In this document: piece by piece, positions 1-64,000 of the stretch | Layout of the letters: every line of letters starts with the position of its first letter | Numbering within the stretch: position 1 is the stretch's first letter | NCBI GenBank assembly: GCA_051294375.1 | Contig: CM119267.1 | Span: 3,619,793-3,683,792 of the forward strand | Direction: 5' to 3' | From: Paraspadella gotoi | Taxonomy: Eukaryota; Animalia; Chaetognatha | DNA: 64,000 nt | The notes under the pieces: generated by a model | What the model was told of the DNA's origin: nothing | Database searches by the model: none | What the model saw: the letters and a program-made list of their open reading frames with translations, nothing else | Made by a program: the position numbers and the translations under genes

Positions 1-277
1 CGATCGTCTTAAAATTTTTTTGCGAACAGAATAAAAAAAAATACTCTTTTCGCTTCAAAGCATTTTTCTTTTTTCGATAAAATTTAACATCTTAGCAGGT
101 GGTTAGGGGTAGGTCGACTTGGTCGCGATAAAAAAAGAACCAATTGAGTCTTTGAATAAGTTGATGTAAAAGTTGGACGGCGGTTTCGAAACAATCAAAT
201 TATTGAACGAGGCTGAGACCGGTGACGCAGCCAAGGCAAAACAAGACAAGACAAAACAAAACAAAACTCTTTTCAAG

Positions 278-619
278 GAAAACTCCTCCACGTCGCTCAT
301 GTGTGGGAAATGCCAATGGCGACTCATAGAAATCTCTTGCCTCGCCGTCCTTTCCCTTTTTCTCTTTCTCCTCCTAGTTTATTTTCTCTACACAAAATGT
401 TTTCGCGGACGAAGATCGAGCGATGAAGGAACCGGCGAAGCATCCGCCCACGGAGACGAGCGCCATTCCGTCGACGTCAAGTTCCACGCCGTCGCCGTAG
501 ACGTGGAGGCCGCGCGCCCCACGAACCGTTCTGGACCCGAGTCTCGACCCGAGGAAGGGGACTCTGATTACGGATCCGCGGAATACGATAAAAGAGACCC
601 GCATTCTGTAACCGCGTGA
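278..619 (+). CDS. Terminal exon (or short gene from ATG 299) of a single-pass membrane protein
   Basis: Frame is closed upstream (TAA 167-169). Candidate acceptor tttcaag ends at 277. Encodes a hydrophobic stretch LIEISCLAVLSLFLFLLLVYFLY, then basic KCFRGRR and an acidic tail; TGA at 617-619. Family not recognised. Confidence 0.55.
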   Translation, partial: ENSSTSLMCGKCQWRLIEISCLAVLSLFLFLLLVYFLYTKCFRGRRSSDEGTGEASAHGDERHSVDVKFHAVAVDVEAARPTNRSGPESRPEEGDSDYGSAEYDKRDPHSVTA

Positions 620-1047
620 CAACGACTCTGGCCAAACTATTTTAATTATTACTACATTTTCTCGCGTGATTTTTTTCTTTTTCGTTTACACCGCACGATC
701 TCGTTTTATGTATTATTTCGTCACTTTTTTTTTACCTCTCTTTTGGTGCAAAAGATCTTTTGAGGTTGAGAATTATGAAAGAGAGACCAAACTTTGCATT
801 TTATTATTTGGTTAAATGCAACATTTATGCAAGATTTAAGTATTTTTTAATGTTTTTAAACATTTGAAATTATTTTTTTTGTTTCCATTCAGATGAACCA
901 ATTTCTTTGCTAAAAACGGATAAAATACTGCTAGTTTCTCCATACCTTAATTTAATTTGAAAATGTTGACTCACGTCAATGAACTAAGCGTTTGATTATT
1001 CATTTTTTCCTATTGTTTATTATTTTTACACAGAAAAAGTATTAAAG

Positions 1048-1999
<952 letters not shown>

Positions 2000-2613
2000 T
2001 CAAAGTCACGGATCCCATCTCATCTAGTCTCTGTTTTTTGTTAAAACCTTTCTGTATTCGCCATTTTTGGGCGGGTGGTGGGGGCGGTTGGTTTTTTTGT
2101 AGCGGCGTATCATAAATGTACGCAATATAATTTGGATTTTATTTGGATTTTTTCTTTATTAATACGTCTTTGTTTTCTTATCCGTCTCGAGTCAATTAGC
2201 AACGACGACGCCAGAAGTGCCTGAATACAATATTAGCCGCGAGCTGATTATTCGCAATTACATTCGCAATTGTATTTGCTTTCGCGTTCTTCGCACGAAT
2301 GCGCCGATCTTGAATCTCTTACGTCCGGTTTTTTTTTAAATCTTATAGACGATACGAAAAATCATCCGCACGCAAGCGCCTCAGCTTCATTGGGTGGGAT
2401 AGTGGCACTCGTATATTTGCACATTAGCTTCTTCCATTTTTTACTCTGGGGAAAGAAACTTCCGTTTGTTTTCGCTTATAAGACGAATTTTCTCTCGTTT
2501 TGTTAGTTTTTTTTTAGGGGAGGGAGATAGAGAGACAGAAAAACTTTAGCCGTAGTTAAGAGCCCGGGCCGACGCGAGCTGCGGGACATGGGACGATAGG
2601 AATCGTTTGGAAA

Positions 2614-3812
2614 ATGGAGGGGTTCCCGACAGCGACGGCGACGTCGCGGACGACGTGGATCTTCGGTTACGGGTCGCTCGTGTGGAAAGTGGACTTTCCC
2701 TTTGTCCGTAAATGCGTTGGGTACGTCAAGGGCTATAAGCGTCGATTCTGGTTGGCCAGTACGGATCATCGCGGGTACCCCGAGTCCCCCGGTAGAGTCG
2801 TCACCCTCGTCCCTTCAGAGAATCCCGACGATAGAGTTTGGGGCGTGGCCTACGAAATCCCGGCCGACGAAGCTACGAGGAGACACTTGGATCACAGAGA
2901 AAAAGGTGATTTTGATTCGGCAGTCATAGCTGTAGCGGTAGTTTATCCTAACATTGTCTAAATTTAGATGGCAATTGGTGGGATAAGATAAATAAATCCA
3001 AGATAACCCACCTTATCCTGTCCAAAGTCGGGAGCCATATAACTTAATAATTGAATGAATGCATAATTTTATACTATTGGCTATACCAATTTCGCAATAG
3101 TCAGCTTCTTGTAGATTCTAGTGCAATAGTACAATAGTTCAATAGTATTCCTCGATCTGAAGAGAGTGGTCTTTTTATGCCACTTCATTGCAAGGGAAGC
3201 AGTTTCTCTGAGATTTAATCAAGTCGACTAAGATTGTAATTTTCCGGGGTCGTGCTACGTATGTAAAAGGAATTGAGGCCTCTTATCCACGATAGCCTGT
3301 CCAAAGTCGATGGCAAGGTAGCTCATTAATTAAATAATTTTATATAATAATTTTATAAAATTTGATAATAGTATACGTGACTAAAAACAAAACGCAGCAG
3401 AATTCAAAAAATAATCGAAATGAAAGAAGCGTATTAGTCAAGTTGCCATCGTTCCTCACCAGGAGGCTATCGCCGCTGCAACGTGACCTTTTTTCGTCAA
3501 GAAGCGGCGCGCGACGGCGACGGCGTCGATCGCGACGCCGATCTCCCTCGTACTCTTGAGATGACGGTCTACATCGCCGGCGACAACGTGGACGAGTATC
3601 TCGGGCCGAAGCCTCTCGATACCATCGCCGACGTCATCGCCACCACCGTCGGACCCAGCGGCAAAAACTCTGAATATCTCTTGAATCTGGCCGAGGCCAT
3701 GAGGGAATTGGCTCCCGAGGCCGCCGACGACCATCTCTACGAATTGGAGAGACTCGTCCGCGAAAGGCTCCAAGGAAAAGATGAATGGGGCAAAGCTCGC
3801 GCCGAATATTAA
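2614..3812 (+). CDS. CHAC: ChaC-family glutathione-specific gamma-glutamylcyclotransferase, 213 aa, 2 exons
   Basis: Exons 2614-2905 and 3463-3812. [30 protein letters not shown]|[13 protein letters not shown] motifs. Confidence 0.93.
3291..3331. repeat. Short interspersed repeat shared between the ChaC intron and the RhoGAP intron
   Basis: agcctgtccaaagtcgatggcaaggtagct matches the reverse complement of agctatcttgcccctgactttggacaggct (~45580-45610). Core cctgtccaaagtcg is also at ~3017. Confidence 0.55.
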
Positions 3813-4160
3813 TTTATTTATTTATTTTGTTTTTTTATATTCGAGAAGTATTCGTTTTTTTGTTTTGAAGGCAAGTCCGCGCCTTATTTCTACTTTTTGG
3901 TTTTTAGGTGATACGTATCTTTTTGTATCTTCGTTTTGTGACGGCTTGTTACATTTAAGATCTCTTGATTATACTTATACAAATTACCATCATGTTACGG
4001 TATAGTGTCTTTTTTATTTTAAGTATGGTTTGAAATCGCCCATAGTCAGATCAGCGATCATTAGACGTAGTGTCACGCACGTTTGGACTTGTCGAAGGAC
4101 GAGTGACAACTTCGCCGTTCATTTTGGGCCATTTTCGCCATCATCTTCCAAAATAGCATC

Positions 4161-6221
4161 ATGACATCTTCCGAGGGGCTCTTGTCGCTCGTGAACCAAC
4201 TTCAAAACATGGAAACCGCCATGGGCCTCTTCCTAATAGAGACGGCTCTCAAACTCTCCACCTTCCACGATACCAAGTTCTTCGTGATGGTCGACCTTCC
4301 CGAGGGGCGGAAGATCGCCGGCAAGACGGAGATGATCCAATCTTTCGTGGAAGGTCAGCTGCTGCCGACGCCTAGCGACGCCAAGATCGAACTTAACCCC
4401 AGCGTCTCCGCACTGGTAGAGATTCCACTGAGAGGCGGGATAACGCCCACCCCGGTCAGCATGTTCAGCTCCAATTCCGCCAAGCAGGACTCTCGGTAAA
4501 TCTGCGATTCTTCCAGGGGGAAACGAAGAATCCTATAGTTAGGGACGACGTGATAATCGAAATTTGGGGTTTATTTTACTTTCGCCGACTGGGTTTAGGG
4601 AGGGGTTAAGGGTTGCTTAGGGGTGGTTTGGGGTGGTTATTAAAGCGTTTGATTAAAATTCTAAAAGTGAGGAACGAACAACATTATACTAATGAACATT
4701 TATGTATACAAAATTTTTATGCAGTAGGCCATATTTATATTAGTACTAATCCAATAAATGTTACAATTTCAAAATTGTTTTTGTAAGATTTTTTTGCAGA
4801 TTTGGATTCGTCATGAAAAGTTGATATGAAGAAATATAGCTCTTTTTTAAAAATTCTTTCATTAAGTTGATCAAATATAAAAAAACCTATATTTTAAGCT
4901 AAAAAATAGAATTTTATATATTAAATAGTGTTTTTTTTTTAATTTTTAACCCACTTAATAAAAACCGCGGTAGGCGAAAGTAAAATTTAGCCAAAATTTG
5001 TTTCCCCATGTTTCTTCCCCTGGTTCCAGACCGTTCCGCCCTTATCCACCCGCCAGTTTTCGTCAGCCCTACATGTCTTCCTACGATTCTTCCGTCGCCG
5101 CCATGAATCGCTCCGCCGTCTACGACGCCGCAGGCCCTCGCTCCGTCAAGTCGCCGAAGATGAGTTCGGGCGGCGCCTTGTCCCCGAAAGTGGAGACCCC
5201 CTACGACGGGATTTCATCGTCGGGGCGAAAGCGCGCCGGTCAGCCAGGATCGCTCTACGACCCCGCCGGCGTCGCCTCTCCCAAGATGCGAAAGGAAGAA
5301 CTGAAGATCGAAGGCGGAGACGCGGAGGAATCCTCGGTGGTTGGCGACGACGAGGACGACAGCCTCCAGGAGATTTACCCCGACGATGACAATCACGCCG
5401 GCGTCGGCGGCGGCGACGACTACGTCATTCCTTCGTCGGTGGCGCAAGCTCATTTGGCAGGCTCCGTCAAATCGTACTCTCCTTTCGCCACCGCCGGACA
5501 TCATCACCACTCGGACCTGAACAGCGAGGACCACGCCCACCGTATCGCGTTGGCGCAGCAGTTCTCCTACGACGACGTCAAAGCCAAAGACTCGACGGGG
5601 TTCAAGGTGATCGCCAGCATCGTCTACGCCAAGGCCAAGGAGCTTGCCGCCGAGTGCCCCATTCCCAACTACAAGGGGCCCGAGGTGAACAACTACCTTC
5701 GTCAAGAATACCTAGCTTGGTTCGCAGCCACCTTTCCCCGGTTGTACGACACCAAGGCGACGGCCCTCTTCCGCGCCCGCATGCAAATTTGTTTTCAAAC
5801 TATTCGTAAGAAACTTTTTCCGCCGCAACCGTCGCCGCAACAGCAGCAGCACGCGCACATGGGAGCCGTTGCGACGGCGTCTTCCGTGAGTCAAGGCATG
5901 GGCGGCATGATGGTGCCCAGCACGGCGCCTTCATCGGCTTCGGGTACCAGTCTCGGTGGCGGAACAGGGTATCCCGATCGGGCGTTCGGAGACGCCGCCT
6001 CCGTTGACCGTCGCGACGAGATCGGACATCACGATCAAATCGGGCAAGATCACGAGCGGTTGAGTCAAGGCGGCCGCGACGAGGCGGAGGGACAGGATCA
6101 CGAGCGCGATGATCACAACCGGGCTCTTCATTCGGCCAACTTGGAGGCAGGACTCGGGGCAATCCCCCTCAATTCCTACGCCGTCGCCGACAACCGGACC
6201 AACGAAAATTATCCTTTTTAA
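4161..6221 (+). CDS. Uncharacterised 508-aa protein, probably nuclear; two ordered segments separated by low-complexity sequence
   Basis: Exons 4161-4495 and 5030-6221 join in phase 2 (cg|gtaaat...ttccag|a). GC-rich coding-like codon usage; SP-rich, acidic and SUMO-like (PKVE, LKIE) motifs. Confidence 0.75.
4652..4960. mobile_element. AT-rich interspersed foldback/MITE-like repeat, copy A (intron of the unknown gene)
   Basis: 4652-4840 matches the reverse complement of ~33325-33520 (e.g. gcagatttggattcgtcatgaaaagttgatat vs atatcaacttttcatgacgaatccaaatctgc); parts of 4790-4960 also match 33205-33310. Confidence 0.7.
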
Positions 6222-6815
6222 ATATAAATCGTAGGAACCAAAAAAAAAATAACTTTCTAGTCCTCCATGGATCCCGTGTTTCTTTACCCACCGAAAAAAA
6301 AAAGTTTTAATTTTTTTTAACCCTTTTTCGTCGCGTTGTGTTAACATTCGATATTATCCCCGAAGTACAAAGTTTTAAAAAAACACAAAAAGCAAACAAA
6401 TCAGCCCCTCTTCCGACTGAATTTTCATTCTTTCGACGAGCCTCCCGAGCCGATAAAAAAAAAGATCTCATATTTTTTTTTTCACGTGTACTTTTTAATC
6501 CAGAGAATTCCCCAGACGTTTCCATGTTGTCTGTTTTTTATCCCCTTTGTTTTGATCCTTTTTAGCCTTTTGGTCGTAGTGTATCGTTATATGATTACTT
6601 TATATCGAAATCAAGAAGGTTTTTACAAATAAAAAAAGCCTTGGTCTTCAAATCGTTGGGTTTCTTTCAATGTTGATTCTTTGTCATTTACTCTCCATTC
6701 GTCGAATTTTATTCGTCCGCAGATCGGGGCCAATTCGGGGGAGGACTTCTCCCCGCGAGCCAGGCGTGGGATTTTCTTTTGATCTCAAAACTGTTGACAA
6801 TATATCAAAGTAATC

Positions 6816-8384
6816 ATGTCTTCGGATCAAGCGGCAGCCGAATCGGTCATGCAAGACCATTTTCCCCTTCATCGGTATTCGAATATAAACGTTAAAAACT
6901 ATGAAATTAGATAAAATTAGTTAATACCATTTAAGTTCAAAATAGAAGGCATTATATGGCCCGGACCATTAAATAAATATAATGCTGAAAGTGAAAATAA
7001 TATATATTTTCAGCGCGTGCCGCGATGGCGATCCCGCCGCCGTTTACGAGCTGGTCACCTCCGGCGAATTCGCCGTCTTCAGCGAAGATTCCTTCTTCGG
7101 TTGGACTCCCGCCCACTGGGCCGCACGCTTTGATCACATTCACTGTCTCGAGATCCTCTCTAGACAAACGGCGCTTGCCAAAACCAGCGACGTCCTCGTC
7201 AGCGGAACGCAACAGACGCCGTTGCACGTTGCGGCGGAGAACGGGGCCGTCGGCGCCGTGGAATGGCTGGTCAAGCGTCGCGCCAATCCCAACAAAAAGG
7301 TTTTTTTTTTTACACATGAGAAATACATATAACGCGAGATTTGGTTCGTCAGGTTTTGATTTGACATCTTTAGGATTATTCTGGCGAATCTCCTCTTCAC
7401 AAAAGCGCGCGGAGCGGAAACGTGCACTGCATCGTCACCTTGATCGAGAGCGGAGGAAACTGTGGCTTGAAAAATGATCGAGGTTCGTACGCATTAACTA
7501 TTACGTGAAAAGGAAATATATATAATATAATATATATAATATAATATAATAATATAATATATATTAAACGATCGATTATTTTCAGGAGAAACTCCGTCGG
7601 ATCTCGCTCGCTCCATGGGCCACATAAACGCCGCCAACGTTTTGTCGGAACGGCAGATTGGCGGCGCTCTTCTTTTCGGAAATGACTCCGCCATCAATTT
7701 CCTTCCCCCTCGCACAAATTCTTTCTCCTCGAGAATGACTCGTATTCCGCTCGTCAATAATTCGCGACCGAAAAGAAATTGCGACCGGGACGAAGAGGAA
7801 ACCATTCGCAAAAGGTATAAACAGATGAGCAGCAACGCAGTTCCCCTATCCTCCGGCTGCAGCAACCAGCCGCAGAAGGAAAAATACAAACCAAGGAAAA
7901 GATGCATAGTCAATTCCTCCTGTCGCTGAGGAACGGAGTGGCTAAAAAATCCCGGGGATCTCCCCGCGTGCCTCGCCCGGTTATAGAATAACAACCCGGC
8001 GTGCTTAGTCGTAATTATTTTTAACTATAATTTTAATTATAATTACGTTTGTACCCGCATCTCAGGATATGCCTCGGCGGTGGCGTTGACTTCGTTCCCA
8101 ACCTCTCCACTCTTTTTGGAGGCGACTGCGAATCTCCCACCGACATGAAAACCGATGAGACCGCTGGATCGGATCAATCTCCTGACGAAGACGTTTCCAT
8201 GATGGAGGAGGAGACGACGCCGGAGCGCGAAGCCTCCCCCGGCGGCGCCATCCCGCCACATCTCATTCCGCCGGTGGACGCGTTGAGCCACGGCGTCGGA
8301 ATGCCGCTCGGTATCGCCGGATTCGACGCCGGGAAACCCGCCCGGTCCAAATGCGTTTGGTTCCGGAGTTCTTGTTATATATGA
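6816..8384 (+). CDS. ANKRD10: Ankyrin repeat protein, ANKRD10-like, 333 aa, 5 exons
   Basis: Exons 6816-6874, 7014-7299, 7374-7482, 7586-7814, 8066-8384. FPLHRACRDGD, EDSFFGWTPAHWAA, QTPLHVAA, GESPLHKSARSG match the ANKRD10 N-terminal repeats as I recall them. Confidence 0.85.
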
Positions 8385-9153
8385 GGCGTTGTCTTTTCCG
8401 AGGTCGCCTTGCAAACTTTTTTTTTCTTCCGTCTTTCTCAAAATCTCTGGCTAAATTCTCAATCAGCAAATTTTTGTTATTTCTTTGTTGGATTTTATGC
8501 GAAACTCGTCTTCGTGTTTCGTTTTCAGTGAAAAGGAGCTGTTAAAAATGCTGTATTAGCTTGGTTTTTTGGCGACATTGAGGCAGTTATGGTTTGTTTT
8601 TTTTTATTATTATTTTCCAACTACTTGGTAGGAAATATTGTTGCTGTGCCTTAATGCATATTATTTTTCTGTAGATATATTTAGATGTACGATTCCAGGA
8701 CAAGCTTTATCCATATTTTTTTTTGGTTATTTTTTTTTTTCAACGTCTATTTTGACGTTTTACAAGATCATTTATTGAATTCCGCTAATACTAAGGCCGC
8801 GCTTTATATATTTTTTTTCTCGTTTCTTATTCTGTACATTTTGTTGCTCCGTTATCACGATTCGTTTATTCAAATTGACTAATATTAAGAATCTCTCGCT
8901 CTTTTCCTGTCCAAAAAACCGTATTTCCTTTCAAAAAATCTTTTCCATATCACCGCTTGCTTTTTGTCTCAACCACTTTCTGTGGGTTTAATTTTTTGCT
9001 TATATCCTTTCATCATGGTGCTAAGCAATCAATTATTGGTTTTTTTTTTTAGCTATCTGGTAGACAATGATTACACCTTTGCTAGTTACTACATTTGTTC
9101 CTTTACCTAAATCGATTTACTTATTATTCTCTTAGTTGCCGAACCAAGAAAAA

Positions 9154-10433
9154 ATGGGTCCCCCTAAACCCTTGATCGAGACCATGTTAATAACCTTTTT
9201 CGACTTTGTGGAGATTACGGCCTCTTTACTCGCCCCTTTCTTTCAATGGCTTAGGCCTCGAATTTGTGACGCTCCGTCTTGCCCCGTCGCCCCTGCGTCC
9301 TTCTGGCCTTTTTCGTCCAAGACGAACGAGTACGACGACGAAGCCGCTGACAATTGCGTCGTGCGAATGACGCTCGTGCTCTTCGCCATTTTCGTCGTCG
9401 TCGCCGTCCTCTGCTTTAGACTCCAGCAGTTCCTTTCTTCTCTCGCTAAGAGACTTGGTTGGAACACGGAGACGCGCGGCACCAACACCTCGACTCGTGG
9501 CACGAACACGCCGCCGCCGATCGAAACAACCGCGGTGGAGACGGCGACGGATCCTGAAGCTGAGACGGTGAACGGGGCGACGGTCGAACGGACCGATTCC
9601 GGTATCTCCAACGACGCTGACGAAGATGCTCTCAAGTACGATCCGTCGATCCCCGCTCAAATATTTTTTTTTTTATGCTTAAATTCATACGTGTTCCTTT
9701 TCCACTCCATTTTTTTTGTTTAGTTGCGCCGCGAGTACTCGCGGAGCAACTCTATAAGTCACTTTTCGGTCAGTCGGTCGGTATGTCTGTCTGTCGGTCT
9801 GTCTCACTTACATTAAAAACGCTTATATTATAATTTGCCTATAGTTTGTGGCTCATTTGTTGAAAATCAAATCTCAGCGACTACTGCCGCCGCTTTTTGT
9901 TTTTTAAAAAAATAAGTAAATAAGTAAAAAAAAAATAATGCAGCGCAACACCTTGGAATAACTGTTCCTTGTTTTCAGTCGAATGAACGTCCTCCTTCGA
10001 TCCCTGACCGGCGCCGCTCGCGACGTCGGCTTTGCCGTCGGCGATAAAGAATCTCGAATCGAGGAATTGAGTTTCGAGAATCGCGCTCTGCGTCAGTGTC
10101 TCGACGACGAAGAGCAGGTGAAGACTTTAGATTTATTCGCTTATTAAGAATTTTGTTGACTTATTTCGTAATAAGTCAGAAATGCAATCACTTGTAAAAT
10201 GTAGAATCGTCATTCCTGGGATATATTTATAATACTAATAAATATATAATTATTAATATTAATATTTTTCCTTTCAGCTTATGAATTGCGTGGTCTGCAA
10301 ATCCGAGCGTCGAAACGTCATCCTTTTTCCTTGCCGCCATTTGTGCCTTTGTGAAACCTGCGCCTGTCACAACTTCGTCGAGTGTCCTTACTGCAGGACT
10401 CGCTGCACCAAGCAGGAAAAGATCTTTCTCTGA
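9154..10433 (+). CDS. Transmembrane protein with C-terminal C3HC4-type RING finger (RNF26-like E3 ligase architecture), 258 aa
   Basis: Exons 9154-9635, 9979-10117, 10278-10433. TM LVLFAIFVVVAVLCF, a short coiled coil, then CVVCKSERRNVILFPCRHLCLCETC...CPYCR...KIFL. The RING exon is missing from the ORF track. Confidence 0.82.
9716..9810 (+). mobile_element. HINE/DINE-1-like (Helentron-associated) element fragment
   Basis: T-run, hairpin ttagttgcgccgcgagtactcgcggagcaact, ctataagtcacttttcggtc, then a (GTCY)n tract. Same head as 43143 and the reverse complement of ~38815-38855. Confidence 0.55.
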
Positions 10434-11093
10434 TTAATTCAATGAAGCATAGACGAATATTATATTTTTCAATCCAAACATGCCGCGCAGCGAATCATGT
10501 CGACCTTTAATGTGATTCTTTGGTAGCTCATGACGAAAATTCTCAAGTTGATGTTTTTCTTAATCATCTCAGGGAAGAATCTCTAGAAAATCAGGTAGAT
10601 ATTACCTGATTGCCATCAAGTCCAGAATTATAGATGATTTGGTTTTCGTTTTTCGACTCCAACCACCTCACAGTGGCCTTTTTCAGAAAAACAAATTGAT
10701 TTGTATGATTATTTTCATGCAGTATTCTTATTTAGTTAATACCGATGTCTTCCTTATTTCTTGACATGAAATGAAACGCATTCTTCCGTGTAGTACATAT
10801 ATGGATTACACGGTGTGTGACTCATTTTATAAAACGCATTTTTATTTTTCGGATTAACACATCGCAGTGTTATTCTTTATTGATATGAATGTTTGATTCA
10901 ATTTATTACAATTTTTGGAATACTCTTATTTAAATTGTGTCGACTTATTATTTTACAAGAATTTTTAGTTTAAGACTTTCAATCAGTTAGTTTCTTTAAT
11001 GCCTATGTTTACTACTTTAGTTCACCTCAACTCCCTCTTTAGTCTTTACCCCCGTCCTACTTTATAAGCCAAAAAAAGAGGAAAACTTTCATT

Positions 11094-14000
11094 ATGAAAA
11101 CCGAATACGAGGAGCTGGTCTCCTCACAACTTCGGTTGCCGACGGGGTTTTCGCGCTCTGAGGACGAGGGCAATCGCGTGACGATCTTGACGACTTGTGA
11201 TTGGTTGACTTTCGTCCAATCGCAAGGTCGTCTACCTAACGAGGACGTCCTTTCGGGGCGAATATCAGAGGACGATCGTGTCAGAAATTTGGCCCCGTCC
11301 ACCCAACTGGTTCCGGCGCCTTGGATTCGAGTTCGCGTCATCGTGGAACCCAAAAGCGACGCCGTCGTTCAGGTCGTAGTCGATAGCGACGCCGAGGAAT
11401 CGGGCCCCGGCGAGACTCCCTTTTTAAATCTTGCTTCCTTCGTGGCTGACTCGTTCTACGAAAACGTTTGGCGGTCGTTCAACGGCGGCGACCGACCGCC
11501 TCGTCGGCGCATCGTCGAAAAAAGAAGGGACGATGCCGTCGTCGCGGCGTTGGAGGCGCTCTACGAGCCCGGCGAAGCTCGAGACGGCGTGGGCGTGGGA
11601 CTCTCCGAGGATCCCACGGCTTCCTCGATCTCGACGACGGGTGGTCACCCAAACATTGACCCATGCTACTGCGTGCTCGACTGCCGCAAAGCAGTATTGA
11701 TTCTACAGCCTTATTCCCCGTTCAGCCTTTTTCACGCGGCCACGTACACCCAGTCGCTGTTGACGGACAACTACGCAAAGTCGCTCTTCGTCTCGTACCA
11801 AATTTTGAGAGCCATGTCGTTTTGTCACTCACGCGGACTTTACTTGGGCGATCTCAGACTCGACGACGTTAGCGTCAACGAGAAACTTTGGGTGAAAATA
11901 TTCCCTAAATCTTTGGAGGACACTTTCGTCGGGGGAGATAATCGTCGGGGGAATGAAGGGAAGTCGCTATGCGAATCTGGAGTCGATTGGAAAAAACCGC
12001 TCAATGTTTTGACCCAGCAGTGGGTGGAAGGACTCATTTCCAACTTTGACTATCTTATGCTATTGAACCGACTGGCGGGTAAAGTGAAAGGCGATCCCAA
12101 CAATCATCCCATTCTTCCTTGGGTCGTTGATTTTTTGAGCCCTCAGAACTATAGGGATTTGACCAAATCTAAATACAGACTTAACAAAGGAGATCACCAG
12201 CTGGATTTGATGTACGAGTCACAACAACTACAAATACCTGTTGCCCACGATGTCGGAAATTGTTTTCATCAAGATTTTGCTCGCACGCCTCACCATATTT
12301 CCGATATGCTCTCTGACATCACCTACTACGTTTACTGCGCCAGACGCATCGACAAAAGCACATTATGCGCTCACGTGCGAAGCAATTGGGTTCCAAACGA
12401 GTATCCCTCTTCCATGCAGAGGATGTATCTTTGGACCCCCGACGAATGCATCCCCGAATTTTATACGGAGCCCTCGATCTTTACATCGATTCACGAAGAT
12501 CTTCCAAACTTGGACATTCCGCACTGGGCCGAAAGTCCCGAAGACTTTATTGTCAAGCACCGTCAGATTTTAGATGGTCCCTACGTATCGAGACATTTGC
12601 ATCATTGGATCAATCTTACCTTTGGTTATATGCTCTCTGGTCAGCCCGCTGTTTCGAATAAGAATGTTTGCTTGAGATTGGTTGACGGCCATGAAGAAAT
12701 TAGTGCTCACGGAGTTGTACAATTATTTACTCATCCTCACCCTCAAAAACTAGTCAAAGAGATCAATCAGCCGAGTATAATCGAAACTAATAACCTTAGA
12801 GTAAACATAGAATTAAATGCTGATGATTTATCAAACTGTCACATAGCGATCTCCACTCCATTTACTGACACCCACACAGAAGATGCTATTGAAGCATCTG
12901 TTGAATCTACTGAAAAAAAATCTTCAAAGTCTTCTAAGGATGAAAGTAAACGACTTTCGATTGATTCTAAAATTTTATTACCTGAAGGCTTTAATCCATT
13001 AGCACAGCTCGAGGGAGTTGAGGCTCTTTATAATTTTGTGTCTAAAAGCATGCATCGTACTCCACAAAGCGATGTTTGTGCAATTGATAACAGTGACTCG
13101 ATATCACAATCGAGGGTTCAGCGTGATATGGAATGTTTTGCTGTTCTGATGGCGGAAATGATACTCGCTAAACGACTTCGGTTTGAGCTAGGTGACAAAT
13201 TGCTATCTTGGGAAGAACGACGCCAAATCGTAAGGACTGTGTTTGGAGAAAGATTCACTGAAATTCCACGACCATTCAGGCGGATCCTAAAAATTTTGTT
13301 GCTCGAAGGTTCCATCGAGTCCAACTTTTACGGAGCGCCCTTGACTCCTTATGTTCTCTTACATCCTCTTGTTGACATTATTGCATTTCCAGCTTTTTTT
13401 TCGGAGCTTTATTCGTTTATAAAGAAATTACATTTTTTCAACGATAGCCATTGTAGTTATTCAGAAAGCACGTCCAATTTGGCAAATACTGAAAGTCGCA
13501 ACAAAGTTGACTTGTGCGCGAAAGTGTTGCCATCTTTATTACCAAATCTCACTGGCGAATGTCAAGAGATACTTTTGCCTTACCTAAAGGACCTATTTAT
13601 TAATCCACAGACCGCGGTGGCCTCTGCATGGCACTTGTTTGGTATCATTGCCACCAATTTCGGACCCGAGAAGATTATCAAGGATTTTTTGCCATCTTTA
13701 GTTAAACTTTTTCAAGATGAAGGCTCCACCTCAAAACACATGAAACTTTACCATAGAACTTTCATGTTACAGATGATGGTTGGTCTTGGCCTGCAAACCT
13801 TTTTATTGTCATTTTCGACGCTTTTAGTTGAGGCTACCGCTGGTTTCAAAAATTTCGACGATGATTTTATTGAAACGGTCGAAGTCGAAATTAAGGAAAT
13901 TCCTGATGAGATTCTTCTTCGTCAAGAAACTTATTCTGAAAATGAGGAAGAAAATTCTATCGTGAGATCTGCCAGTTCACAAACAAAATCTGATAGTTCT

Positions 14001-16646
14001 TCATCTACTGATGTTTTTGATCGCCTCGACTTGGGTCCAGTTTTGGAAACGGATTCTGACTGTGAAAGAAATATTTCGGACGATGACAATGAGAGCGTCA
14101 CGTTAACCGAGCCTGTAAAAAGGTTTGAAGTGGATATTGTTGACATCGACAGTTGCAATTTGTTAGGTACATCAGTTCACAGTATTTCTCGTGTCATCGA
14201 TGCGACTAGCAGGAGGGCTCGTGAAAAAGTATCCGATGTAAGCAATGGCAGCATATGTTCAAATGACAATGTAGAAAGTGCAGGAAATTTGGAAGATTCG
14301 TTGAAATCCAGTGGCACTGGTAGAAGTTCTGGATTTTCAACGGAGCAATGCAACATTTCTACAGTTTCTTCCGAGACAATAAAATGGCTGACTTATCGAC
14401 TGGGCCCTGTTCTAACTACAAAATATATCAGTGGAAATTTGTTAAAAATGCTCTCTTTGTGTTACCTCGGTTCAGATCAACTGCAACAACCTTTTGGTGA
14501 TAGAGAAATCGCTAAACTTTGGTACACTGTTAATGGAGATTTTAATGCGAAAAATGTTCTCGATTGTCTTTCGAGCATCGCTGTACAATATGGAGAGCAG
14601 ATCATTCTTCTTCACTATTTTCCTTATCTAGCGGAGCTTATTAGCTCCTGTTCTCGGAAGAATAGATTAAACACAAGGACAGAAGCCGGACTAGTTTCGG
14701 CGATGGTTTTGTTAAGACATTGCCTTCCACTTCTAGCCGATCAAACTCTAATGGATTATTTGCCGGACGTCGTTTTCAGAGACATTTTAAATCCGACGAT
14801 CCAATTGATTTCCAGCCCGAGCCTAGGGTTTCCATCCGGAGCCTTATCGCGATCCGTTATCTGCTTTAAACTCATCGATGTCATGATGATGGTATCTCTT
14901 CGTATTGGTTTCGAAATGACGAGGAAGATGATGACGACTCTATTGACCAAATTCTTCGCTTGTTTCGACAACGTGCATTCTTCCCCAGGAACGGAAGATT
15001 CTAAAGAGATAATCGCCAATTATATCGATGTCGATGCTCACACCGGTCACTTTGAGAAAGAAAAACCTTCGCAATCGCAATTTCAGTCTTTCGCGGATGC
15101 GAAAGAGGTCAAACACGTTCGCTCTTCGAGTCTTTATTCTTTATCCGCGTTGAACATGGAATCTAAAGAGAGCGAAGTATCGGAGAAGGAGGCGAGCCCC
15201 TCGGAGGACGAAGAGCAAAACAAGGCAGAGTTGAAGAAAGTCTTTACATCCGGGTTAGCGCATTCGGTTTACGTTCCGTTCTGTAAATTAGCCGGAAACA
15301 TTCACCTCGATCAGACACTTACCAACAAAGATTTGATTCACTCACTCGTCGCCAAAGTCGAAAGTTCCTTCGCTAACGAGGCGGAAAATTTATCCGCCGA
15401 TCCTCGAATGACCAAGGCGGGTTCGGGGACAGGTTCTTGCAATCCCTCTTCCGTCAGTGGCAACTTTGGGAAAGACGTTGCCGTCTCCGGAAATAGAATA
15501 AACCTCTCAAGTTTGGGTGAAACAGCCACGCCTCCAAGTCCCGCTCGGCCAACGCTCTCACCCGATTTGGAATCGCGAGCCTTGGTCGATTTGACATCCG
15601 TCGATGTTGGCCAATTGAAGAGTTTCGACATGCAGAACGGGAATCGGCATTTGAAAGGCAACTGGCTTCAGTATTGGGAACACGAAATCGGACTGAGCGC
15701 TCAAGACGCCAACAGTTTCGAATTCAAAGGAATTAGATTGCAGTCCTTCGTGGGTCACGCCGGTTCCGTTCGCTCTCTCTGGGTCCTCGACAACGAAAAC
15801 TCTTTCCTCAGCGCGTCCAAGGACAAAACCGTCAAGCTCTGGTCGATTAAAAATTTCGGGGACGGATTGGGAAGAACCTATTCTCGGTGGACTTATCCCC
15901 ATCACAAAAAATCCGTGTTTTCCGTCATGTTTCTCAACTCTTTGCGATTAGTGGCCTCATGCGATTCCACCGTTCACCTCTGGGATCCCTTCATTGCTTC
16001 CGTCGTTCATCAATACGACGCCAACAAACTTCCGCCGGTCAGCGTGCTCGCCCCCGTACCGGCGCCTTCTTCCACTCTCGTCGCCGCCACGACCGACAGC
16101 TCGTTGAAGTTGCTCGATTGTCGAAATCCCGCCGCCGTCAACCTGCCCGACCTCCGCGTTTCCTTGGGGTCCGTCGGTCCGATCCGCTGCGTGGCCGTTT
16201 CCCCCGACGGATCGTGGGTCGCATGCGGGTTTTCATCCGGGATGATCGGCGTCGTTGATCTCCGCACCGGCCTCATTTTGGGCATGTGGAAGGCGCACGA
16301 GGGAGAAGTGTACAAGGTGGAAGCCTTCGATCGCTCCACCATCGTCACTTCCTCCTTCGATCAATCCATTCAAGTTTGGGACATCCACGCCAAAAAGAGA
16401 ATGACTCATCTTAAGGGTCACATGGAACCCGCCCATTGTCTCGCTTTTTTCAAATCCATGGTCCTTTCGGCGACGACGTCCAACCGGATCGGCGTGCATT
16501 CCAACATCACCGCCAACTCCTCCTTCGCAGTCTCCAAACTTCACACGGATGTCTTCAAGGGGGTTTTGACCACCATGTCGATTTTGCCCTTAAATCGGCT
16601 GCTGCTTTTGGGCGCCGACAATGGCAACATCAAATTGTGCTGTTAG
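11094..16646 (+). CDS. WDR81: WD repeat- and BEACH domain-containing protein 81, 1850 aa, single exon
   Basis: Kinase-like start (YQILRAMSFCHSRGLYLGDLRLDDV), BEACH (ISNFDYLMLLNRLAG, RDLTKSKYRLNKGD, WTPDECIPEFY, HHWINLTFGY), C-terminal WD40 (SASKDKTVKLWS). Confidence 0.95.
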   Translation: MKTEYEELVSSQLRLPTGFSRSEDEGNRVTILTTCDWLTFVQSQGRLPNEDVLSGRISEDDRVRNLAPSTQLVPAPWIRVRVIVEPKSDAVVQVVVDSDAEESGPGETPFLNLASFVADSFYENVWRSFNGGDRPPRRRIVEKRRDDAVVAALEALYEPGEARDGVGVGLSEDPTASSISTTGGHPNIDPCYCVLDCRKAVLILQPYSPFSLFHAATYTQSLLTDNYAKSLFVSYQILRAMSFCHSRGLYLGDLRLDDVSVNEKLWVKIFPKSLEDTFVGGDNRRGNEGKSLCESGVDWKKPLNVLTQQWVEGLISNFDYLMLLNRLAGKVKGDPNNHPILPWVVDFLSPQNYRDLTKSKYRLNKGDHQLDLMYESQQLQIPVAHDVGNCFHQDFARTPHHISDMLSDITYYVYCARRIDKSTLCAHVRSNWVPNEYPSSMQRMYLWTPDECIPEFYTEPSIFTSIHEDLPNLDIPHWAESPEDFIVKHRQILDGPYVSRHLHHWINLTFGYMLSGQPAVSNKNVCLRLVDGHEEISAHGVVQLFTHPHPQKLVKEINQPSIIETNNLRVNIELNADDLSNCHIAISTPFTDTHTEDAIEASVESTEKKSSKSSKDESKRLSIDSKILLPEGFNPLAQLEGVEALYNFVSKSMHRTPQSDVCAIDNSDSISQSRVQRDMECFAVLMAEMILAKRLRFELGDKLLSWEERRQIVRTVFGERFTEIPRPFRRILKILLLEGSIESNFYGAPLTPYVLLHPLVDIIAFPAFFSELYSFIKKLHFFNDSHCSYSESTSNLANTESRNKVDLCAKVLPSLLPNLTGECQEILLPYLKDLFINPQTAVASAWHLFGIIATNFGPEKIIKDFLPSLVKLFQDEGSTSKHMKLYHRTFMLQMMVGLGLQTFLLSFSTLLVEATAGFKNFDDDFIETVEVEIKEIPDEILLRQETYSENEEENSIVRSASSQTKSDSSSSTDVFDRLDLGPVLETDSDCERNISDDDNESVTLTEPVKRFEVDIVDIDSCNLLGTSVHSISRVIDATSRRAREKVSDVSNGSICSNDNVESAGNLEDSLKSSGTGRSSGFSTEQCNISTVSSETIKWLTYRLGPVLTTKYISGNLLKMLSLCYLGSDQLQQPFGDREIAKLWYTVNGDFNAKNVLDCLSSIAVQYGEQIILLHYFPYLAELISSCSRKNRLNTRTEAGLVSAMVLLRHCLPLLADQTLMDYLPDVVFRDILNPTIQLISSPSLGFPSGALSRSVICFKLIDVMMMVSLRIGFEMTRKMMTTLLTKFFACFDNVHSSPGTEDSKEIIANYIDVDAHTGHFEKEKPSQSQFQSFADAKEVKHVRSSSLYSLSALNMESKESEVSEKEASPSEDEEQNKAELKKVFTSGLAHSVYVPFCKLAGNIHLDQTLTNKDLIHSLVAKVESSFANEAENLSADPRMTKAGSGTGSCNPSSVSGNFGKDVAVSGNRINLSSLGETATPPSPARPTLSPDLESRALVDLTSVDVGQLKSFDMQNGNRHLKGNWLQYWEHEIGLSAQDANSFEFKGIRLQSFVGHAGSVRSLWVLDNENSFLSASKDKTVKLWSIKNFGDGLGRTYSRWTYPHHKKSVFSVMFLNSLRLVASCDSTVHLWDPFIASVVHQYDANKLPPVSVLAPVPAPSSTLVAATTDSSLKLLDCRNPAAVNLPDLRVSLGSVGPIRCVAVSPDGSWVACGFSSGMIGVVDLRTGLILGMWKAHEGEVYKVEAFDRSTIVTSSFDQSIQVWDIHAKKRMTHLKGHMEPAHCLAFFKSMVLSATTSNRIGVHSNITANSSFAVSKLHTDVFKGVLTTMSILPLNRLLLLGADNGNIKLCC

Positions 16647-16794
16647 TCTCCTTTTTTTCTTTTAATTTTTTTTTTACGCGACTTATACCCCAGAGTTTCA
16701 TTACTTTTTATTTACTCGTTTTATGGTTTATACAGTATTTATAGGAGGCGATGAAGGAATAACTAATAGTTTTTCCTCCGCGGTAAAAGGGACG

Positions 16795-19700
16795 ATGGAT
16801 TCTTCCGTCGACACTTATCTTATTCCTGATTCGAACAATACTCAAATACATAATCTAGTCGAAGATGTCAACAAACTTTCGATGGGCGAAGAAGGGCCGT
16901 CCGTCCAAGGGACTCCGAACGACGGACGCACGGACGAGCGACCGCTTTCCGCTCGGACGCGATCGCGGCGAAAGAAGCAGTTTGCCAAGAGCAGCTGCGG
17001 CGGCGGCAATGAAACCCCTTTCCGCCCCGCAGAGGTCGCGACTCCAAAAAGACCCAATTCCGCCAGGACGAGATCCCACCGACAATTATTACAGAGTGAG
17101 TTAAACCAAAAAATTTATTTAATTTCGGAAAAATAAGTACTTTCCGAACATTACGTACATACAATTCAGATTCTTTTCTTTGTGTAATCCTTTCGTTTCG
17201 TTGCTTTAGGAATTTGCAGGAATAAGTTTGATTTGTTTGTGACAACGATTTGTTTTATTTCATTTTAGAAACGGACATGTTTCGGCTTTGAATTCAAGCC
17301 TTCATCAGCGTTGACAGATTTGTAAATTATATTTCAAATTTGTGCATAAAGAAGACTTATTTATTAATAGCTAATTGTTAAAGTTAATTCAGTTTATAAA
17401 TTTATTATTTGTTGTACATTGTACAATTATTTTCAACTTCACCCTGTGACTCTCTCTCTCTCTCTCTCTCCTCTTCTCTCTTTTCAATATCATCATTTCA
17501 ATTTCCCTTCACAAACTAATTCTATTCTGTTCATAACTTAAATTTGTCCTCAACATTGACCACTGTTCTTTCGCAAATCTGTGTTGGGAAACTTTGCCCT
17601 TTGTCTCTCTCTTTTTAATTCTATTTTGTTCACAACTTAAATCTGTCCTCAACATTGACCACTGTTCTTTCTCAAATCTGTGTTGGAATACTTTGCCCTT
17701 TATCTCTCTCTCTCTCTCTGTCTTCTTTATGCACAAGTTTGAAATATAATTTACAAATCTGTCAACGCTAATGAAGGCTTGTATTCAAAGCCGAAACATA
17801 TCCGTATCTAAACTGAAATAAAACATAGTTGTCACAAACAAATCAAACTTATTCCTGCGGATTCTTTTCTAAAATGATTCCCGAATCACATAACTAATTT
17901 TTTTTTATTCTGACATCAGACGGTGATTTGACCGACGGTCGCCCCAAGTCTGCCGGCGTCGCCTCGCGAAACCGACGACGAAAAGACGTTAAGGATCAAC
18001 TAAACTCCTTCGATGGCGCCTCTCCTCGATGGCCGGACACTAATCCCGAAACTGGTAACCAAAAACAATGCAAAAAAACCTTCAATGTGGCCGCCGGGGG
18101 TCGCCAAAACTTTAGACAGAGATGGGGCAAACCTTTCAAGGGGCGTCGACGAAGCTCAAGCAAAACCGAGGATGAAACTCACTCAAAACCCAAAACGCCT
18201 TCCACCGCCGACGACGATTTAAACGCGACGCCACAACAACAACAACAATCGGCTCGATCGAAAAGCGGGAGACGCCGCCGCCGACGCTCGACCAAATCCG
18301 ATTCCGAGGCCTACGTCGTTGGATCCTTGGAGGAAAACTTGCAGCCTTTGATGGAGTCTTTCGTCAAAGGATTGCCCACCGGTCTCGTCTTCGATTCGCA
18401 AATGAATCAACATCGGTCACATCATCGCGCCTTTCACGTGGAGCGACCCGAGAGAATAATCGCCATCTACGACAAAATGTGCGAATCGGGGCTCGCGAGT
18501 CGCTGCGAATCAATCGCCGCCCGTCCCGTTCACGATGAGGAGATTCTTTCCTTTCACGACGAGACTCTTCTGGAAAAATTGAAGTCGGCCGAAAATCGTT
18601 GCGAAGGCGATGAAGAGTCTCGCTCCGTTTTTGACGCCCTCACAGCCTCACACGAGGACGTTTACTTTAACGCGTCGACGGCGGAAGCGGCGCGCCTTTC
18701 CGCCGGGGCCTGCGTCGATGTCGTCGAGCGGGTCGTCGACGGTAGTCTCAAGAACGGGTTCGCCGTGGTACGCCCGCCGGGGCACCACGCCATGCGTTCC
18801 GATTTTTGCGGATTTTGCTACTTGAATAACGCCGTTCTCGCCGCCAAGCACGCCGTGGACAATCTGGGTTGCGGCAAGGTGCTCATCGTGGACTGGGACG
18901 TGCACCACGGACAAGGTACTCAGTACGCCTTTTACGACGATCCGCGTGTTCTCTACTTTTCCGTCCATCGCTACGCATTCGGCAGCTTTTGGCCTCACCT
19001 TCGGGAGTCCGATTACGACGCCATCGGCGAGGGCGAAGGCTTGGGCTTTAACGTCAACGTGCCTCTCAATAAAAAAGGATGCACCGACGCCGATTACTTG
19101 CACATCTTCTTTCAAATTCTTCTTCCCATCGCCTACGAGTTTTGTCCTGAACTCGTCATTGTCTCCGCCGGATTCGACGCTGCCCTGGGCGACCCCTTGG
19201 GCGAGATGCGCGTTACCCCTTCTGGTTTTGCTCAAATGATTCGACTCGTCAAACTTTTCGCCGAAGGTAAAGTCGTCGTCCTCTTGGAAGGCGGCTACAA
19301 CTTGACGGCGCTCTCGGAATCCGCCGCCGCCACTCTGAGCGAACTGCTGGACGATTCGCCTCCACGACCGCAGATCGGAGGCATGAGGCCAGATCCCCTC
19401 GTATGCGACGCCGTTCACAATCTCAAGTCTGTCCTGCGTCCGTATTGGCAATGCTTTTCCAAAGTCAACCTCTTTCACAGTCATCGGCGTCCCTCTTCGG
19501 AGAGCGCTTCTCCCCCTCCACCGCCGCTATCGCGATCTCAAAAACACGACCTCGTCCAGTTTAAATCTTACGAGAATCCTCCGCGCTGCTATTCGCCAGA
19601 TTATTACGATCCTCAGCCCGAAGAGGAAGCGGCGTCTATCGAAGCCGCGATCGCCGCCTCCGTCGCCCTTCATCCGCGACGCCGCGTCGCCGGGACCGCT

Positions 19701-21221
19701 CTTGTCTACGACTCTGCTATGAAGCGGCATCGTAACGCCGTCGATCCGGGCCATCCAGAAAAGCCGGAGAGGATAGGCGTTATCTACTCTGAGCTAGCCC
19801 GATGGAAACTGTTGGCGCGATGCCATCTCGTGGACTCGCGGTTAGCGACCGAGGCTGAGCTCAAACTTTGTCACGAGGAGAAGCACGTGTCGGCCATGCG
19901 TTCGACGAAGACGTCCGGCGGGCGAGAGTTGTTTAAGATGCAGACGGACTTCAACTCCGTTTATTTAAATCAGTCTTCCTTCGATTGCGCCCGTCTCAGC
20001 TGCGGCTGCCTACTCAACGTTGTCGACGACGTCATGGCAGGGCGGCGACGCAATGGCGCTGCGATTGTGCGTCCGCCTGGACATCACGCCGAGCGCCACG
20101 TAGCCTGCGGATTCTGCCTTTTCAACAATGTGGCGGTCGCGGCGCGATATGCGCAGGCGCGGTTCGCCGGCGTCTGTCGCCGCGTGCTAATTGTTGACTG
20201 GGATGTTCATCACGGAAACGGGACGCAGCACATCTTCCAAGACGACCCGAGCGTCCTCTACATCTCCATTCATCGACACGACGACGGCGGGTTTTTTCCC
20301 TGTGGTGACGACGGTGACTTCGACCGAGTCGGCTCTCGACTCGGCGCCGGGTTCAACGTCAACGTCCCTTGGAACACCAACGGGCGACGAAGTGTCGGTG
20401 ACGCGACTTATCTCTCCGCCTTTCTCGACGTCGTGATGCCGGTGGCGACGCAGTTCGATCCCGACCTCGTTCTTGTCTCTGCAGGCTTCGACGCCGCTAT
20501 GGGTGACCCCCTGGGCAAGTTCCAGGTGACCCCTATGGCCTACGCCCACATGACTCACATGCTTTGCGGTTTGGCCGAGGGTCGCGTCGTGCTGGCGCTT
20601 GAAGGGGGTTACAACTTGAAGAGCATCTCTGAATGCATGACGGCCTGCGTGCTGACTCTGCTGGGTTGCCCTCCACCGCGTCTTGCACCGCACAAGCGAG
20701 CGATGCACGGGCGTGACAGGCAATCTATCGAAAACGTCGTCAGCGCCCTCGAACCCTTTTGGCCGATTTTGAACTCGAGGATCTTGGCAGAGGAAAGCGA
20801 AGCTGGCATCTCCTCTCCTGTGGATCTTAATCAAAACAAGAAGAAGGAAGTGGACGAAGAGTTGAACGATGTTTTTGAATCTTTAACCCTGCAAAGCACT
20901 CCAATACCTTTCGTCACGAAGCGGGAAAGCCTCGATCCCGATTTGAAAATCAAAATGGCGGAATTCGATTTGAAGTTGGCCGAAGTTCCCGCCGTCGTAT
21001 CGCCCGAAGTTCAACAAGAAGCCAAGCACCTCATCCGGGTTCTCCTTCTCGGACAGGAAGGCGCCAAGCAGTACGAAGAATCTATCGTCGAAGAAGACGT
21101 CGCCGTAGTGGAAGAGAAAGCGCCGCTGCCGCCGCTCGTCTTTAATTTGGAGACTCCCAAAGTTGACGTGGGATCACCCGGGTTAAAGTCGGACGAAATA
21201 ACTGTGGTGGAATGTGATTAA
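16795..21221 (+). CDS. HDAC6: Class IIb histone deacetylase with two intact catalytic domains (HDAC6-like), 1200 aa, no ZnF-UBP
   Basis: Exons 16795-17095 and 17920-21221 (a|gtgagt...atcag|ac, phase 1). Both domains have RPPGHHA, DWDVHHG, SAGFDAA.GDPLG and LEGGY. Confidence 0.9.
17270..17312 (-). ncRNA. Minimal type I hammerhead ribozyme motif (PLE-type)
   Basis: Minus strand reads AACG-CUGAUGA-A-GGCUUGAAUUCAAAGCC-GAAAC-AU-GUC-CGUU: stem I AACG/CGUU, stem II GGCUU/AAGCC, palindromic ACAUGU stem III, GUC cleavage triplet. Confidence 0.75.
17764..17806 (+). ncRNA. Degenerate hammerhead copy (core CUAAUGA = G5A; GAAACAUAUC)
   Basis: AACG-CTAATGA-AGGCTTGTATTCAAAGCC-GAAAC-ATATC-CGTA. Same motif as 17270-17312 with core and stem III substitutions. 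Confidence 0.6.
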
Positions 21222-21348
21222 TTCCGATTGTTTCCAGATTTAATTTGGACGATTATTTTTTATTTTACCATAGAACTATTTTGATTTTTTATGATTACTA
21301 GTTTATTAACGTCTAGGTTAATACTTTATTAGGTTTAAAATAAAACAA

Positions 21349-24300
21349 ATGTCGGAAAATCGACCCTGCGAAACATGCGGCGAAACGGATTATTACGAAC
21401 AGGGCGGATTTTATTATTGCCAGGAGTGCAACACCCAGGTGAGAATATTAAACGAGACACGACAGTTCGGGAAAATCCAAGTAATTCAATTCGCTATATA
21501 ATTTTGAAACAATTTAAATATTGAGGAATAATTCATTTAAGAAAAAAATTTATACTAGTCTCAAGGTATGCGCCGCATCGAAAACGCCAATGAACATTTT
21601 GATATGAGCGGCAATCGTACGTGCATCTACACCAAAGTCGACAAACACATCAGAGAATTGGAGAAGGAAGAGCTCGACTTCGGAATTCCATGGACGACTC
21701 ACGACGCTTTCGGAATTCTTCTAAAGGTACGTTGTTTTTTTGTTTGTTTTTTTTTATGGAAAATCTCGGTCATATGTTAATAATGTTTTTGAGGCTTTTA
21801 GTTAAGTTAGTCGTCCGTTCAAATTTTCTGGCAGGATTGGTTTAGATTTTTACGATAGCCTTTTTCGCCTCGTGTCAAAAACTATTCTTAGGTAATCTCC
21901 AAAGATTGGCATGTTAATGTTTGGCTAGTGTTTTTTATAGGAGGGTGTTCTTTTTTTATAATCATAGAAAACAAATAATATTGTGAAGAAAGCATGACTC
22001 GCCTACGTGTCGTCCAACGAGATTTGGACGCAACTCGCCATGCTAATCTCAACTACAATCGCGAAGCCGAGGCCATGCAAAAAGAGCACGAAGAATATCT
22101 CAAGTATCCCCTCGACGTCGATGCTTGCATAAAAAAGCTGACGGCTCATTCCAAAGGTGGGCGCGGGCAGATTCGTCCGGCAGTTTCGTTCGTTCGTCTT
22201 TGAAAAGCTTACGGGATAATCCGCCTTCCCTCCCAGAGATAAAACCAGTAATGGTGGATCTCCAAGAGGTGGAGCTCCGCTCCATCATCGCGCGTACGGA
22301 ACATATCCTCGGACAACAGCCCATGTTGCTGGACCTGGATTCTCCCGTCAAGATCGTGGCCGACACCCACGGCCAGTTCGTGGATCTTATGCGAATCTTC
22401 GAGAGTTGTGGGTGGCCGCCCAAGGCCAATTATTTGTTTTTGGGGGACATGGTCGACAGGTGGGCGATAATTCATAGAAGGATGCAGCTCGTGGAGTCTA
22501 TTGGCGATTCGTCGTTCCAGAGGTCCTCAGCAAATCGAGACGGTGGCTCTTCTTTTTTGCTACAAAATCAAACATCCGGGAAATATATTTTTACTGCGGG
22601 GAAACCACGAGTCCGGTTCTCTCCATCGTCGTTACGGTTTCCAAGGAGAATGTAAAAATCGTTACAGGTTTTAAAATCCTTGGCGTGCGTGACCAATTTG
22701 ACAAATAACAAATCTACGATTCTACTCCATGGTTTACAACGTCCTTCTTAGTCTCAAATTATGGCGGGCTTTCGTGGAGTGTTTCAATTGGTTGCCAGTC
22801 GCCGCCGTCGTCGATGAAAAGATCTTCTGTTGCCACGGAGGGCTTTCTCCGGATCTCCTCAAGGGCGAGGGGCTGGACAAGATTCGCCAGTTGCCGCGAC
22901 CCACCGAGGTTCCGGACGATGGCATCATTTGTGACCTCTTATGGGCGGATCCCGATCCGGACGTCAAGATGTTTCAGGTCAGAAGAAATGAGAAATGGAA
23001 GAAATGTCGATTGATGACTCGACGATGCTCTCCTCGGCACGGAAATTAGGAGAGCGATCGTGGCGTCTCTTATCTCTTTGGCGCGGCGGTGGTGGAAAAG
23101 TTTTTGGACAAGTACGACATGGATTTGATCTGTCGCGGTCATCAGGTCGCCGACTGAGCTGGCTTTTTCAGATTCGCGCGCGCCTCCCTATTTTTTTGGG
23201 GGTTCAATCGCCCGGCTATTTTCAGGTCGAAACGGACGGTTACTCTTTTTTCGCGGATCGTCAACTCGTTACCCTTTTTTCCGCGCCTAATTATTGCGGA
23301 GAGTTCGACAACGTTGGCGGCATCATGACCGTCGAGGAGGATCTCACCTGTTCCTTTCAGGTCTCGAATAATTGCGCTTTCTTATTATGTAGAGATGGAA
23401 CGGTTAAAAGGGTTCGTCCGTTCCCCACAGGTGGTCCAGCCTGCGGACCAGAAAAAGAAGCCGGCCGGAAAAGACAAGGGGGGAAAGAAGGAAAAGAACA
23501 AGGTGGCAATTGGTTCAAGCGCTTACATCGTCTCTCGGTCGATGTCGTATATTTTATTTCATTCAGAACGCGACTCGGAATTTCAATTACGCCAAAGCTT
23601 GCAACGACACCAACTGCTCCATGTGCTTCGGCGCTCGAACTGCTTCCAAAGGCCCGCGTTGCCCCATTTCCTGATTCGCTGATTATAAAATCTTTTGTTT
23701 TTTTTTTTTTTTTTTTCAAAATAAAAAAATACTTGCGATCAAAGTTTAGTTTTTTATTTTTAAGCACAAGTCACAATTTTAGACGAGCAAAAAATGGCCA
23801 GCTTATCGTCAACTAATAAATACTAATTTAATAAATCGACTACTTAGTATTACTTAGTTAAAAATTCATATTGGTTGTGTCGGGAAGAAACTTTCGTGGA
23901 TTCTTTCATCGGCTTTTATTCATCGGATTCGTTTATGATCGAACATTTATCCATCTATGGATCAATTTGATAAACTTTGTTAATGAATTTTTATTTATAT
24001 GCATTTCTTAGGCTCAAGCGGAAGCACTCGTAAAATTGGGCGCTCCTGCTGCACTCCCGATCTTGGTCGAAAAATTGTGGACGCGATATCAAAGCCGAAA
24101 GTCAGGAACTCCCTTGCCTCGAGATCGTGACACCGCCAAAGATTTGTCAAAAGGTAACTTGAAATAGGAAAATAGGAAAAGAAATAGCTACGCGGTTAAG
24201 CGAGAAAGCAGCCTTTTTCCGTTTACAGGGCTGCCTCCCTTGGCCTCCTGGCGAGCATTTCGTAAACGGAAGGGGAGATGGCCCAAGAAGATTGAACCCT

Positions 24301-26669
24301 CCTTTTTGACGCCTGAGGAAAGGAAGGATTGGAAGACGCAGCAAGGGATCGAGGAGGAAGAAGAGGAAGAGGAGACGCCATCGCCAGATGTGGAGCGAGA
24401 CACCAATGAATTTTATGGAATTGGTGCGTTAATCAATGTCAAAAATTTATTTTCTTCTAAATTCAGTAGTACAGAAATGGTGAAAAAAAAGTGAATAATT
24501 AGGCTTTTCTCTATTTAAAATATTAACTTTAAAACATTTACATTTTTAAAATTTAAAATCAGCAACCCGTACTTCATACCACCAAATCAAACGCATGAAA
24601 ATGGGATACAGTCTATGCTTTATTTACATTTCTCTTCTTCATTTGGAATCGCACGTGTCTCTGGGTAAATAAATAAGTTCTTTCCTGAGGATTTTTCTCA
24701 AATTGATATTTTCCGTTGTTATTTTTGAGCCGACGTGCTTCGCTGGGGCCGCGAATGCGCTCTCCCCTACCTCAATCCGCTGCATTTCTTTCCTGACAAT
24801 CTCAAGTTCTCCGGTTACGACCTCAAAACCTTCGCCAACGTCAAGTGTCTTCCTACCCCGACTCAAGTCAGACAAGACGCCGGACGATTGACCCTCTTTT
24901 TGCAGGTTCCGTCTCATTCAATTGCTTTCTCCTTTTCTCCTTCTAAAACCTCTTTCCGCTGATTTTCTTGGCAGTTGAACCCTTTTCCCGCGGTGGACAT
25001 TCGCCGTTTGGTGGCGCGATACTTGATCGACTTGAATCTCCCCGACGACCTCATGAAGATCTCATCCGGCATCATCTCAGCCCTGGACGTGCGAAGCCCC
25101 GTCCATGCCCCTCGACCCGGAACCGCGCAGGTTGGGGCGGAAATTCCTTCGCTCTTTCCCCCTTTTTATTTTTTCGTCTCCTATAACGGAATTTTCCTTT
25201 ATCGATCTCTTCAGTCTATTCCCAACTACGAAGCGATGGGCGTGGCCGTATTGCTCATGACGCTCAAGCTCGTGTTTCGTTTGGATGGCGTGACGGAGTT
25301 TGTTTTGTCTCACCTCGTCGCGGAGTTGGAGAAGATCGAAGAATTTCGCAAGAGTCGGAACATCAAGAGAGATTCCTCCGATTTGTGGTCAGCGGTGCTG
25401 GGTTTTAAATTTAAAACAAAAAAATTGAATAACAATTAAGTTAACAATATTTAACATTTTGTTAGGTATATTCCTCCTTCGACATCCGCGCCACCGGAAA
25501 TGTTTTCCTTCTCCGAGTGGTTCCAATTTGCCTGTGAGTACCACCCTTGTAATTTTTTTAGTCTTTTTTGGGGGTTTTTTAGTCTACGTTGTACGTCTTT
25601 TTTTTTCTAACAGCGGAGTGTTTGGTTCGCCTCAAATCGCGAAAGTTTCCTACACCCGAAGATCTTGAATGTGGCGAAGAGGTCGGATCCGACGTGGCTC
25701 ATCTTGCCCTTCATTATTCTCACAATTTGGTGAACAAGAAAGGGTCCGTTCGTCGAGCCGATCTCCCTTCTCGTCTTCGAATCGACGCCCTCCAATCCGC
25801 CATCGCCGACCTTCTTCTCGACGGCGCCGACGTCTCCGATTCCACCGCCCGCAGCAGCGTCACTTCGTTTCCGGTTCTCGGTGCCCTCGAGTCGCCGGAA
25901 AACGACGCCGCCGCCGAAGCCGAATGGCGAGCGAGTGCGGGGGCGGCGTCGAATTCAGAAGCGTCGGGGAAAAAGCTCTTCCGACGTGATTTGGGATTTT
26001 TAATTCGGCCGCCATTGCAGCAAAAGTTGCTCAAAGACGACGTCGTCTTGCGGACGCTCAACCTGCCGCATTATGAGATCGACGAGGAGACTGGAAAAGC
26101 GGTAGGTGGGCAGATTTGGCGGGAAACGACTGGAGTTGATTGATCATCCTTTCTATTTCGATTTAGCGCTGTGACTGGTCGGCCTGTGGAATTCGCGAAC
26201 CCGGCAAGAAACTCTTTTCCAACAGAAAAACTGTCAAAAATCTTTTATCTCACCAAACCAAGTATTGTTTTCTCATCGAATGGGGAGCGGAAAACCTGGG
26301 AAAAAGGTCTAGCACATTAATAATAATAATAATAATAATATTGTAGTAAATTTCTGATTTTATTAGTAAATGAGAAAAAAAATTTTTATTTGTTTTTCAT
26401 ACAACGAATTTGTATTTTTATTATTGGTAATAAAAAATGACAAAAAGTAATATTTTTTTTTCGCTAGCCGTACTCGAGCGGAGGAAATAAAGGAATTAAC
26501 GTTCAACCAATCGCAAACAGTGAAAGTGTTGATCGATCTCTGCGCCGAAATGTTGGAGGAAGATCCAAAGACGTTGACTTACGACGTCGGAAAACTGGAA
26601 CGGAGATACCCGATGGACGCGGTCGCCTCGAGGGCGACGTCTCGAGAAGCTGTCCGATCTCCCTATTGA
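21349..26669 (+). CDS. TAF1B: RNA polymerase I initiation factor TAF1B/RRN7 (TFIIB-related), 699 aa, 12 exons
   Basis: Exons 21349-21438, 21559-21726, 24012-24153, 24229-24423, 24563-24664, 24730-24905, 24975-25130, 25215-25387, 25466-25533, 25614-26101, 26167-26306, 26468-26669 (total 2100 nt). Zn ribbon CETC...GFYYCQEC; [12 protein letters not shown]|[15 protein letters not shown]; [26 protein letters not shown]; LKLVFRLDG. Confidence 0.85.
21994..23674 (+). CDS. Divergent PP1-like Ser/Thr phosphatase catalytic subunit nested in TAF1B intron 2, 389 aa, 8 exons
   Basis: Exons 21994-22156, 22237-22459, 22521-22667, 22752-22977, 23050-23145, 23226-23360, 23431-23502, 23567-23674. [49 protein letters not shown]. 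The last exon is less certain. Confidence 0.88.
23878..23950. repeat. ~75-bp interspersed repeat, inverted copy at ~38126-38202
   Basis: tgtcgggaagaaactttcgtggattc.ttcatcggcttttattcatc is the reverse complement of gatgaataaaagccgatgaacgaatccacgaaagtttcttcccgaca. Confidence 0.7.
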
Positions 26670-26732
26670 TTTTTGTTCGTTGTTGATCTGCCTTTTCTAG
26701 AATTTTTAAGAAAATGACTATTTTGGAAAACA

Positions 26733-29489
26733 ATGAGTTTGGTTAGCCTCGGGCAGGTATCTGGCCCTCGTGGGCTGAGACCCAGCCAGGCGTCTCTCCT
26801 CTTCCCATGGCTCGCTCTTGTCAAAGGAAACTCCTTAACGTTATGGTGCCTGAAACCCGAGGAAGACAGCGGAGTCGGCTGGGCTCCACTTGAGATCACT
26901 CTGCCGGAGATTCAAGGAGGTGACGTTGTCGCTCTATCACTGCACAGGGTCGACGAAGGAGAGTCGATCTACCTTCTCGCAGTCTCCGAGGACTCTCTCT
27001 TTATCTGGAAAAATCCTCAAGTCTTGGAATCGAAAGATGGAATTGAATCCCCGCCACGCCCACCTCATCGCGTCGCCGATGGTCCGTTTCAAAGCGTCGC
27101 GCACGTGAATTTGGGTCCGCGCGGCATCTTTGCCGCCATATGCGCCGAAAATGAGGTGGTCTTGATAAACGTGGCTCGGGGCACGAAGGCGCGCCTTTTG
27201 GGTCACCGCGCGCCCATTGCCCACTCGGCCTTTGCCTCTCGTGATGACCCATCGTCACCACTTCTCGTTTCCGTCGCCATTGACGCAACGGCGAGATTGT
27301 GGGACGTCAATTCTCTCTCCTGCTTGAGAATCTGGGATTCAACTTTTGTCGCAAATTCTACGTTGACCACTTGTGCGATTGTGGCCAAGTCTGGATTCGC
27401 CGCTGGCCTCTTCGTCGGGGACGCGGACGGCCATCTCTTTCGACTTTCCTTTGACGAAGAGAAACGAAAATCTCGGCGATTCGATCTCAAACGAAGTTCG
27501 CAGCGATGGCGTCGACGTTTGAACGAAGGAGATGGCCATGGAGAGAGAAGCGACGCCAGCGTGGAGCCGGGTTTTGCTGTCCTCGCAATCCATTGCATGC
27601 TGTCTGGATCCTCGCGTCCCCTCCTGGTCGGCGTCACTTCCGGGATTCTCTTCTTTGATCCCGAAGTCGACGAGTGTCTCTTCGCCGTCGTCTTTCCCGC
27701 CCAAGTGCCATCGATAATTGGGTCGTCGTCAATTGCGTTGAATATTTCATCCGCGCTTTCAGTCTCCCCGATGAAAAATGACGGAGTAGCGGCGTTGGCG
27801 TCTGTGGCCATGTTTTCGGGCCACGTGACCATTATCCGCGCAGAATGTGACAATGCGTTTTGGAACGAAGCTCTGGAATCAGCACCGGGAGACCCCTGTG
27901 ATTCCTCCTCGCCTCGTCATCACGTTTCCGTCGTCGCCACCGAACCCCTGGCCGACGATTCCGTCCTCAAGACTCCATCCCTTACTCCGACCGCGTCGCC
28001 TCTACCGAAGAAGTCGGTCCGCAAGCCATCGTCGGCTTCTAAAGGACCCATCGAAAAACCCGTTATGAATCAAAGTCAAGTCAAGTCCTCCGGATACGCG
28101 GTTCCTCCGCGGAACCCGCTCATGTTTCGACCCAACACCAACTTTAGCGTCAAAAAAGACGTGAAGGCGAAAGCGAAGCCTCAGCCCGCGCTCAAGTCTC
28201 GCGTCACCGACGTTTACCCGTCCAACTCCGCGCGCCCTTCCGGTGTCGATCGTTCCTTTCGTCTTGGCGAGTCTCGCGCCTCCCCGGTTTCCTGTCTCGC
28301 TGTCTCAACCTGTGGAGCTCGCGTCGCCTGCGGCGTCACCGATTACGACGTCACCGTCGTCGGAGAATCGTTGAAGGAAAAGTCGGCGTCGACTCACTCG
28401 GGCCATCTCGGCGTCGTCAACAGCGCCGCTTGGTCATTCGACGGGAATTGGCTGCTGACGGCGTCTTCGGACAAGACCGCCATGGCTTGGCAGCCCGCGT
28501 CCTCGGACCCCGTCATGATCGTCGCCGACATTCGAAACAACTTTGACGCCGACAAAGTCGGCGCTACTCAACATCGTCCGTTTCCGGCGGAACTCCGCCA
28601 CGCCCAATTTTTTTACCTCGACGCGTTCTTTTTGGTCTCGTCGGCGAACTCGATCTACCTGTACACTTTCCGTTTGGACGCCACCAAAAACGATGTCAAA
28701 CGTTACAAGTCCTTGAGCCGGTACAAACTCGTCAAGAAATTCCCCGTGGACGGCGTCCAGTCGATCCAGGCGGCGTCGGCCGTCAACTCGTTTTACTCTC
28801 ATCTCGTCATCTCCGCCTGTTCGAACAAGAGGATCGACGTCATGGATTTGAACGTCGGCGCTTCCGTCGCCTCCATTGACGACGCTCACGATTCCAAGAT
28901 TCACACCATCGCGCAAAATCAGGTGAACTGAAGACGCTTGTGGTTTTGATTGTTTATCTAATATTAATCTATCTATTTATTTTCCTCAGGGATCAAAGCA
29001 TTCGGCCCTCTCCTCCTCCGAGGCTTACAATCTTTTCTTGAGTTCCGCCGTCGGCGTCAACGAAGGCGTCAAACTTTGGGACGTTCGTTGTTCGCGATTC
29101 GCCGTCCGTAAATTCGACGAGCACATTAACCGCGCCCTCCCCACCTGCGGCGCCGCTTTTAGGTTGTTTAAAATTAACAAAAATAAATAAAAATTTAAAT
29201 TATCCAATTTTTTTTTCATGATGCAGTCCTTGTGGTCGTTTCATTGCATCGGCGTCGGAGGATGCTCATGCTTATCTCTACGAAATGGGAAGCGGAAAGG
29301 TTGTCGAAAAATACAGGTGTTGTTATCAATCCTTAGAAATGCGCTATTTTTATGCCAAATTTTTGTTATTGATAAATTTTTATTCGTAGATCTCCGGACG
29401 GAGCCTCGGTCACCCATGTTGCCTTTCATCCGCTGCATATGAAGATTTTTTTTACAAGTCTTAACGGAAACCTATACTTATTGAAATAA
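26733..29489 (+). CDS. WDR27: WD repeat protein 27, 850 aa, 4 exons
   Basis: Exons 26733-28922, 28990-29162, 29227-29316, 29390-29489. VKSSGY..P..MF.P.TN, AQFFYLDAFFLVSS, ND.KRYK, VNSFYSHLV, AFSPCGRFIASASED motifs. Confidence 0.88.
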
Positions 29490-29538
29490 AAGAAATTTAC
29501 CGCCAAGTGTTTGTGATTTATCTTTGTCTAAAACAATT

Positions 29539-29930
29539 GATCTTTTCTCGAAATATACGTTAAAAAATGTATTGAATAACTCCGTCCAAACTCCAAATTG
29601 TGCGAAAAATATTTTACTCGAATCCTGTTTTATTTTTTTCTACAGCGAATTTTTTTTTACAAATATTTTTGAACTTTATTAACTGACTCTTTGACCTTGG
29701 ACCCTCGGCGATGAATCCCTCAAAAGTGGAATCGATCTTTTCTCGAAATATACATTAAAAAATGTATTGAATAACTCCGTCCAAACTCCAAATTATTTGT
29801 GCGAAAAATATTTTACTCGAATCCTGTTTTATTTTTTCTACAGCGAATTTTTTTTTACAAATATTTTTGAACTTTATTAACTGACTCTTTGACATTGGAC
29901 CCTCGGCGATGAATCCCTCAAAAGTGGAAT
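29539..29930 (+). repeat. Recent ~195-bp tandem duplication of the GINS2 upstream region plus first 7 codons
   Basis: 29539-29732 and 29734-29930 are near-identical; both end in ATGAATCCCTCAAAAGTGGAAT. Confidence 0.92.
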
Positions 29931-30493
29931 TCTTGGCCGAGAAAGAATTCATCCAAATCGTTCCTAACTTTTCCCTGGATCGGATCTATTTGATTTCCGG
30001 CGACTTGGGTCCCTTTGTCCCCTCGATGCCAACCTCGGTCCCTCTCTGGTTGGCCGTCGACCTGAAGAACCGGCGCAAGTGTCGCCTCGTTCCGCCCACG
30101 TGGATGACGGTTGAGCGTCTCGAGACCAAGAAACAGGAGGAGACGGCGTCGCAATTTTTTACCGAGATGCCGTCGCCGTTCTACGCGGAGGTGACGCAGA
30201 TGATGCTCGACGCGGCGCCGGAAGACGTCCCTCACGCAGACGCCATCCGCGTTCTCGTCAAGGACATTTGGGATACGAGGATGGCAAAGCTCCGATCCTC
30301 CGTTGATAACTTTATCAAGAACGAAGGAACTCACGCCAAACTGGACCATATGACACTGCTCGAGCTCAACACAGTTCGGCCTTTGCTCACGGGCGCCTTG
30401 AACGATATGCATTTCCTTCGAACGGGCAGCAAAGGATGGAGCAACGAAGAGGCTAATCTCAATTCGAGGACTTTGAATTCTTCATCAATTTAA
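29909..30493 (+). CDS. GINS2: GINS complex subunit 2 (Psf2), 194 aa, intronless
   Basis: EFLAEKE.I.IVPNFS, GDLGPF.P, VPLWLA..LK.R.KC, KDIWDTRMAKLR, LELN.VRP. Confidence 0.96.
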   Translation: MNPSKVEFLAEKEFIQIVPNFSLDRIYLISGDLGPFVPSMPTSVPLWLAVDLKNRRKCRLVPPTWMTVERLETKKQEETASQFFTEMPSPFYAEVTQMMLDAAPEDVPHADAIRVLVKDIWDTRMAKLRSSVDNFIKNEGTHAKLDHMTLLELNTVRPLLTGALNDMHFLRTGSKGWSNEEANLNSRTLNSSSI

Positions 30494-31230
30494 AAGCTGC
30501 TCTTTGTTTGTAGGCCAAATAAATTTTGTGATGACCCTTTTGACTGCGAGTTTTATTATGTTCTTGTCAATTGTTGTTGATCTTTTTTTTATATCGCCAG
30601 ACGGGCAAATGCCCGACTTGGGCGAGATGTAATTCGTTTCTGCTTCTTTTGACCGTAGTCGTCTTTGTCGTCGTCGTCACGCTGTTTTAACATTGAAAAT
30701 ATTTCGAGTGTATAAGTGAAATTTAGATATGGCTTCTCATCATTGAGGTCTTTTAAATTATTATGTTTCATATTCCTATACTCATGTTTGTTTTATTAAC
30801 AAAACAATTTTTATATATATAGACGAGTTCAGCTCTGTAGCGGCTGTCCAGCGGTTGTCCAATTTCTCTTTTTCTCTTTCAATTATATGTCGCTCTCTTT
30901 TTCTGTCGCTGCCTCTTCTGATTCGTCTAAAAACGAGTTATGCTCTGCAGAGGCTGTCCAGCTTTCTTTTTTTTCTTTTTCTCTTTTTCTCTCTTTATCT
31001 CTCTCTTTATCTCTTTTATTTACAATGAAGGACTATCATCGCGTCAATGAATGACTATCATCGCGTCAATAATCAATTTCTATTACATCAATAATTCGTT
31101 ATCGCATCAATCATTCGTTTTTTGGGGAGATTTTTTCATTAATTTTTTTCAATACTAACGTCTGGCGAGATCATCTTTAAATTTGTATTCATTTATTTTT
31201 TAAGCGGGAATCCAATTTACGGTCACAAAA

Positions 31231-31887
31231 ATGACCATATATAGCACGTATATCATAAACAAAGCCGGCGGGCTAATCTACCAAAACGACTACACCAACC
31301 AGCGTTACGAAGTAGAAAAGACCTTCAGTTTTCCCCTTCAACTAACGTTGAAGATCAGCGACGAACGCGTGACCGTTGGGTTCGGTCAGCGTGACGGCGT
31401 CCGCGTCGGTCACGTGCTCATGTCCATCAACGGCCAGGACGTCAACGGGCGCCGCACGGCCGACGGGCGAGACGTCCTCGAGTTTCTCGCAGACGCGGCC
31501 AACTTCCCCGTCGGCCTCAAGTTCGGCCGAGCGCCGCTGAGGACCAACGAGAAGCTCATGATGGCCTCAATGTTCCACTCGCTCTACACAATCGCGGTGC
31601 AGCTGTCGCCGGAGCCGCACTCGAGTGGCATTCAAGCGCTTGAGACTGACACTTTTAAGCTGCACTGCTACCAGACGCTGACGGGAATAAAATTCTTGGT
31701 TTTGACCGATCCCCGTCAGGGAGGCATCGACAATTTGCTCAAGAGGATCTACGAGTGCTACTCGGACTTTGCGCTCAAGAATCCCTTCTACTCGCTCGAC
31801 ATGCCCATCAGATGTGAACTCTTCGACCAAAACTTGCAGACTTCCATCGAGCAGCTTGAGCGCTCCGGAATCAGCACCATGAGTTAG
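31231..31887 (+). CDS. TRAPPC4: TRAPP complex subunit 4 (synbindin/Trs23), 218 aa, intronless
   Basis: [13 protein letters not shown]-like insert ([13 protein letters not shown]), [45 protein letters not shown]. Confidence 0.96.
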
Positions 31888-32114
31888 AAATTCTTGCGTA
31901 CGTTTTTTTAACATCTGCGTATTTAAATTTTAAGTTAAAATGATATTTGATGATTATCATTGTTTTTGATATTTTTTTTTACTTGGTCACAGAATCAATT
32001 TTACTGGTACCGTTTCCTCTCCATTTTCGGGGTCGTAATCTCATTTATGAAAACTGGCCTATTTCCTAAACAACCTCAACAACCGAAACCACCTGTCTAC
32101 CTTTCCAACGAGAT

Positions 32115-32864
32115 ATGACTAAAAAAAAAGCCCTCCTCGTCGTGGACGTTCAGAACGACTTCATTAGCGGAAGTCTGGCTCTTTCCAAATTCTCAAAGAC
32201 GCAGGACGGAGCCGAAGTCGTTCCCGTTGTCAATCGTCTCGTCCGAAGTAAATTTTTCGATCTCATAATCTTCACCCAAGATTGGCATCCGACAAATCAC
32301 TTGTCTTTCGTCGACAATGTTAAATTGAGAAAATTGCATTCGTCGTCGTCCTCGGAAATCCAGGTGGGAGAGAAAACATTTTGAAAAAAATTTAAAAGCT
32401 CCATAATCTTGTCTCTTGACTCGTCTCAGGTCTTTAAATCCGTGACCTTCGATATCAACGGAGCTCCGCGAGAACAAACACTTTGGCCGAGACACTGCGT
32501 TCAAGATTCGGACGGCGCTAAACTTCATTCCGACCTCTTCGTTCCGGACGACGCGATTCGCATACGCAAGGGCGAAAATCCGGACGTCGATAGCTACTCG
32601 GCCTTTTGGGACAATTCCAAGTTAAAGGCGACGCCCCTTGAGGGGAAGCTGCGCGAGCGAGGCATTGAGTTTGTTTACGTCTGCGGCATCGCTACAGACG
32701 TCTGCGTCAAAGCCACCGTCTATGACGCGCTTGACCTCGGTTTTAAATGCTTTCTCATCAAGGACGCTTGTAGAGGGGTCAACGAAAAGGAGATCGAGTC
32801 TATATTGCGAGAAATGGACAAGAAAGGGATCAAATTGATATCCTCTACAGATATCGTTAGTTGA
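32115..32864 (+). CDS. PNC1: Nicotinamidase (isochorismatase family, Pnc1/Naam), 227 aa, 2 exons
   Basis: Exons 32115-32363 and 32430-32864. VDVQNDFISGSL, TQDWHP, LWPRHCVQ, KG...DSYSAF, GIATDVCV (D-K-C triad present). Confidence 0.92.
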
Positions 32865-33204
32865 TGGGATTTTCTTATCGTTTTTAGTACGTTTGAAGTA
32901 CGGATTAAGGAAACCTCAGAAAATGTTCCGGATTTCTTCGCAACTGTGATAAACAATGTAACTTTTTTTCAACGCGCTCATTTCATGCCACCCAGGTATA
33001 CAACTTTACTGTACATTAAAGCGTAGTGAAAGTTATATACGAAAATTCTAAATGTCAATTAAGAACAACATACTATCAGTGAATATTAATTTGTAAAAAA
33101 ACTTAGTTTTATGTTCTTCAATTTTCGCAAAAAGCTATATTTCTATATAGTACTATCCTTTTAAAATCGACAAAAATTCAGAATAGGATTTTCTTAATTT
33201 TGAT

Positions 33205-33520
33205 TGCAGATTTGAATTCCTCGTCAAAAGTTGATAAAAGAAAATATAAATCATATTTAAAAATTCTTTCATGAAGTGGGTTAAAAATTAAAAAACTATA
33301 TTTAATATAAAAAATAAAAAGTTATATTTCTTTATATCAACTTTTCATGACGAATCCAAATCTGCAAAAAAATCTTACCAAAAACTATTTTGAAATTTTA
33401 ACATTTATTGGATTAATACTAGTATAAATATGGCCTACGGTGTAAATGATAAAATTTATTATATAATTTTTTTATACATAAATGTTTATTAGTATGTTCC
33501 TCACTTTTAGATTTTTAATT
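33205..33520. mobile_element. AT-rich interspersed foldback/MITE-like repeat, copy B
   Basis: Internal inverted repeat (33206-33248 vs 33324-33365) and homology to 4652-4960. Confidence 0.7.
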
Positions 33521-34924
33521 AAAGTTAAATTTATAATTTTTACTATGTACTCTTTACTGTACAATGTACATACCTATTTTTATTTTTATTTTAAATAAAA
33601 TTTCTTATCGGAAATGAAAAAAATTTAATTTGATTTGAATTTAATAACAATATCTTGATGTATCTGTTATCCAGAGACTAGTAAGACTTTTGAACTTTTG
33701 AATCAAAATAATACAATTATATAATAATTATTCATAAATATCAAATAAATTTCAAAGCCATTTAATGATTTGGCAATGAATCTGAAAATGATTTTCGAGG
33801 AGTCAGAATATCCTCATCAGCTAAACATCTTCTTGCTCAACTTTTACGAATACAGTTTAGTTGGATGTCTGTGTAGAGATAGTTTACAAGTTCACCATTT
33901 TTTATGTTTAGCTTTTGGTAGACGGATATTTATTTTTTGTCGGACTTTGTTTTGGTTGGTCATTTTCAGAAGAGGCAGCCTTTTGAGGCTTATCACTTTT
34001 TCCTTATTTTATCTTTAATAATTCGTAATTCATTACCTGTTTTTGTCATGTTTATTTTTTCAAAAAAAAATAGACTAAAATATTTTGGAAAATATTTTTT
34101 TAAAAGCAGCATTTTATAATGCGATACTGATCAGTTCATAGTTATGTTTGTCAGAATTACAAAGCAGTTTTTGAAAGAGCTATCTATTTAAACGTGAATG
34201 ACACCAAAAGAATATTTATTATTCTTTGAATATCTAATACAGATAGTTCAGAAGTACGTACAACCTTAGTTGAGTATAAATTTGATTTCGTGTTTTATTT
34301 TTTTACTACTTCATATTGATTTTTTTGTCTAACATTTTAAAATTAGCAAAAAAAAGTTTATTAAATTAATTTTATGAAACTAGTATCTCATGAACGTCTA
34401 TAAAATGAGAGAGAAAAATTGTATAATTGTCATCTTATGAGAAATCGTATTTTCTTTTGAGTCACTCGCGATTAGACACAGGTTATTGGTAATTGTATGA
34501 CACAACAATTGTATAAGTCAACAAGAAATCTTGCTAGTCAATTGGCGACAAGCATTACATCTATTTACATCTATTTAGAAATTTAACGAGAACACGGTCT
34601 GACTTTTTTTCGCTCACTATTTCGCAGTTTTTAATTTTACTTTATGGGGTGTTGGATTAAGGGGGGGTTAGTCCCTAACTTACCTAAATACTTAACCTAT
34701 AACCACCCTGTTTTATCAACCGAATGTGGGTTTTAGCTTGAGCTATAATATAGTAACATGAATGCTTGTTAGATTTTCCAATTATCAGCAAAAGGCTTGT
34801 ATTTTTTCCCGAAATTTTTTAGGTGGGAAAACGTAGGTTGAAATTTTATAGCGCAGTTAGTGTAGTTAGAATCATTGTTGAGCTATTGCACCTATTTTAC
34901 ATACAAAAAATTAGAAAGTAATCG

Positions 34925-35208
34925 AGTATTATTTGTATTTTCACTATGGAGAGGCAGTGCAAGTACAAAAAAAAACTGATATTTTTTGCCAAATATTTCG
35001 ACCTAGTACAATTCAGTAGTAAAATATTTAAAAGGAATGTTTTTTAAAAAAATAAAACTAAGAGAGAGCGCTGAAACTTTAAATGACCAAAAGACCCAAA
35101 ATTGGGTTGCCCCCTCCCTTTAGTTTTAAGTCAAAATACTTGGCAAAAAATATCAGTTTTTTTTGGTACTTGCACTGCCTCTCCATAGTGAAAATACAAT
35201 TAATACTT
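34925..35208. mobile_element. MITE with ~78-bp terminal inverted repeats just upstream of the PM20D1-like ATG
   Basis: 34925-35002 is the reverse complement of 35130-35208 (cactatggagaggcagtgcaagtac / gtacttgcactgcctctccatagtg). Confidence 0.8.
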
Positions 35209-35264
35209 GTACTACTCACAGTGCAGGTGATAAATTTTAAAGTAGAAAAGAATCATTTTTCAAG

Positions 35265-38200
35265 ATGGAAGATCCTCCAATGAATAACGCCTCTTTGGTT
35301 CCGGACGACAATTCCTCTGTTCTTTCTTCAAAGTCATCCTCAAATCATTCTTTACAGCAAGTTGTTCGTGTCGGACTTAATTCCTCCTTCCATCGCGCTA
35401 TGAACCCCTCGCTTAGTACTTCTGCCCATTCGTCGCTAAATAATGAACAAATCCACTCTCCCAACAATGAACCTTGCCGCGAATCATCACATGTTTCTGC
35501 CCCAGTCATTGCTTCCGGCCGATCCCGAAATTCTTCAAAGACTTCTTTGAATCATTCTTCACAACAAGTTCCGTCTGGGAATCATGAACCATGCCCGGCT
35601 CCTTTACATGAACAGAGCCATTCTTCTAATCATGAACGGGAACGTCCTTTAAGTCATGAAACTAACCCATTTTCATTTCATCTCATTAAACGGAGCCCTC
35701 CTACTGTTCATGAACTGATCCAAATTTTTGATCGGGAACCAGGAATCAGGAAAAGGAATTCTTTTAATCAGGAACCAGACCAGTCGCGATCTCGACGTTC
35801 TTCAATTTCATCGTATCCTCATGTTATGAACTCTGAGCTTAATCATTCTGCCCTTTCTTCTGCGAATCATGAATTATCCCACTCTAGTAACAGAGGAGCA
35901 GGCCATATTCCATCATTTCTTTCCGCGCCAGTTATTGCTTCTGGCCAATCTCAACTTTCCTCAAAAACATCTTTCAAACAGTCTTCGCGACAACGGAGAC
36001 ATTCTTATAATCATGCTTCAGTCGCACGTTCGAATAGTGTACAACACGATCATAATCAAGTCCCAACCCGATATTCTCTCCCTCCACTTTCGGATTTTAA
36101 CGCTGCTTTTCAACACGATTCCAGTCAAGTTTCCCCCACAAATTATGATCCAAATCGAGCTGCATTATACTCGAACGCTGATTTTACCCACCATGAAATT
36201 TCCCATCCATTTTCCCCGCCAAGGTCTTACCATCTTTCGTTCAATGATTCAAATCAACCTTCACCACCTAATCATGCTACAAAACTCGCGAAAAATCTTG
36301 TTCCTAAATCTGATTTCCCCATTTCCGTTTCTCGGAGTAATGATTTACCCAATGATATTGCCACATCATCATCGTCTTCAACATACACTCCAGAACAAAA
36401 TTTGGATTGTGAGCCGCGTTCCGATCTAAATACCAAACCATTATTATTCAATTCAATACCTCCGTCTGAACTTAATTCCGAATCAGCCTTTGATCCATTT
36501 TCCGGGTCGAACCGTAATATTACTAGTAATAGTACCACTAGTGAATCATCATCCCCCGTTCCCGCTTTCGATTCTTTTCAACGCGTTCGTAATTCCGCGT
36601 CACACCCCAATCCAAATTCTTCCGGACCCGTTCCTTCTTCGGAGTCACACCCATTAGCTGTGCCTGAATCAGACTCGGGATCTTGTGCCGACGCCGCGTT
36701 CCGCGAATGCGATCCCCCTTCGTACGACTTCGTACCCCCTCGTAATCCAATTTCAAACCGCCACCCTCCTCGTCTACCGCAGTACGTTTCTCCGCTCGCT
36801 CCTGTCGACGAAATTTATTCCAATATTTCTCCCCTCGCTCCTGTCAACGTTATTAATTCCAATATTTCTCCCCTCGCTCCTGTCAACGTCGTTAATTCCA
36901 GTATTTCACGCCCAGCTCCTGTCAATAATGCCAATATTTCATCTCCTGCTTCCAATGATGCCCAAAGGAACGTACTCTGCCCCCTCTGCCCTGAGCCATA
37001 TCGATGCTTTTGTCATTTATGGGACTGCCTGGAACGTTGTCTAGGAGTAAAGTGCCGTCTTATTTTAGTCCTTACTTTATTTTTTTGTTTGATCTTATTT
37101 TGGAAGTATTTTTTTATCTACCTGGCCAAAGTAGTCCCGGGTTTCGAAATCGTTTATAAGGACGCCGTGGACGTGGGCAAGTCACGACCGGCTCCAGAGC
37201 TGGACAACGAGCGGATATTCCGATTGCGACAGGCGCTCATGATTCCCACCATCTCCTATTTGGTGGATGACGGGAGTCCCAATAAATTAAGAGAGTTCGC
37301 TCACTTTTTGAAAACGAATTTTCCCCTGATTCACGATTCTCCGTTGATCTCGCTAAAAGTAGTCGAAAAATATACCCTCCTATATGAATTTCGCGGCAGC
37401 GACACGAACTTGCAGGCATATCTCCTTTGCGCGCATCAGGTTGGTGAAAGGCTTTCGAAGGAATTAAAAACTTATTAGGGGTAATTCTCGAAATGGTTGG
37501 AAAAATTACCCTCGCATCGGTCATCGTACACGTAGCATGTAAAACCGTCGAATTACCTTTAGTTTCTGGTTTGATTGACTTCCTAATTTTTGACATAAGT
37601 ATCTTAATCCTGATTTTGAACATTAGAAGCTTATGGGCAAAATTTTACATTCCAGTCGGTTATATTCGTTTTTCGCTTCTTATGAGCGATAACGTAACGA
37701 AATTTAATATATATCTGTGATGATATTAAAGTATTTTAAAATTATATTCATTTAATATAAATATATATAAGAATTTTAAAATTATATTCGTGACATAAAG
37801 GTGCCCCGATAGACCTTTCCCCAGTATGTATCCCTATCAGAACATACAATTCTACATGGTAGACTTATCCCTATTGGTAAAAATAATCATATATAACTTT
37901 GGTCACCCCTCAAAAATTTATCCATTCCCAGCCTCTTAGATATTATGATTTTTCAATTTTCATTAATGACTTTCTAACAGAAATGATTTGTGATATCTAT
38001 TAGAAAACTAGGACAGATTGTAATCTAACTCCCTCTATTTCCAGAAGACCACTCTGACTTCCCCTTCCCAAATTGAGTTATTAGATATAATGATAAGTAA
38101 AACATTTTTAAGAAAGAAAGCAATGAATAAATGTCCGGTTGTAAATGAATCCACTGATGAATAAAAGCCGATGAACGAATCCACGAAAGTTTCTTCCCGA

Positions 38201-41200
38201 CATATATATTTGATTAAATAATATAGATTAAATACTATATCCTTCATAAAATATAAAAATAGAAAATAGTGAAACAAGTAATTTGCAAATTTTCATAGAA
38301 ACGCTCCTAACCCTTACCACCTTCACCTCCCCTAACCTTAAGTTCAAACCTCCTACCCCTAAACGTTAAACAAAATTGATAATAAAAAAATTTGGAATTA
38401 ACAAGTTTGAGCAAACAATGCCGGATATGCCCACGATCATTAGCGGTAAGCAGCTGATCAGATAATTATTTAATTAATTGCAAATAATTAATTAATTACT
38501 TATTTATTAATAATTAATTAATGCAGCTTGAATTTACATTTAATATAAAAATAAAAAAAGCATAATCAAATAGTGAAATAGATTGTTTTTTCCATTTTAA
38601 CTCATTTTCACTTGGACAATTCCATTGAAACTTTATTTCCTGCTCAATCACACACTTTCTTACCCTACACAAAATTTCATTCCAATCCATCCATCAAATC
38701 CAGAGTAATTGGTGTTTTTTGCTAAGGTGGGACGGACGGACATCATTTTTTTGGTATAATTTATCATAGTTCGGAGATGATATAAGTGAATGTCCAACAA
38801 GATTAGGGGGGCGGACCGACAAAGTGAATTATAGAGCCGGAATCGGCTAAAAAACACAACACGGAGGCTCCACGCTGTATGGAAAACAAAATTCACGATA
38901 ATCACCGACTGGCGCTAGCTGACGTTAATTCCACACTCATAATTTACAATAATACCGATTTAAGCATTGACCTGAAAAGGATTAGACCTATTAAATATGT
39001 ATTAACTACGAAAAATGTCAATAACGCAAAACGCGTTTTCATTTGGTTCCGCATGGTTCCCTCAAATTCCATTTGGGTTTTCGACTCCTGCAATAATGTA
39101 TGCATCCATGTATGTATCTCAGTATTACAGAGTTATGCGCATTATTTTTGCTTGCGTGTTATAATTTTAAGGCAATTCTCATGACACCTTTCACTATAAT
39201 GGTGCTTTCTAACAGCGAAAAGCGAACTGAAATCTGTTTTATTCCAGGACGTTCATACGATCGGGGATAGACGTGAATGGATATTTGACCCATTTAGCGC
39301 CAAAGTCAAGGATAATTACGTTTACGCCAGAGGCGCGTTTTCCAAGTCTCAGTTGATGGCAATCATGGAGGTTCTCGAAAATAGACTCGCGACACATTGG
39401 AGGCCAGTCAGGTAAAATCAGTAAACTTGAGTGGAGGTGGTCGAGTTAAAAATAGCGAACAAAATCAGAAAAGCGAATTAGTTAAATGTGCTACAAGGTG
39501 GAATCCATTTTTATTGGGAGAAAGAGAAAATTTAGTTGCAAAGTAAATAATTCTAAAAATATTTTCAAATAAGTTTTTCGACCGGCGTTTGAACAGGGAT
39601 TAAAACAATTTATTAGCGGTGATTGGAATTTTTAAAGAATTCGGTGTTCCTTTCTTCCTAATAATATTCAGGATCTCCACTCTTGACCACTTGTATATTA
39701 AAACATGTACGAAGTTCAAAGTTTTTATGTAATTTTATCAAGATCATAATTTGTTTGCTAGATTTCTTTCCTTCTCTGAATACAATTGACAAAAAAATTA
39801 CCTTTTAAAGTTAAATTATATTTATAAACGTGTTTGAATATATTTTTAGACACTTATTTAATATAAAAATTTAATTATAATCTTTTGGATAAGGCTGATA
39901 AAGATTATCCGTTGAAAATCTGTTAATCTAATTTATTGTATAAACGTTTGAATTAAGAAAAAACTAAGAATAAGAGAGAAATAAATATTAACTTGTCGTG
40001 ACTTTAACCACCCTTTATTAAAGGCTATATTAAAGGCTTTAATACAGTATAGTGTAGCGAAGTGTAGTTCCTTGATCTTTCGGAAATGCGTGCAAATAAA
40101 TGAGAAAAATTAGGGGAGGTAATTTCAAAAAAGTCTCTCCCATTCCCAACCCACAGAACCTTGTACATCGCCCTGAATTACAACGAAGAGGTCTACGGCA
40201 GGAAAGGCGCTTCCGGCCTCGCTCGGTATTTGGAAGGGAAAAACAAACGGTTCCTCTTTGTTCTCGACGCTGGTTCCGCGATTGAGGAGTTCGAATTGCC
40301 AAATAAGCCCAACTTGACTGTCGCCATGGTTTCCGTCGGGGAACAATTAAGGATGTATCTGGAAATTACCGCTCATGGAAGATTTGATCTCCCGGTTTCA
40401 GAGCAAGAAAAAAGGTCAGTCTTTGAAAGTTTGATGAAACAAAATATTTCCCTTTTTCTCTCCATCGTTTTTAATATCACCACATACAATGCGTTTTTGC
40501 CTTTTTTTTTGGCCAACCCCTTCTAATTTTAAACTTCTTTTATCCTTCAGGGTGAGGAAGGTTCTCCATGAGGCGGAAACGCGCCTTCTTAATCAAGATT
40601 CTCCCATCGCAACTCTTGGTTCCGTGGAGGAACGGGCCGTGCAATTGCTTTTGCCGCATCATTCCCCAATGGAACGAATTTTATACGCCTGTCATTGGTT
40701 TTTCGGTTCTCGTAGCATCCGAGGGATTGGTGCCTTCAACCTAGATCACACTCGGTCCTTGATAAGGTACAAAATATAATTAAAAGTCGAAATAAAATTG
40801 CTCTTTTGTTCGTCAAAAAATCATAAATACAATAAATTATAAAATTATAAATACAACTGTTTAAACAACACTTCAAAACTTTTAATTTTATCGCAAAATT
40901 TCTAATATTAAATTAAGGATGTAAATTTTTCTTTTAATTAATTTTTCGAAGCTTTGTTTTTTTATTCGTCTCCATTCTCCAAACTAGGACGTCGAGTGGG
41001 AGCATCGAAATAAAGATTAAAAATGAATCCCATGGTATGATTGTTTACGGCACTCTCTTCCTCATTCGTGTCCTTTATCCTACTTTAACCGCAAGTCAGA
41101 TGATGATTAAAGACAAAACTCTTCTTTCCGACCTTTCGATTGCCTATCAATGCTCGTACCCCAAAAACCTTAAGTTCGAGCCACCCTCCGCCATCGCTCC

Positions 41201-41504
41201 CTTCGAGGGCGAAGGCTACTCCCTCTTCGGCTGGCACAGCGTCAAGAACGCCATTCGTCGCACCTTCAATGGCAGTATTGTAGTGCCGTACACGTTGAAG
41301 ACCAAATACGGTACAGGGGCCCGTTACTTTCAAGGTATCTCCGAGTCGGTCCTTCGATTCCTTCCGGTTAAGGTCGATAAATCGGAATTGGATCGCAGGG
41401 AATCCGCTAATGAGCGGATCTCACTCGAGATTTACCAGACGATGATGAATTTCTACTCTCGCCTCATGGACAACGCAGAGTTATCTTATTTAGTTCGCGT
41501 CTGA
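35265..41504 (+). CDS. Type II membrane protein: ~590-aa S/H/P/N-rich tail, TM, degenerate M20 (PM20D1/Cps1-like) peptidase domain; 1109 aa, 5 exons
   Basis: Exons 35265-37439, 39248-39411, 40157-40414, 40551-40766, 40988-41504 (3330 nt). RLRQALMIPTISY, FPLIH, YTLLYEFRGSD.NL..YLLCAHQ|DV, DPFSA....YVYARGA, NEEVYG..GA, FVLDAG, ANERIS. Confidence 0.8.
38400..38855 (-). mobile_element. HINE/DINE-1-like element in PM20D1-like intron 1
   Basis: Reverse-complement homologue of 43143-43840 (acaagtttgagcaaacaatg vs cattgtttgctcacacttgt; aattggtgttttttgctaaggtg vs caccttagcaaaaaacaccaatt). Confidence 0.7.
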
Positions 41505-42469
41505 ATTAACCGTTGTACGCTTGCGTGTTATTTTGCATTGTTTTATCGCAATTATTTTTTACTCACTTAGTTTTTAGATTTTTTTGGATTTTTTTTTTGA
41601 TGTCGAATTGTAAAAATGCCAAAGAATTTGGCAAATTTCAAATGTTGAACGAAAATGACTCGTGCTTATTTTTATTTTTTTTTATTAGCATGTTACTGTT
41701 GGCGGCAGATTTGCTCGGATATTTGTTACAATACTGATGACTGTATTGTTGAATGTTAAAATGAAATCAATTAAAACCAAACTGAAACCATGAAAAAGTA
41801 TTTTTTTCAAGGTTATGAGTGATAAGCTAAATCTTAGGGTAAAAAAAGCTGAGTAAAAATAGAAGTGGCTTAAATGTAGTATCACACATATAAAAGATTT
41901 TTTGTCGTTGCAATCGCTTTGCGTTTGCGATGATCTCGTAACGCTTTTGCGCATAAGTGGCGTAGTCGTTGTCGTCGGCGTTCCAACTTATCGATCGCTT
42001 TTTTGATGATTAAATTTGGGTGTATGAAGCAGCTTCTCATCATTGAGGACCTTGAAATTGGGTGAGGACAGTTATTAAATGTTTTGTTTACGTTTTATAA
42101 AAACAAATTTCTTTTATTTTTGTCTCCTTCTCTCTCTTCTCTTTTAATTATATGTAGCTCTCTCTCTCTCTTTTCCCCAGTCGCTGATTCCTTGGGCTCT
42201 GCAGGGGCTTTCTTTTTCTCTTTTTTCTCCTGCTGCTTCTGCTGATTCGTCCGCTGATTCTCTCTCTCTCTCTCTGCGATTTTATTTTTAAAAAAATTGA
42301 ATTAGGATTGAACTCGTAAAATTAAGCATAGCATTTGTGCATGTTATCATTTTGATATTGCAACATCGGGTTTTTATTTCGTTCTTTCTTATCATCACTC
42401 TCTTTATTTTTATTTTTCTTTCTTTCCTTTCTATTCATACTACGCCGTATTCAGAGGGATCGGCTTTCT

Positions 42470-42940
42470 TTTCCGTTTCCTTTTTCTTTCCTTTCCTTTC
42501 TTTTCCTTTACTCTTCCTTTCTTTTTTCTTTACTTATGCTATTTCTTTCCTTTCTTTCTTTCCTTTCCCTTTCTATTTCTTTCTTTCTTTCTATTTTCTT
42601 CTTTCCTTTCTATTTCTTTCTTTCCTTTTCTATTTCTTCTTTCCTTTTCTATTCTTTTCTTTCTCCTTTCATTCTTTCTTCCTTTCTATTCTTTCTTCCT
42701 TTCTATTTTTTCTTTCTTTTCTATTTTTTCTTTTTCCTTTCTATTTTTTCTTCCTTTTCTATTTTTTTTTCCTTTCTATTTTTTCTTCTTTCTATTTTTT
42801 TTCTTTCCTTTCTATTTTCTTTCTTTCCTTTCTATTTCTTTCTTTCTTTCTTTCTATTCTTTCTTTCCTTCTATTCTTTCTTTTCCTTTCTTTATTCTTT
42901 CTTTCCTTTTTATTCTTTCTTTCCTTTCTTATTCTTTCTT
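42470..42940. repeat. Polypyrimidine low-complexity (TTTC/TTCTA) tract
   Basis: About 470 nt almost entirely T/C with periodic A. Confidence 0.9.
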
Positions 42941-43142
42941 TATATTTATTCTGTAACTGTAACTTTAATTTTCCTCGGTACTTATTTATTTTTATTTAAT
43001 TGACAATCGCAAATATAATTTTTCTTTCTGTTTATAAATTAAATTTTTTTTCTCAAATTTGATTTTTTTTAGTATCAAAATTTGTCGTCAATCCAGATTT
43101 TTCTTATGCGATTGCGACGATCCTTATGCTTTTAAGATTTTT

Positions 43143-43840
43143 TTTTAGTCGGATCTGCTTTCAGCAGATCCCGACTCTATAATTCACTTTGTTGGTCTCT
43201 CCGTGCGGGTCCGCCCCCTCAATATTGTTGGGCATTCACTTATATCATGTTATAACATCGAATTATGATAAATTATGCAAAAAAAAAATTCCGTCCGTCT
43301 GTCTGTTACACCTTAGCAAAAAACACCAATTACCCGTGATTGGATGGATGGATTGAAATTTTTTGTGCGGGTAGGGAAGTGTGTGATTGAGCTGGATATG
43401 AAGTTTCGATGGAATCGTCCGAGTAAAAATGAGTTTAAATAGAAAAAAAAATATATATTTTACTATTTGAACACCAATTACTCATGATTGGATAGGGCAA
43501 TTGACTTCAAATTTTGTATTTGGGTAGAAAAGTGCGTGATTAAACTGGAAATCAAGTTTTGATGGAATCATTTGAGTGGAAATGAGTTTAAATGGAAAAA
43601 AACAAAGAACCTGTTTCATGAATTGATTATGCTTTTTCTTTTTATTTTAAATGTAAATGCAAGATGTAATAATTAATCAGTTAATTAATCAATTAGTCAA
43701 TTAATTAATTAATAATTAATTAATCAGTTAATCAATCAAAACCAACATTTTGGATCAAATTAATATTAATTAATTGCTTAATTAAATAATTAACTTGAAT
43801 TAATTAATTACTAATCCGACATTGTTTGCTCACACTTGTT
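43143..43840 (+). mobile_element. HINE/DINE-1-like element with internal tandem duplication
   Basis: Head tttttagtcggatctgctttcagcagatcccgactctataattcactttg, tccgtccgtctgtctgt tract, and a duplicated block 43322-43470 / 43471-43620. Confidence 0.7.
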
Positions 43841-45332
43841 TTTAAAGAAAACCTAATCTGCCGATGCGTTGTCGTTTTTAAAACTACTATTTTTCGTGAA
43901 AAATGATCAGAAAACCTTCAAGGCTTATCAGTTTATAGAATATCAACAATGGTGTAGGTGTAAAAACTAAGGTCTGTCGACGAATTGTATAAGAATTGAA
44001 CAAATTTTTGAAATAAGAGCTTATGACTGACAGCATGTGTCTTGAGGACCGAAAAAAGAGACGAGTCAAGAGTCTTAAGATGGAACCTTTAGGAACTACC
44101 GAAGTTCCTCACCTCGCCTAAGCTAAGGCTAATTTTCTCATTTCTAGCCAAAGCGGCGTTCAAAAACGATAACGGTTAAGACTTTTCCAAAACCTTCGCT
44201 CGCCCTCCCTTATTCCCCTCGACCACTTCCTCGATTTCTTTTTCTCCGTCAAGTGAAACTGATAACCCGAAGCGCGAGGAGGTGAACTCGTGTCACGCCG
44301 CCTCACCTGCGTGAAGATTACGCCTTTAGGGGAGAGAGGGTAGAGGAAATGGGCGAATTGATTGAGGGATAAACTGACGAGCGATAAAAGGGAAAGAAAA
44401 AAAAGGGAATTAAATTGCGAGAAAGAAAAAAAAACCGAGACTGATCTACAGCTGACGAATGAATTGGACAAAGCGAAAGATCGCGACCGAGTTGTTCGTC
44501 GATGACTCATCCCGATTCGTCTAAAAGGAAAAGAATAAACGCGTCCCAGATTTCCACTTTCAGAGCTCTTAGAGAAAAGCAAACAAACTCGTTTCTATTT
44601 TTCTCTTTTTTTGGGGGTTTTTTTGTTTTGTTTTTTTTGTTCTGCTTTCGAAGACGAGTAATTAACGCGAAAGTCGGAATAATTAAAAACGAGGATTCTT
44701 CCTTCAGATTTACTCGGAATCATCTTAACTGGAGGATCAAGAAACTTTTCAAGGGCTTTTATTATATCAACGGGGAACTGGCGATCGATCTTATTTTTCA
44801 ACGGGCTCGTTTTCCATTTCGTTTTGTGTGGGAGAGCAACAGTTTCCCCCGTTATTTCTTTCTTGGGCTTTAGGGGGAAAAAATTTTTTTCAACTTCCGA
44901 TTTCGAGTTTTCACTCAATTCACTCTTGACGTATTCCTCAGATTTTTTTTCTTTCATCGTTTTAACTTTTCATTTTTTTCTTCGTTTACTCTTTAAAGAT
45001 TTTTTAACAGTTCGTCCCTTTTGTTTCGCCTTTTTGCAATTTTTCTGTCGTAAAGTAAAACCCGTTTTTCCCCTTTTACACGTCACCCGCATTTTCGAGT
45101 CAATTTCAGCCGCTAATTCGTCAACGAAGTCTAGCCTCCAACGAACTGGCATTTGAGTCGGAAAAGAAAAAGGGTCAACGACAATAAAGCAATGGAATTC
45201 GGTGCCTGATTTGAACAAATAATCGGACAGACAAAGACTTTCCTTTTTGGAATTTTTTTTTTTTTTCAATTACAACAACAAACAAAAAACAACTGATTTT
45301 GAAGCCTTCTCGGTCAATCCCCGACGAAGATT

Positions 45333-48300
45333 ATGTTCGGAAGCAAGGAGTTGAGCGTGGAGTCGGCGGTGCAGGAAGAGGTGCAGCCGTTGGTGGAGCG
45401 TGCCGCGGCTTTGCGGAAATACATAATGAAATTGATCAAGCCGATCGAAGATTCCGCGGTCGCAAGATTCGTCGCTCTTCCTCAAGAATCTTTCGCCGGA
45501 GATCAACTAAAAAACCTGAGGTTGGGTATAACTATATGAAATTGGTAAAACCAATATAAAAATTATCCATTTAATAAATAAGCTATCTTGCCCCTGACTT
45601 TGGACAGGCTTTGGTGGTTTAAGACCTCCATCACTCTTACAAGATAATGACATAGCAAGTCCCTGCAAGCTTTCAATCAAGACTGTCTTATTTATTCATT
45701 AGATAACTACAAATTGCAATTAAGTCAAATTTAAATTTGGCCAAGTTTCGATTTTGTAACGATTCTATGGGAAGAAAAGGTGCAGCAGCCATGCAACCAT
45801 TTGAACTCGTTTTATTTAAAACGTTTATCTATACTTACTATCTAGGAAAAAAGTATATTTATATATTCATTTATTCAATAAAAAGTATATAAATTATAAG
45901 TAAGACATTCTTAATATTTGGTATGTTTTTTTTTGGTATTATTGTTTGTATTCGTTTGAGCATGCTCTATACAGCTAATTGAGGTATGACAGTAAAATGT
46001 TTTTTTATATTTTTAACGCAATTCCCTTTGGACCTGATGTTGATGTTATGTTTTTCCCTTTTTTTAAAAAGTATAATAGCTTTTTTTGAATCAAAAAAAG
46101 ATATAAGGCTTTAGCTAGCCAAATTAAAAAAAAATAATTCTATTCGAAATAAAAATAAATAGTTAAATATAAAAATGTAAAAAAAATAATTATATTTTTT
46201 ATTTGAAGTAACAATATTTTTTGGCCTGTAACTTTTAAACGATTTGATCTCCAAAAAAATAGAAAAAAGTTACTGAAAAAAAAATCCGGAAATATTCAGA
46301 TTTTTTTAAAATCAAATAAGTTTTTGAATAAATATTAGATATCCTTTATTAAAAAAGTTATATATTTTTTTCCTAGATAGTACATTTTAAATAATTAAAC
46401 GTAAAAATAGATTCAACCACGAAATTCACATCGTTTTTCCACTCCTTCCAAATCAGCGAGGGGTTCAAACACCAAACCGGCAGCATCCTCGCAGAAGTAG
46501 CGCTGACTTCGACGCAACTCCCGCTTAAAATCGTGGAATGCTCTGTCGACTTCGACAAACAATGGAAGGAGGCGGTGAAAGCAGCGGCTGTGAAATTGAA
46601 AGGAATCAAAGACGAATACCCTCCCCTCGTCAAAGGTCTCCTTCCGCTCAACGAGGCCGCGAAAAAAGTGGACAGCGCATTGGGAAAGGTCAACAGGGAA
46701 GAGAAAAAGGTTGCGAAGAGCAAGAAAAAGTCCGTCGACCTCACCAAACTGGAACAGCTCAAACGCGAAGCCTCGGAATCGGTGATCGACATGGAAAACC
46801 TCAAGGATACTTTCAAAGCCGATCTGCAGAACTACATCGGGAGAGAACACGAGTGCACCAAGATGCTTTGCGACCTGGTGGAGCTTCAGAGAAAGAGCAT
46901 TCAAAGAGCCGCCGATGCGGCTAAAGAGAATCTCGATCAGTTGGAAAATAAGATCCGCAGCAACCCCAATCTCTTCGTCTACAAGTTACCGCTACAGCAG
47001 CATCTCATGGCGACTCGGAAAGAGATCGCCGTTCCTATCGAGGTCTGCTGCAGCATCATGTATCAGATTGGAACGACCTGTGAAGGTTTACTGAGAATCC
47101 CGGGAAAGGCCTCTAAGATCAAAGCCATCGTCGCCGCCTTCAACTACGAGGAGGACGTGGACTGGAACGTGTTTGCCGATTCCATTCACAGCATCGGCGG
47201 CGCGCTCAAGCAATACCTGAGGGATCTGCCCGAGCCTCTCCTCACCTTCGACCTTCACAATGATTGGCTGACGGCGATGCGGCGGCTTCGTAGAGACCCT
47301 TCCATCGGCCTCCAGCAGGTCCTCGACATTGTGCACGAGCTCCCTCCGGAGAACTATAACAATCTCCGTTACTTGGTCAAATTCCTCGACACGGTCGTCA
47401 AAAACGCCGACCAGAATAAAATGACGGCGGAAAACTTGGCCACGGTAATAGGCCCCAACCTCCTATGGCCGGTCTCCGGCACAACGATGGAGCTCGACGA
47501 CATTCCGCACCGCAACATGATCGTCGAGGTGCTCTTGGCCAACCACGATCACATATTCCCCTCCTTCGCTTTCAAACCTACCATCGTTCTCAAGGGAAAC
47601 CCTTCCAACTCTTACATCCATAATCAAAACAGTAACGGCATCTTCAGTTCCGGTGCTGTGAGCGAGGCCGTCTTCGGAGTTAAGCTGGAGGAACACCTCC
47701 AAGAGACTGGTCGGGAGATCGCATCCGTGATCGAGGAGTGTTGCTCGGTGATGTTTCAACTCGGCCTTCAAGATAGCGTCCTCTGCGCTCACGGCAACGT
47801 GTCCAAGGTAAAGCAGCTGCGGGTTGCGCTCAACAATCAGCGCGCGATCGATTGGAACTCTTTCGCCGACGACGTTCACAGCATTGGCGACGCAATGAAG
47901 CAATATCTTCGCGTCCTCCCCGAGCCGCTCATGACCTTTCGCCTCTACGACGTTTGGATCTCCGCCGCGAAATCCTTTGAACTCTCCAAGGCCACGGGTG
48001 AGGTCAACTACGGTCCCATAAGAGAAGCGTTGGCTCAGCTCTCTCCTGCGAACTTCAACAATCTCCGCTACCTAATAAAATTCTTGGCCGAGGTCGTCTT
48101 CTGCACCAAGAAACTGGAGGACGTAGCCAAAGTGATGGGACCCCATCTCTTGTACCCGGACCCAAGCAAACCGCTGGATCCTCATAACGTGCACATGCCG
48201 AGCTTGATCGTCAAGTTCCTAGTTCAGCACCACGCCATTTTCTTTCCCGCCTTTCACTTCACTCCGCTCACGTTACTACGCGAGGCCGGGGAGCGTCGCC

Positions 48301-48767
48301 CCTCGGAAGCCGTCGTCGACGCCGATCCGGGCCCGCCCGCGGCGCTGCCTCCCAAGACCCGATTGGAACCACCACGCGGCGCCATGCTCTATCCGTCGCT
48401 CACACCCGACGCCATCAGCGGAACCCCCAATCCTTTCTCTTACTCGCCCTTCGCCGCCGCCTCCGCTCCACTTTCCGACTTGGACGAGTCTTTTCCTCCG
48501 CGATCTTCCACTTTCTCTCACTCACCACATCGCGGGGGCGACGAGCCCGTTGAAGCGAGCCCCCTTCAGGTGGCGCAATTGCTCGACCTCGACGCCTCCT
48601 CGGCGCTGACGAGAATGTTGACCAAGAAGCGGACGCCGCGTCGGATGCGGCGGAGGGACTTGGCCAGTCTCGTCAACGAGGTCGCGGAGTCTGACGACGA
48701 AGACGGAAGGAAGAGGGCGTCAACGTTTTCGGTGCAGTCTGCGTCGTCGGCGACGTGGGAGGGTTAG
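45333..48767 (+). CDS. BAR-like coiled coil plus two tandem RhoGAP domains (ARHGAP17/44/SH3BP1-like), 832 aa, 2 exons
   Basis: Exons 45333-45520 and 46457-48767 join in phase 2. GAP1: EGLLRIPG, GALKQYLRDLPEPLLT, NKMTAENLATVIGPNLL. GAP2: VFGVKLEEHL..GREIA, KQYLRVLPEPLMT, NNLRYLIKFL. Pro-rich tail. The 5' start is less certain. Confidence 0.85.
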
Positions 48768-51700
48768 GGGGAGGGTAGAGAAGGGGGATGGGAGGGTAAG
48801 GTAGGGATGAGGGAGACTCACATCGTTAGGGATATTCTGTTTCGCCTATGGGGTGTCTGATAATTTAATTAAATTCCTTTTTCGAGCGCGCCTTTCTGTA
48901 AAGTATATATCAACATTCATCCGTGCGTTTACTAAATAATTTGAAAAAAACTTGAACGTTGTTATAATTTTAAAATCTTGTTATGTTTGTGGTGATGTGT
49001 GTAAACCCTGGCTACCTTATTTTTATAAATAAATTATTGAATAAATTTCTCTACTGCTGTTTTGTGCTTTAAAAAAGTTAAGCAAGATATAATCTGACTG
49101 TCAGGCTCCTGTATCAAAAGAAAGAAGTATTTATATTATTATAAACTGTATCATAGCCATTGGATCAATGAAAAAATTAGGCGAAATATTTCTGTGACTT
49201 TTTTCTTTTGCGTTGCTCGCAAAAAGTTTAGCGCTGTTTGTTGGAAAATCTGGCTGACGAGAAGGAAACAAATGAACATCAACTGGAAAGAATTATCAAA
49301 TTTTTGATTGGGTTTTGAACAGTAGTTTCATAGAGATTTAATTTTTAATTAAATAATGTTGAAAACTTGAAACTAAATTATTTTGAATATAACTTCTCAC
49401 TTCACTTTTGTCTATGCCTAAATCTAAGCCAAAGAGGGAAAAAATATACTAATACTACTTCATAAGTATCTTGCATATTTACTGTTAAGGCTGAAGCATA
49501 AACAAACATCAAACGTCAGAGCAAGGACGGGATTCACTTTATTGGAAATTCTAAGAAGGAAAGAAACGGGAGAGAGAGAGGTGGAGGGAGTGGAGGAGAA
49601 TCCGCGGTTCCCGAGGAGGTCGAGAGAGGAAAAGGGTCAAAGGTCAAAGTCGCAAAAGCCGACCATCATAGAAGGAAGATAAGAGGCATAAGCCCGAGAC
49701 AATTGCCGCGGGGGTGGTGGCCCGGGGTTGGAGCCGGGCCGAGGGTCGTCGCGGTGATTTGTTTGTTTATCTCGACTGCAGAGCCGTCCGCGGGGCTCGA
49801 GGAAGACGGTCCGACACGAAAAAAGTAAAGGAAACATAAAAGACGTTGCTGCTTGTAGAATCCAGTTCGGTTGTTTAGACGGCGTTGGTGGGGGATATAT
49901 AGGGATGGCGAGTGGGTGAGGTGGGCACTGGAGAGAGAGAGGACTTTCACCTCGTTACGTTCTCTGAATGCAAATCACTTTTTCTTTAATCCGCCGGACA
50001 AAAGGTCCCCGACTTTTAAAGATAGGGAAGCGAGTTTTTTGACACAAGGTTAAGCGACAAACGTGGCAGCTCTTGTTTTTTTTTTGGTTTTATTTTGCGG
50101 TTTAAAAATTTCTATTTCAACACGAACACCGCTTCTTTTTAAGCCAGATAATGATAGCGGATTTTCCCTTGATTCTCTGGCTCTAGTCCAACACCCCAAC
50201 GAGGGAACTCGATTCCGATAAGACGCGTCTCAAAAGCTCTTAACCCCTGAGCCCTTCCGACCCGCCGCCCCCCTCCGCCCCACCACCTCGCCCGCTTGGA
50301 GCCGAATCGATTTCCCTCCGCCTTCATTTTTCCGCCTCCGAACCCCAGATTTTCGAATCCACTCACGATCAAGAATCAATATCGAAGACGACAAAGACGA
50401 AGCTTGTAAACGACGACGACAACGAATCGATTGCAAGCCTGAACTACGTAAATTATTCGACATAAAAAAAAAGAAATCAAAATCAATTTTAAAACAATAA
50501 TAACTGAAAAAAAAAAGGTAATTTGAATAAAAACGATGATTAATAAAAAGAATCAAGACGTCGGGTTATTTTTAAAAAAAATTAAACGGCTAATATTAAT
50601 TAGTTTTGATATTAAATTTAAAACGCCCTCTCTCGTCGCCGCTACCGTCAATTTCTTTTCTTTCGTCAGCTACTCTGTATTCCTGCGTCGATCGCCCACG
50701 TTGTCCAGCGGAGGCGCTTTCCCCCCCCCTCTTTCGTTGCTCTCCTCCATCTCGGCAGTAAATTAGAAGGAGCCCTTATCCAGATGCGCCTCGGGCCAAA
50801 GAGGTTCGAGGCAAGGTCGACAGGGTGAGCAGGGTCGCAGGGCCCGCCGACCCTGCGAAAAGTTTTTGGCAGGGTATGGTCGACAGACTTGAGCAGGGTC
50901 TTTAGGTTATTTTGGGTCGCGAAGCCATGCAGGCTCAAAAAAGTTTCCTTCTCCATATGCGAGGCGAGTAAGGATCTCTCTTCCTCCTGCTCCCCCCCCC
51001 TCCTCCTCCCCTTTCACCTCAGTTCACGGTCATCGGTGATCAAAGGAGATTTTTTTTTCTCCTTTTCGGTCTCTCCTTTTTGGCAGGAATGTGAGAGCCA
51101 CTGATGAAAAAGGATTTTTAGAGAGCAAAGGTTTTTTTTCCCCCTTTTTTGTTACAATGTGTCGTGAGAATGGATTTACAAGCGGGAAGCGTGAGGAATT
51201 AAATTAAATTATTAATTAATAATTATTAATATTTTGTATATAATATAGAGATGTTTTTAAAGGAAGAAAGACGATTAATAGATATGCACGCGGCGATCGT
51301 TCTCGGTCGCGTGGTTTTTTTTATGAACTTCTCTACAGTTTCTTATTCCTTTTCGTATCTCTAATTGATTCTATGGAAATTCGAACATACAGGGCATTCG
51401 TATTCTTAATATTCATATTTCTTATTCATAACATATTCATCATACCATAACCTCAAACTTTTCTCTTTAGTTTAGCCTCTCTCGTTCCCTAATCATTATT
51501 CACCGATGATTACGATCACTAGCGTCGCTCATCACCATTTTAAGGACGCCATCTTTAAAACTTAAGCGGAAAGTTTTACAACTTTTTTCGTCGTTGAAAA
51601 CGCCATTTGTCTATGCATAATTTTCCTTTTTTCCGCGTTTGCATTTATTTTCTCGCTCATTTATATTAGTATTAACTCCCAAAAGAATTTGCGCTTCTAT

Positions 51701-51889
51701 TCTGATTGACGTGGTCAGTGGTCACATATTTACAATGGAAATTTATTTAAATTTTATAATTTAATTTCATCTGACATACTTAAATTTTTTCCCAATAATC
51801 TCGCTTATCATTTTTCTCCTTTTTTTTTATTCATCCTGAACAAGTTTGCGTAGTGCCCATTCTGAGCACTTTTCTCCCCCGCCCCTTTA

Positions 51890-52854
51890 AGTTTAACCAG
51901 TTTGCACATCCTGATCCTCTGTTTGCATTTTATCTCTTTGCCCCTAACCATTTTCCTATCCCGTTCCTCTGTTTGCATTTTTCTTTACCGCCCCNNNNNN
52001 NNNNNNNNNNNNNNNNNNNNNNNNNNNNNNNNNNNNNNNNNNNNNNNNNNNNNNNNNNNNNNNNNNNNNNNNNNNNNNNNNNNNNNNNNNNNNNNNNNNN
52101 NNNNNNNNNNNNNNNNNNNNNNNNNNNNNNNNNNNNNNNNNNNNNNNNNNNNNNNNNNNNNNNNNNNNNNNNNNNNNNNNNNNNNNNNNNNNNNNNNNNN
52201 NNNNNNNNNNNCCCCTTTATCCAGTTTGCACATCCTGTTCCTCTGTTTGCATTTTCTTTCTCTGCCCCTTCAACCGAATTTGGAAGTGGTTCACATATTC
52301 CATTCCTGTTTTTTCTCCCTTTTTCCCTTTCCCACTCTTCAAATTTGTCCCCACGGCCNNNNNNNNNNNNNNNNNNNNNNNNNNNNNNNNNNNNNNNNNN
52401 NNNNNNNNNNNNNNNNNNNNNNNNNNNNNNNNNNNNNNNNNNNNNNNNNNNNNNNNNNNNNNNNNNNNNNNNNNNNNNNNNNNNNNNNNNNNNNNNNNNN
52501 NNNNNNNNNNNNNNNNNNNNNNNNNNNNNNNNNNNNNNNNNNNNNNNNNNNNNNNNNNNNNNNNNNNNNNNNNNNNNNNNNNNNNNNNNNNNNNNNNNNN
52601 NNNNNNNNNNNNNNNNNGGGCCGAGGCGTCGTCATGGCAACGACGACGACGACAATGACGGTGTCAACGACGACGACGATCCGGATGATCACGAAGCCGA
52701 CGACGACAACGACGACGATGAGCTAAACATTCCCGTTAACCTCGTCGACAAATTTTCAAGATTCGCCCGGCTTTTTTTTTTTGAGGAAAACGGACGCTAA
52801 CGAAAAACCATCAGGTCATTAAAATTTGCATAATACTACATTTTGTAAAAGTCT

Positions 52855-52931
<77 letters not shown>

Positions 52932-54043
52932 CACCCCCCTTCATTTTTCCTATCCACCCTCTCGTTCCGCCTCGCATTAAAAACGGATACGCCGAGACAA
53001 AGAAAAAAAGTTTTAAAATAAAAACCGAGCTCGATTCGACGTCCCCACGAATTTAACGTCGGAGGAAAAAAAAAAAGAAAGAAAAAAAGAAAACCGCGAA
53101 AACAGTTTGGTTGCTTTTTTATTTCCGAAACGGCGCTCGTAAAGTAATGATTAAATCGTAAATATTTTCGAAATGGACCGTCTTCCGACAACAAAGACGA
53201 CGAAGACAACGATAAACGAGAATAAGCGACATTAAACACGGTTTTTTTTTCCCTCCGTTACGAAACGGNNNNNNNNNNNNNNNNNNNNNNNNNNNNNNNN
53301 NNNNNNNNNNNNNNNNNNNNNNNNNNNNNNNNNNNNNNNNNNNNNNNNNNNNNNNNNNNNNNNNNNNNNNNNNNNNNNNNNNNNNNNNNNNNNNNNNNNN
53401 NNNNNNNNNNNNNNNNNNNNNNNNNNNNNNNNNNNNNNNNNNNNNNNNNNAATGCGAGTCTGTAGATTTTTCTGTTTTGATTTTGACAGAAAGTCGCTCA
53501 TAAATATTGAAGCGGAATCGGGTCGTGGAGGCGAAAGGGTTAGGGAGGAAGGGAAGGGAGGAGGGATAGTCTTGGGAGAAAAGGGAGGTTAGACGAACGG
53601 TTAGGAGGGGGAGAGGGGAACCGTCTTAACTCTTGAGGGAGAGGAAGGACCAATAGGAAGATGAGCTCGCTCGGTGAAGTCTCTTCGTAATCTGTTTCGG
53701 AGGGAATTCGAAGACCATACAAACAGATATATGTATTACGAGAGAGGATATTACTAAAAGTCGGCGAGATTAATCATAAATTAATTAGATTAATTAGTCA
53801 TGAAGAGAAAATTAATAGTTTATAATTTAACTCCAAAGGGTTGAGAATCTCCAATATTGAGTTGAAGAAAGGGCAAAGAACTGCTGGCGCTGTTGTTCCG
53901 CCAGAGTAAAGAAATTGCTGAGACATTTACTGTCGCGACGTCTCGTTGTCGGAGACGGAGAGAAACCGCGGGAAGCCGAGCGACGGCAGCGACACCGCGC
54001 GGCCGTGTTATGGAGTCGTCATTAAGCGGAGAAATCTTGTAGG

Positions 54044-54074
<31 letters not shown>

Positions 54075-54226
54075 NNNNNNNNNNNNNNNNNNNNNNNNNN
54101 NNNNNNNNNNNNNNNNNNNNNNNNNNNNNNNNNNNNNNNNNNNNNNNNNNNNNNNNNNNNNNNNNNNNNNNNNNNNNNNNNNNNNNNNNNNNNNNNNNNN
54201 NNNNNNNNNNNNNNNNNNNNNNNNNN
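51890..54226. other. Assembly gaps flanked by simple and tandem repeats
   Basis: N runs at 51995-52211, 52359-52617, 53269-53450, 54075-54226. The unit ccagtttgcacatcctgNtcctctgtttgcatttt occurs on both sides of the first gap; (CT)n tracts nearby. Confidence 0.9.
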
Positions 54227-54576
54227 TCGTCGTCGTTCTCGACTGTTTAATCTTCGCTGCGGATGAGGCATCGAACTCCCTTCCGAGACGATTAAAAACG
54301 CTCACCGGATCCAGTCAGGACTCGGGGAAAGGCAAGTCTAATCTCTTCTTTTTTTATTAATCTATCCTTGTTTAATTATTTATGCTCTCGGTTTCGTTTC
54401 GCCATAGATCTTTAATGGATTTATTGTTGTCGTTTTGTTTTGCGTTTCTTTGTTTTTCAGTCCTTTTTTTTTCTTCTATCTTTTGTTTTTGCTATGAAGG
54501 CGTCGTGTTTTTTTGTTTTTTTTATCAATTTAACTAGATTGATTCTATCTTTTCTTTCTTTCTTTCTTTCTTTTTT

Positions 54577-54608
<32 letters not shown>

Positions 54609-56352
54609 TTTTTCTTTCTTTCTTTCAAAGAGAGTTTTTCTTCGTCCTTTTCATTCATTGGTTTTCTCTCTCTCTTCCCACCATCAGGCTAATAATTGTC
54701 TGGCCTCTCTTTCACGCCAAGATTTTACGAGAGGAGTAGGCTAACTAGACTGGGAGATGGAAGGGAGAGCAATGGAGAGAAGAGAGAAGAAGGAGAGAGA
54801 GGAAGGAGAGTGATGAGAGAGAGAACGAGTTGAGAGAGAGAGAAGAGAGAGAAAGAGAAGTAGATAAAGGATGAGCGCCGAGGCGAATAAAGATAGAGAC
54901 AGGGACATGAAATAAAAAAAGAAGAAAAGGAAGGAAGGACAGAGAGCAAACTGCAAAAGGTAAATTATATGATGTTCATGTTGGGAAAAACAGAAAGAAT
55001 AAGTGAAGACGTGAAGGAAAGAATAGAGGAAAGAATAGAGGAAATGAGAGAAGAAAAGTAAATGGAAAACGCCGCAGAGGGAGAGAGAGAGAGAGAGAGA
55101 ATGTTGATAATCTATCGGGTAAAAAGTAGGGAAAGGAGAAAAAGAATTGGCAGAATGGGGTGGAAAGAACGAATTTTCTCAAAAAAGAAAAGACTTGAGC
55201 AAAAGAAATCCAAAACATTTGGAAATATTTTTTCGTTTTTTTTTAGGAATTTTGAAAAAAATATTTTTTTTCATGATTCAACAATTCCTCAATTTTCTGT
55301 TCTTCAAAAAAAACAACAAAAAAACAAAACAATGAGAAGCAAAAAATGCTTCATTTATTCGAATTTGATTCTTTTAATTAATTCACTCCAAATTTAAATA
55401 TTTTGCAAATACTGATAATCTAAGATTCTAAATTTCCGATGACGTTTAAAAATTTCACTCTTCTAATTATGATTATTGTATGGCATAAGCGCAAAAAAAA
55501 AAATCTATTTTGAGAAAGTTTATAACTGAAAGAGAGTGAGAGAGAGATGATCGTCTCCATCTCTCTCATCACATCCTCACCCTCTCCAAAATGTGAAGGG
55601 AATGGCGTTCTTGAATCTTGAAGCATAAAAAATATATAATTGCTGGTCTTTTCTTGGCAGTTGGGAAAATTTGTTTTTAATCCTCCCCTTTCACTCTTTC
55701 TCTCTTTCTTGCTTTCTGGATTTGAAGTCTGGCAAAGAGAAAAACGAGTCGACTGGATCCGCAGAATTTTTTTAGCCCATTGAAAAAAATAAAACTTACT
55801 CATTTTTTCTATTCTAGTTTCTACGTTCGATGCAATTTATTTTTTTTATGTATTTATTTATTTAATTCAAAGGCAAAGTCTTAGAATTTTGTTTGGTAAC
55901 CATGAGCTCGCATCCGTAAAGCTGAGGCGCCTTATGAGAACAGCTGAATAAAAAAATATTTTTCATAACGTCAAAGATTTGAATTTAATTTTTAAGAGAA
56001 AATAAAATGTTCCTAAAGTTTTACATGCTTTATATTATAAATTATAAATTTTAAAAAGGACTGTATATTTTACTTTACGCGTACGTTGAAAAATAACTCT
56101 CGGGATTAATGAGGGGTTAACGAAGAGGAAGAAAAATACTATTGCATTGTAAAAATAATAATATTGCGTCCGTGATATACTAAAAGATTATTATTAAGAT
56201 TATGATTAAGATTAATCCATTTATTTTTCGCATGAAAAAAAAAAATATGCCAACAGCGAAAAGTTGAATCCGAACTAAAACATGCGTCACTCAAGGGCGA
56301 AAGGAATCCTTGCCTGTTTATGCAAAAGGAAAATGACTGGAATTTCTGTCCG

Positions 56353-56422
<70 letters not shown>

Positions 56423-57000
56423 ATTTGGGAAAACTAGGACTAATTCTGTTCCAAGAGCCTCTTTTTTTTCGCAGAGGCGATAAAAATGAGAGAAGGAAAA
56501 AAAGAAAAGCGTTTTGGAGGAAATCAACATAAGCGTTTAATGTTTATATTAGTAATAAGAAGATCATCAGTTTTAACATTAGAATTTTCAGTTTATTCAG
56601 AGTATTTTAATCGTATGTTTCGTAAGCACGAGTTCATTTCTAGACGAATTATGATGATTAGTTAACACGAGCTTTTTTATGGATTATTTATCAGATTATT
56701 TCCGATCAAATTATGTATAAACATTTCTTATTATGCTCCATCTAAAAATTCGTCAAATTACTGCAATTCCACTGGAGATAATATTACCATGACCAATTTT
56801 ACCAAGTTAAGAGGAGAAATAATGGCGCGGCGAAGTTTGATGGGAATGAATATCCAATCGCATTTCTCGGAAAAGCGCAGACCCGATTGCCTCGAGGAGG
56901 AGGCAGAACTCTAATAACCAGAATCACGAAAAAGGGCCATCGTAATCACTGGAGATGATGACTACTCACCGACCGTCGAACGGGACGCGGTCGTCATGAC

Positions 57001-57490
57001 GACCCTAAATCGGAATCGGATTTTCTCACGGTCGATTGGACAATACGGAGAGACGGATCGGAAATTGGGTCGGTTCTCTCACCCTGATCCTTACCCTTAG
57101 CCGAAGCAGAAAGCGATTGGCTACTCGATGGAGGGGACGACGAATCGGAGACCACGTGACAACGTGACCTCAATTTCGAAAAGGGGTCTCCATTTGCGGT
57201 GGGAAGCGATGGACGTTAATGTTTCCAAAATGTTGGGAGAGATGACAGGGGGGTCAGTGAGCACGAGACCCTAAATCGGAATCGGGAATTTCTCACGGTC
57301 GATTGAACAATACGGAGAGGACGGATCGGAAATCTGGGTCGGTCTCCCACCCTGATCCTTACCCTTAGCCGAAGCAGAAGCGATTGGCTACTGATGGAGG
57401 GGACGACGAATCGGAGACCAGCTGAAACAAGTGACCTCAATTTCGAAAGGGGTCTCATTTGCGGGGGGAGGAGGATGGGAAGTCAATGTT
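57001..57490. repeat. Indel-rich direct repeat of ~225 bp
   Basis: 57001-57225 vs 57267-57490, both starting gaccctaaatcggaatcgg. Confidence 0.8.
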
Positions 57491-57514
57491 GGGAGAAGAT
57501 TGAGGCAGGGGGGG

Positions 57515-57928
57515 GAGCGGAAACAGGAATGATTTATAACAACGCTAGATGTGATTTATGTTATGTTATTAGTTAAAATGTTTTTAATATTGTTGGAATT
57601 CTTGCCTTATACCTTACGTCGTTTTCCTCTTTCTTTACTTTTGTTCCAATATTGGATCCGAACTTTTAAATCTCTCTCTCTCTCTTTCTCTCTCTCTCTC
57701 CTCTCTTCTCTCTCTCTTCTCTCTCTCCTACTCTCTCCTCTCCTCTTTCCTCTATCATCTCTCCGTTCAACTGACTCTAGCGTTCACAAGCACCATGGCC
57801 GATCCCGACACAGAAAGAACATAAAGAGCTTCTGGTCCATTTGACTACTCAGAAAAATCGCCCGTCCGATAATTGAGGAATGTTAGAGCGGATGCACCGG
57901 GGCCTTGGCCGCCTCCACTTCCGGTACG

Positions 57929-58003
<75 letters not shown>

Positions 58004-58681
58004 TGGAAAGGCGGGGTGGGCGCGGGGGGGGGTAGAAACTTGAGACGTAAATTTAGCGTCCTGTGGCGTCAGAGAGTTGGAGTGGATTCGTTTGCACATG
58101 GAAATTTTAGTCGCTGGGCTTTCTTAACAGTATTAACGAACATGTTAAAGAAGGTCAAAAATATAGTTACATTTTGAACATTCGATTCCTGCACACAAGA
58201 CTTAATTTCTCTTCCCTTTGAGTCGATCGACTGTGTAATAAAAAGATTAAAGTTGGAAAAACTTTTCTTTTCCGCTCTTTTGTTTAAATTTAAAAGTTTG
58301 TGTCTTCGTCCAAATTGGAAGGGTAATTTTTTTCCCCCTTGGTTTTAAATTTGAAAGACTTTCCAAGAAATGATGTTCTAGGAACGGCCATCACCGTCCC
58401 GGAATTATGCGTGAATCGCGCCTTGTACGGTAGATCCGCTTGAACTGTTTTAAGCTTTTTATATTCGGAAGAGTCGGAGGTTTTAACGAGGTCCAAATAT
58501 TATTTTAAAATTTTGAAATTATAAAGATTATAAAATAAAATAAAATACAAAAATTATAAAAATAATAGAAAGAGACTCGTTATATTTATCAGATCTAGCG
58601 TATGAAGGGAAAATTTCGCGTCAAGGATGTGACGTAAAATCGAACTGCGTACTGTATTGTCAAGTTGTCACTTGGTCAGTG

Positions 58682-58714
<33 letters not shown>

Positions 58715-59074
58715 CGATAGAGAGAGAGAGAGGAGAGAGAGACAGAGAGACGACTGAGAAACTCAGAACATCGCAAGTTTATGTTAAACTTAAGAAAGAA
58801 GACTGAAAAGGTTGAACCTGTCANNNNNNNNNNNNNNNNNNNNNNNNNGAGCGGAAACAGGAATGATTTATAAAAACACGCTAGAGTGGTGAATTTATGT
58901 TATGTTTATGGTTAGTTACAAATGTTTTTAATATTGTTGGAAGATTATTAATGAGCTTGCCTTATACCTGTAGCGTCGTTTTCCTTTCTTTACTTTTTGT
59001 CCCAATGATTAGGATCCGAACTTTTAAAAACTCTCTCTCTCTCCTCTCGTCTCTCTCTCTCTCTCTGCTCTCTG

Positions 59075-59105
<31 letters not shown>

Positions 59106-59710
59106 TCTCTCTCTGCTCTCTTCTCTCTCTCTCTTTCAGTTCTCGACGTCCTCACAGCGTTTCAAAACCTGGCCTCCCCGAACGAAAAAAGAACATAAAG
59201 GAGCTTCGGTTCCATTTGACTACTCAGAAAAATCGCCGTCCGATAATTGAGGAATGTTGAGCGGATGCAGCCGGGGCCTGTTGGGCCGCCTCGCACTTCC
59301 GGTACGGAAGAGAGAGAAGAGGGAAGAGATGAGAGAGAGAGAGGAAAGAGAGAGAGAGAAAAGAAGGAAAGGGCAGTGGTGGCGCGGGGGGCGGAAAACC
59401 TGGAGACGTAATTAGCGTCGTGGCGTCAGAGAGTTGGAGTGATGCGTTCGACATGGAAATTAGTCGTGGGGCTTTCTTAACAGTATTAATCGAACATGTT
59501 ATAAAAGAAGTTCAAAATATAGTTAATTTTGGAACATTCGAATGCCTGACAGTCAAGACTTTTTTTCTTCGCCTTGATTGTCGATCGAGCTGGAATAAAA
59601 AGATAAAAGTTGGAGAAAAAACTTGTTCTTTTCGCTGCTCTTTTGTTTAAAATTTATAAAGAGGTTTGGGTGTCTTCGTCCAAACATGAAGGAGTAATTT
59701 TTTTTTCCCT
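57515..59710. repeat. ~820-bp duplicated segment flanking a 25-N gap (probable assembly artefact)
   Basis: 57515-58335 vs 58849-59710, differing mainly by 1-nt indels; gap at 58824-58848. Confidence 0.8.
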
Positions 59711-60994
59711 CCGATCAAACTCAAAGAATTTTTTTTCTCTCATCGAGTTTCAAGGTTGAGATTATAAAAAGTTGGCTTAAGGTCGCGGATCGACTTCAAT
59801 TCAAAATTAAATGGATTAGGCTAAGAACGAGCTCGATTTCGAAGGAGAGCTCGCGACGATTCCGAAAATGTAGTTCACTTTGACTATTTTTTTCAAAGGC
59901 GTCATCGTTTTTTTTTTTCGATTTTTTTTTTGTACTATATAAATAAAAGAAACCTATTTGAAGAGTTGCCAGACCAAACGGTAAGCGAGGTTTCTCATGA
60001 AATTTGGGCATGAATTTCTTTAGGTCACGGACTGCCAATTCTATGAAAGATATTTCAAAATTTGCCTTGCCGTTCATAGAAATTTGTATTATTTTAGTCA
60101 ATTTTTGGGATTAATTCCTTTTGATAATCTTTGAAACGAAAAAATTTTTTTCAAAACGCGCTCATAGAATCTTCCCCCAAAACCGCCTTTCCTTTCCTTG
60201 CTCCAAGGATATTTTTTCTTCAGAAGAGAGTCCAACGGTTTTGAGCTGGCAACTCTTCGTTTTTAACTTCTCTTCGTCGAAGAAAGTTAAATTCTGTACT
60301 CATTACTCTTGCAAGATTCACCTCAACATACAACAAACGACGGGATGTGATGATGGAGTTTTGTTCAACGCCGATTCTTAAAATAAACGGGCTTACTGTT
60401 TTTAAATTTTCTGTTAATTACGTCTGTTCAGGTATTTATTTTTTTTTTTCAGAGAGTTCGCCTACGAAAGATGAGGGGCAAGTATTTTATGATTGATAAA
60501 ATTTGCGATAATAGTAAAAAGTCAAATTGAAATAATTGGAGGAAAACTCTATAAAACTGTTCATGAAAGCAGTGAAAAGAGAACCGGTCCAGGGAAGAAA
60601 TGTGTAGATTAGTTAATTGTTAGGATTATGTAGTGATACAACTCCAAGTACGTCTTGCAAGAAACGGCGGCCAGAACAGAAGAATTAAGAATTATAAGAG
60701 TAGAGAATTGAGCTTCCTAGTAATAAGAATCAGTTTTTAAAAAAAAGTAAAAAAAAATTTTGGTTGTAAAATTTAACCTTAGATAATTTAAAAAAGTATT
60801 TTTCTCTTGAAAAATTATGGTTTTACAAAAAAGGCCCGAAGAATAAATTTTGTTTAAATTTTTTGTATGAACATTTAGGTAGATTTTAAGAAGAGTTTTC
60901 AATATGTTTTTAATAGAAAACGCTCTAGGACCGAGAAAGATGATTATATACATTAAATTGAGATTTTAAACAATTTTAGGTTGAGTGATTCCCT

Positions 60995-62932
60995 GGCCTT
61001 AAACGAGGTGAATCGTATGTCTTCGATATATGAGAAGGAGAGCGGAAGAGAGAGGAGAGAGAGAGAGAGCCAGAAGAGAGAAGAAAACAGAGAAAGAGTG
61101 AGTTGGAGAAGAGAAAAAAAAGACTCAAGAGTCAAGATTGATTGTAAACAAAGAAAATTGAAGGATTTGCATTAAAGGAATAACAAAGGCTTCAAAACTT
61201 GGCTCAAATCTTGGCTCAAATCTTGGCTCCAAAATCTCTACTTTTCACCTTCCGGGCTGAATCGAGATGAACAAGAATCGCGTTTGATGCGAAATCCTCG
61301 TTTGCTCGATTTCGTCGTCGTCTATCATCTGTGATATCGTTATCGTTCTTGTTCCTCATCATCTATCATCTTGTGATATCGTTATCTTTTTCATTTTCAT
61401 CATCAATCATCTGTGATATCATTCTTGTCGTGTCTATCGTCTGGATATCGTTATCATTCTTGTCATTGTTTTCTAACATCTGTGATATTGTTATCCTTAT
61501 TGTCATTGTCTTGTATCATCAGTGATATTGCTATCTTTTCTCATGTCGTCGTCATCATCATCGTCTATTCATCTTGTGAGATTGTTATCTTTTTCATGAT
61601 TGTCCATCATCATCTGTAATATTGTTATCTTATTGTCATTGTCTTGTATCATCAGTGATATTGTTATCTTTCTCATTGTTATCGTCATCATCATCGTCTA
61701 TTTATCGTGGTGATATTGTTAACTTTTTCATCATTGTCGTCTATAATCTGTGATATTGTTATCTTTTTCATCATTTGTCGTCTATCATCTTGTGATATTG
61801 TTATTTTTTTTCATCACTTTCGTCTATCATCTGTGATATTGTTATCGTTCTCTCACAGTTTTTTTTCGTTTATGTTTCTTTCTCTTTTTTGTTGGTTTTA
61901 AATACTTTTTCTTTCGTTTTTTTTTCTTCCTTTTTTAAATCTTTCTTTTTTTTTTCTTTCTTTCTTTGGTCTTTCTTTCTTTTTCCTTTTTTTTCTCTTC
62001 TACATGCCTAAATTTTTCTTTTCTTTCCTCTCCATTTATTCCTTTTTCTCTTCACTCTTTCTTTACTTTTTCTCCTTCTTTTCTCCTTCTCGCTGTCTTA
62101 AATTGATTTCCTCCTTTTATACTTTGATTTTTTTTTTTCGTTGCTTTTTGATATTCTCCACATTCTCGTGTTTTTGGTCAGAGCTTTTTTTTTTATCTTT
62201 TTTTATTTTTTTTTAGCTTTTTTTTAAACCCAATTTTTTTTACAGTACCCGACAACCCGTACCGCCTTGAGGGTCCCGTAATCTCTTTCATTTTCCCGCT
62301 CATAACCTTCTGAAAAAGGTTATAGCTTTAGAACCGAGTTACATTTACTGGGAAAGATGATTGAAAATGTTACAGTTGATTTTAAATACGTACAATATAA
62401 AATTAAGATAATACTAAAATAAGACCAGAAACCGTAAATAACGTCACTGTGGTATATATATATATTTATTTTAAATTTTTTACTAATTTAGTAAATATTT
62501 GTGACCTACTTTATTGAAAAATGATTTGGCTTGAATCGTTATAATGTTTACATCGAGAGTGATCTCATTTTGTCCATCGGTTTATGGCTGGTGAAATTAT
62601 GGGAAAGAATTTCACGTTGAATAAAAATGATGAGTAGGAAAAGACGTTACTTTTTAATCTTCAATATCTTCGATATTAACGACGTCACGTCTGCTCCTCG
62701 GATTCACCGTGACGCCCTTTCGGCGAACCAGGAACGAATCTCGGAAAAAAAGGGAAAGACGTATGTGAGAAAAGAAGAAGTAAAAAGAAGAGCAACCAAA
62801 AGTCGAGTAAAGGGCATGAGAGAAATTGAACCCGATCGGCTCCATACGGTAAAAGATTGAGAGAGGGGGAGAGAGGAGAGAGAGGAGAGAGAGGAGAAGA
62901 GAGAGAGAGAGAGAAGAGAGAGAACGAAGAGA

Positions 62933-62963
<31 letters not shown>

Positions 62964-64000
62964 GATTGGCGGAAAATGAGATTTCAGAAGAAAGACGTTT
63001 CTTCTCTTAGTGACATTTCTGCTTCTTTAGTGAAATGCTGATTGCTGGAAGATGAAAAAGTGTGAAATTGTTGGCAATTGAATTCTGGGTAACTACGAAT
63101 TTCGATCTACTCAAGATTCTTTTTTTCTCTCATCGAGTTTCAGTTGAGATTAAAAAAAATGGCTTAAACGAGTTGAATCGATGGCTTCGATATATGAGGA
63201 GAGAGCGAGACAGAGAGAGAGAGAGAGAGAAACAGAGAGAGAGAAACAGAGAAAGAGTGAGTTGGAGAAAAAAAAAAAGACTCAAGAGTCAGATTGATGT
63301 AAACAAAGAAATTGAAGGATTTGATTAAAGGAATAACAAAGGCTCAAATCTTGGCTCAAATCTTGGCTCAAATCTCTACTTTTCACTTCGGTTTTGTACA
63401 TCGAGTAAATGAACAGATCGTCTTTGATGCGAATCTCGTTTTGCCGATTTTTTTCGTTCGTGTCGTTCTCTCATCTGTTGATTCTTTTCGTTCTTGTCCC
63501 TCTCCTCTCCTCTCACCTCGTCGCTCTCGTTATCTTTTTCATTTTCATCATCAATCATCTGTGATATCATTCTTGTCGTGGTCTATCGTCTGAGATATCG
63601 TTATCATTCTTGTCATTGTTTTCTAACATCTGTGATATTGTTATCCTTATTGTCATTGTCTTGTATCATCAGTGATATTGCTATCTTTCTCATTGTCGTC
63701 GTCATCATCATCGTCTATCATCTGTGAGATTGTTATCTTTTTCATGATTGTATCCATCATCTGTAATATTGTTATCTTATTGTCATTGTCTTGTATCATC
63801 AGTGATATTGTTATCTTTCTCATTGTTATCGTCATCATCATCGTCTATTATCTGTGATATTGTTAACTTTTTCATCATTGTCGTCTATAATCTGTGATAT
63901 TGTTATCTTTTTCATCATTGTCGTCTATCATCTGTGATATTGTTATTTTTTTCATCACTCTCGTCTATCATCTGTGATATTGTTATCGTTCTCACAGTTT
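60995..64000. repeat. Duplicated block containing a ~35-40 bp minisatellite (tcatctgtgatattgttatctttttcatcattgtcgtcta)
   Basis: 60995-61860 vs 63161-64000; minisatellite arrays at ~61320-61860 and ~63540-64000. Confidence 0.85.

What the first reader, a model, noticed from the sequence alone, without database searches (positions are those of the whole stretch)
17210..17864. Inverted pair of hammerhead ribozymes in the HDAC6 intron: antisense copy intact, sense copy disabled
Seen: ~145-bp inverted arms each carry a minimal hammerhead motif followed by AATAAA. The minus-strand copy (17270-17312) has CUGAUGA...GAAAC AU GUC with paired stems I and II and a palindromic ACAUGU. The plus-strand copy, which is the one present in the HDAC6 pre-mRNA, reads CUAAUGA and GAAACAUAUC. 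Known: Penelope-like retroelement pLTRs carry such minimal type I hammerheads, thought to act as dimers, and occur in inverted arrangements; G5A is a standard inactivating change. Inference: selection removed self-cleavage only on the transcribed strand, as expected if cleavage would damage the host or polycistronic precursor. With one locus, chance cannot be excluded. The arms could also fold into a long intronic dsRNA.
Basis: partly seen in the sequence, partly recalled or inferred. Interest (0 to 1): 0.75.

Follow-up and report, generated by a model that had tools for sequence, protein, structure and literature searches.

The report
Fold-back Penelope stub in HDAC6 intron
The two mirror-image ribozyme motifs in this gene's intron are real, but they are the two ends of one insertion that likely comes from a common jumping gene (a Penelope-like element), and the damage to the transcribed copy is likely ordinary decay, because that copy is predicted to be locked in a long hairpin and would hardly cut even if it were intact.

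Summary
Observation confirmed; interpretation partly. Both hammerhead motifs and the 824-nt HDAC6 intron (17096-17919, junction bridged by a contig) are real. The arms are the ends of one 680-bp insertion (17180-17859) with an 11-bp target-site duplication, head-to-head arms and a 36-nt tail on one side only. This is the published layout of Penelope-like element insertions, and opposite-strand minimal hammerheads 100-700 bp apart were described in 2014. The 43-nt core is very abundant in this species' contigs. In 107 other loci with the same core, 57 of 57 inverted pairs point outwards, and 27 have one broken partner. "Sense broken, antisense intact" has probability about 0.22 under neutral decay. 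Two core hits in the sense arm are less expected (about 0.03; 1 of 26 comparable pairs). Selection is not needed: single motifs are reported not to cleave, and the sense motif is predicted to pair with the upstream antisense arm (54 kcal/mol against the ribozyme fold). No parent RT/GIY-YIG gene was found, and a genome-wide strand test was not possible. The scan noted the same kind of stub on other genomes (117 notes match the words). A new member of a known kind; low interest.

The parts
16723..17095 (+). HDAC6 exon 1 coding part (start codon 16723 or 16795, not resolved); donor GTGAGT at 17096
   Evidence: exon end joined to 17920 in a contig of X9; aligns with P0001 across the junction
17096..17919 (+). 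HDAC6 intron 1, 824 nt, GT-AG, phase 1; 133 nt without the insertion
17169..17179 (+). Left copy of 11-bp target-site duplication GATTCTTTTCT
   Evidence: only exact repeat >=7 nt between the two flanks; chance 0.003 by shuffling
17180..17215 (-). 36-nt one-sided extension ('tail') of the minus-strand copy, absent from the plus-strand copy
   Evidence: contigs from other places continue past the end of the right arm into this sequence (loose ends at 17857/17858); summed depth stays high to 17180
17216..17356 (-). Left arm: inferred pLTR fragment, antisense to HDAC6
   Evidence: contigs from other places end at 17356
17254..17259 (-). AATAAA downstream of the antisense hammerhead
   Evidence: sequence
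17270..17312 (-). Intact minimal type I hammerhead (stem I 4 bp, extra A after A9, stem II 5 bp, palindromic ACAUGU, predicted cut after C at 17274)
   Evidence: 49.2 bits
17357..17719 (.). 363-nt low-copy spacer inside the insertion, with (CT)n runs and a 96-nt tandem duplication (17517-17612 / 17616-17711, 93%)
   Evidence: summed depth falls to 287 in X7 at 17364-17387
17720..17858 (+). Right arm: inferred pLTR fragment, sense to HDAC6, no tail
17764..17806 (+). Broken minimal hammerhead: G5A (17770), G16.2A (17800), stem I U-to-A (17806)
   Evidence: 32.0 bits
17817..17822 (+). AATAAA, the only one on the plus strand of the intron, not mutated
17860..17870 (+). Right copy of the 11-bp target-site duplication
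   Evidence: a contig of X8 matches 17829-17990 without a difference
17920..21221 (+). HDAC6 exon 2: two deacetylase domains, no ZnF-UBP domain found

Best explanation
The two motifs are the ends of one 680-bp insertion with an 11-bp target-site duplication in HDAC6 intron 1, likely a fold-back stub of a Penelope-like retrotransposon, whose sense hammerhead is predicted to be inert in the pre-mRNA and likely lost its core letters by neutral decay. Shown: target-site duplication, head-to-head arms, one-sided 36-nt tail, intact and broken minimal hammerheads, splicing around the insert, abundance of the core in the species' contigs. Inferred: a PLE RT/GIY-YIG protein acting in trans copied the ribozyme-bearing pLTR end twice, head to head, with 363 nt of spacer, in one event. 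In the parent element the motif would cut as a dimer through the ACAUGU palindrome. In the HDAC6 transcript the antisense arm is made first and is predicted to pair with the sense arm as it emerges (about 139 bp), and no second sense copy is near for a dimer. So neither copy would cut, and both arms drift: 2 changes are assigned to the left arm and 6 to the right.
For: TSD, chance 0.003. Tail on one side. The same layout (inverted pLTR, optional 31-bp tail, 8-10 bp TSD, mostly head-to-head) is described for Penelope in PMC3846280 (passages) and PMC8557442 (passages). Dual min-HHRs 100-700 bp apart on opposite strands, the extra nucleotide between 9 and 10.1, the 4-5 bp helix I and no cleavage of a single motif are in PMC4209133 (parts 1-2 of 4 read). 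Summed contig depth rises about 7-20-fold over exactly 17269-17312, with unrelated flanks as loose ends; listed variants lie in loop II, at N17 (C to A, 36% in X7) and as G-U wobbles, none in the core. In 107 metagenome loci, the stem I letters (outside the search pattern) pair in 74-91% per position and N17 is not G in 107 of 108 matches; covariation 0.52 against 0.15 shuffled (70 of 88 distinct sequences). 57 of 57 inverted pairs in 44 of 107 loci point outwards, 41-604 nt apart; 27 of 57 have one broken partner. Neutral simulation: P(sense broken, antisense intact) 0.21-0.23; 2 vs 6 events P=0.29. Fold: 39 of 43 sense-motif bases pair with the antisense arm from the moment the motif is complete; forcing the hammerhead stems costs 54 kcal/mol. 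Hammerhead cleavage within introns left splicing largely intact in reporter work (PMC2995048 passages citing Dye 2006 and Fong 2009).
Against: No parent ORF found: no RT or GIY-YIG among 80 of 125 window ORFs >=100 aa scanned, and among 77 ORFs of the metagenome loci only two RVT_1 fragments, not assigned to PLEs. PLE origin therefore rests on anatomy. Two core hits in one arm with none in the other have probability only 0.029-0.038 in the neutral simulation, and occur in 1 of 26 other pairs at 90-97% arm identity (0 of 21 at 92-97%). The comparison pairs come from other animals, with transcription status unknown, so they are not a selection-free null. One search's variant table omitted sites where its own piece list implies differences (17737, 17770), so the lack of core rows is weaker than it looks. 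Folding is equilibrium prediction without proteins. The helix II here (5 bp) is shorter than the 7-8 bp of the Schistosoma families.
Confidence: 0.7

Rival explanations
1. Same PLE stub, but selection favoured inactivation of the transcribed copy: intermolecular dimer cleavage in the intron would harm HDAC6 or downstream genes of a likely polycistronic transcript.
For: The broken copy is the sense one and has two core hits plus a stem I hit, a pattern of probability about 0.03 by chance. Neighbouring genes lie on one strand with gaps under 150 nt (WDR81 stop 16646 to HDAC6 start 16723/16795; HDAC6 stop 21221 to TAF1B-like start 21349). An 18,314-nt contig of X9 holds the spliced junction near its middle (a contig over several genes shows no single transcript). 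Xenopus retrozymes are depleted from introns (bioRxiv 10.64898/2026.07.22.740005, passages; no strand test there).
Against: One hit (G5A) would suffice, so the extra hits are not predicted by selection; the likelihood ratio over neutrality is about 1/P(sense broken) = 3. Single motifs were inactive and dimers weak in vitro. The motif is predicted to be locked in the arm duplex. The sense AATAAA is left intact. Reported hammerhead cleavage in introns was tolerated.
Confidence: 0.17
2. The sense-arm changes are private to the assembled individual (recent unfixed mutations) or assembly errors, so there is no species-level asymmetry to explain.
For: The right arm carries 6 of the 8 assigned changes, including neutral sites (with other copies as outgroup). 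The window has 835 N in five gaps, so it is a draft assembly.
Against: The right junction 17829-17990 is matched without a difference by a contig of another sample (X8). 2 vs 6 is not significant (P=0.29). Contig data could not resolve the alleles.
Confidence: 0.1
3. A MITE-like DNA transposon whose terminal inverted repeats happen to carry a hammerhead, amplified as a unit.
For: Inverted arms and a TSD. A contig of X9 shows another inverted pair with both arms ending at the position equal to 17356 and a 62-nt spacer (record 27). A pair with constant ~105-nt spacing recurs in 11 metagenome loci.
Against: The ends are not symmetric: 36 nt between the left TSD and the arm, 1 nt on the right. Spacers differ (363 vs 62 nt). 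Abundance is concentrated on the ribozyme core, not on the termini. The motif has the diagnostic traits of PLE hammerheads.
Confidence: 0.03

Closest known systems
Minimal type I hammerheads (min-HHR) in pLTRs of metazoan Penelope-like elements (Cervera & De la Pena 2014, PMC4209133; parts 1-2 of 4 read)
   Same: CUGANGA/GAAA/UH core, 4-bp helix I, extra nucleotide between 9 and 10.1, G10.1-C11.1, palindromic 15.2-16.2 with 2-nt loop, many dispersed single or truncated copies, dual motifs 100-700 bp apart on opposite strands (here 460 nt between the C3 positions).
Insertion units of EN+ Penelope elements (Adineta vaga Pen2/Pen2a, PMC3846280; general scheme in PMC8557442; passages read)
   Same: Inverted head-to-head pLTRs, 30-40 bp tail at one end only, short TSD around the whole unit, capture of unrelated DNA between pLTRs.
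   Different: No ORF remnant between the arms; TSD 11 bp (8-10 bp in the Adineta cases read); 363-nt spacer with microsatellites and a 96-nt duplication.
Non-LTR retrozymes of animals (bioRxiv 10.64898/2026.07.22.740005, part 1 and passages; PMC7229834 search listing only)
   Same: Non-coding, PLE-related, type I hammerhead, non-autonomous.
   Different: Retrozymes are head-to-tail tandem units that can form intramolecular dimers and circles; this is a single head-to-head pair that cannot.
Conserved intronic hammerheads of amniotes (De la Pena & Garcia-Robles 2010; seen only as a reference title, details recalled)
   Same: Hammerhead motif inside a host-gene intron.
   Different: Those are recalled as sense-strand, canonical and conserved across species; here the motif sits in a TSD-flanked mobile insertion and the sense copy is broken.

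Membership tests
min-HHR of metazoan PLEs | Catalytic core CUGANGA...GAAA...UH | tested here: met
   Minus-strand copy exact; plus-strand copy fails at G5 and G16.2 and is a decayed member
min-HHR of metazoan PLEs | Short helix I (4-5 bp) closing a type I fold | tested here: met
   AACG/CGUU; the same four pairs covary in related loci, 82.9% of cells paired, all four with changes on both sides
min-HHR of metazoan PLEs | [quoted passage not shown] | tested here: met
   A at 17301/17775; G-C closing pair in both copies
min-HHR of metazoan PLEs | Palindromic 15.2-16.2 and loop 3, allowing a dimer | tested here: met
   ACAUGU self-duplex -4.6 kcal/mol in the minus copy; ACAUAU +1.0 in the plus copy
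min-HHR of metazoan PLEs | Many dispersed, variable copies per genome | tested here: met
   93-331 contigs per run laid on one arm; summed depth 230,797 on the core against 287 on the spacer in X7 (summed depth is not a copy number)
min-HHR of metazoan PLEs | Self-cleavage as a dimer | not testable with these tools
   Needs an in vitro assay
EN+ Penelope-like element insertion unit | Inverted pLTRs, head to head | tested here: met
   Motifs point outwards; 57 of 57 pairs in other loci likewise
EN+ Penelope-like element insertion unit | 30-40 bp tail at one end only | tested here: met
   36 nt, 17180-17215, shared with copies elsewhere
EN+ Penelope-like element insertion unit | Short target-site duplication around the unit | tested here: met
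   11 bp, chance 0.003; empty site not seen directly
EN+ Penelope-like element insertion unit | Parent ORF with PLE reverse transcriptase and GIY-YIG endonuclease linked to the same pLTR | tested here: inconclusive
   None in the window (80 of 125 ORFs scanned); no whole genome held; none assignable in 77 ORFs of other loci
Non-LTR retrozyme | Head-to-tail tandem units each with an intact type I hammerhead | tested here: not met
   Only two motifs in 64 kb, on opposite strands
MITE (class II) | Symmetric terminal inverted repeats directly inside the TSD | tested here: not met
   36 nt between TSD and arm on the left, 1 nt on the right
Rfam hammerhead families | Match to a curated covariance model | tested here: not met
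   No hammerhead among 3 hits at E<=10 in 16000-19000; the minimal form has no helix III

The most novel reading that the evidence does not exclude
In this operon-like genome, the many intronic Penelope fold-back stubs are a built-in paired experiment (two arms of equal age, one transcribed as ribozyme, one not), and sense arms lose their catalytic core faster than antisense arms. That would be the first population-genetic evidence known to me that minimal PLE hammerheads cut host pre-mRNA in vivo, and that cutting harms polycistronic precursors.
Probability: 0.15. Interest if true: 0.6.

Novelty: new member of a known kind. Interest (0 to 1): 0.17.

Why it matters
As a single locus it matters little: head-to-head PLE stubs with minimal hammerheads are described and very common, and about half of such pairs have one broken arm. 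What is useful is the test it suggests. Whether PLE minimal hammerheads cleave in vivo is open (low activity in vitro, PMC4209133; no reads ending at the cut site in Anolis, PMC11167929 passage). Inverted pairs inside introns give age-matched sense and antisense copies, so a genome-wide comparison would test this directly. Two searches turned up no paper with that strand test; one search found 0 papers holding all four terms, and one search's 20 listed of 69 were about other elements.

Tried and rejected
Whole genome: none held, so no genome-wide strand test and no search for the parent element in this species. Rfam: no hammerhead match. RNA evidence: no RNA holder on record was listed; X9 is RNA by guess only, and all runs are contigs, so cleavage ends, strand, editing and small RNAs could not be examined. 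Alleles of the sense arm: in 4 of 4 runs every counted contig had the family letter at 17800 and 17806, and no piece without differences spans 17740-17857. A filter drops records (X7 has no cover at all over 17866-17990) and the variant table omits some sites, so this is not used as evidence that the lesions are private. An X4 contig starts exactly at 17860, the first base of the right TSD copy, as an empty-site allele would cause; a SNP or filtering explains it equally, so it is not used. Long contigs running from 17180 into the left arm were first taken for alleles, then rejected as such, since the tail makes them compatible with other loci. Parent PLE near related motifs: 77 ORFs >=135 aa in the 107 loci gave two RVT_1 fragments (L039, L071), not assigned and no GIY-YIG. 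No metagenome locus is homologous to the arms outside the core (one weak 59-nt match). The automatic de-duplication wrongly merged L047 with L019, so counts were redone by hand (57 pairs, 27 broken; after dropping 7 likely duplicates or contig-end cases 50 pairs, 24 broken). The alignment A1 used 70 of 88 distinct sequences; 18 near-identical ones were left out by eye. Its core columns are fixed by the search pattern, so the model R1 measures likeness to this motif type and not general hammerhead fitness. A second repeat (23878-23954 / 38123-38202) with CCGAUGA...GAAAG was considered as another hammerhead and rejected (weak folds; best model score there 8.1 bits). Luense et al. 2016 (dimer cleavage) was not held and is known here only through a review passage (PMC6765202). 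No supplements were read; supplementary alignments of PMC4209133 may list this motif type.

Full report
Observation. The minus-strand motif (17312-17270) has a 4-bp stem I, CUGAUGA, one extra A, a 5-bp stem II, GAAA, the palindrome ACAUGU and the triplet GUC. The plus-strand motif (17764-17806) differs by G5A (17770), a loop change (17782), G16.2A (17800) and a stem I U-to-A (17806). A strict descriptor finds one hit in the window and none in 100 shuffled windows. Rfam has no matching model, but a covariance model from 70 other loci scores the two copies 49.2 and 32.0 bits, against 13 for the next hit in 64 kb.

Host gene. The downstream exon encodes two deacetylase domains, and the best solved and named relatives are HDAC6. 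The intron is 17096-17919, GT-AG, in frame. A contig of run X9, RNA by guess only, starts at 17920 and is preceded by the last 30 nt of exon 1. The spliced peptide aligns across the junction with an unnamed relative, P0001.

The whole structure is one insertion. An 11-bp repeat, GATTCTTTTCT, lies at 17169-17179 and 17860-17870, the only exact repeat of 7 nt or more between the flanks (chance 0.003). Inside it lie a 36-nt stretch, the left arm (17216-17356), a 363-nt spacer and the right arm (17720-17858). Contigs from other places continue past the end of the right arm into the 36-nt stretch, so it is a one-sided tail of the element. Without the insertion the intron is 133 nt.

The family in this species. 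Laid on the left arm at 80% likeness, four runs give 93-331 contigs each. Summed depth jumps over exactly 17269-17312 (X7: 230,797 against about 30,000 on the outer arm and 287 on the spacer), with unrelated flanks as loose ends at both borders. Summed depth is not a copy number, but the core must be very abundant and shared by several families. Listed variants fall in loop II, at position 17 (C to A, which the UH rule allows) and at stem ends as G-U wobbles; none is listed in the catalytic core. This is weakened, whose table omitted sites that its piece list implies. One X9 contig holds another inverted pair ending at the same inner border with a 62-nt spacer (record 27).

The motif elsewhere. 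Letters outside the pattern behave like a hammerhead: stem I pairs in 91, 81, 91 and 74% of 88 distinct sequences (sum 3.37, best of 2000 permutations 2.5), and position 17 is not G in 107 of 108 matches. On 70 of them the covariation score is 0.52 against 0.15 shuffled (related sequences inflate this). In 44 of the 107 loci there are 57 inverted pairs, all pointing outwards as here, 41-604 nt apart; 27 of 57 have one partner with a core lesion, twice the same G5A (L008, L047).

What is known. Cervera and De la Pena (PMC4209133; parts 1-2 of 4 read) define this minimal motif, including the extra nucleotide, the short helix I and the palindrome. They report dual motifs 100-700 bp apart on opposite strands, no cleavage of a single motif and low cleavage of dimers. 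Inverted head-to-head pLTRs, a 30-40 bp tail at one end and 8-10 bp TSDs are described for Penelope insertions (PMC3846280, PMC8557442; passages). The scan's own notes list many such stubs in other genomes. No parent RT/GIY-YIG gene was found in the window, and the genome is not held, so PLE origin is inferred from anatomy.

Does the asymmetry show selection? Using other copies as outgroup, two of the seven substitutions are assigned to the left arm, and five plus the 2-nt gap to the right (2 vs 6, P=0.29). Placing seven substitutions at random over both arms gives a broken sense core with an intact antisense core in 21-23% of trials. Against my reading: two core hits in the sense arm and none in the other occur in only 2.9-3.8% of trials, and in 1 of 26 other pairs of similar identity. 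But selection predicts one hit, not two, so the likelihood ratio in its favour is about 3. The prior is low. A lone motif is reported inactive, and there is no second sense copy in 64 kb. The antisense arm is transcribed first: 39 of the 43 bases of the sense motif pair with it in every prefix folded once the motif is complete, and forcing the hammerhead stems costs 54 kcal/mol (arm duplex -209 kcal/mol). Reporter studies found splicing tolerant of hammerhead cleavage in introns (PMC2995048 passages). The sense AATAAA is untouched. Whether the lesions are fixed in the species could not be settled from contigs.

Verdict. A real, correctly read, ordinary fold-back Penelope stub with one intact and one decayed minimal hammerhead. 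Neutral decay about 0.7, selected inactivation about 0.17, private alleles or assembly error about 0.1. New member of a known kind; interest 0.17. The lasting value is the genome-wide paired test of sense against antisense arms.

Noticed in passing
window 2560-48764: All genes with Pfam hits (ChaC, ankyrin, WDR81-like, HDAC6, TAF1B-like, PP1-like, WD40 protein, PSF2, Sybindin, isochorismatase, RhoGAP) lie on the plus strand, several with gaps under 150 nt; an 18,314-nt contig of X9 holds the spliced HDAC6 junction near its middle. Operon-like; no spliced-leader evidence seen.
   Followed up: partly
window 21349-25436: A PP1-like phosphatase gene (22047-about 23360; STPPase_N and Metallophos) lies between the Rrn7 zinc ribbon (21349-21498) and the Rrn7/TAF1B C-terminal cyclin domain (24963-25436) on the same strand, so it appears nested in a TAF1B intron.
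   Followed up: partly
window 17920-21221: This HDAC6 ends without a ZnF-UBP domain, as does its closest relative P0001, whereas most of the 120 listed relatives carry PF02148.
   Followed up: partly
window 11043-16646: WDR81-like gene (BEACH + WD40) as a single open frame of 1867 aa without introns.
   Followed up: no
window 23878-23954 (-) and 38123-38202 (+): Dispersed 80-nt repeat (87.5%) with CCGAUGA...GAAAG; not a hammerhead by folding or by the model.
   Followed up: yes
window 34925-35005 / 35127-35207: Another short inverted pair (81 nt, 94%, 121 nt apart) without a hammerhead; MITE-like.
   Followed up: no
window 4648-4963 / 33134-33523 and 38470-38852 / 43159-43723: Two more dispersed AT-rich repeat families, partly in inverted and fold-back arrangements.
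   Followed up: no
window 29535-29732 / 29730-29930: About 200-nt tandem duplication (96%) that includes the start of the PSF2 coding sequence.
   Followed up: no
L003, L012, L017, L019, L020, L028, L029, L034, L047, L066, L098: An inverted hammerhead pair with constant 104-107 nt spacing recurs in many loci with arms only 75-95% alike, as if the fold-back itself amplified as a unit.
   Followed up: no
L008, L014, L035, L055, L064, L078: Several different minimal-hammerhead families cluster within a few kb (up to 7 motifs), including a three-copy 126-nt tandem in L035 (1542-1794), retrozyme-like.
   Followed up: no

Follow-up and report, generated by a model that had tools for sequence, protein, structure and literature searches.

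Several animal genomes have been surveyed for genes that sit inside another gene's introns. In Drosophila melanogaster, the sections of PMC3814207 and PMC5174743 that deal with orientation give 71.3% of nested genes as antisense to their host and about 29% as lying on the same strand. According to the same sections, 72.5% of the same-strand guests are single-exon genes, the roughly 27% with introns have a median of one, and Table 1 holds 50 hosts with intron-bearing same-strand guests. Same-strand nested genes are also the most tissue-specific class in the fly, with 58% peaking in testis, as excerpts of PMC3814207 report. For humans, portions of two further sources describe 75 parallel against 152 antiparallel pairs (PMC2330155) and, in a 2024 catalogue, only a slight bias toward opposite strands (PMC11694760). 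A first-pass annotation of the locus described here had stated that nested genes are mostly antisense; this holds for the fly and human majority, but the surprise it attached to a same-strand case was overstated, given the same-strand share of fly pairs. Passages on other animals describe 2,357 nested genes, many of them parallel, in the trans-splicing ctenophore Hormiphora (PMC8527503), 2,432 in a glass sponge (PMC10282587), and an antisense gene in the intron of an operon gene in Caenorhabditis elegans (PMC1657053); passages of PMC3409270 offered nothing on the subject.

Chaetognaths have operons and spliced leaders (described in parts of PMC2481426 and PMC12460157), and the relevant passages of PMC12460157 give about half of the genes of a chaetognath as trans-spliced and 18% as belonging to operons, defined by distances of less than 250 bp. 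In that paper, the main text contains the word "nested" 0 times, and the three PDFs contain "nested", "phosphatase" and "TAF1B" 0 times. A literature search, mostly of open-access texts, returned no description of a same-strand nested gene in a trans-spliced operon. As a passage of PMC10282587 notes, the default settings of AUGUSTUS disallow nested predictions. Automatic annotation of a locus such as the present one is likely to break TAF1B in two or overlook the inner gene.

Within the window, the whole 64,000-nt stretch of Paraspadella gotoi DNA that was analysed, an intact eight-exon PP1-like gene lies on the sense strand inside intron 2 of TAF1B. A single public run contained this stretch (X1); it consists of contigs only, which are spliced and which we take to be RNA. 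Two of these contigs, records 1 and 2, are cited below. The host gene and its flanking gaps are as follows.

21222..21348, plus strand: gap of 127 nt from the HDAC6-like stop to the TAF1B ATG; X1 record 1 runs through it unspliced
21349..21438, plus strand: TAF1B exon 1 (ATG 21349; Rrn7 zinc ribbon, Pfam PF11781, E 3.8e-10); X1 joint 21436>21557
21559..21726, plus strand: TAF1B exon 2; open frame, X1 record 1
21727..24011, plus strand: TAF1B intron 2, the host intron; its flanks are directly adjacent in X1 record 1
24012..26669, plus strand: whole span of TAF1B exons 3-12; open frame, 8 listed joints and record arithmetic for the last intron
24012-24153, 24229-24423, 24563-24664, 24730-24905, plus strand: TAF1B exons 3-6
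24975-25130, 25215-25387, 25466-25533, plus strand: TAF1B exons 7-9
25614-26101, 26167-26306, 26468-26669, plus strand: TAF1B exons 10-12
26670..26732, plus strand: gap of 63 nt from the TAF1B stop to the WDR27-like ATG, crossed by X1 record 1

We built the exon model of TAF1B by coordinates, and its reading frame is open across 12 exons, giving a protein of 699 aa. All 11 TAF1B introns are GT-AG, as are all 18 introns of the host and nested genes together. Intron 2 is in phase 0 and measures 2,285 nt, compared with 65-161 nt for the other ten host introns. A Pfam scan of 13 exon pieces placed Zn_ribbon_RRN7 in exon 1 above the cut-off and Rrn7_cyclin_C weakly in exon 7 (E 0.003) and exon 8 (E 0.02), both single-exon matches below the cut-off, and the N-terminal cyclin was not detected by Pfam on the short exons 2-6. 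This is the order of the TAF1B/Rrn7 family, an N-terminal zinc ribbon and then cyclin folds, and since Rrn7 domains flank the insert, we read the host as one TAF1B gene on both sides of it. TAF1B is a Pol I initiation factor, presumably essential.

The nested gene has the following parts.

21994..22156, plus strand: PP1-like exon 1 (ATG 21994); open frame, N-terminal similarity to relatives, contig touches the last 14-16 nt only
22237..22459, plus strand: exon 2; X1 record 2, STPPase_N below cut-off
22521..22667, plus strand: exon 3; X1 record 2, Metallophos
22752..22977, plus strand: exon 4; X1 record 2, best PDB match PP1-alpha
23050..23145, plus strand: exon 5; X1 record 2
23226..23360, plus strand: exon 6; X1 record 2
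23431..23502, plus strand: exon 7, lysine-rich; X1 joints on either side
23567..23674, plus strand: coding part of exon 8, with Cx4Cx2C, a CaaX-type end and TGA 23672-23674
23720..23725, plus strand: candidate poly(A) signal AATAAA, from sequence only, followed about 25 nt downstream by a T-rich tract

The coding sequence (21994-23674) is an open frame of 389 aa interrupted by seven GT-AG introns of 61-84 nt, and further AATAAA motifs stand at 23815 and 23830. It lies wholly within one host intron, of which the nested gene occupies about 75%, and is separated from the host exons by 267 nt on the 5' side and 337 nt on the 3' side. When TAF1B exon 2 was joined to each of the 15 AG sites that precede the nested ATG, every join ran into a stop. 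These results bear out the first-pass annotation, which had placed an eight-exon PP1-like gene with its own ATG, seven introns, stop and AATAAA on the same strand in TAF1B intron 2, had given that intron as 2285 nt against ~65-160 nt elsewhere, and had dismissed a fusion on the grounds that the acceptors at 21940 and 21967 lead to a stop. The nested introns after residues 285 and 330 coincide with what we take to be vertebrate PP1 intron positions.

Spliced products of both genes are present as separate contigs of one run, and there is no fusion ORF. Both ORFs and every GT..AG joint read on the plus strand. Record 1, a spliced contig of 18,314 nt, has 9 of the 11 TAF1B introns as listed joints; the remaining two, beside simple repeats, were read from record coordinates. 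At the host intron, positions 21557-21724 correspond to record 5397-5564 and positions 24010-24154 to record 5252-5396; the two pieces are directly adjacent (168 and 145 letters, 0 differences). Given this adjacency and the AG present on both sides, the junction, which is next to a T-run, is 21726>24012. Record 2 is a contig of 1,053 nt with nested exons 2-8 spliced, 0 differences in its listed pieces, and GT..AG joints for 6 of the 7 nested introns. For intron 1 there is a 14-letter loose end that agrees with the final letters of exon 1 except at one position. The first-pass annotation had proposed that the host transcript skips eight sense-strand exons and had named the 21726>24012 junction and a separate PP1-like mRNA as what cDNA should contain; record 1 provides the junction, and record 2 is a separate spliced contig of the nested gene. 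We note that contigs from RNA support splicing but cannot prove physical nesting in DNA. X1 is without cover at 21762-22234 and 23732-23865, holes that count neither for nor against any reading; nested exon 1 is thus almost uncovered, as is the 5' flank, and record 2 ends in the T-run at 23693-23716, before AATAAA. Contig depths were 314 and 169, values that do not rank expression. A further X1 contig aligned at 22535-23356 with 85% likeness comes from a second PP1 paralogue, also expressed, whose motif is the ordinary GDYVDRG, and two additional joints in the insert belong to it rather than to the nested gene.

The nested protein resembles PP1 more than it does PP2A, PP2B or PP5, with exon 4 matching PP1-alpha at E 1.6e-30, PP2A at 2.5e-18 and PP5 at 1.4e-13 among PDB entries. 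It shares the catalytic and RVxF-pocket residues of PP1 catalytic subunits. All 10 catalytic positions (presumably D64, H66, D92, R96, N124, H125, H173, R221, H248 and Y272) are identical to those of four ordinary PP1s, including all six metal ligand or acid positions and both phosphate arginines, and so are all 10 positions of the RVxF pocket, whose labels are likewise our assumption. Identity across the core is 81-84% to five subfamily relatives and 59-60% to four ordinary PP1s, from which the nested protein also differs by an added N-terminal extension. Where ordinary PP1 has a TPP motif, its tail is lysine-rich with Cx4Cx2C and a CaaX-type end. We therefore predict from these motifs an active, RVxF-binding, prenylated PP1 variant, and the predicted prenylation box would bring PP1 to membranes without an adaptor. 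Our literature search found no description of a CaaX-ended PP1, which is weak evidence of novelty.

By its sequence relationships, the nested phosphatase is a member of a long-branch PP1 subfamily whose members mostly have CaaX-type ends. In a tree of 32 rows, 31 of them hand-picked from 131 PP1 matches and with midpoint rooting for drawing only, the window protein and eight relatives form one side of a branch with 100/100 support and a length of 1.43. This nine-row clade with its long stem, together with the kept residues, indicates that the nested gene is old and under constraint. Changes relative to PP1 found throughout the subfamily are G63A, Y93M, S207A and A247G, and exon 4 matches six clusters at 80-88% identity. 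Cx4Cx2C near the C-terminus is present in 14 of 14 full-tailed relatives (P0002-P0005, P0007, P0122 and P0124-P0131, from five clusters and so not independent; three truncated relatives are left out), and 12 of the 14 share the C-x-x-x end with the window protein. Two subfamily members end earlier, perhaps through alternative splicing. A profile search that scored 7,995 candidates added no more subfamily members, and a metagenome scan based on an alignment gave 26 loci, all 32-61% identical and ordinary PP1-like, with no genomic subfamily member among them; eight of the 26 were checked for animal intron positions, and none was usable.

The neighbourhood of TAF1B resembles an operon. Genes on the plus strand encode, by domain, Arf, ChaC, ankyrin, BEACH-WD40, two-domain HDAC, WD40, PSF2, sybindin/TRAPPC4 and isochorismatase proteins; we take three of these to be WDR81-like, HDAC6-like and WDR27-like from their domain content. 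In the WDR81-HDAC6-TAF1B-WDR27 run, the stop-to-start gaps are 76, 127 and 63 nt, so that the host run has the same-strand spacing of less than 250 bp that marks trans-spliced operons. Record 1 spans the HDAC6-like, TAF1B and WDR27-like genes, although one contig does not show one transcript, and its 10,313 additional letters upstream of 19000 would suffice to extend past WDR81. Several further features of the cluster were observed. Long intron-free coding stretches at 11043-16646, 17898-21221, 29909-30493 and 31231-31887, namely a WDR81-like frame of 1,867 codons, most of the HDAC6-like gene, PSF2 and TRAPPC4, stand beside the intron-rich TAF1B. TRAPPC4 relatives fall into five clusters at 80-84%, with hemichordate, vertebrate and mollusc proteins at ~60-71%, a pattern of slow evolution that, taken with the operon-like spacing, probably points to a chaetognath. 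Positions 9136-10440 on the plus strand hold a probable gene with membrane segments and a C-terminal RING, presumably RNF26-like. A 200-nt tandem duplication at 29535-29930 (96%), which includes the first PSF2 codons, could be an overlap left by the assembly or a genuine duplication.

Two elements flank the nested gene inside the host intron.

21727..21993, plus strand: AT-rich 5' flank, 267 nt, candidate promoter or outron; splice sites scored by a crude matrix
23878..23954, plus strand: dispersed repeat, 77 nt, 87.5% like 38123-38202 (minus strand)

The 5' flank has acceptor-like AGs at 21834, 21891, 21940 and 21967 and a single weak donor at 21892. By the matrix, which is crude and was trained on 17 introns of the same locus, 7 of its 14 AGs are acceptor-like compared with 2.9 expected (p=0.008, uncorrected, one of six regions tested). 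The host donor and acceptor score 6.9 and 7.5, and some flank AGs score 8.2 and 7.5. There are five upstream ATGs, the last at 21917, so a nested mRNA must have either a late start or a splice at 21940 or 21967. Recursive-splicing points take the form of an acceptor directly abutting a donor. AG 21891 abuts the donor-like GT 21892 (21889-21897) in this form, or, equally, the GT could open a 76-nt 5'-UTR intron. Compared with the host (7 nested versus 10-11 host introns), nested introns are richer in GC (p=0.005) and have acceptors poorer in T (p=0.02), with no difference in acceptor pyrimidine content (p=0.41). The repeat, composed of degenerate 14-nt units over its 77-80 nt, has a third copy with different upstream sequence in another X1 contig and is possibly a transposon remnant. 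A snoRNA reading of it was dropped because the copies at 23878 and 38123 fold differently, and Rfam gave two chance-level matches in the 64-kb window, none in the intron or the repeat. Looping out of the insert by pairing of its flanks was also rejected (-81.4 versus -77.3 +/- 5.7 kcal/mol, with 14 of 60 rough shuffles as low).

The reading that we favour, with evenly balanced confidence, is that the nested mRNA comes from its own small promoter within the 267-nt AT-rich start of the intron. A long operon-like transcript would run through the insert; in it, host donor 21727 would pair with acceptor 24011, and the poly(A) signal of the nested gene would mostly go unused. Each short nested intron would be defined by its own close donor-acceptor pair and would not capture the host sites. 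By analogy with flies, the phosphatase mRNA would be initiated inside the intron in a narrower cell type, probably the male germ line, and would lose its upstream ATGs through a late start, a 5'-UTR intron at 21892-21967 or the addition of a spliced leader at either 21940 or 21967. It would end near 23745. The gene itself may have arrived through a DNA-level move of an older gene, which is likelier than retroposition because its introns are kept and it has conserved relatives. We favour an internal promoter because same-strand nested genes are highly tissue-specific in flies (58% testis-peaking in sections of PMC3814207) and because trans-spliced chaetognath genes mostly lie outside operons, by passages of PMC12460157; with about half of genes trans-spliced and 18% operonic in that source, a leader on the nested mRNA would not need an operon promoter. 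That nested introns are GC-richer, with T-poorer acceptors, would be in keeping with their competing weakly against the host acceptor. Counting against an own promoter, the acceptor-rich flank suits the trans-splice site of an operon gene equally well, and the host donor would have to bypass flank acceptors that in some cases score as high as its own partner. The promoter and start site of the nested gene are candidates, and its tissue specificity is proposed by analogy.

A tentative alternative, which we consider less probable, is that the phosphatase is a promoterless operon member that happens to sit in an intron, and that the pre-mRNA is either cis-spliced to give TAF1B or trans-spliced to give the phosphatase. 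Each transcript would then yield one product, through the 21727>24011 splice or through a leader at 21940 or 21967 and a cut at 23745, after which the free acceptor at 24011 could take a leader and downstream genes would stay expressed. The close spacing of the WDR81-HDAC6-TAF1B-WDR27-like run argues for this, as does the passage of the long spliced contig over two of its three intergenic gaps, although that contig does not establish a single transcript and trans-splicing at this locus is itself something that we infer. The flanks of the nested gene are T-rich like the operon-like intergenic gaps (0.43-0.44 versus 0.46-0.47), acceptor-like sites stand 26 and 53 nt upstream of the nested ATG with no ATG in between, and most germline markers of a chaetognath are trans-spliced and operonic genes in the sections of PMC12460157 that treat them. 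However, no leader-like loose end is listed in the X1 contigs, which leave this region uncovered, and a leader on TAF1B exon 3 would place four out-of-frame ATGs ahead of the first in-frame ATG, so that each phosphatase mRNA would cost one TAF1B mRNA. On this less probable reading, a cell-type-controlled choice between cis- and trans-splicing of one pre-mRNA would yield either TAF1B or a lineage-specific prenylated PP1, for example linking shutdown of rRNA synthesis to sperm differentiation; our literature searches found no description of such a switch.

It is unlikely that the two genes share first exons, with TAF1B exons 1-2 cis-spliced to 21940 or 21967 as a 5' leader for the phosphatase and polyadenylation at 23720. 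The strong acceptor-like sites 213-240 nt from the host donor, far nearer than 24011, would permit this, and a splice to 21967 would place the stop of the TAF1B frame at 21995-21997, where it overlaps the nested ATG, an arrangement that could allow re-initiation and is also likely chance. Yet an upstream ORF of 92-95 codons would hamper translation, record 1 is unbroken past the end of exon 2, and no X1 contig joins exon 2 to the insert. An abundant splice fork would normally break a contig.

Less likely still is a misassembly, with a short intron 2 and the phosphatase gene at some other place. N gaps occur in the assembly, as does the near-exact tandem copy of 200 nt at 29.5-29.9 kb, the insert is bordered by similar T-runs (21732-21753 and 23693-23716), the dispersed repeat stands at 23878, and contigs from RNA would look identical. 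Against this, there is no N within 28 kb, the GC3 of the insert (0.62) is in line with that of neighbouring genes (0.50-0.76), and the repeats, at 18-77 nt, are below ordinary read length. In a further reading, which we regard as very improbable, the host intron would be trans-spliced and polyadenylated once its lariat is released, and the nested mRNA would be recovered in this way. A single transcript could then supply both mRNAs from sites that exist in the sequence, but no observation here supports trans-splicing of an excised intron, and literature searches turned up no precedent.

An own intronic promoter thus remains our preferred reading, and the locus offers a compact, RNA-supported 2.3-kb case in which 14 sense-strand splice sites, along with a poly(A) signal and several free acceptors, are passed over by the spliceosome. 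Fly, human and ctenophore already provide a minority class of intron-bearing same-strand nested genes, and this one is unusually intron-rich. As in the parallel nested genes described in parts of the fly and human literature, the whole gene sits in one early, overlong host intron and has a function unrelated to that of its host. It differs from fly same-strand guests, mostly single-exon and otherwise with a median of one intron in the passages cited above, in having seven. Fly same-strand hosts are less often essential in those passages, whereas the host here is a compact gene for a Pol I factor, and the insert fills about three-quarters of its intron. Parallel nesting combined with probably widespread spliced leaders is shared with Hormiphora, whose nested genes are often flanked by transposons, compared with a short dispersed repeat here; the passages of PMC8527503 report no operon-internal case or mechanism. 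With chaetognath operons, as described in parts of PMC2481426 and PMC12460157, the locus shares same-strand housekeeping genes less than 250 bp apart and acceptor-like sites before the ATG. The operon genes in those accounts follow one another, with no mention of one placed in an intron, where the phosphatase lies.
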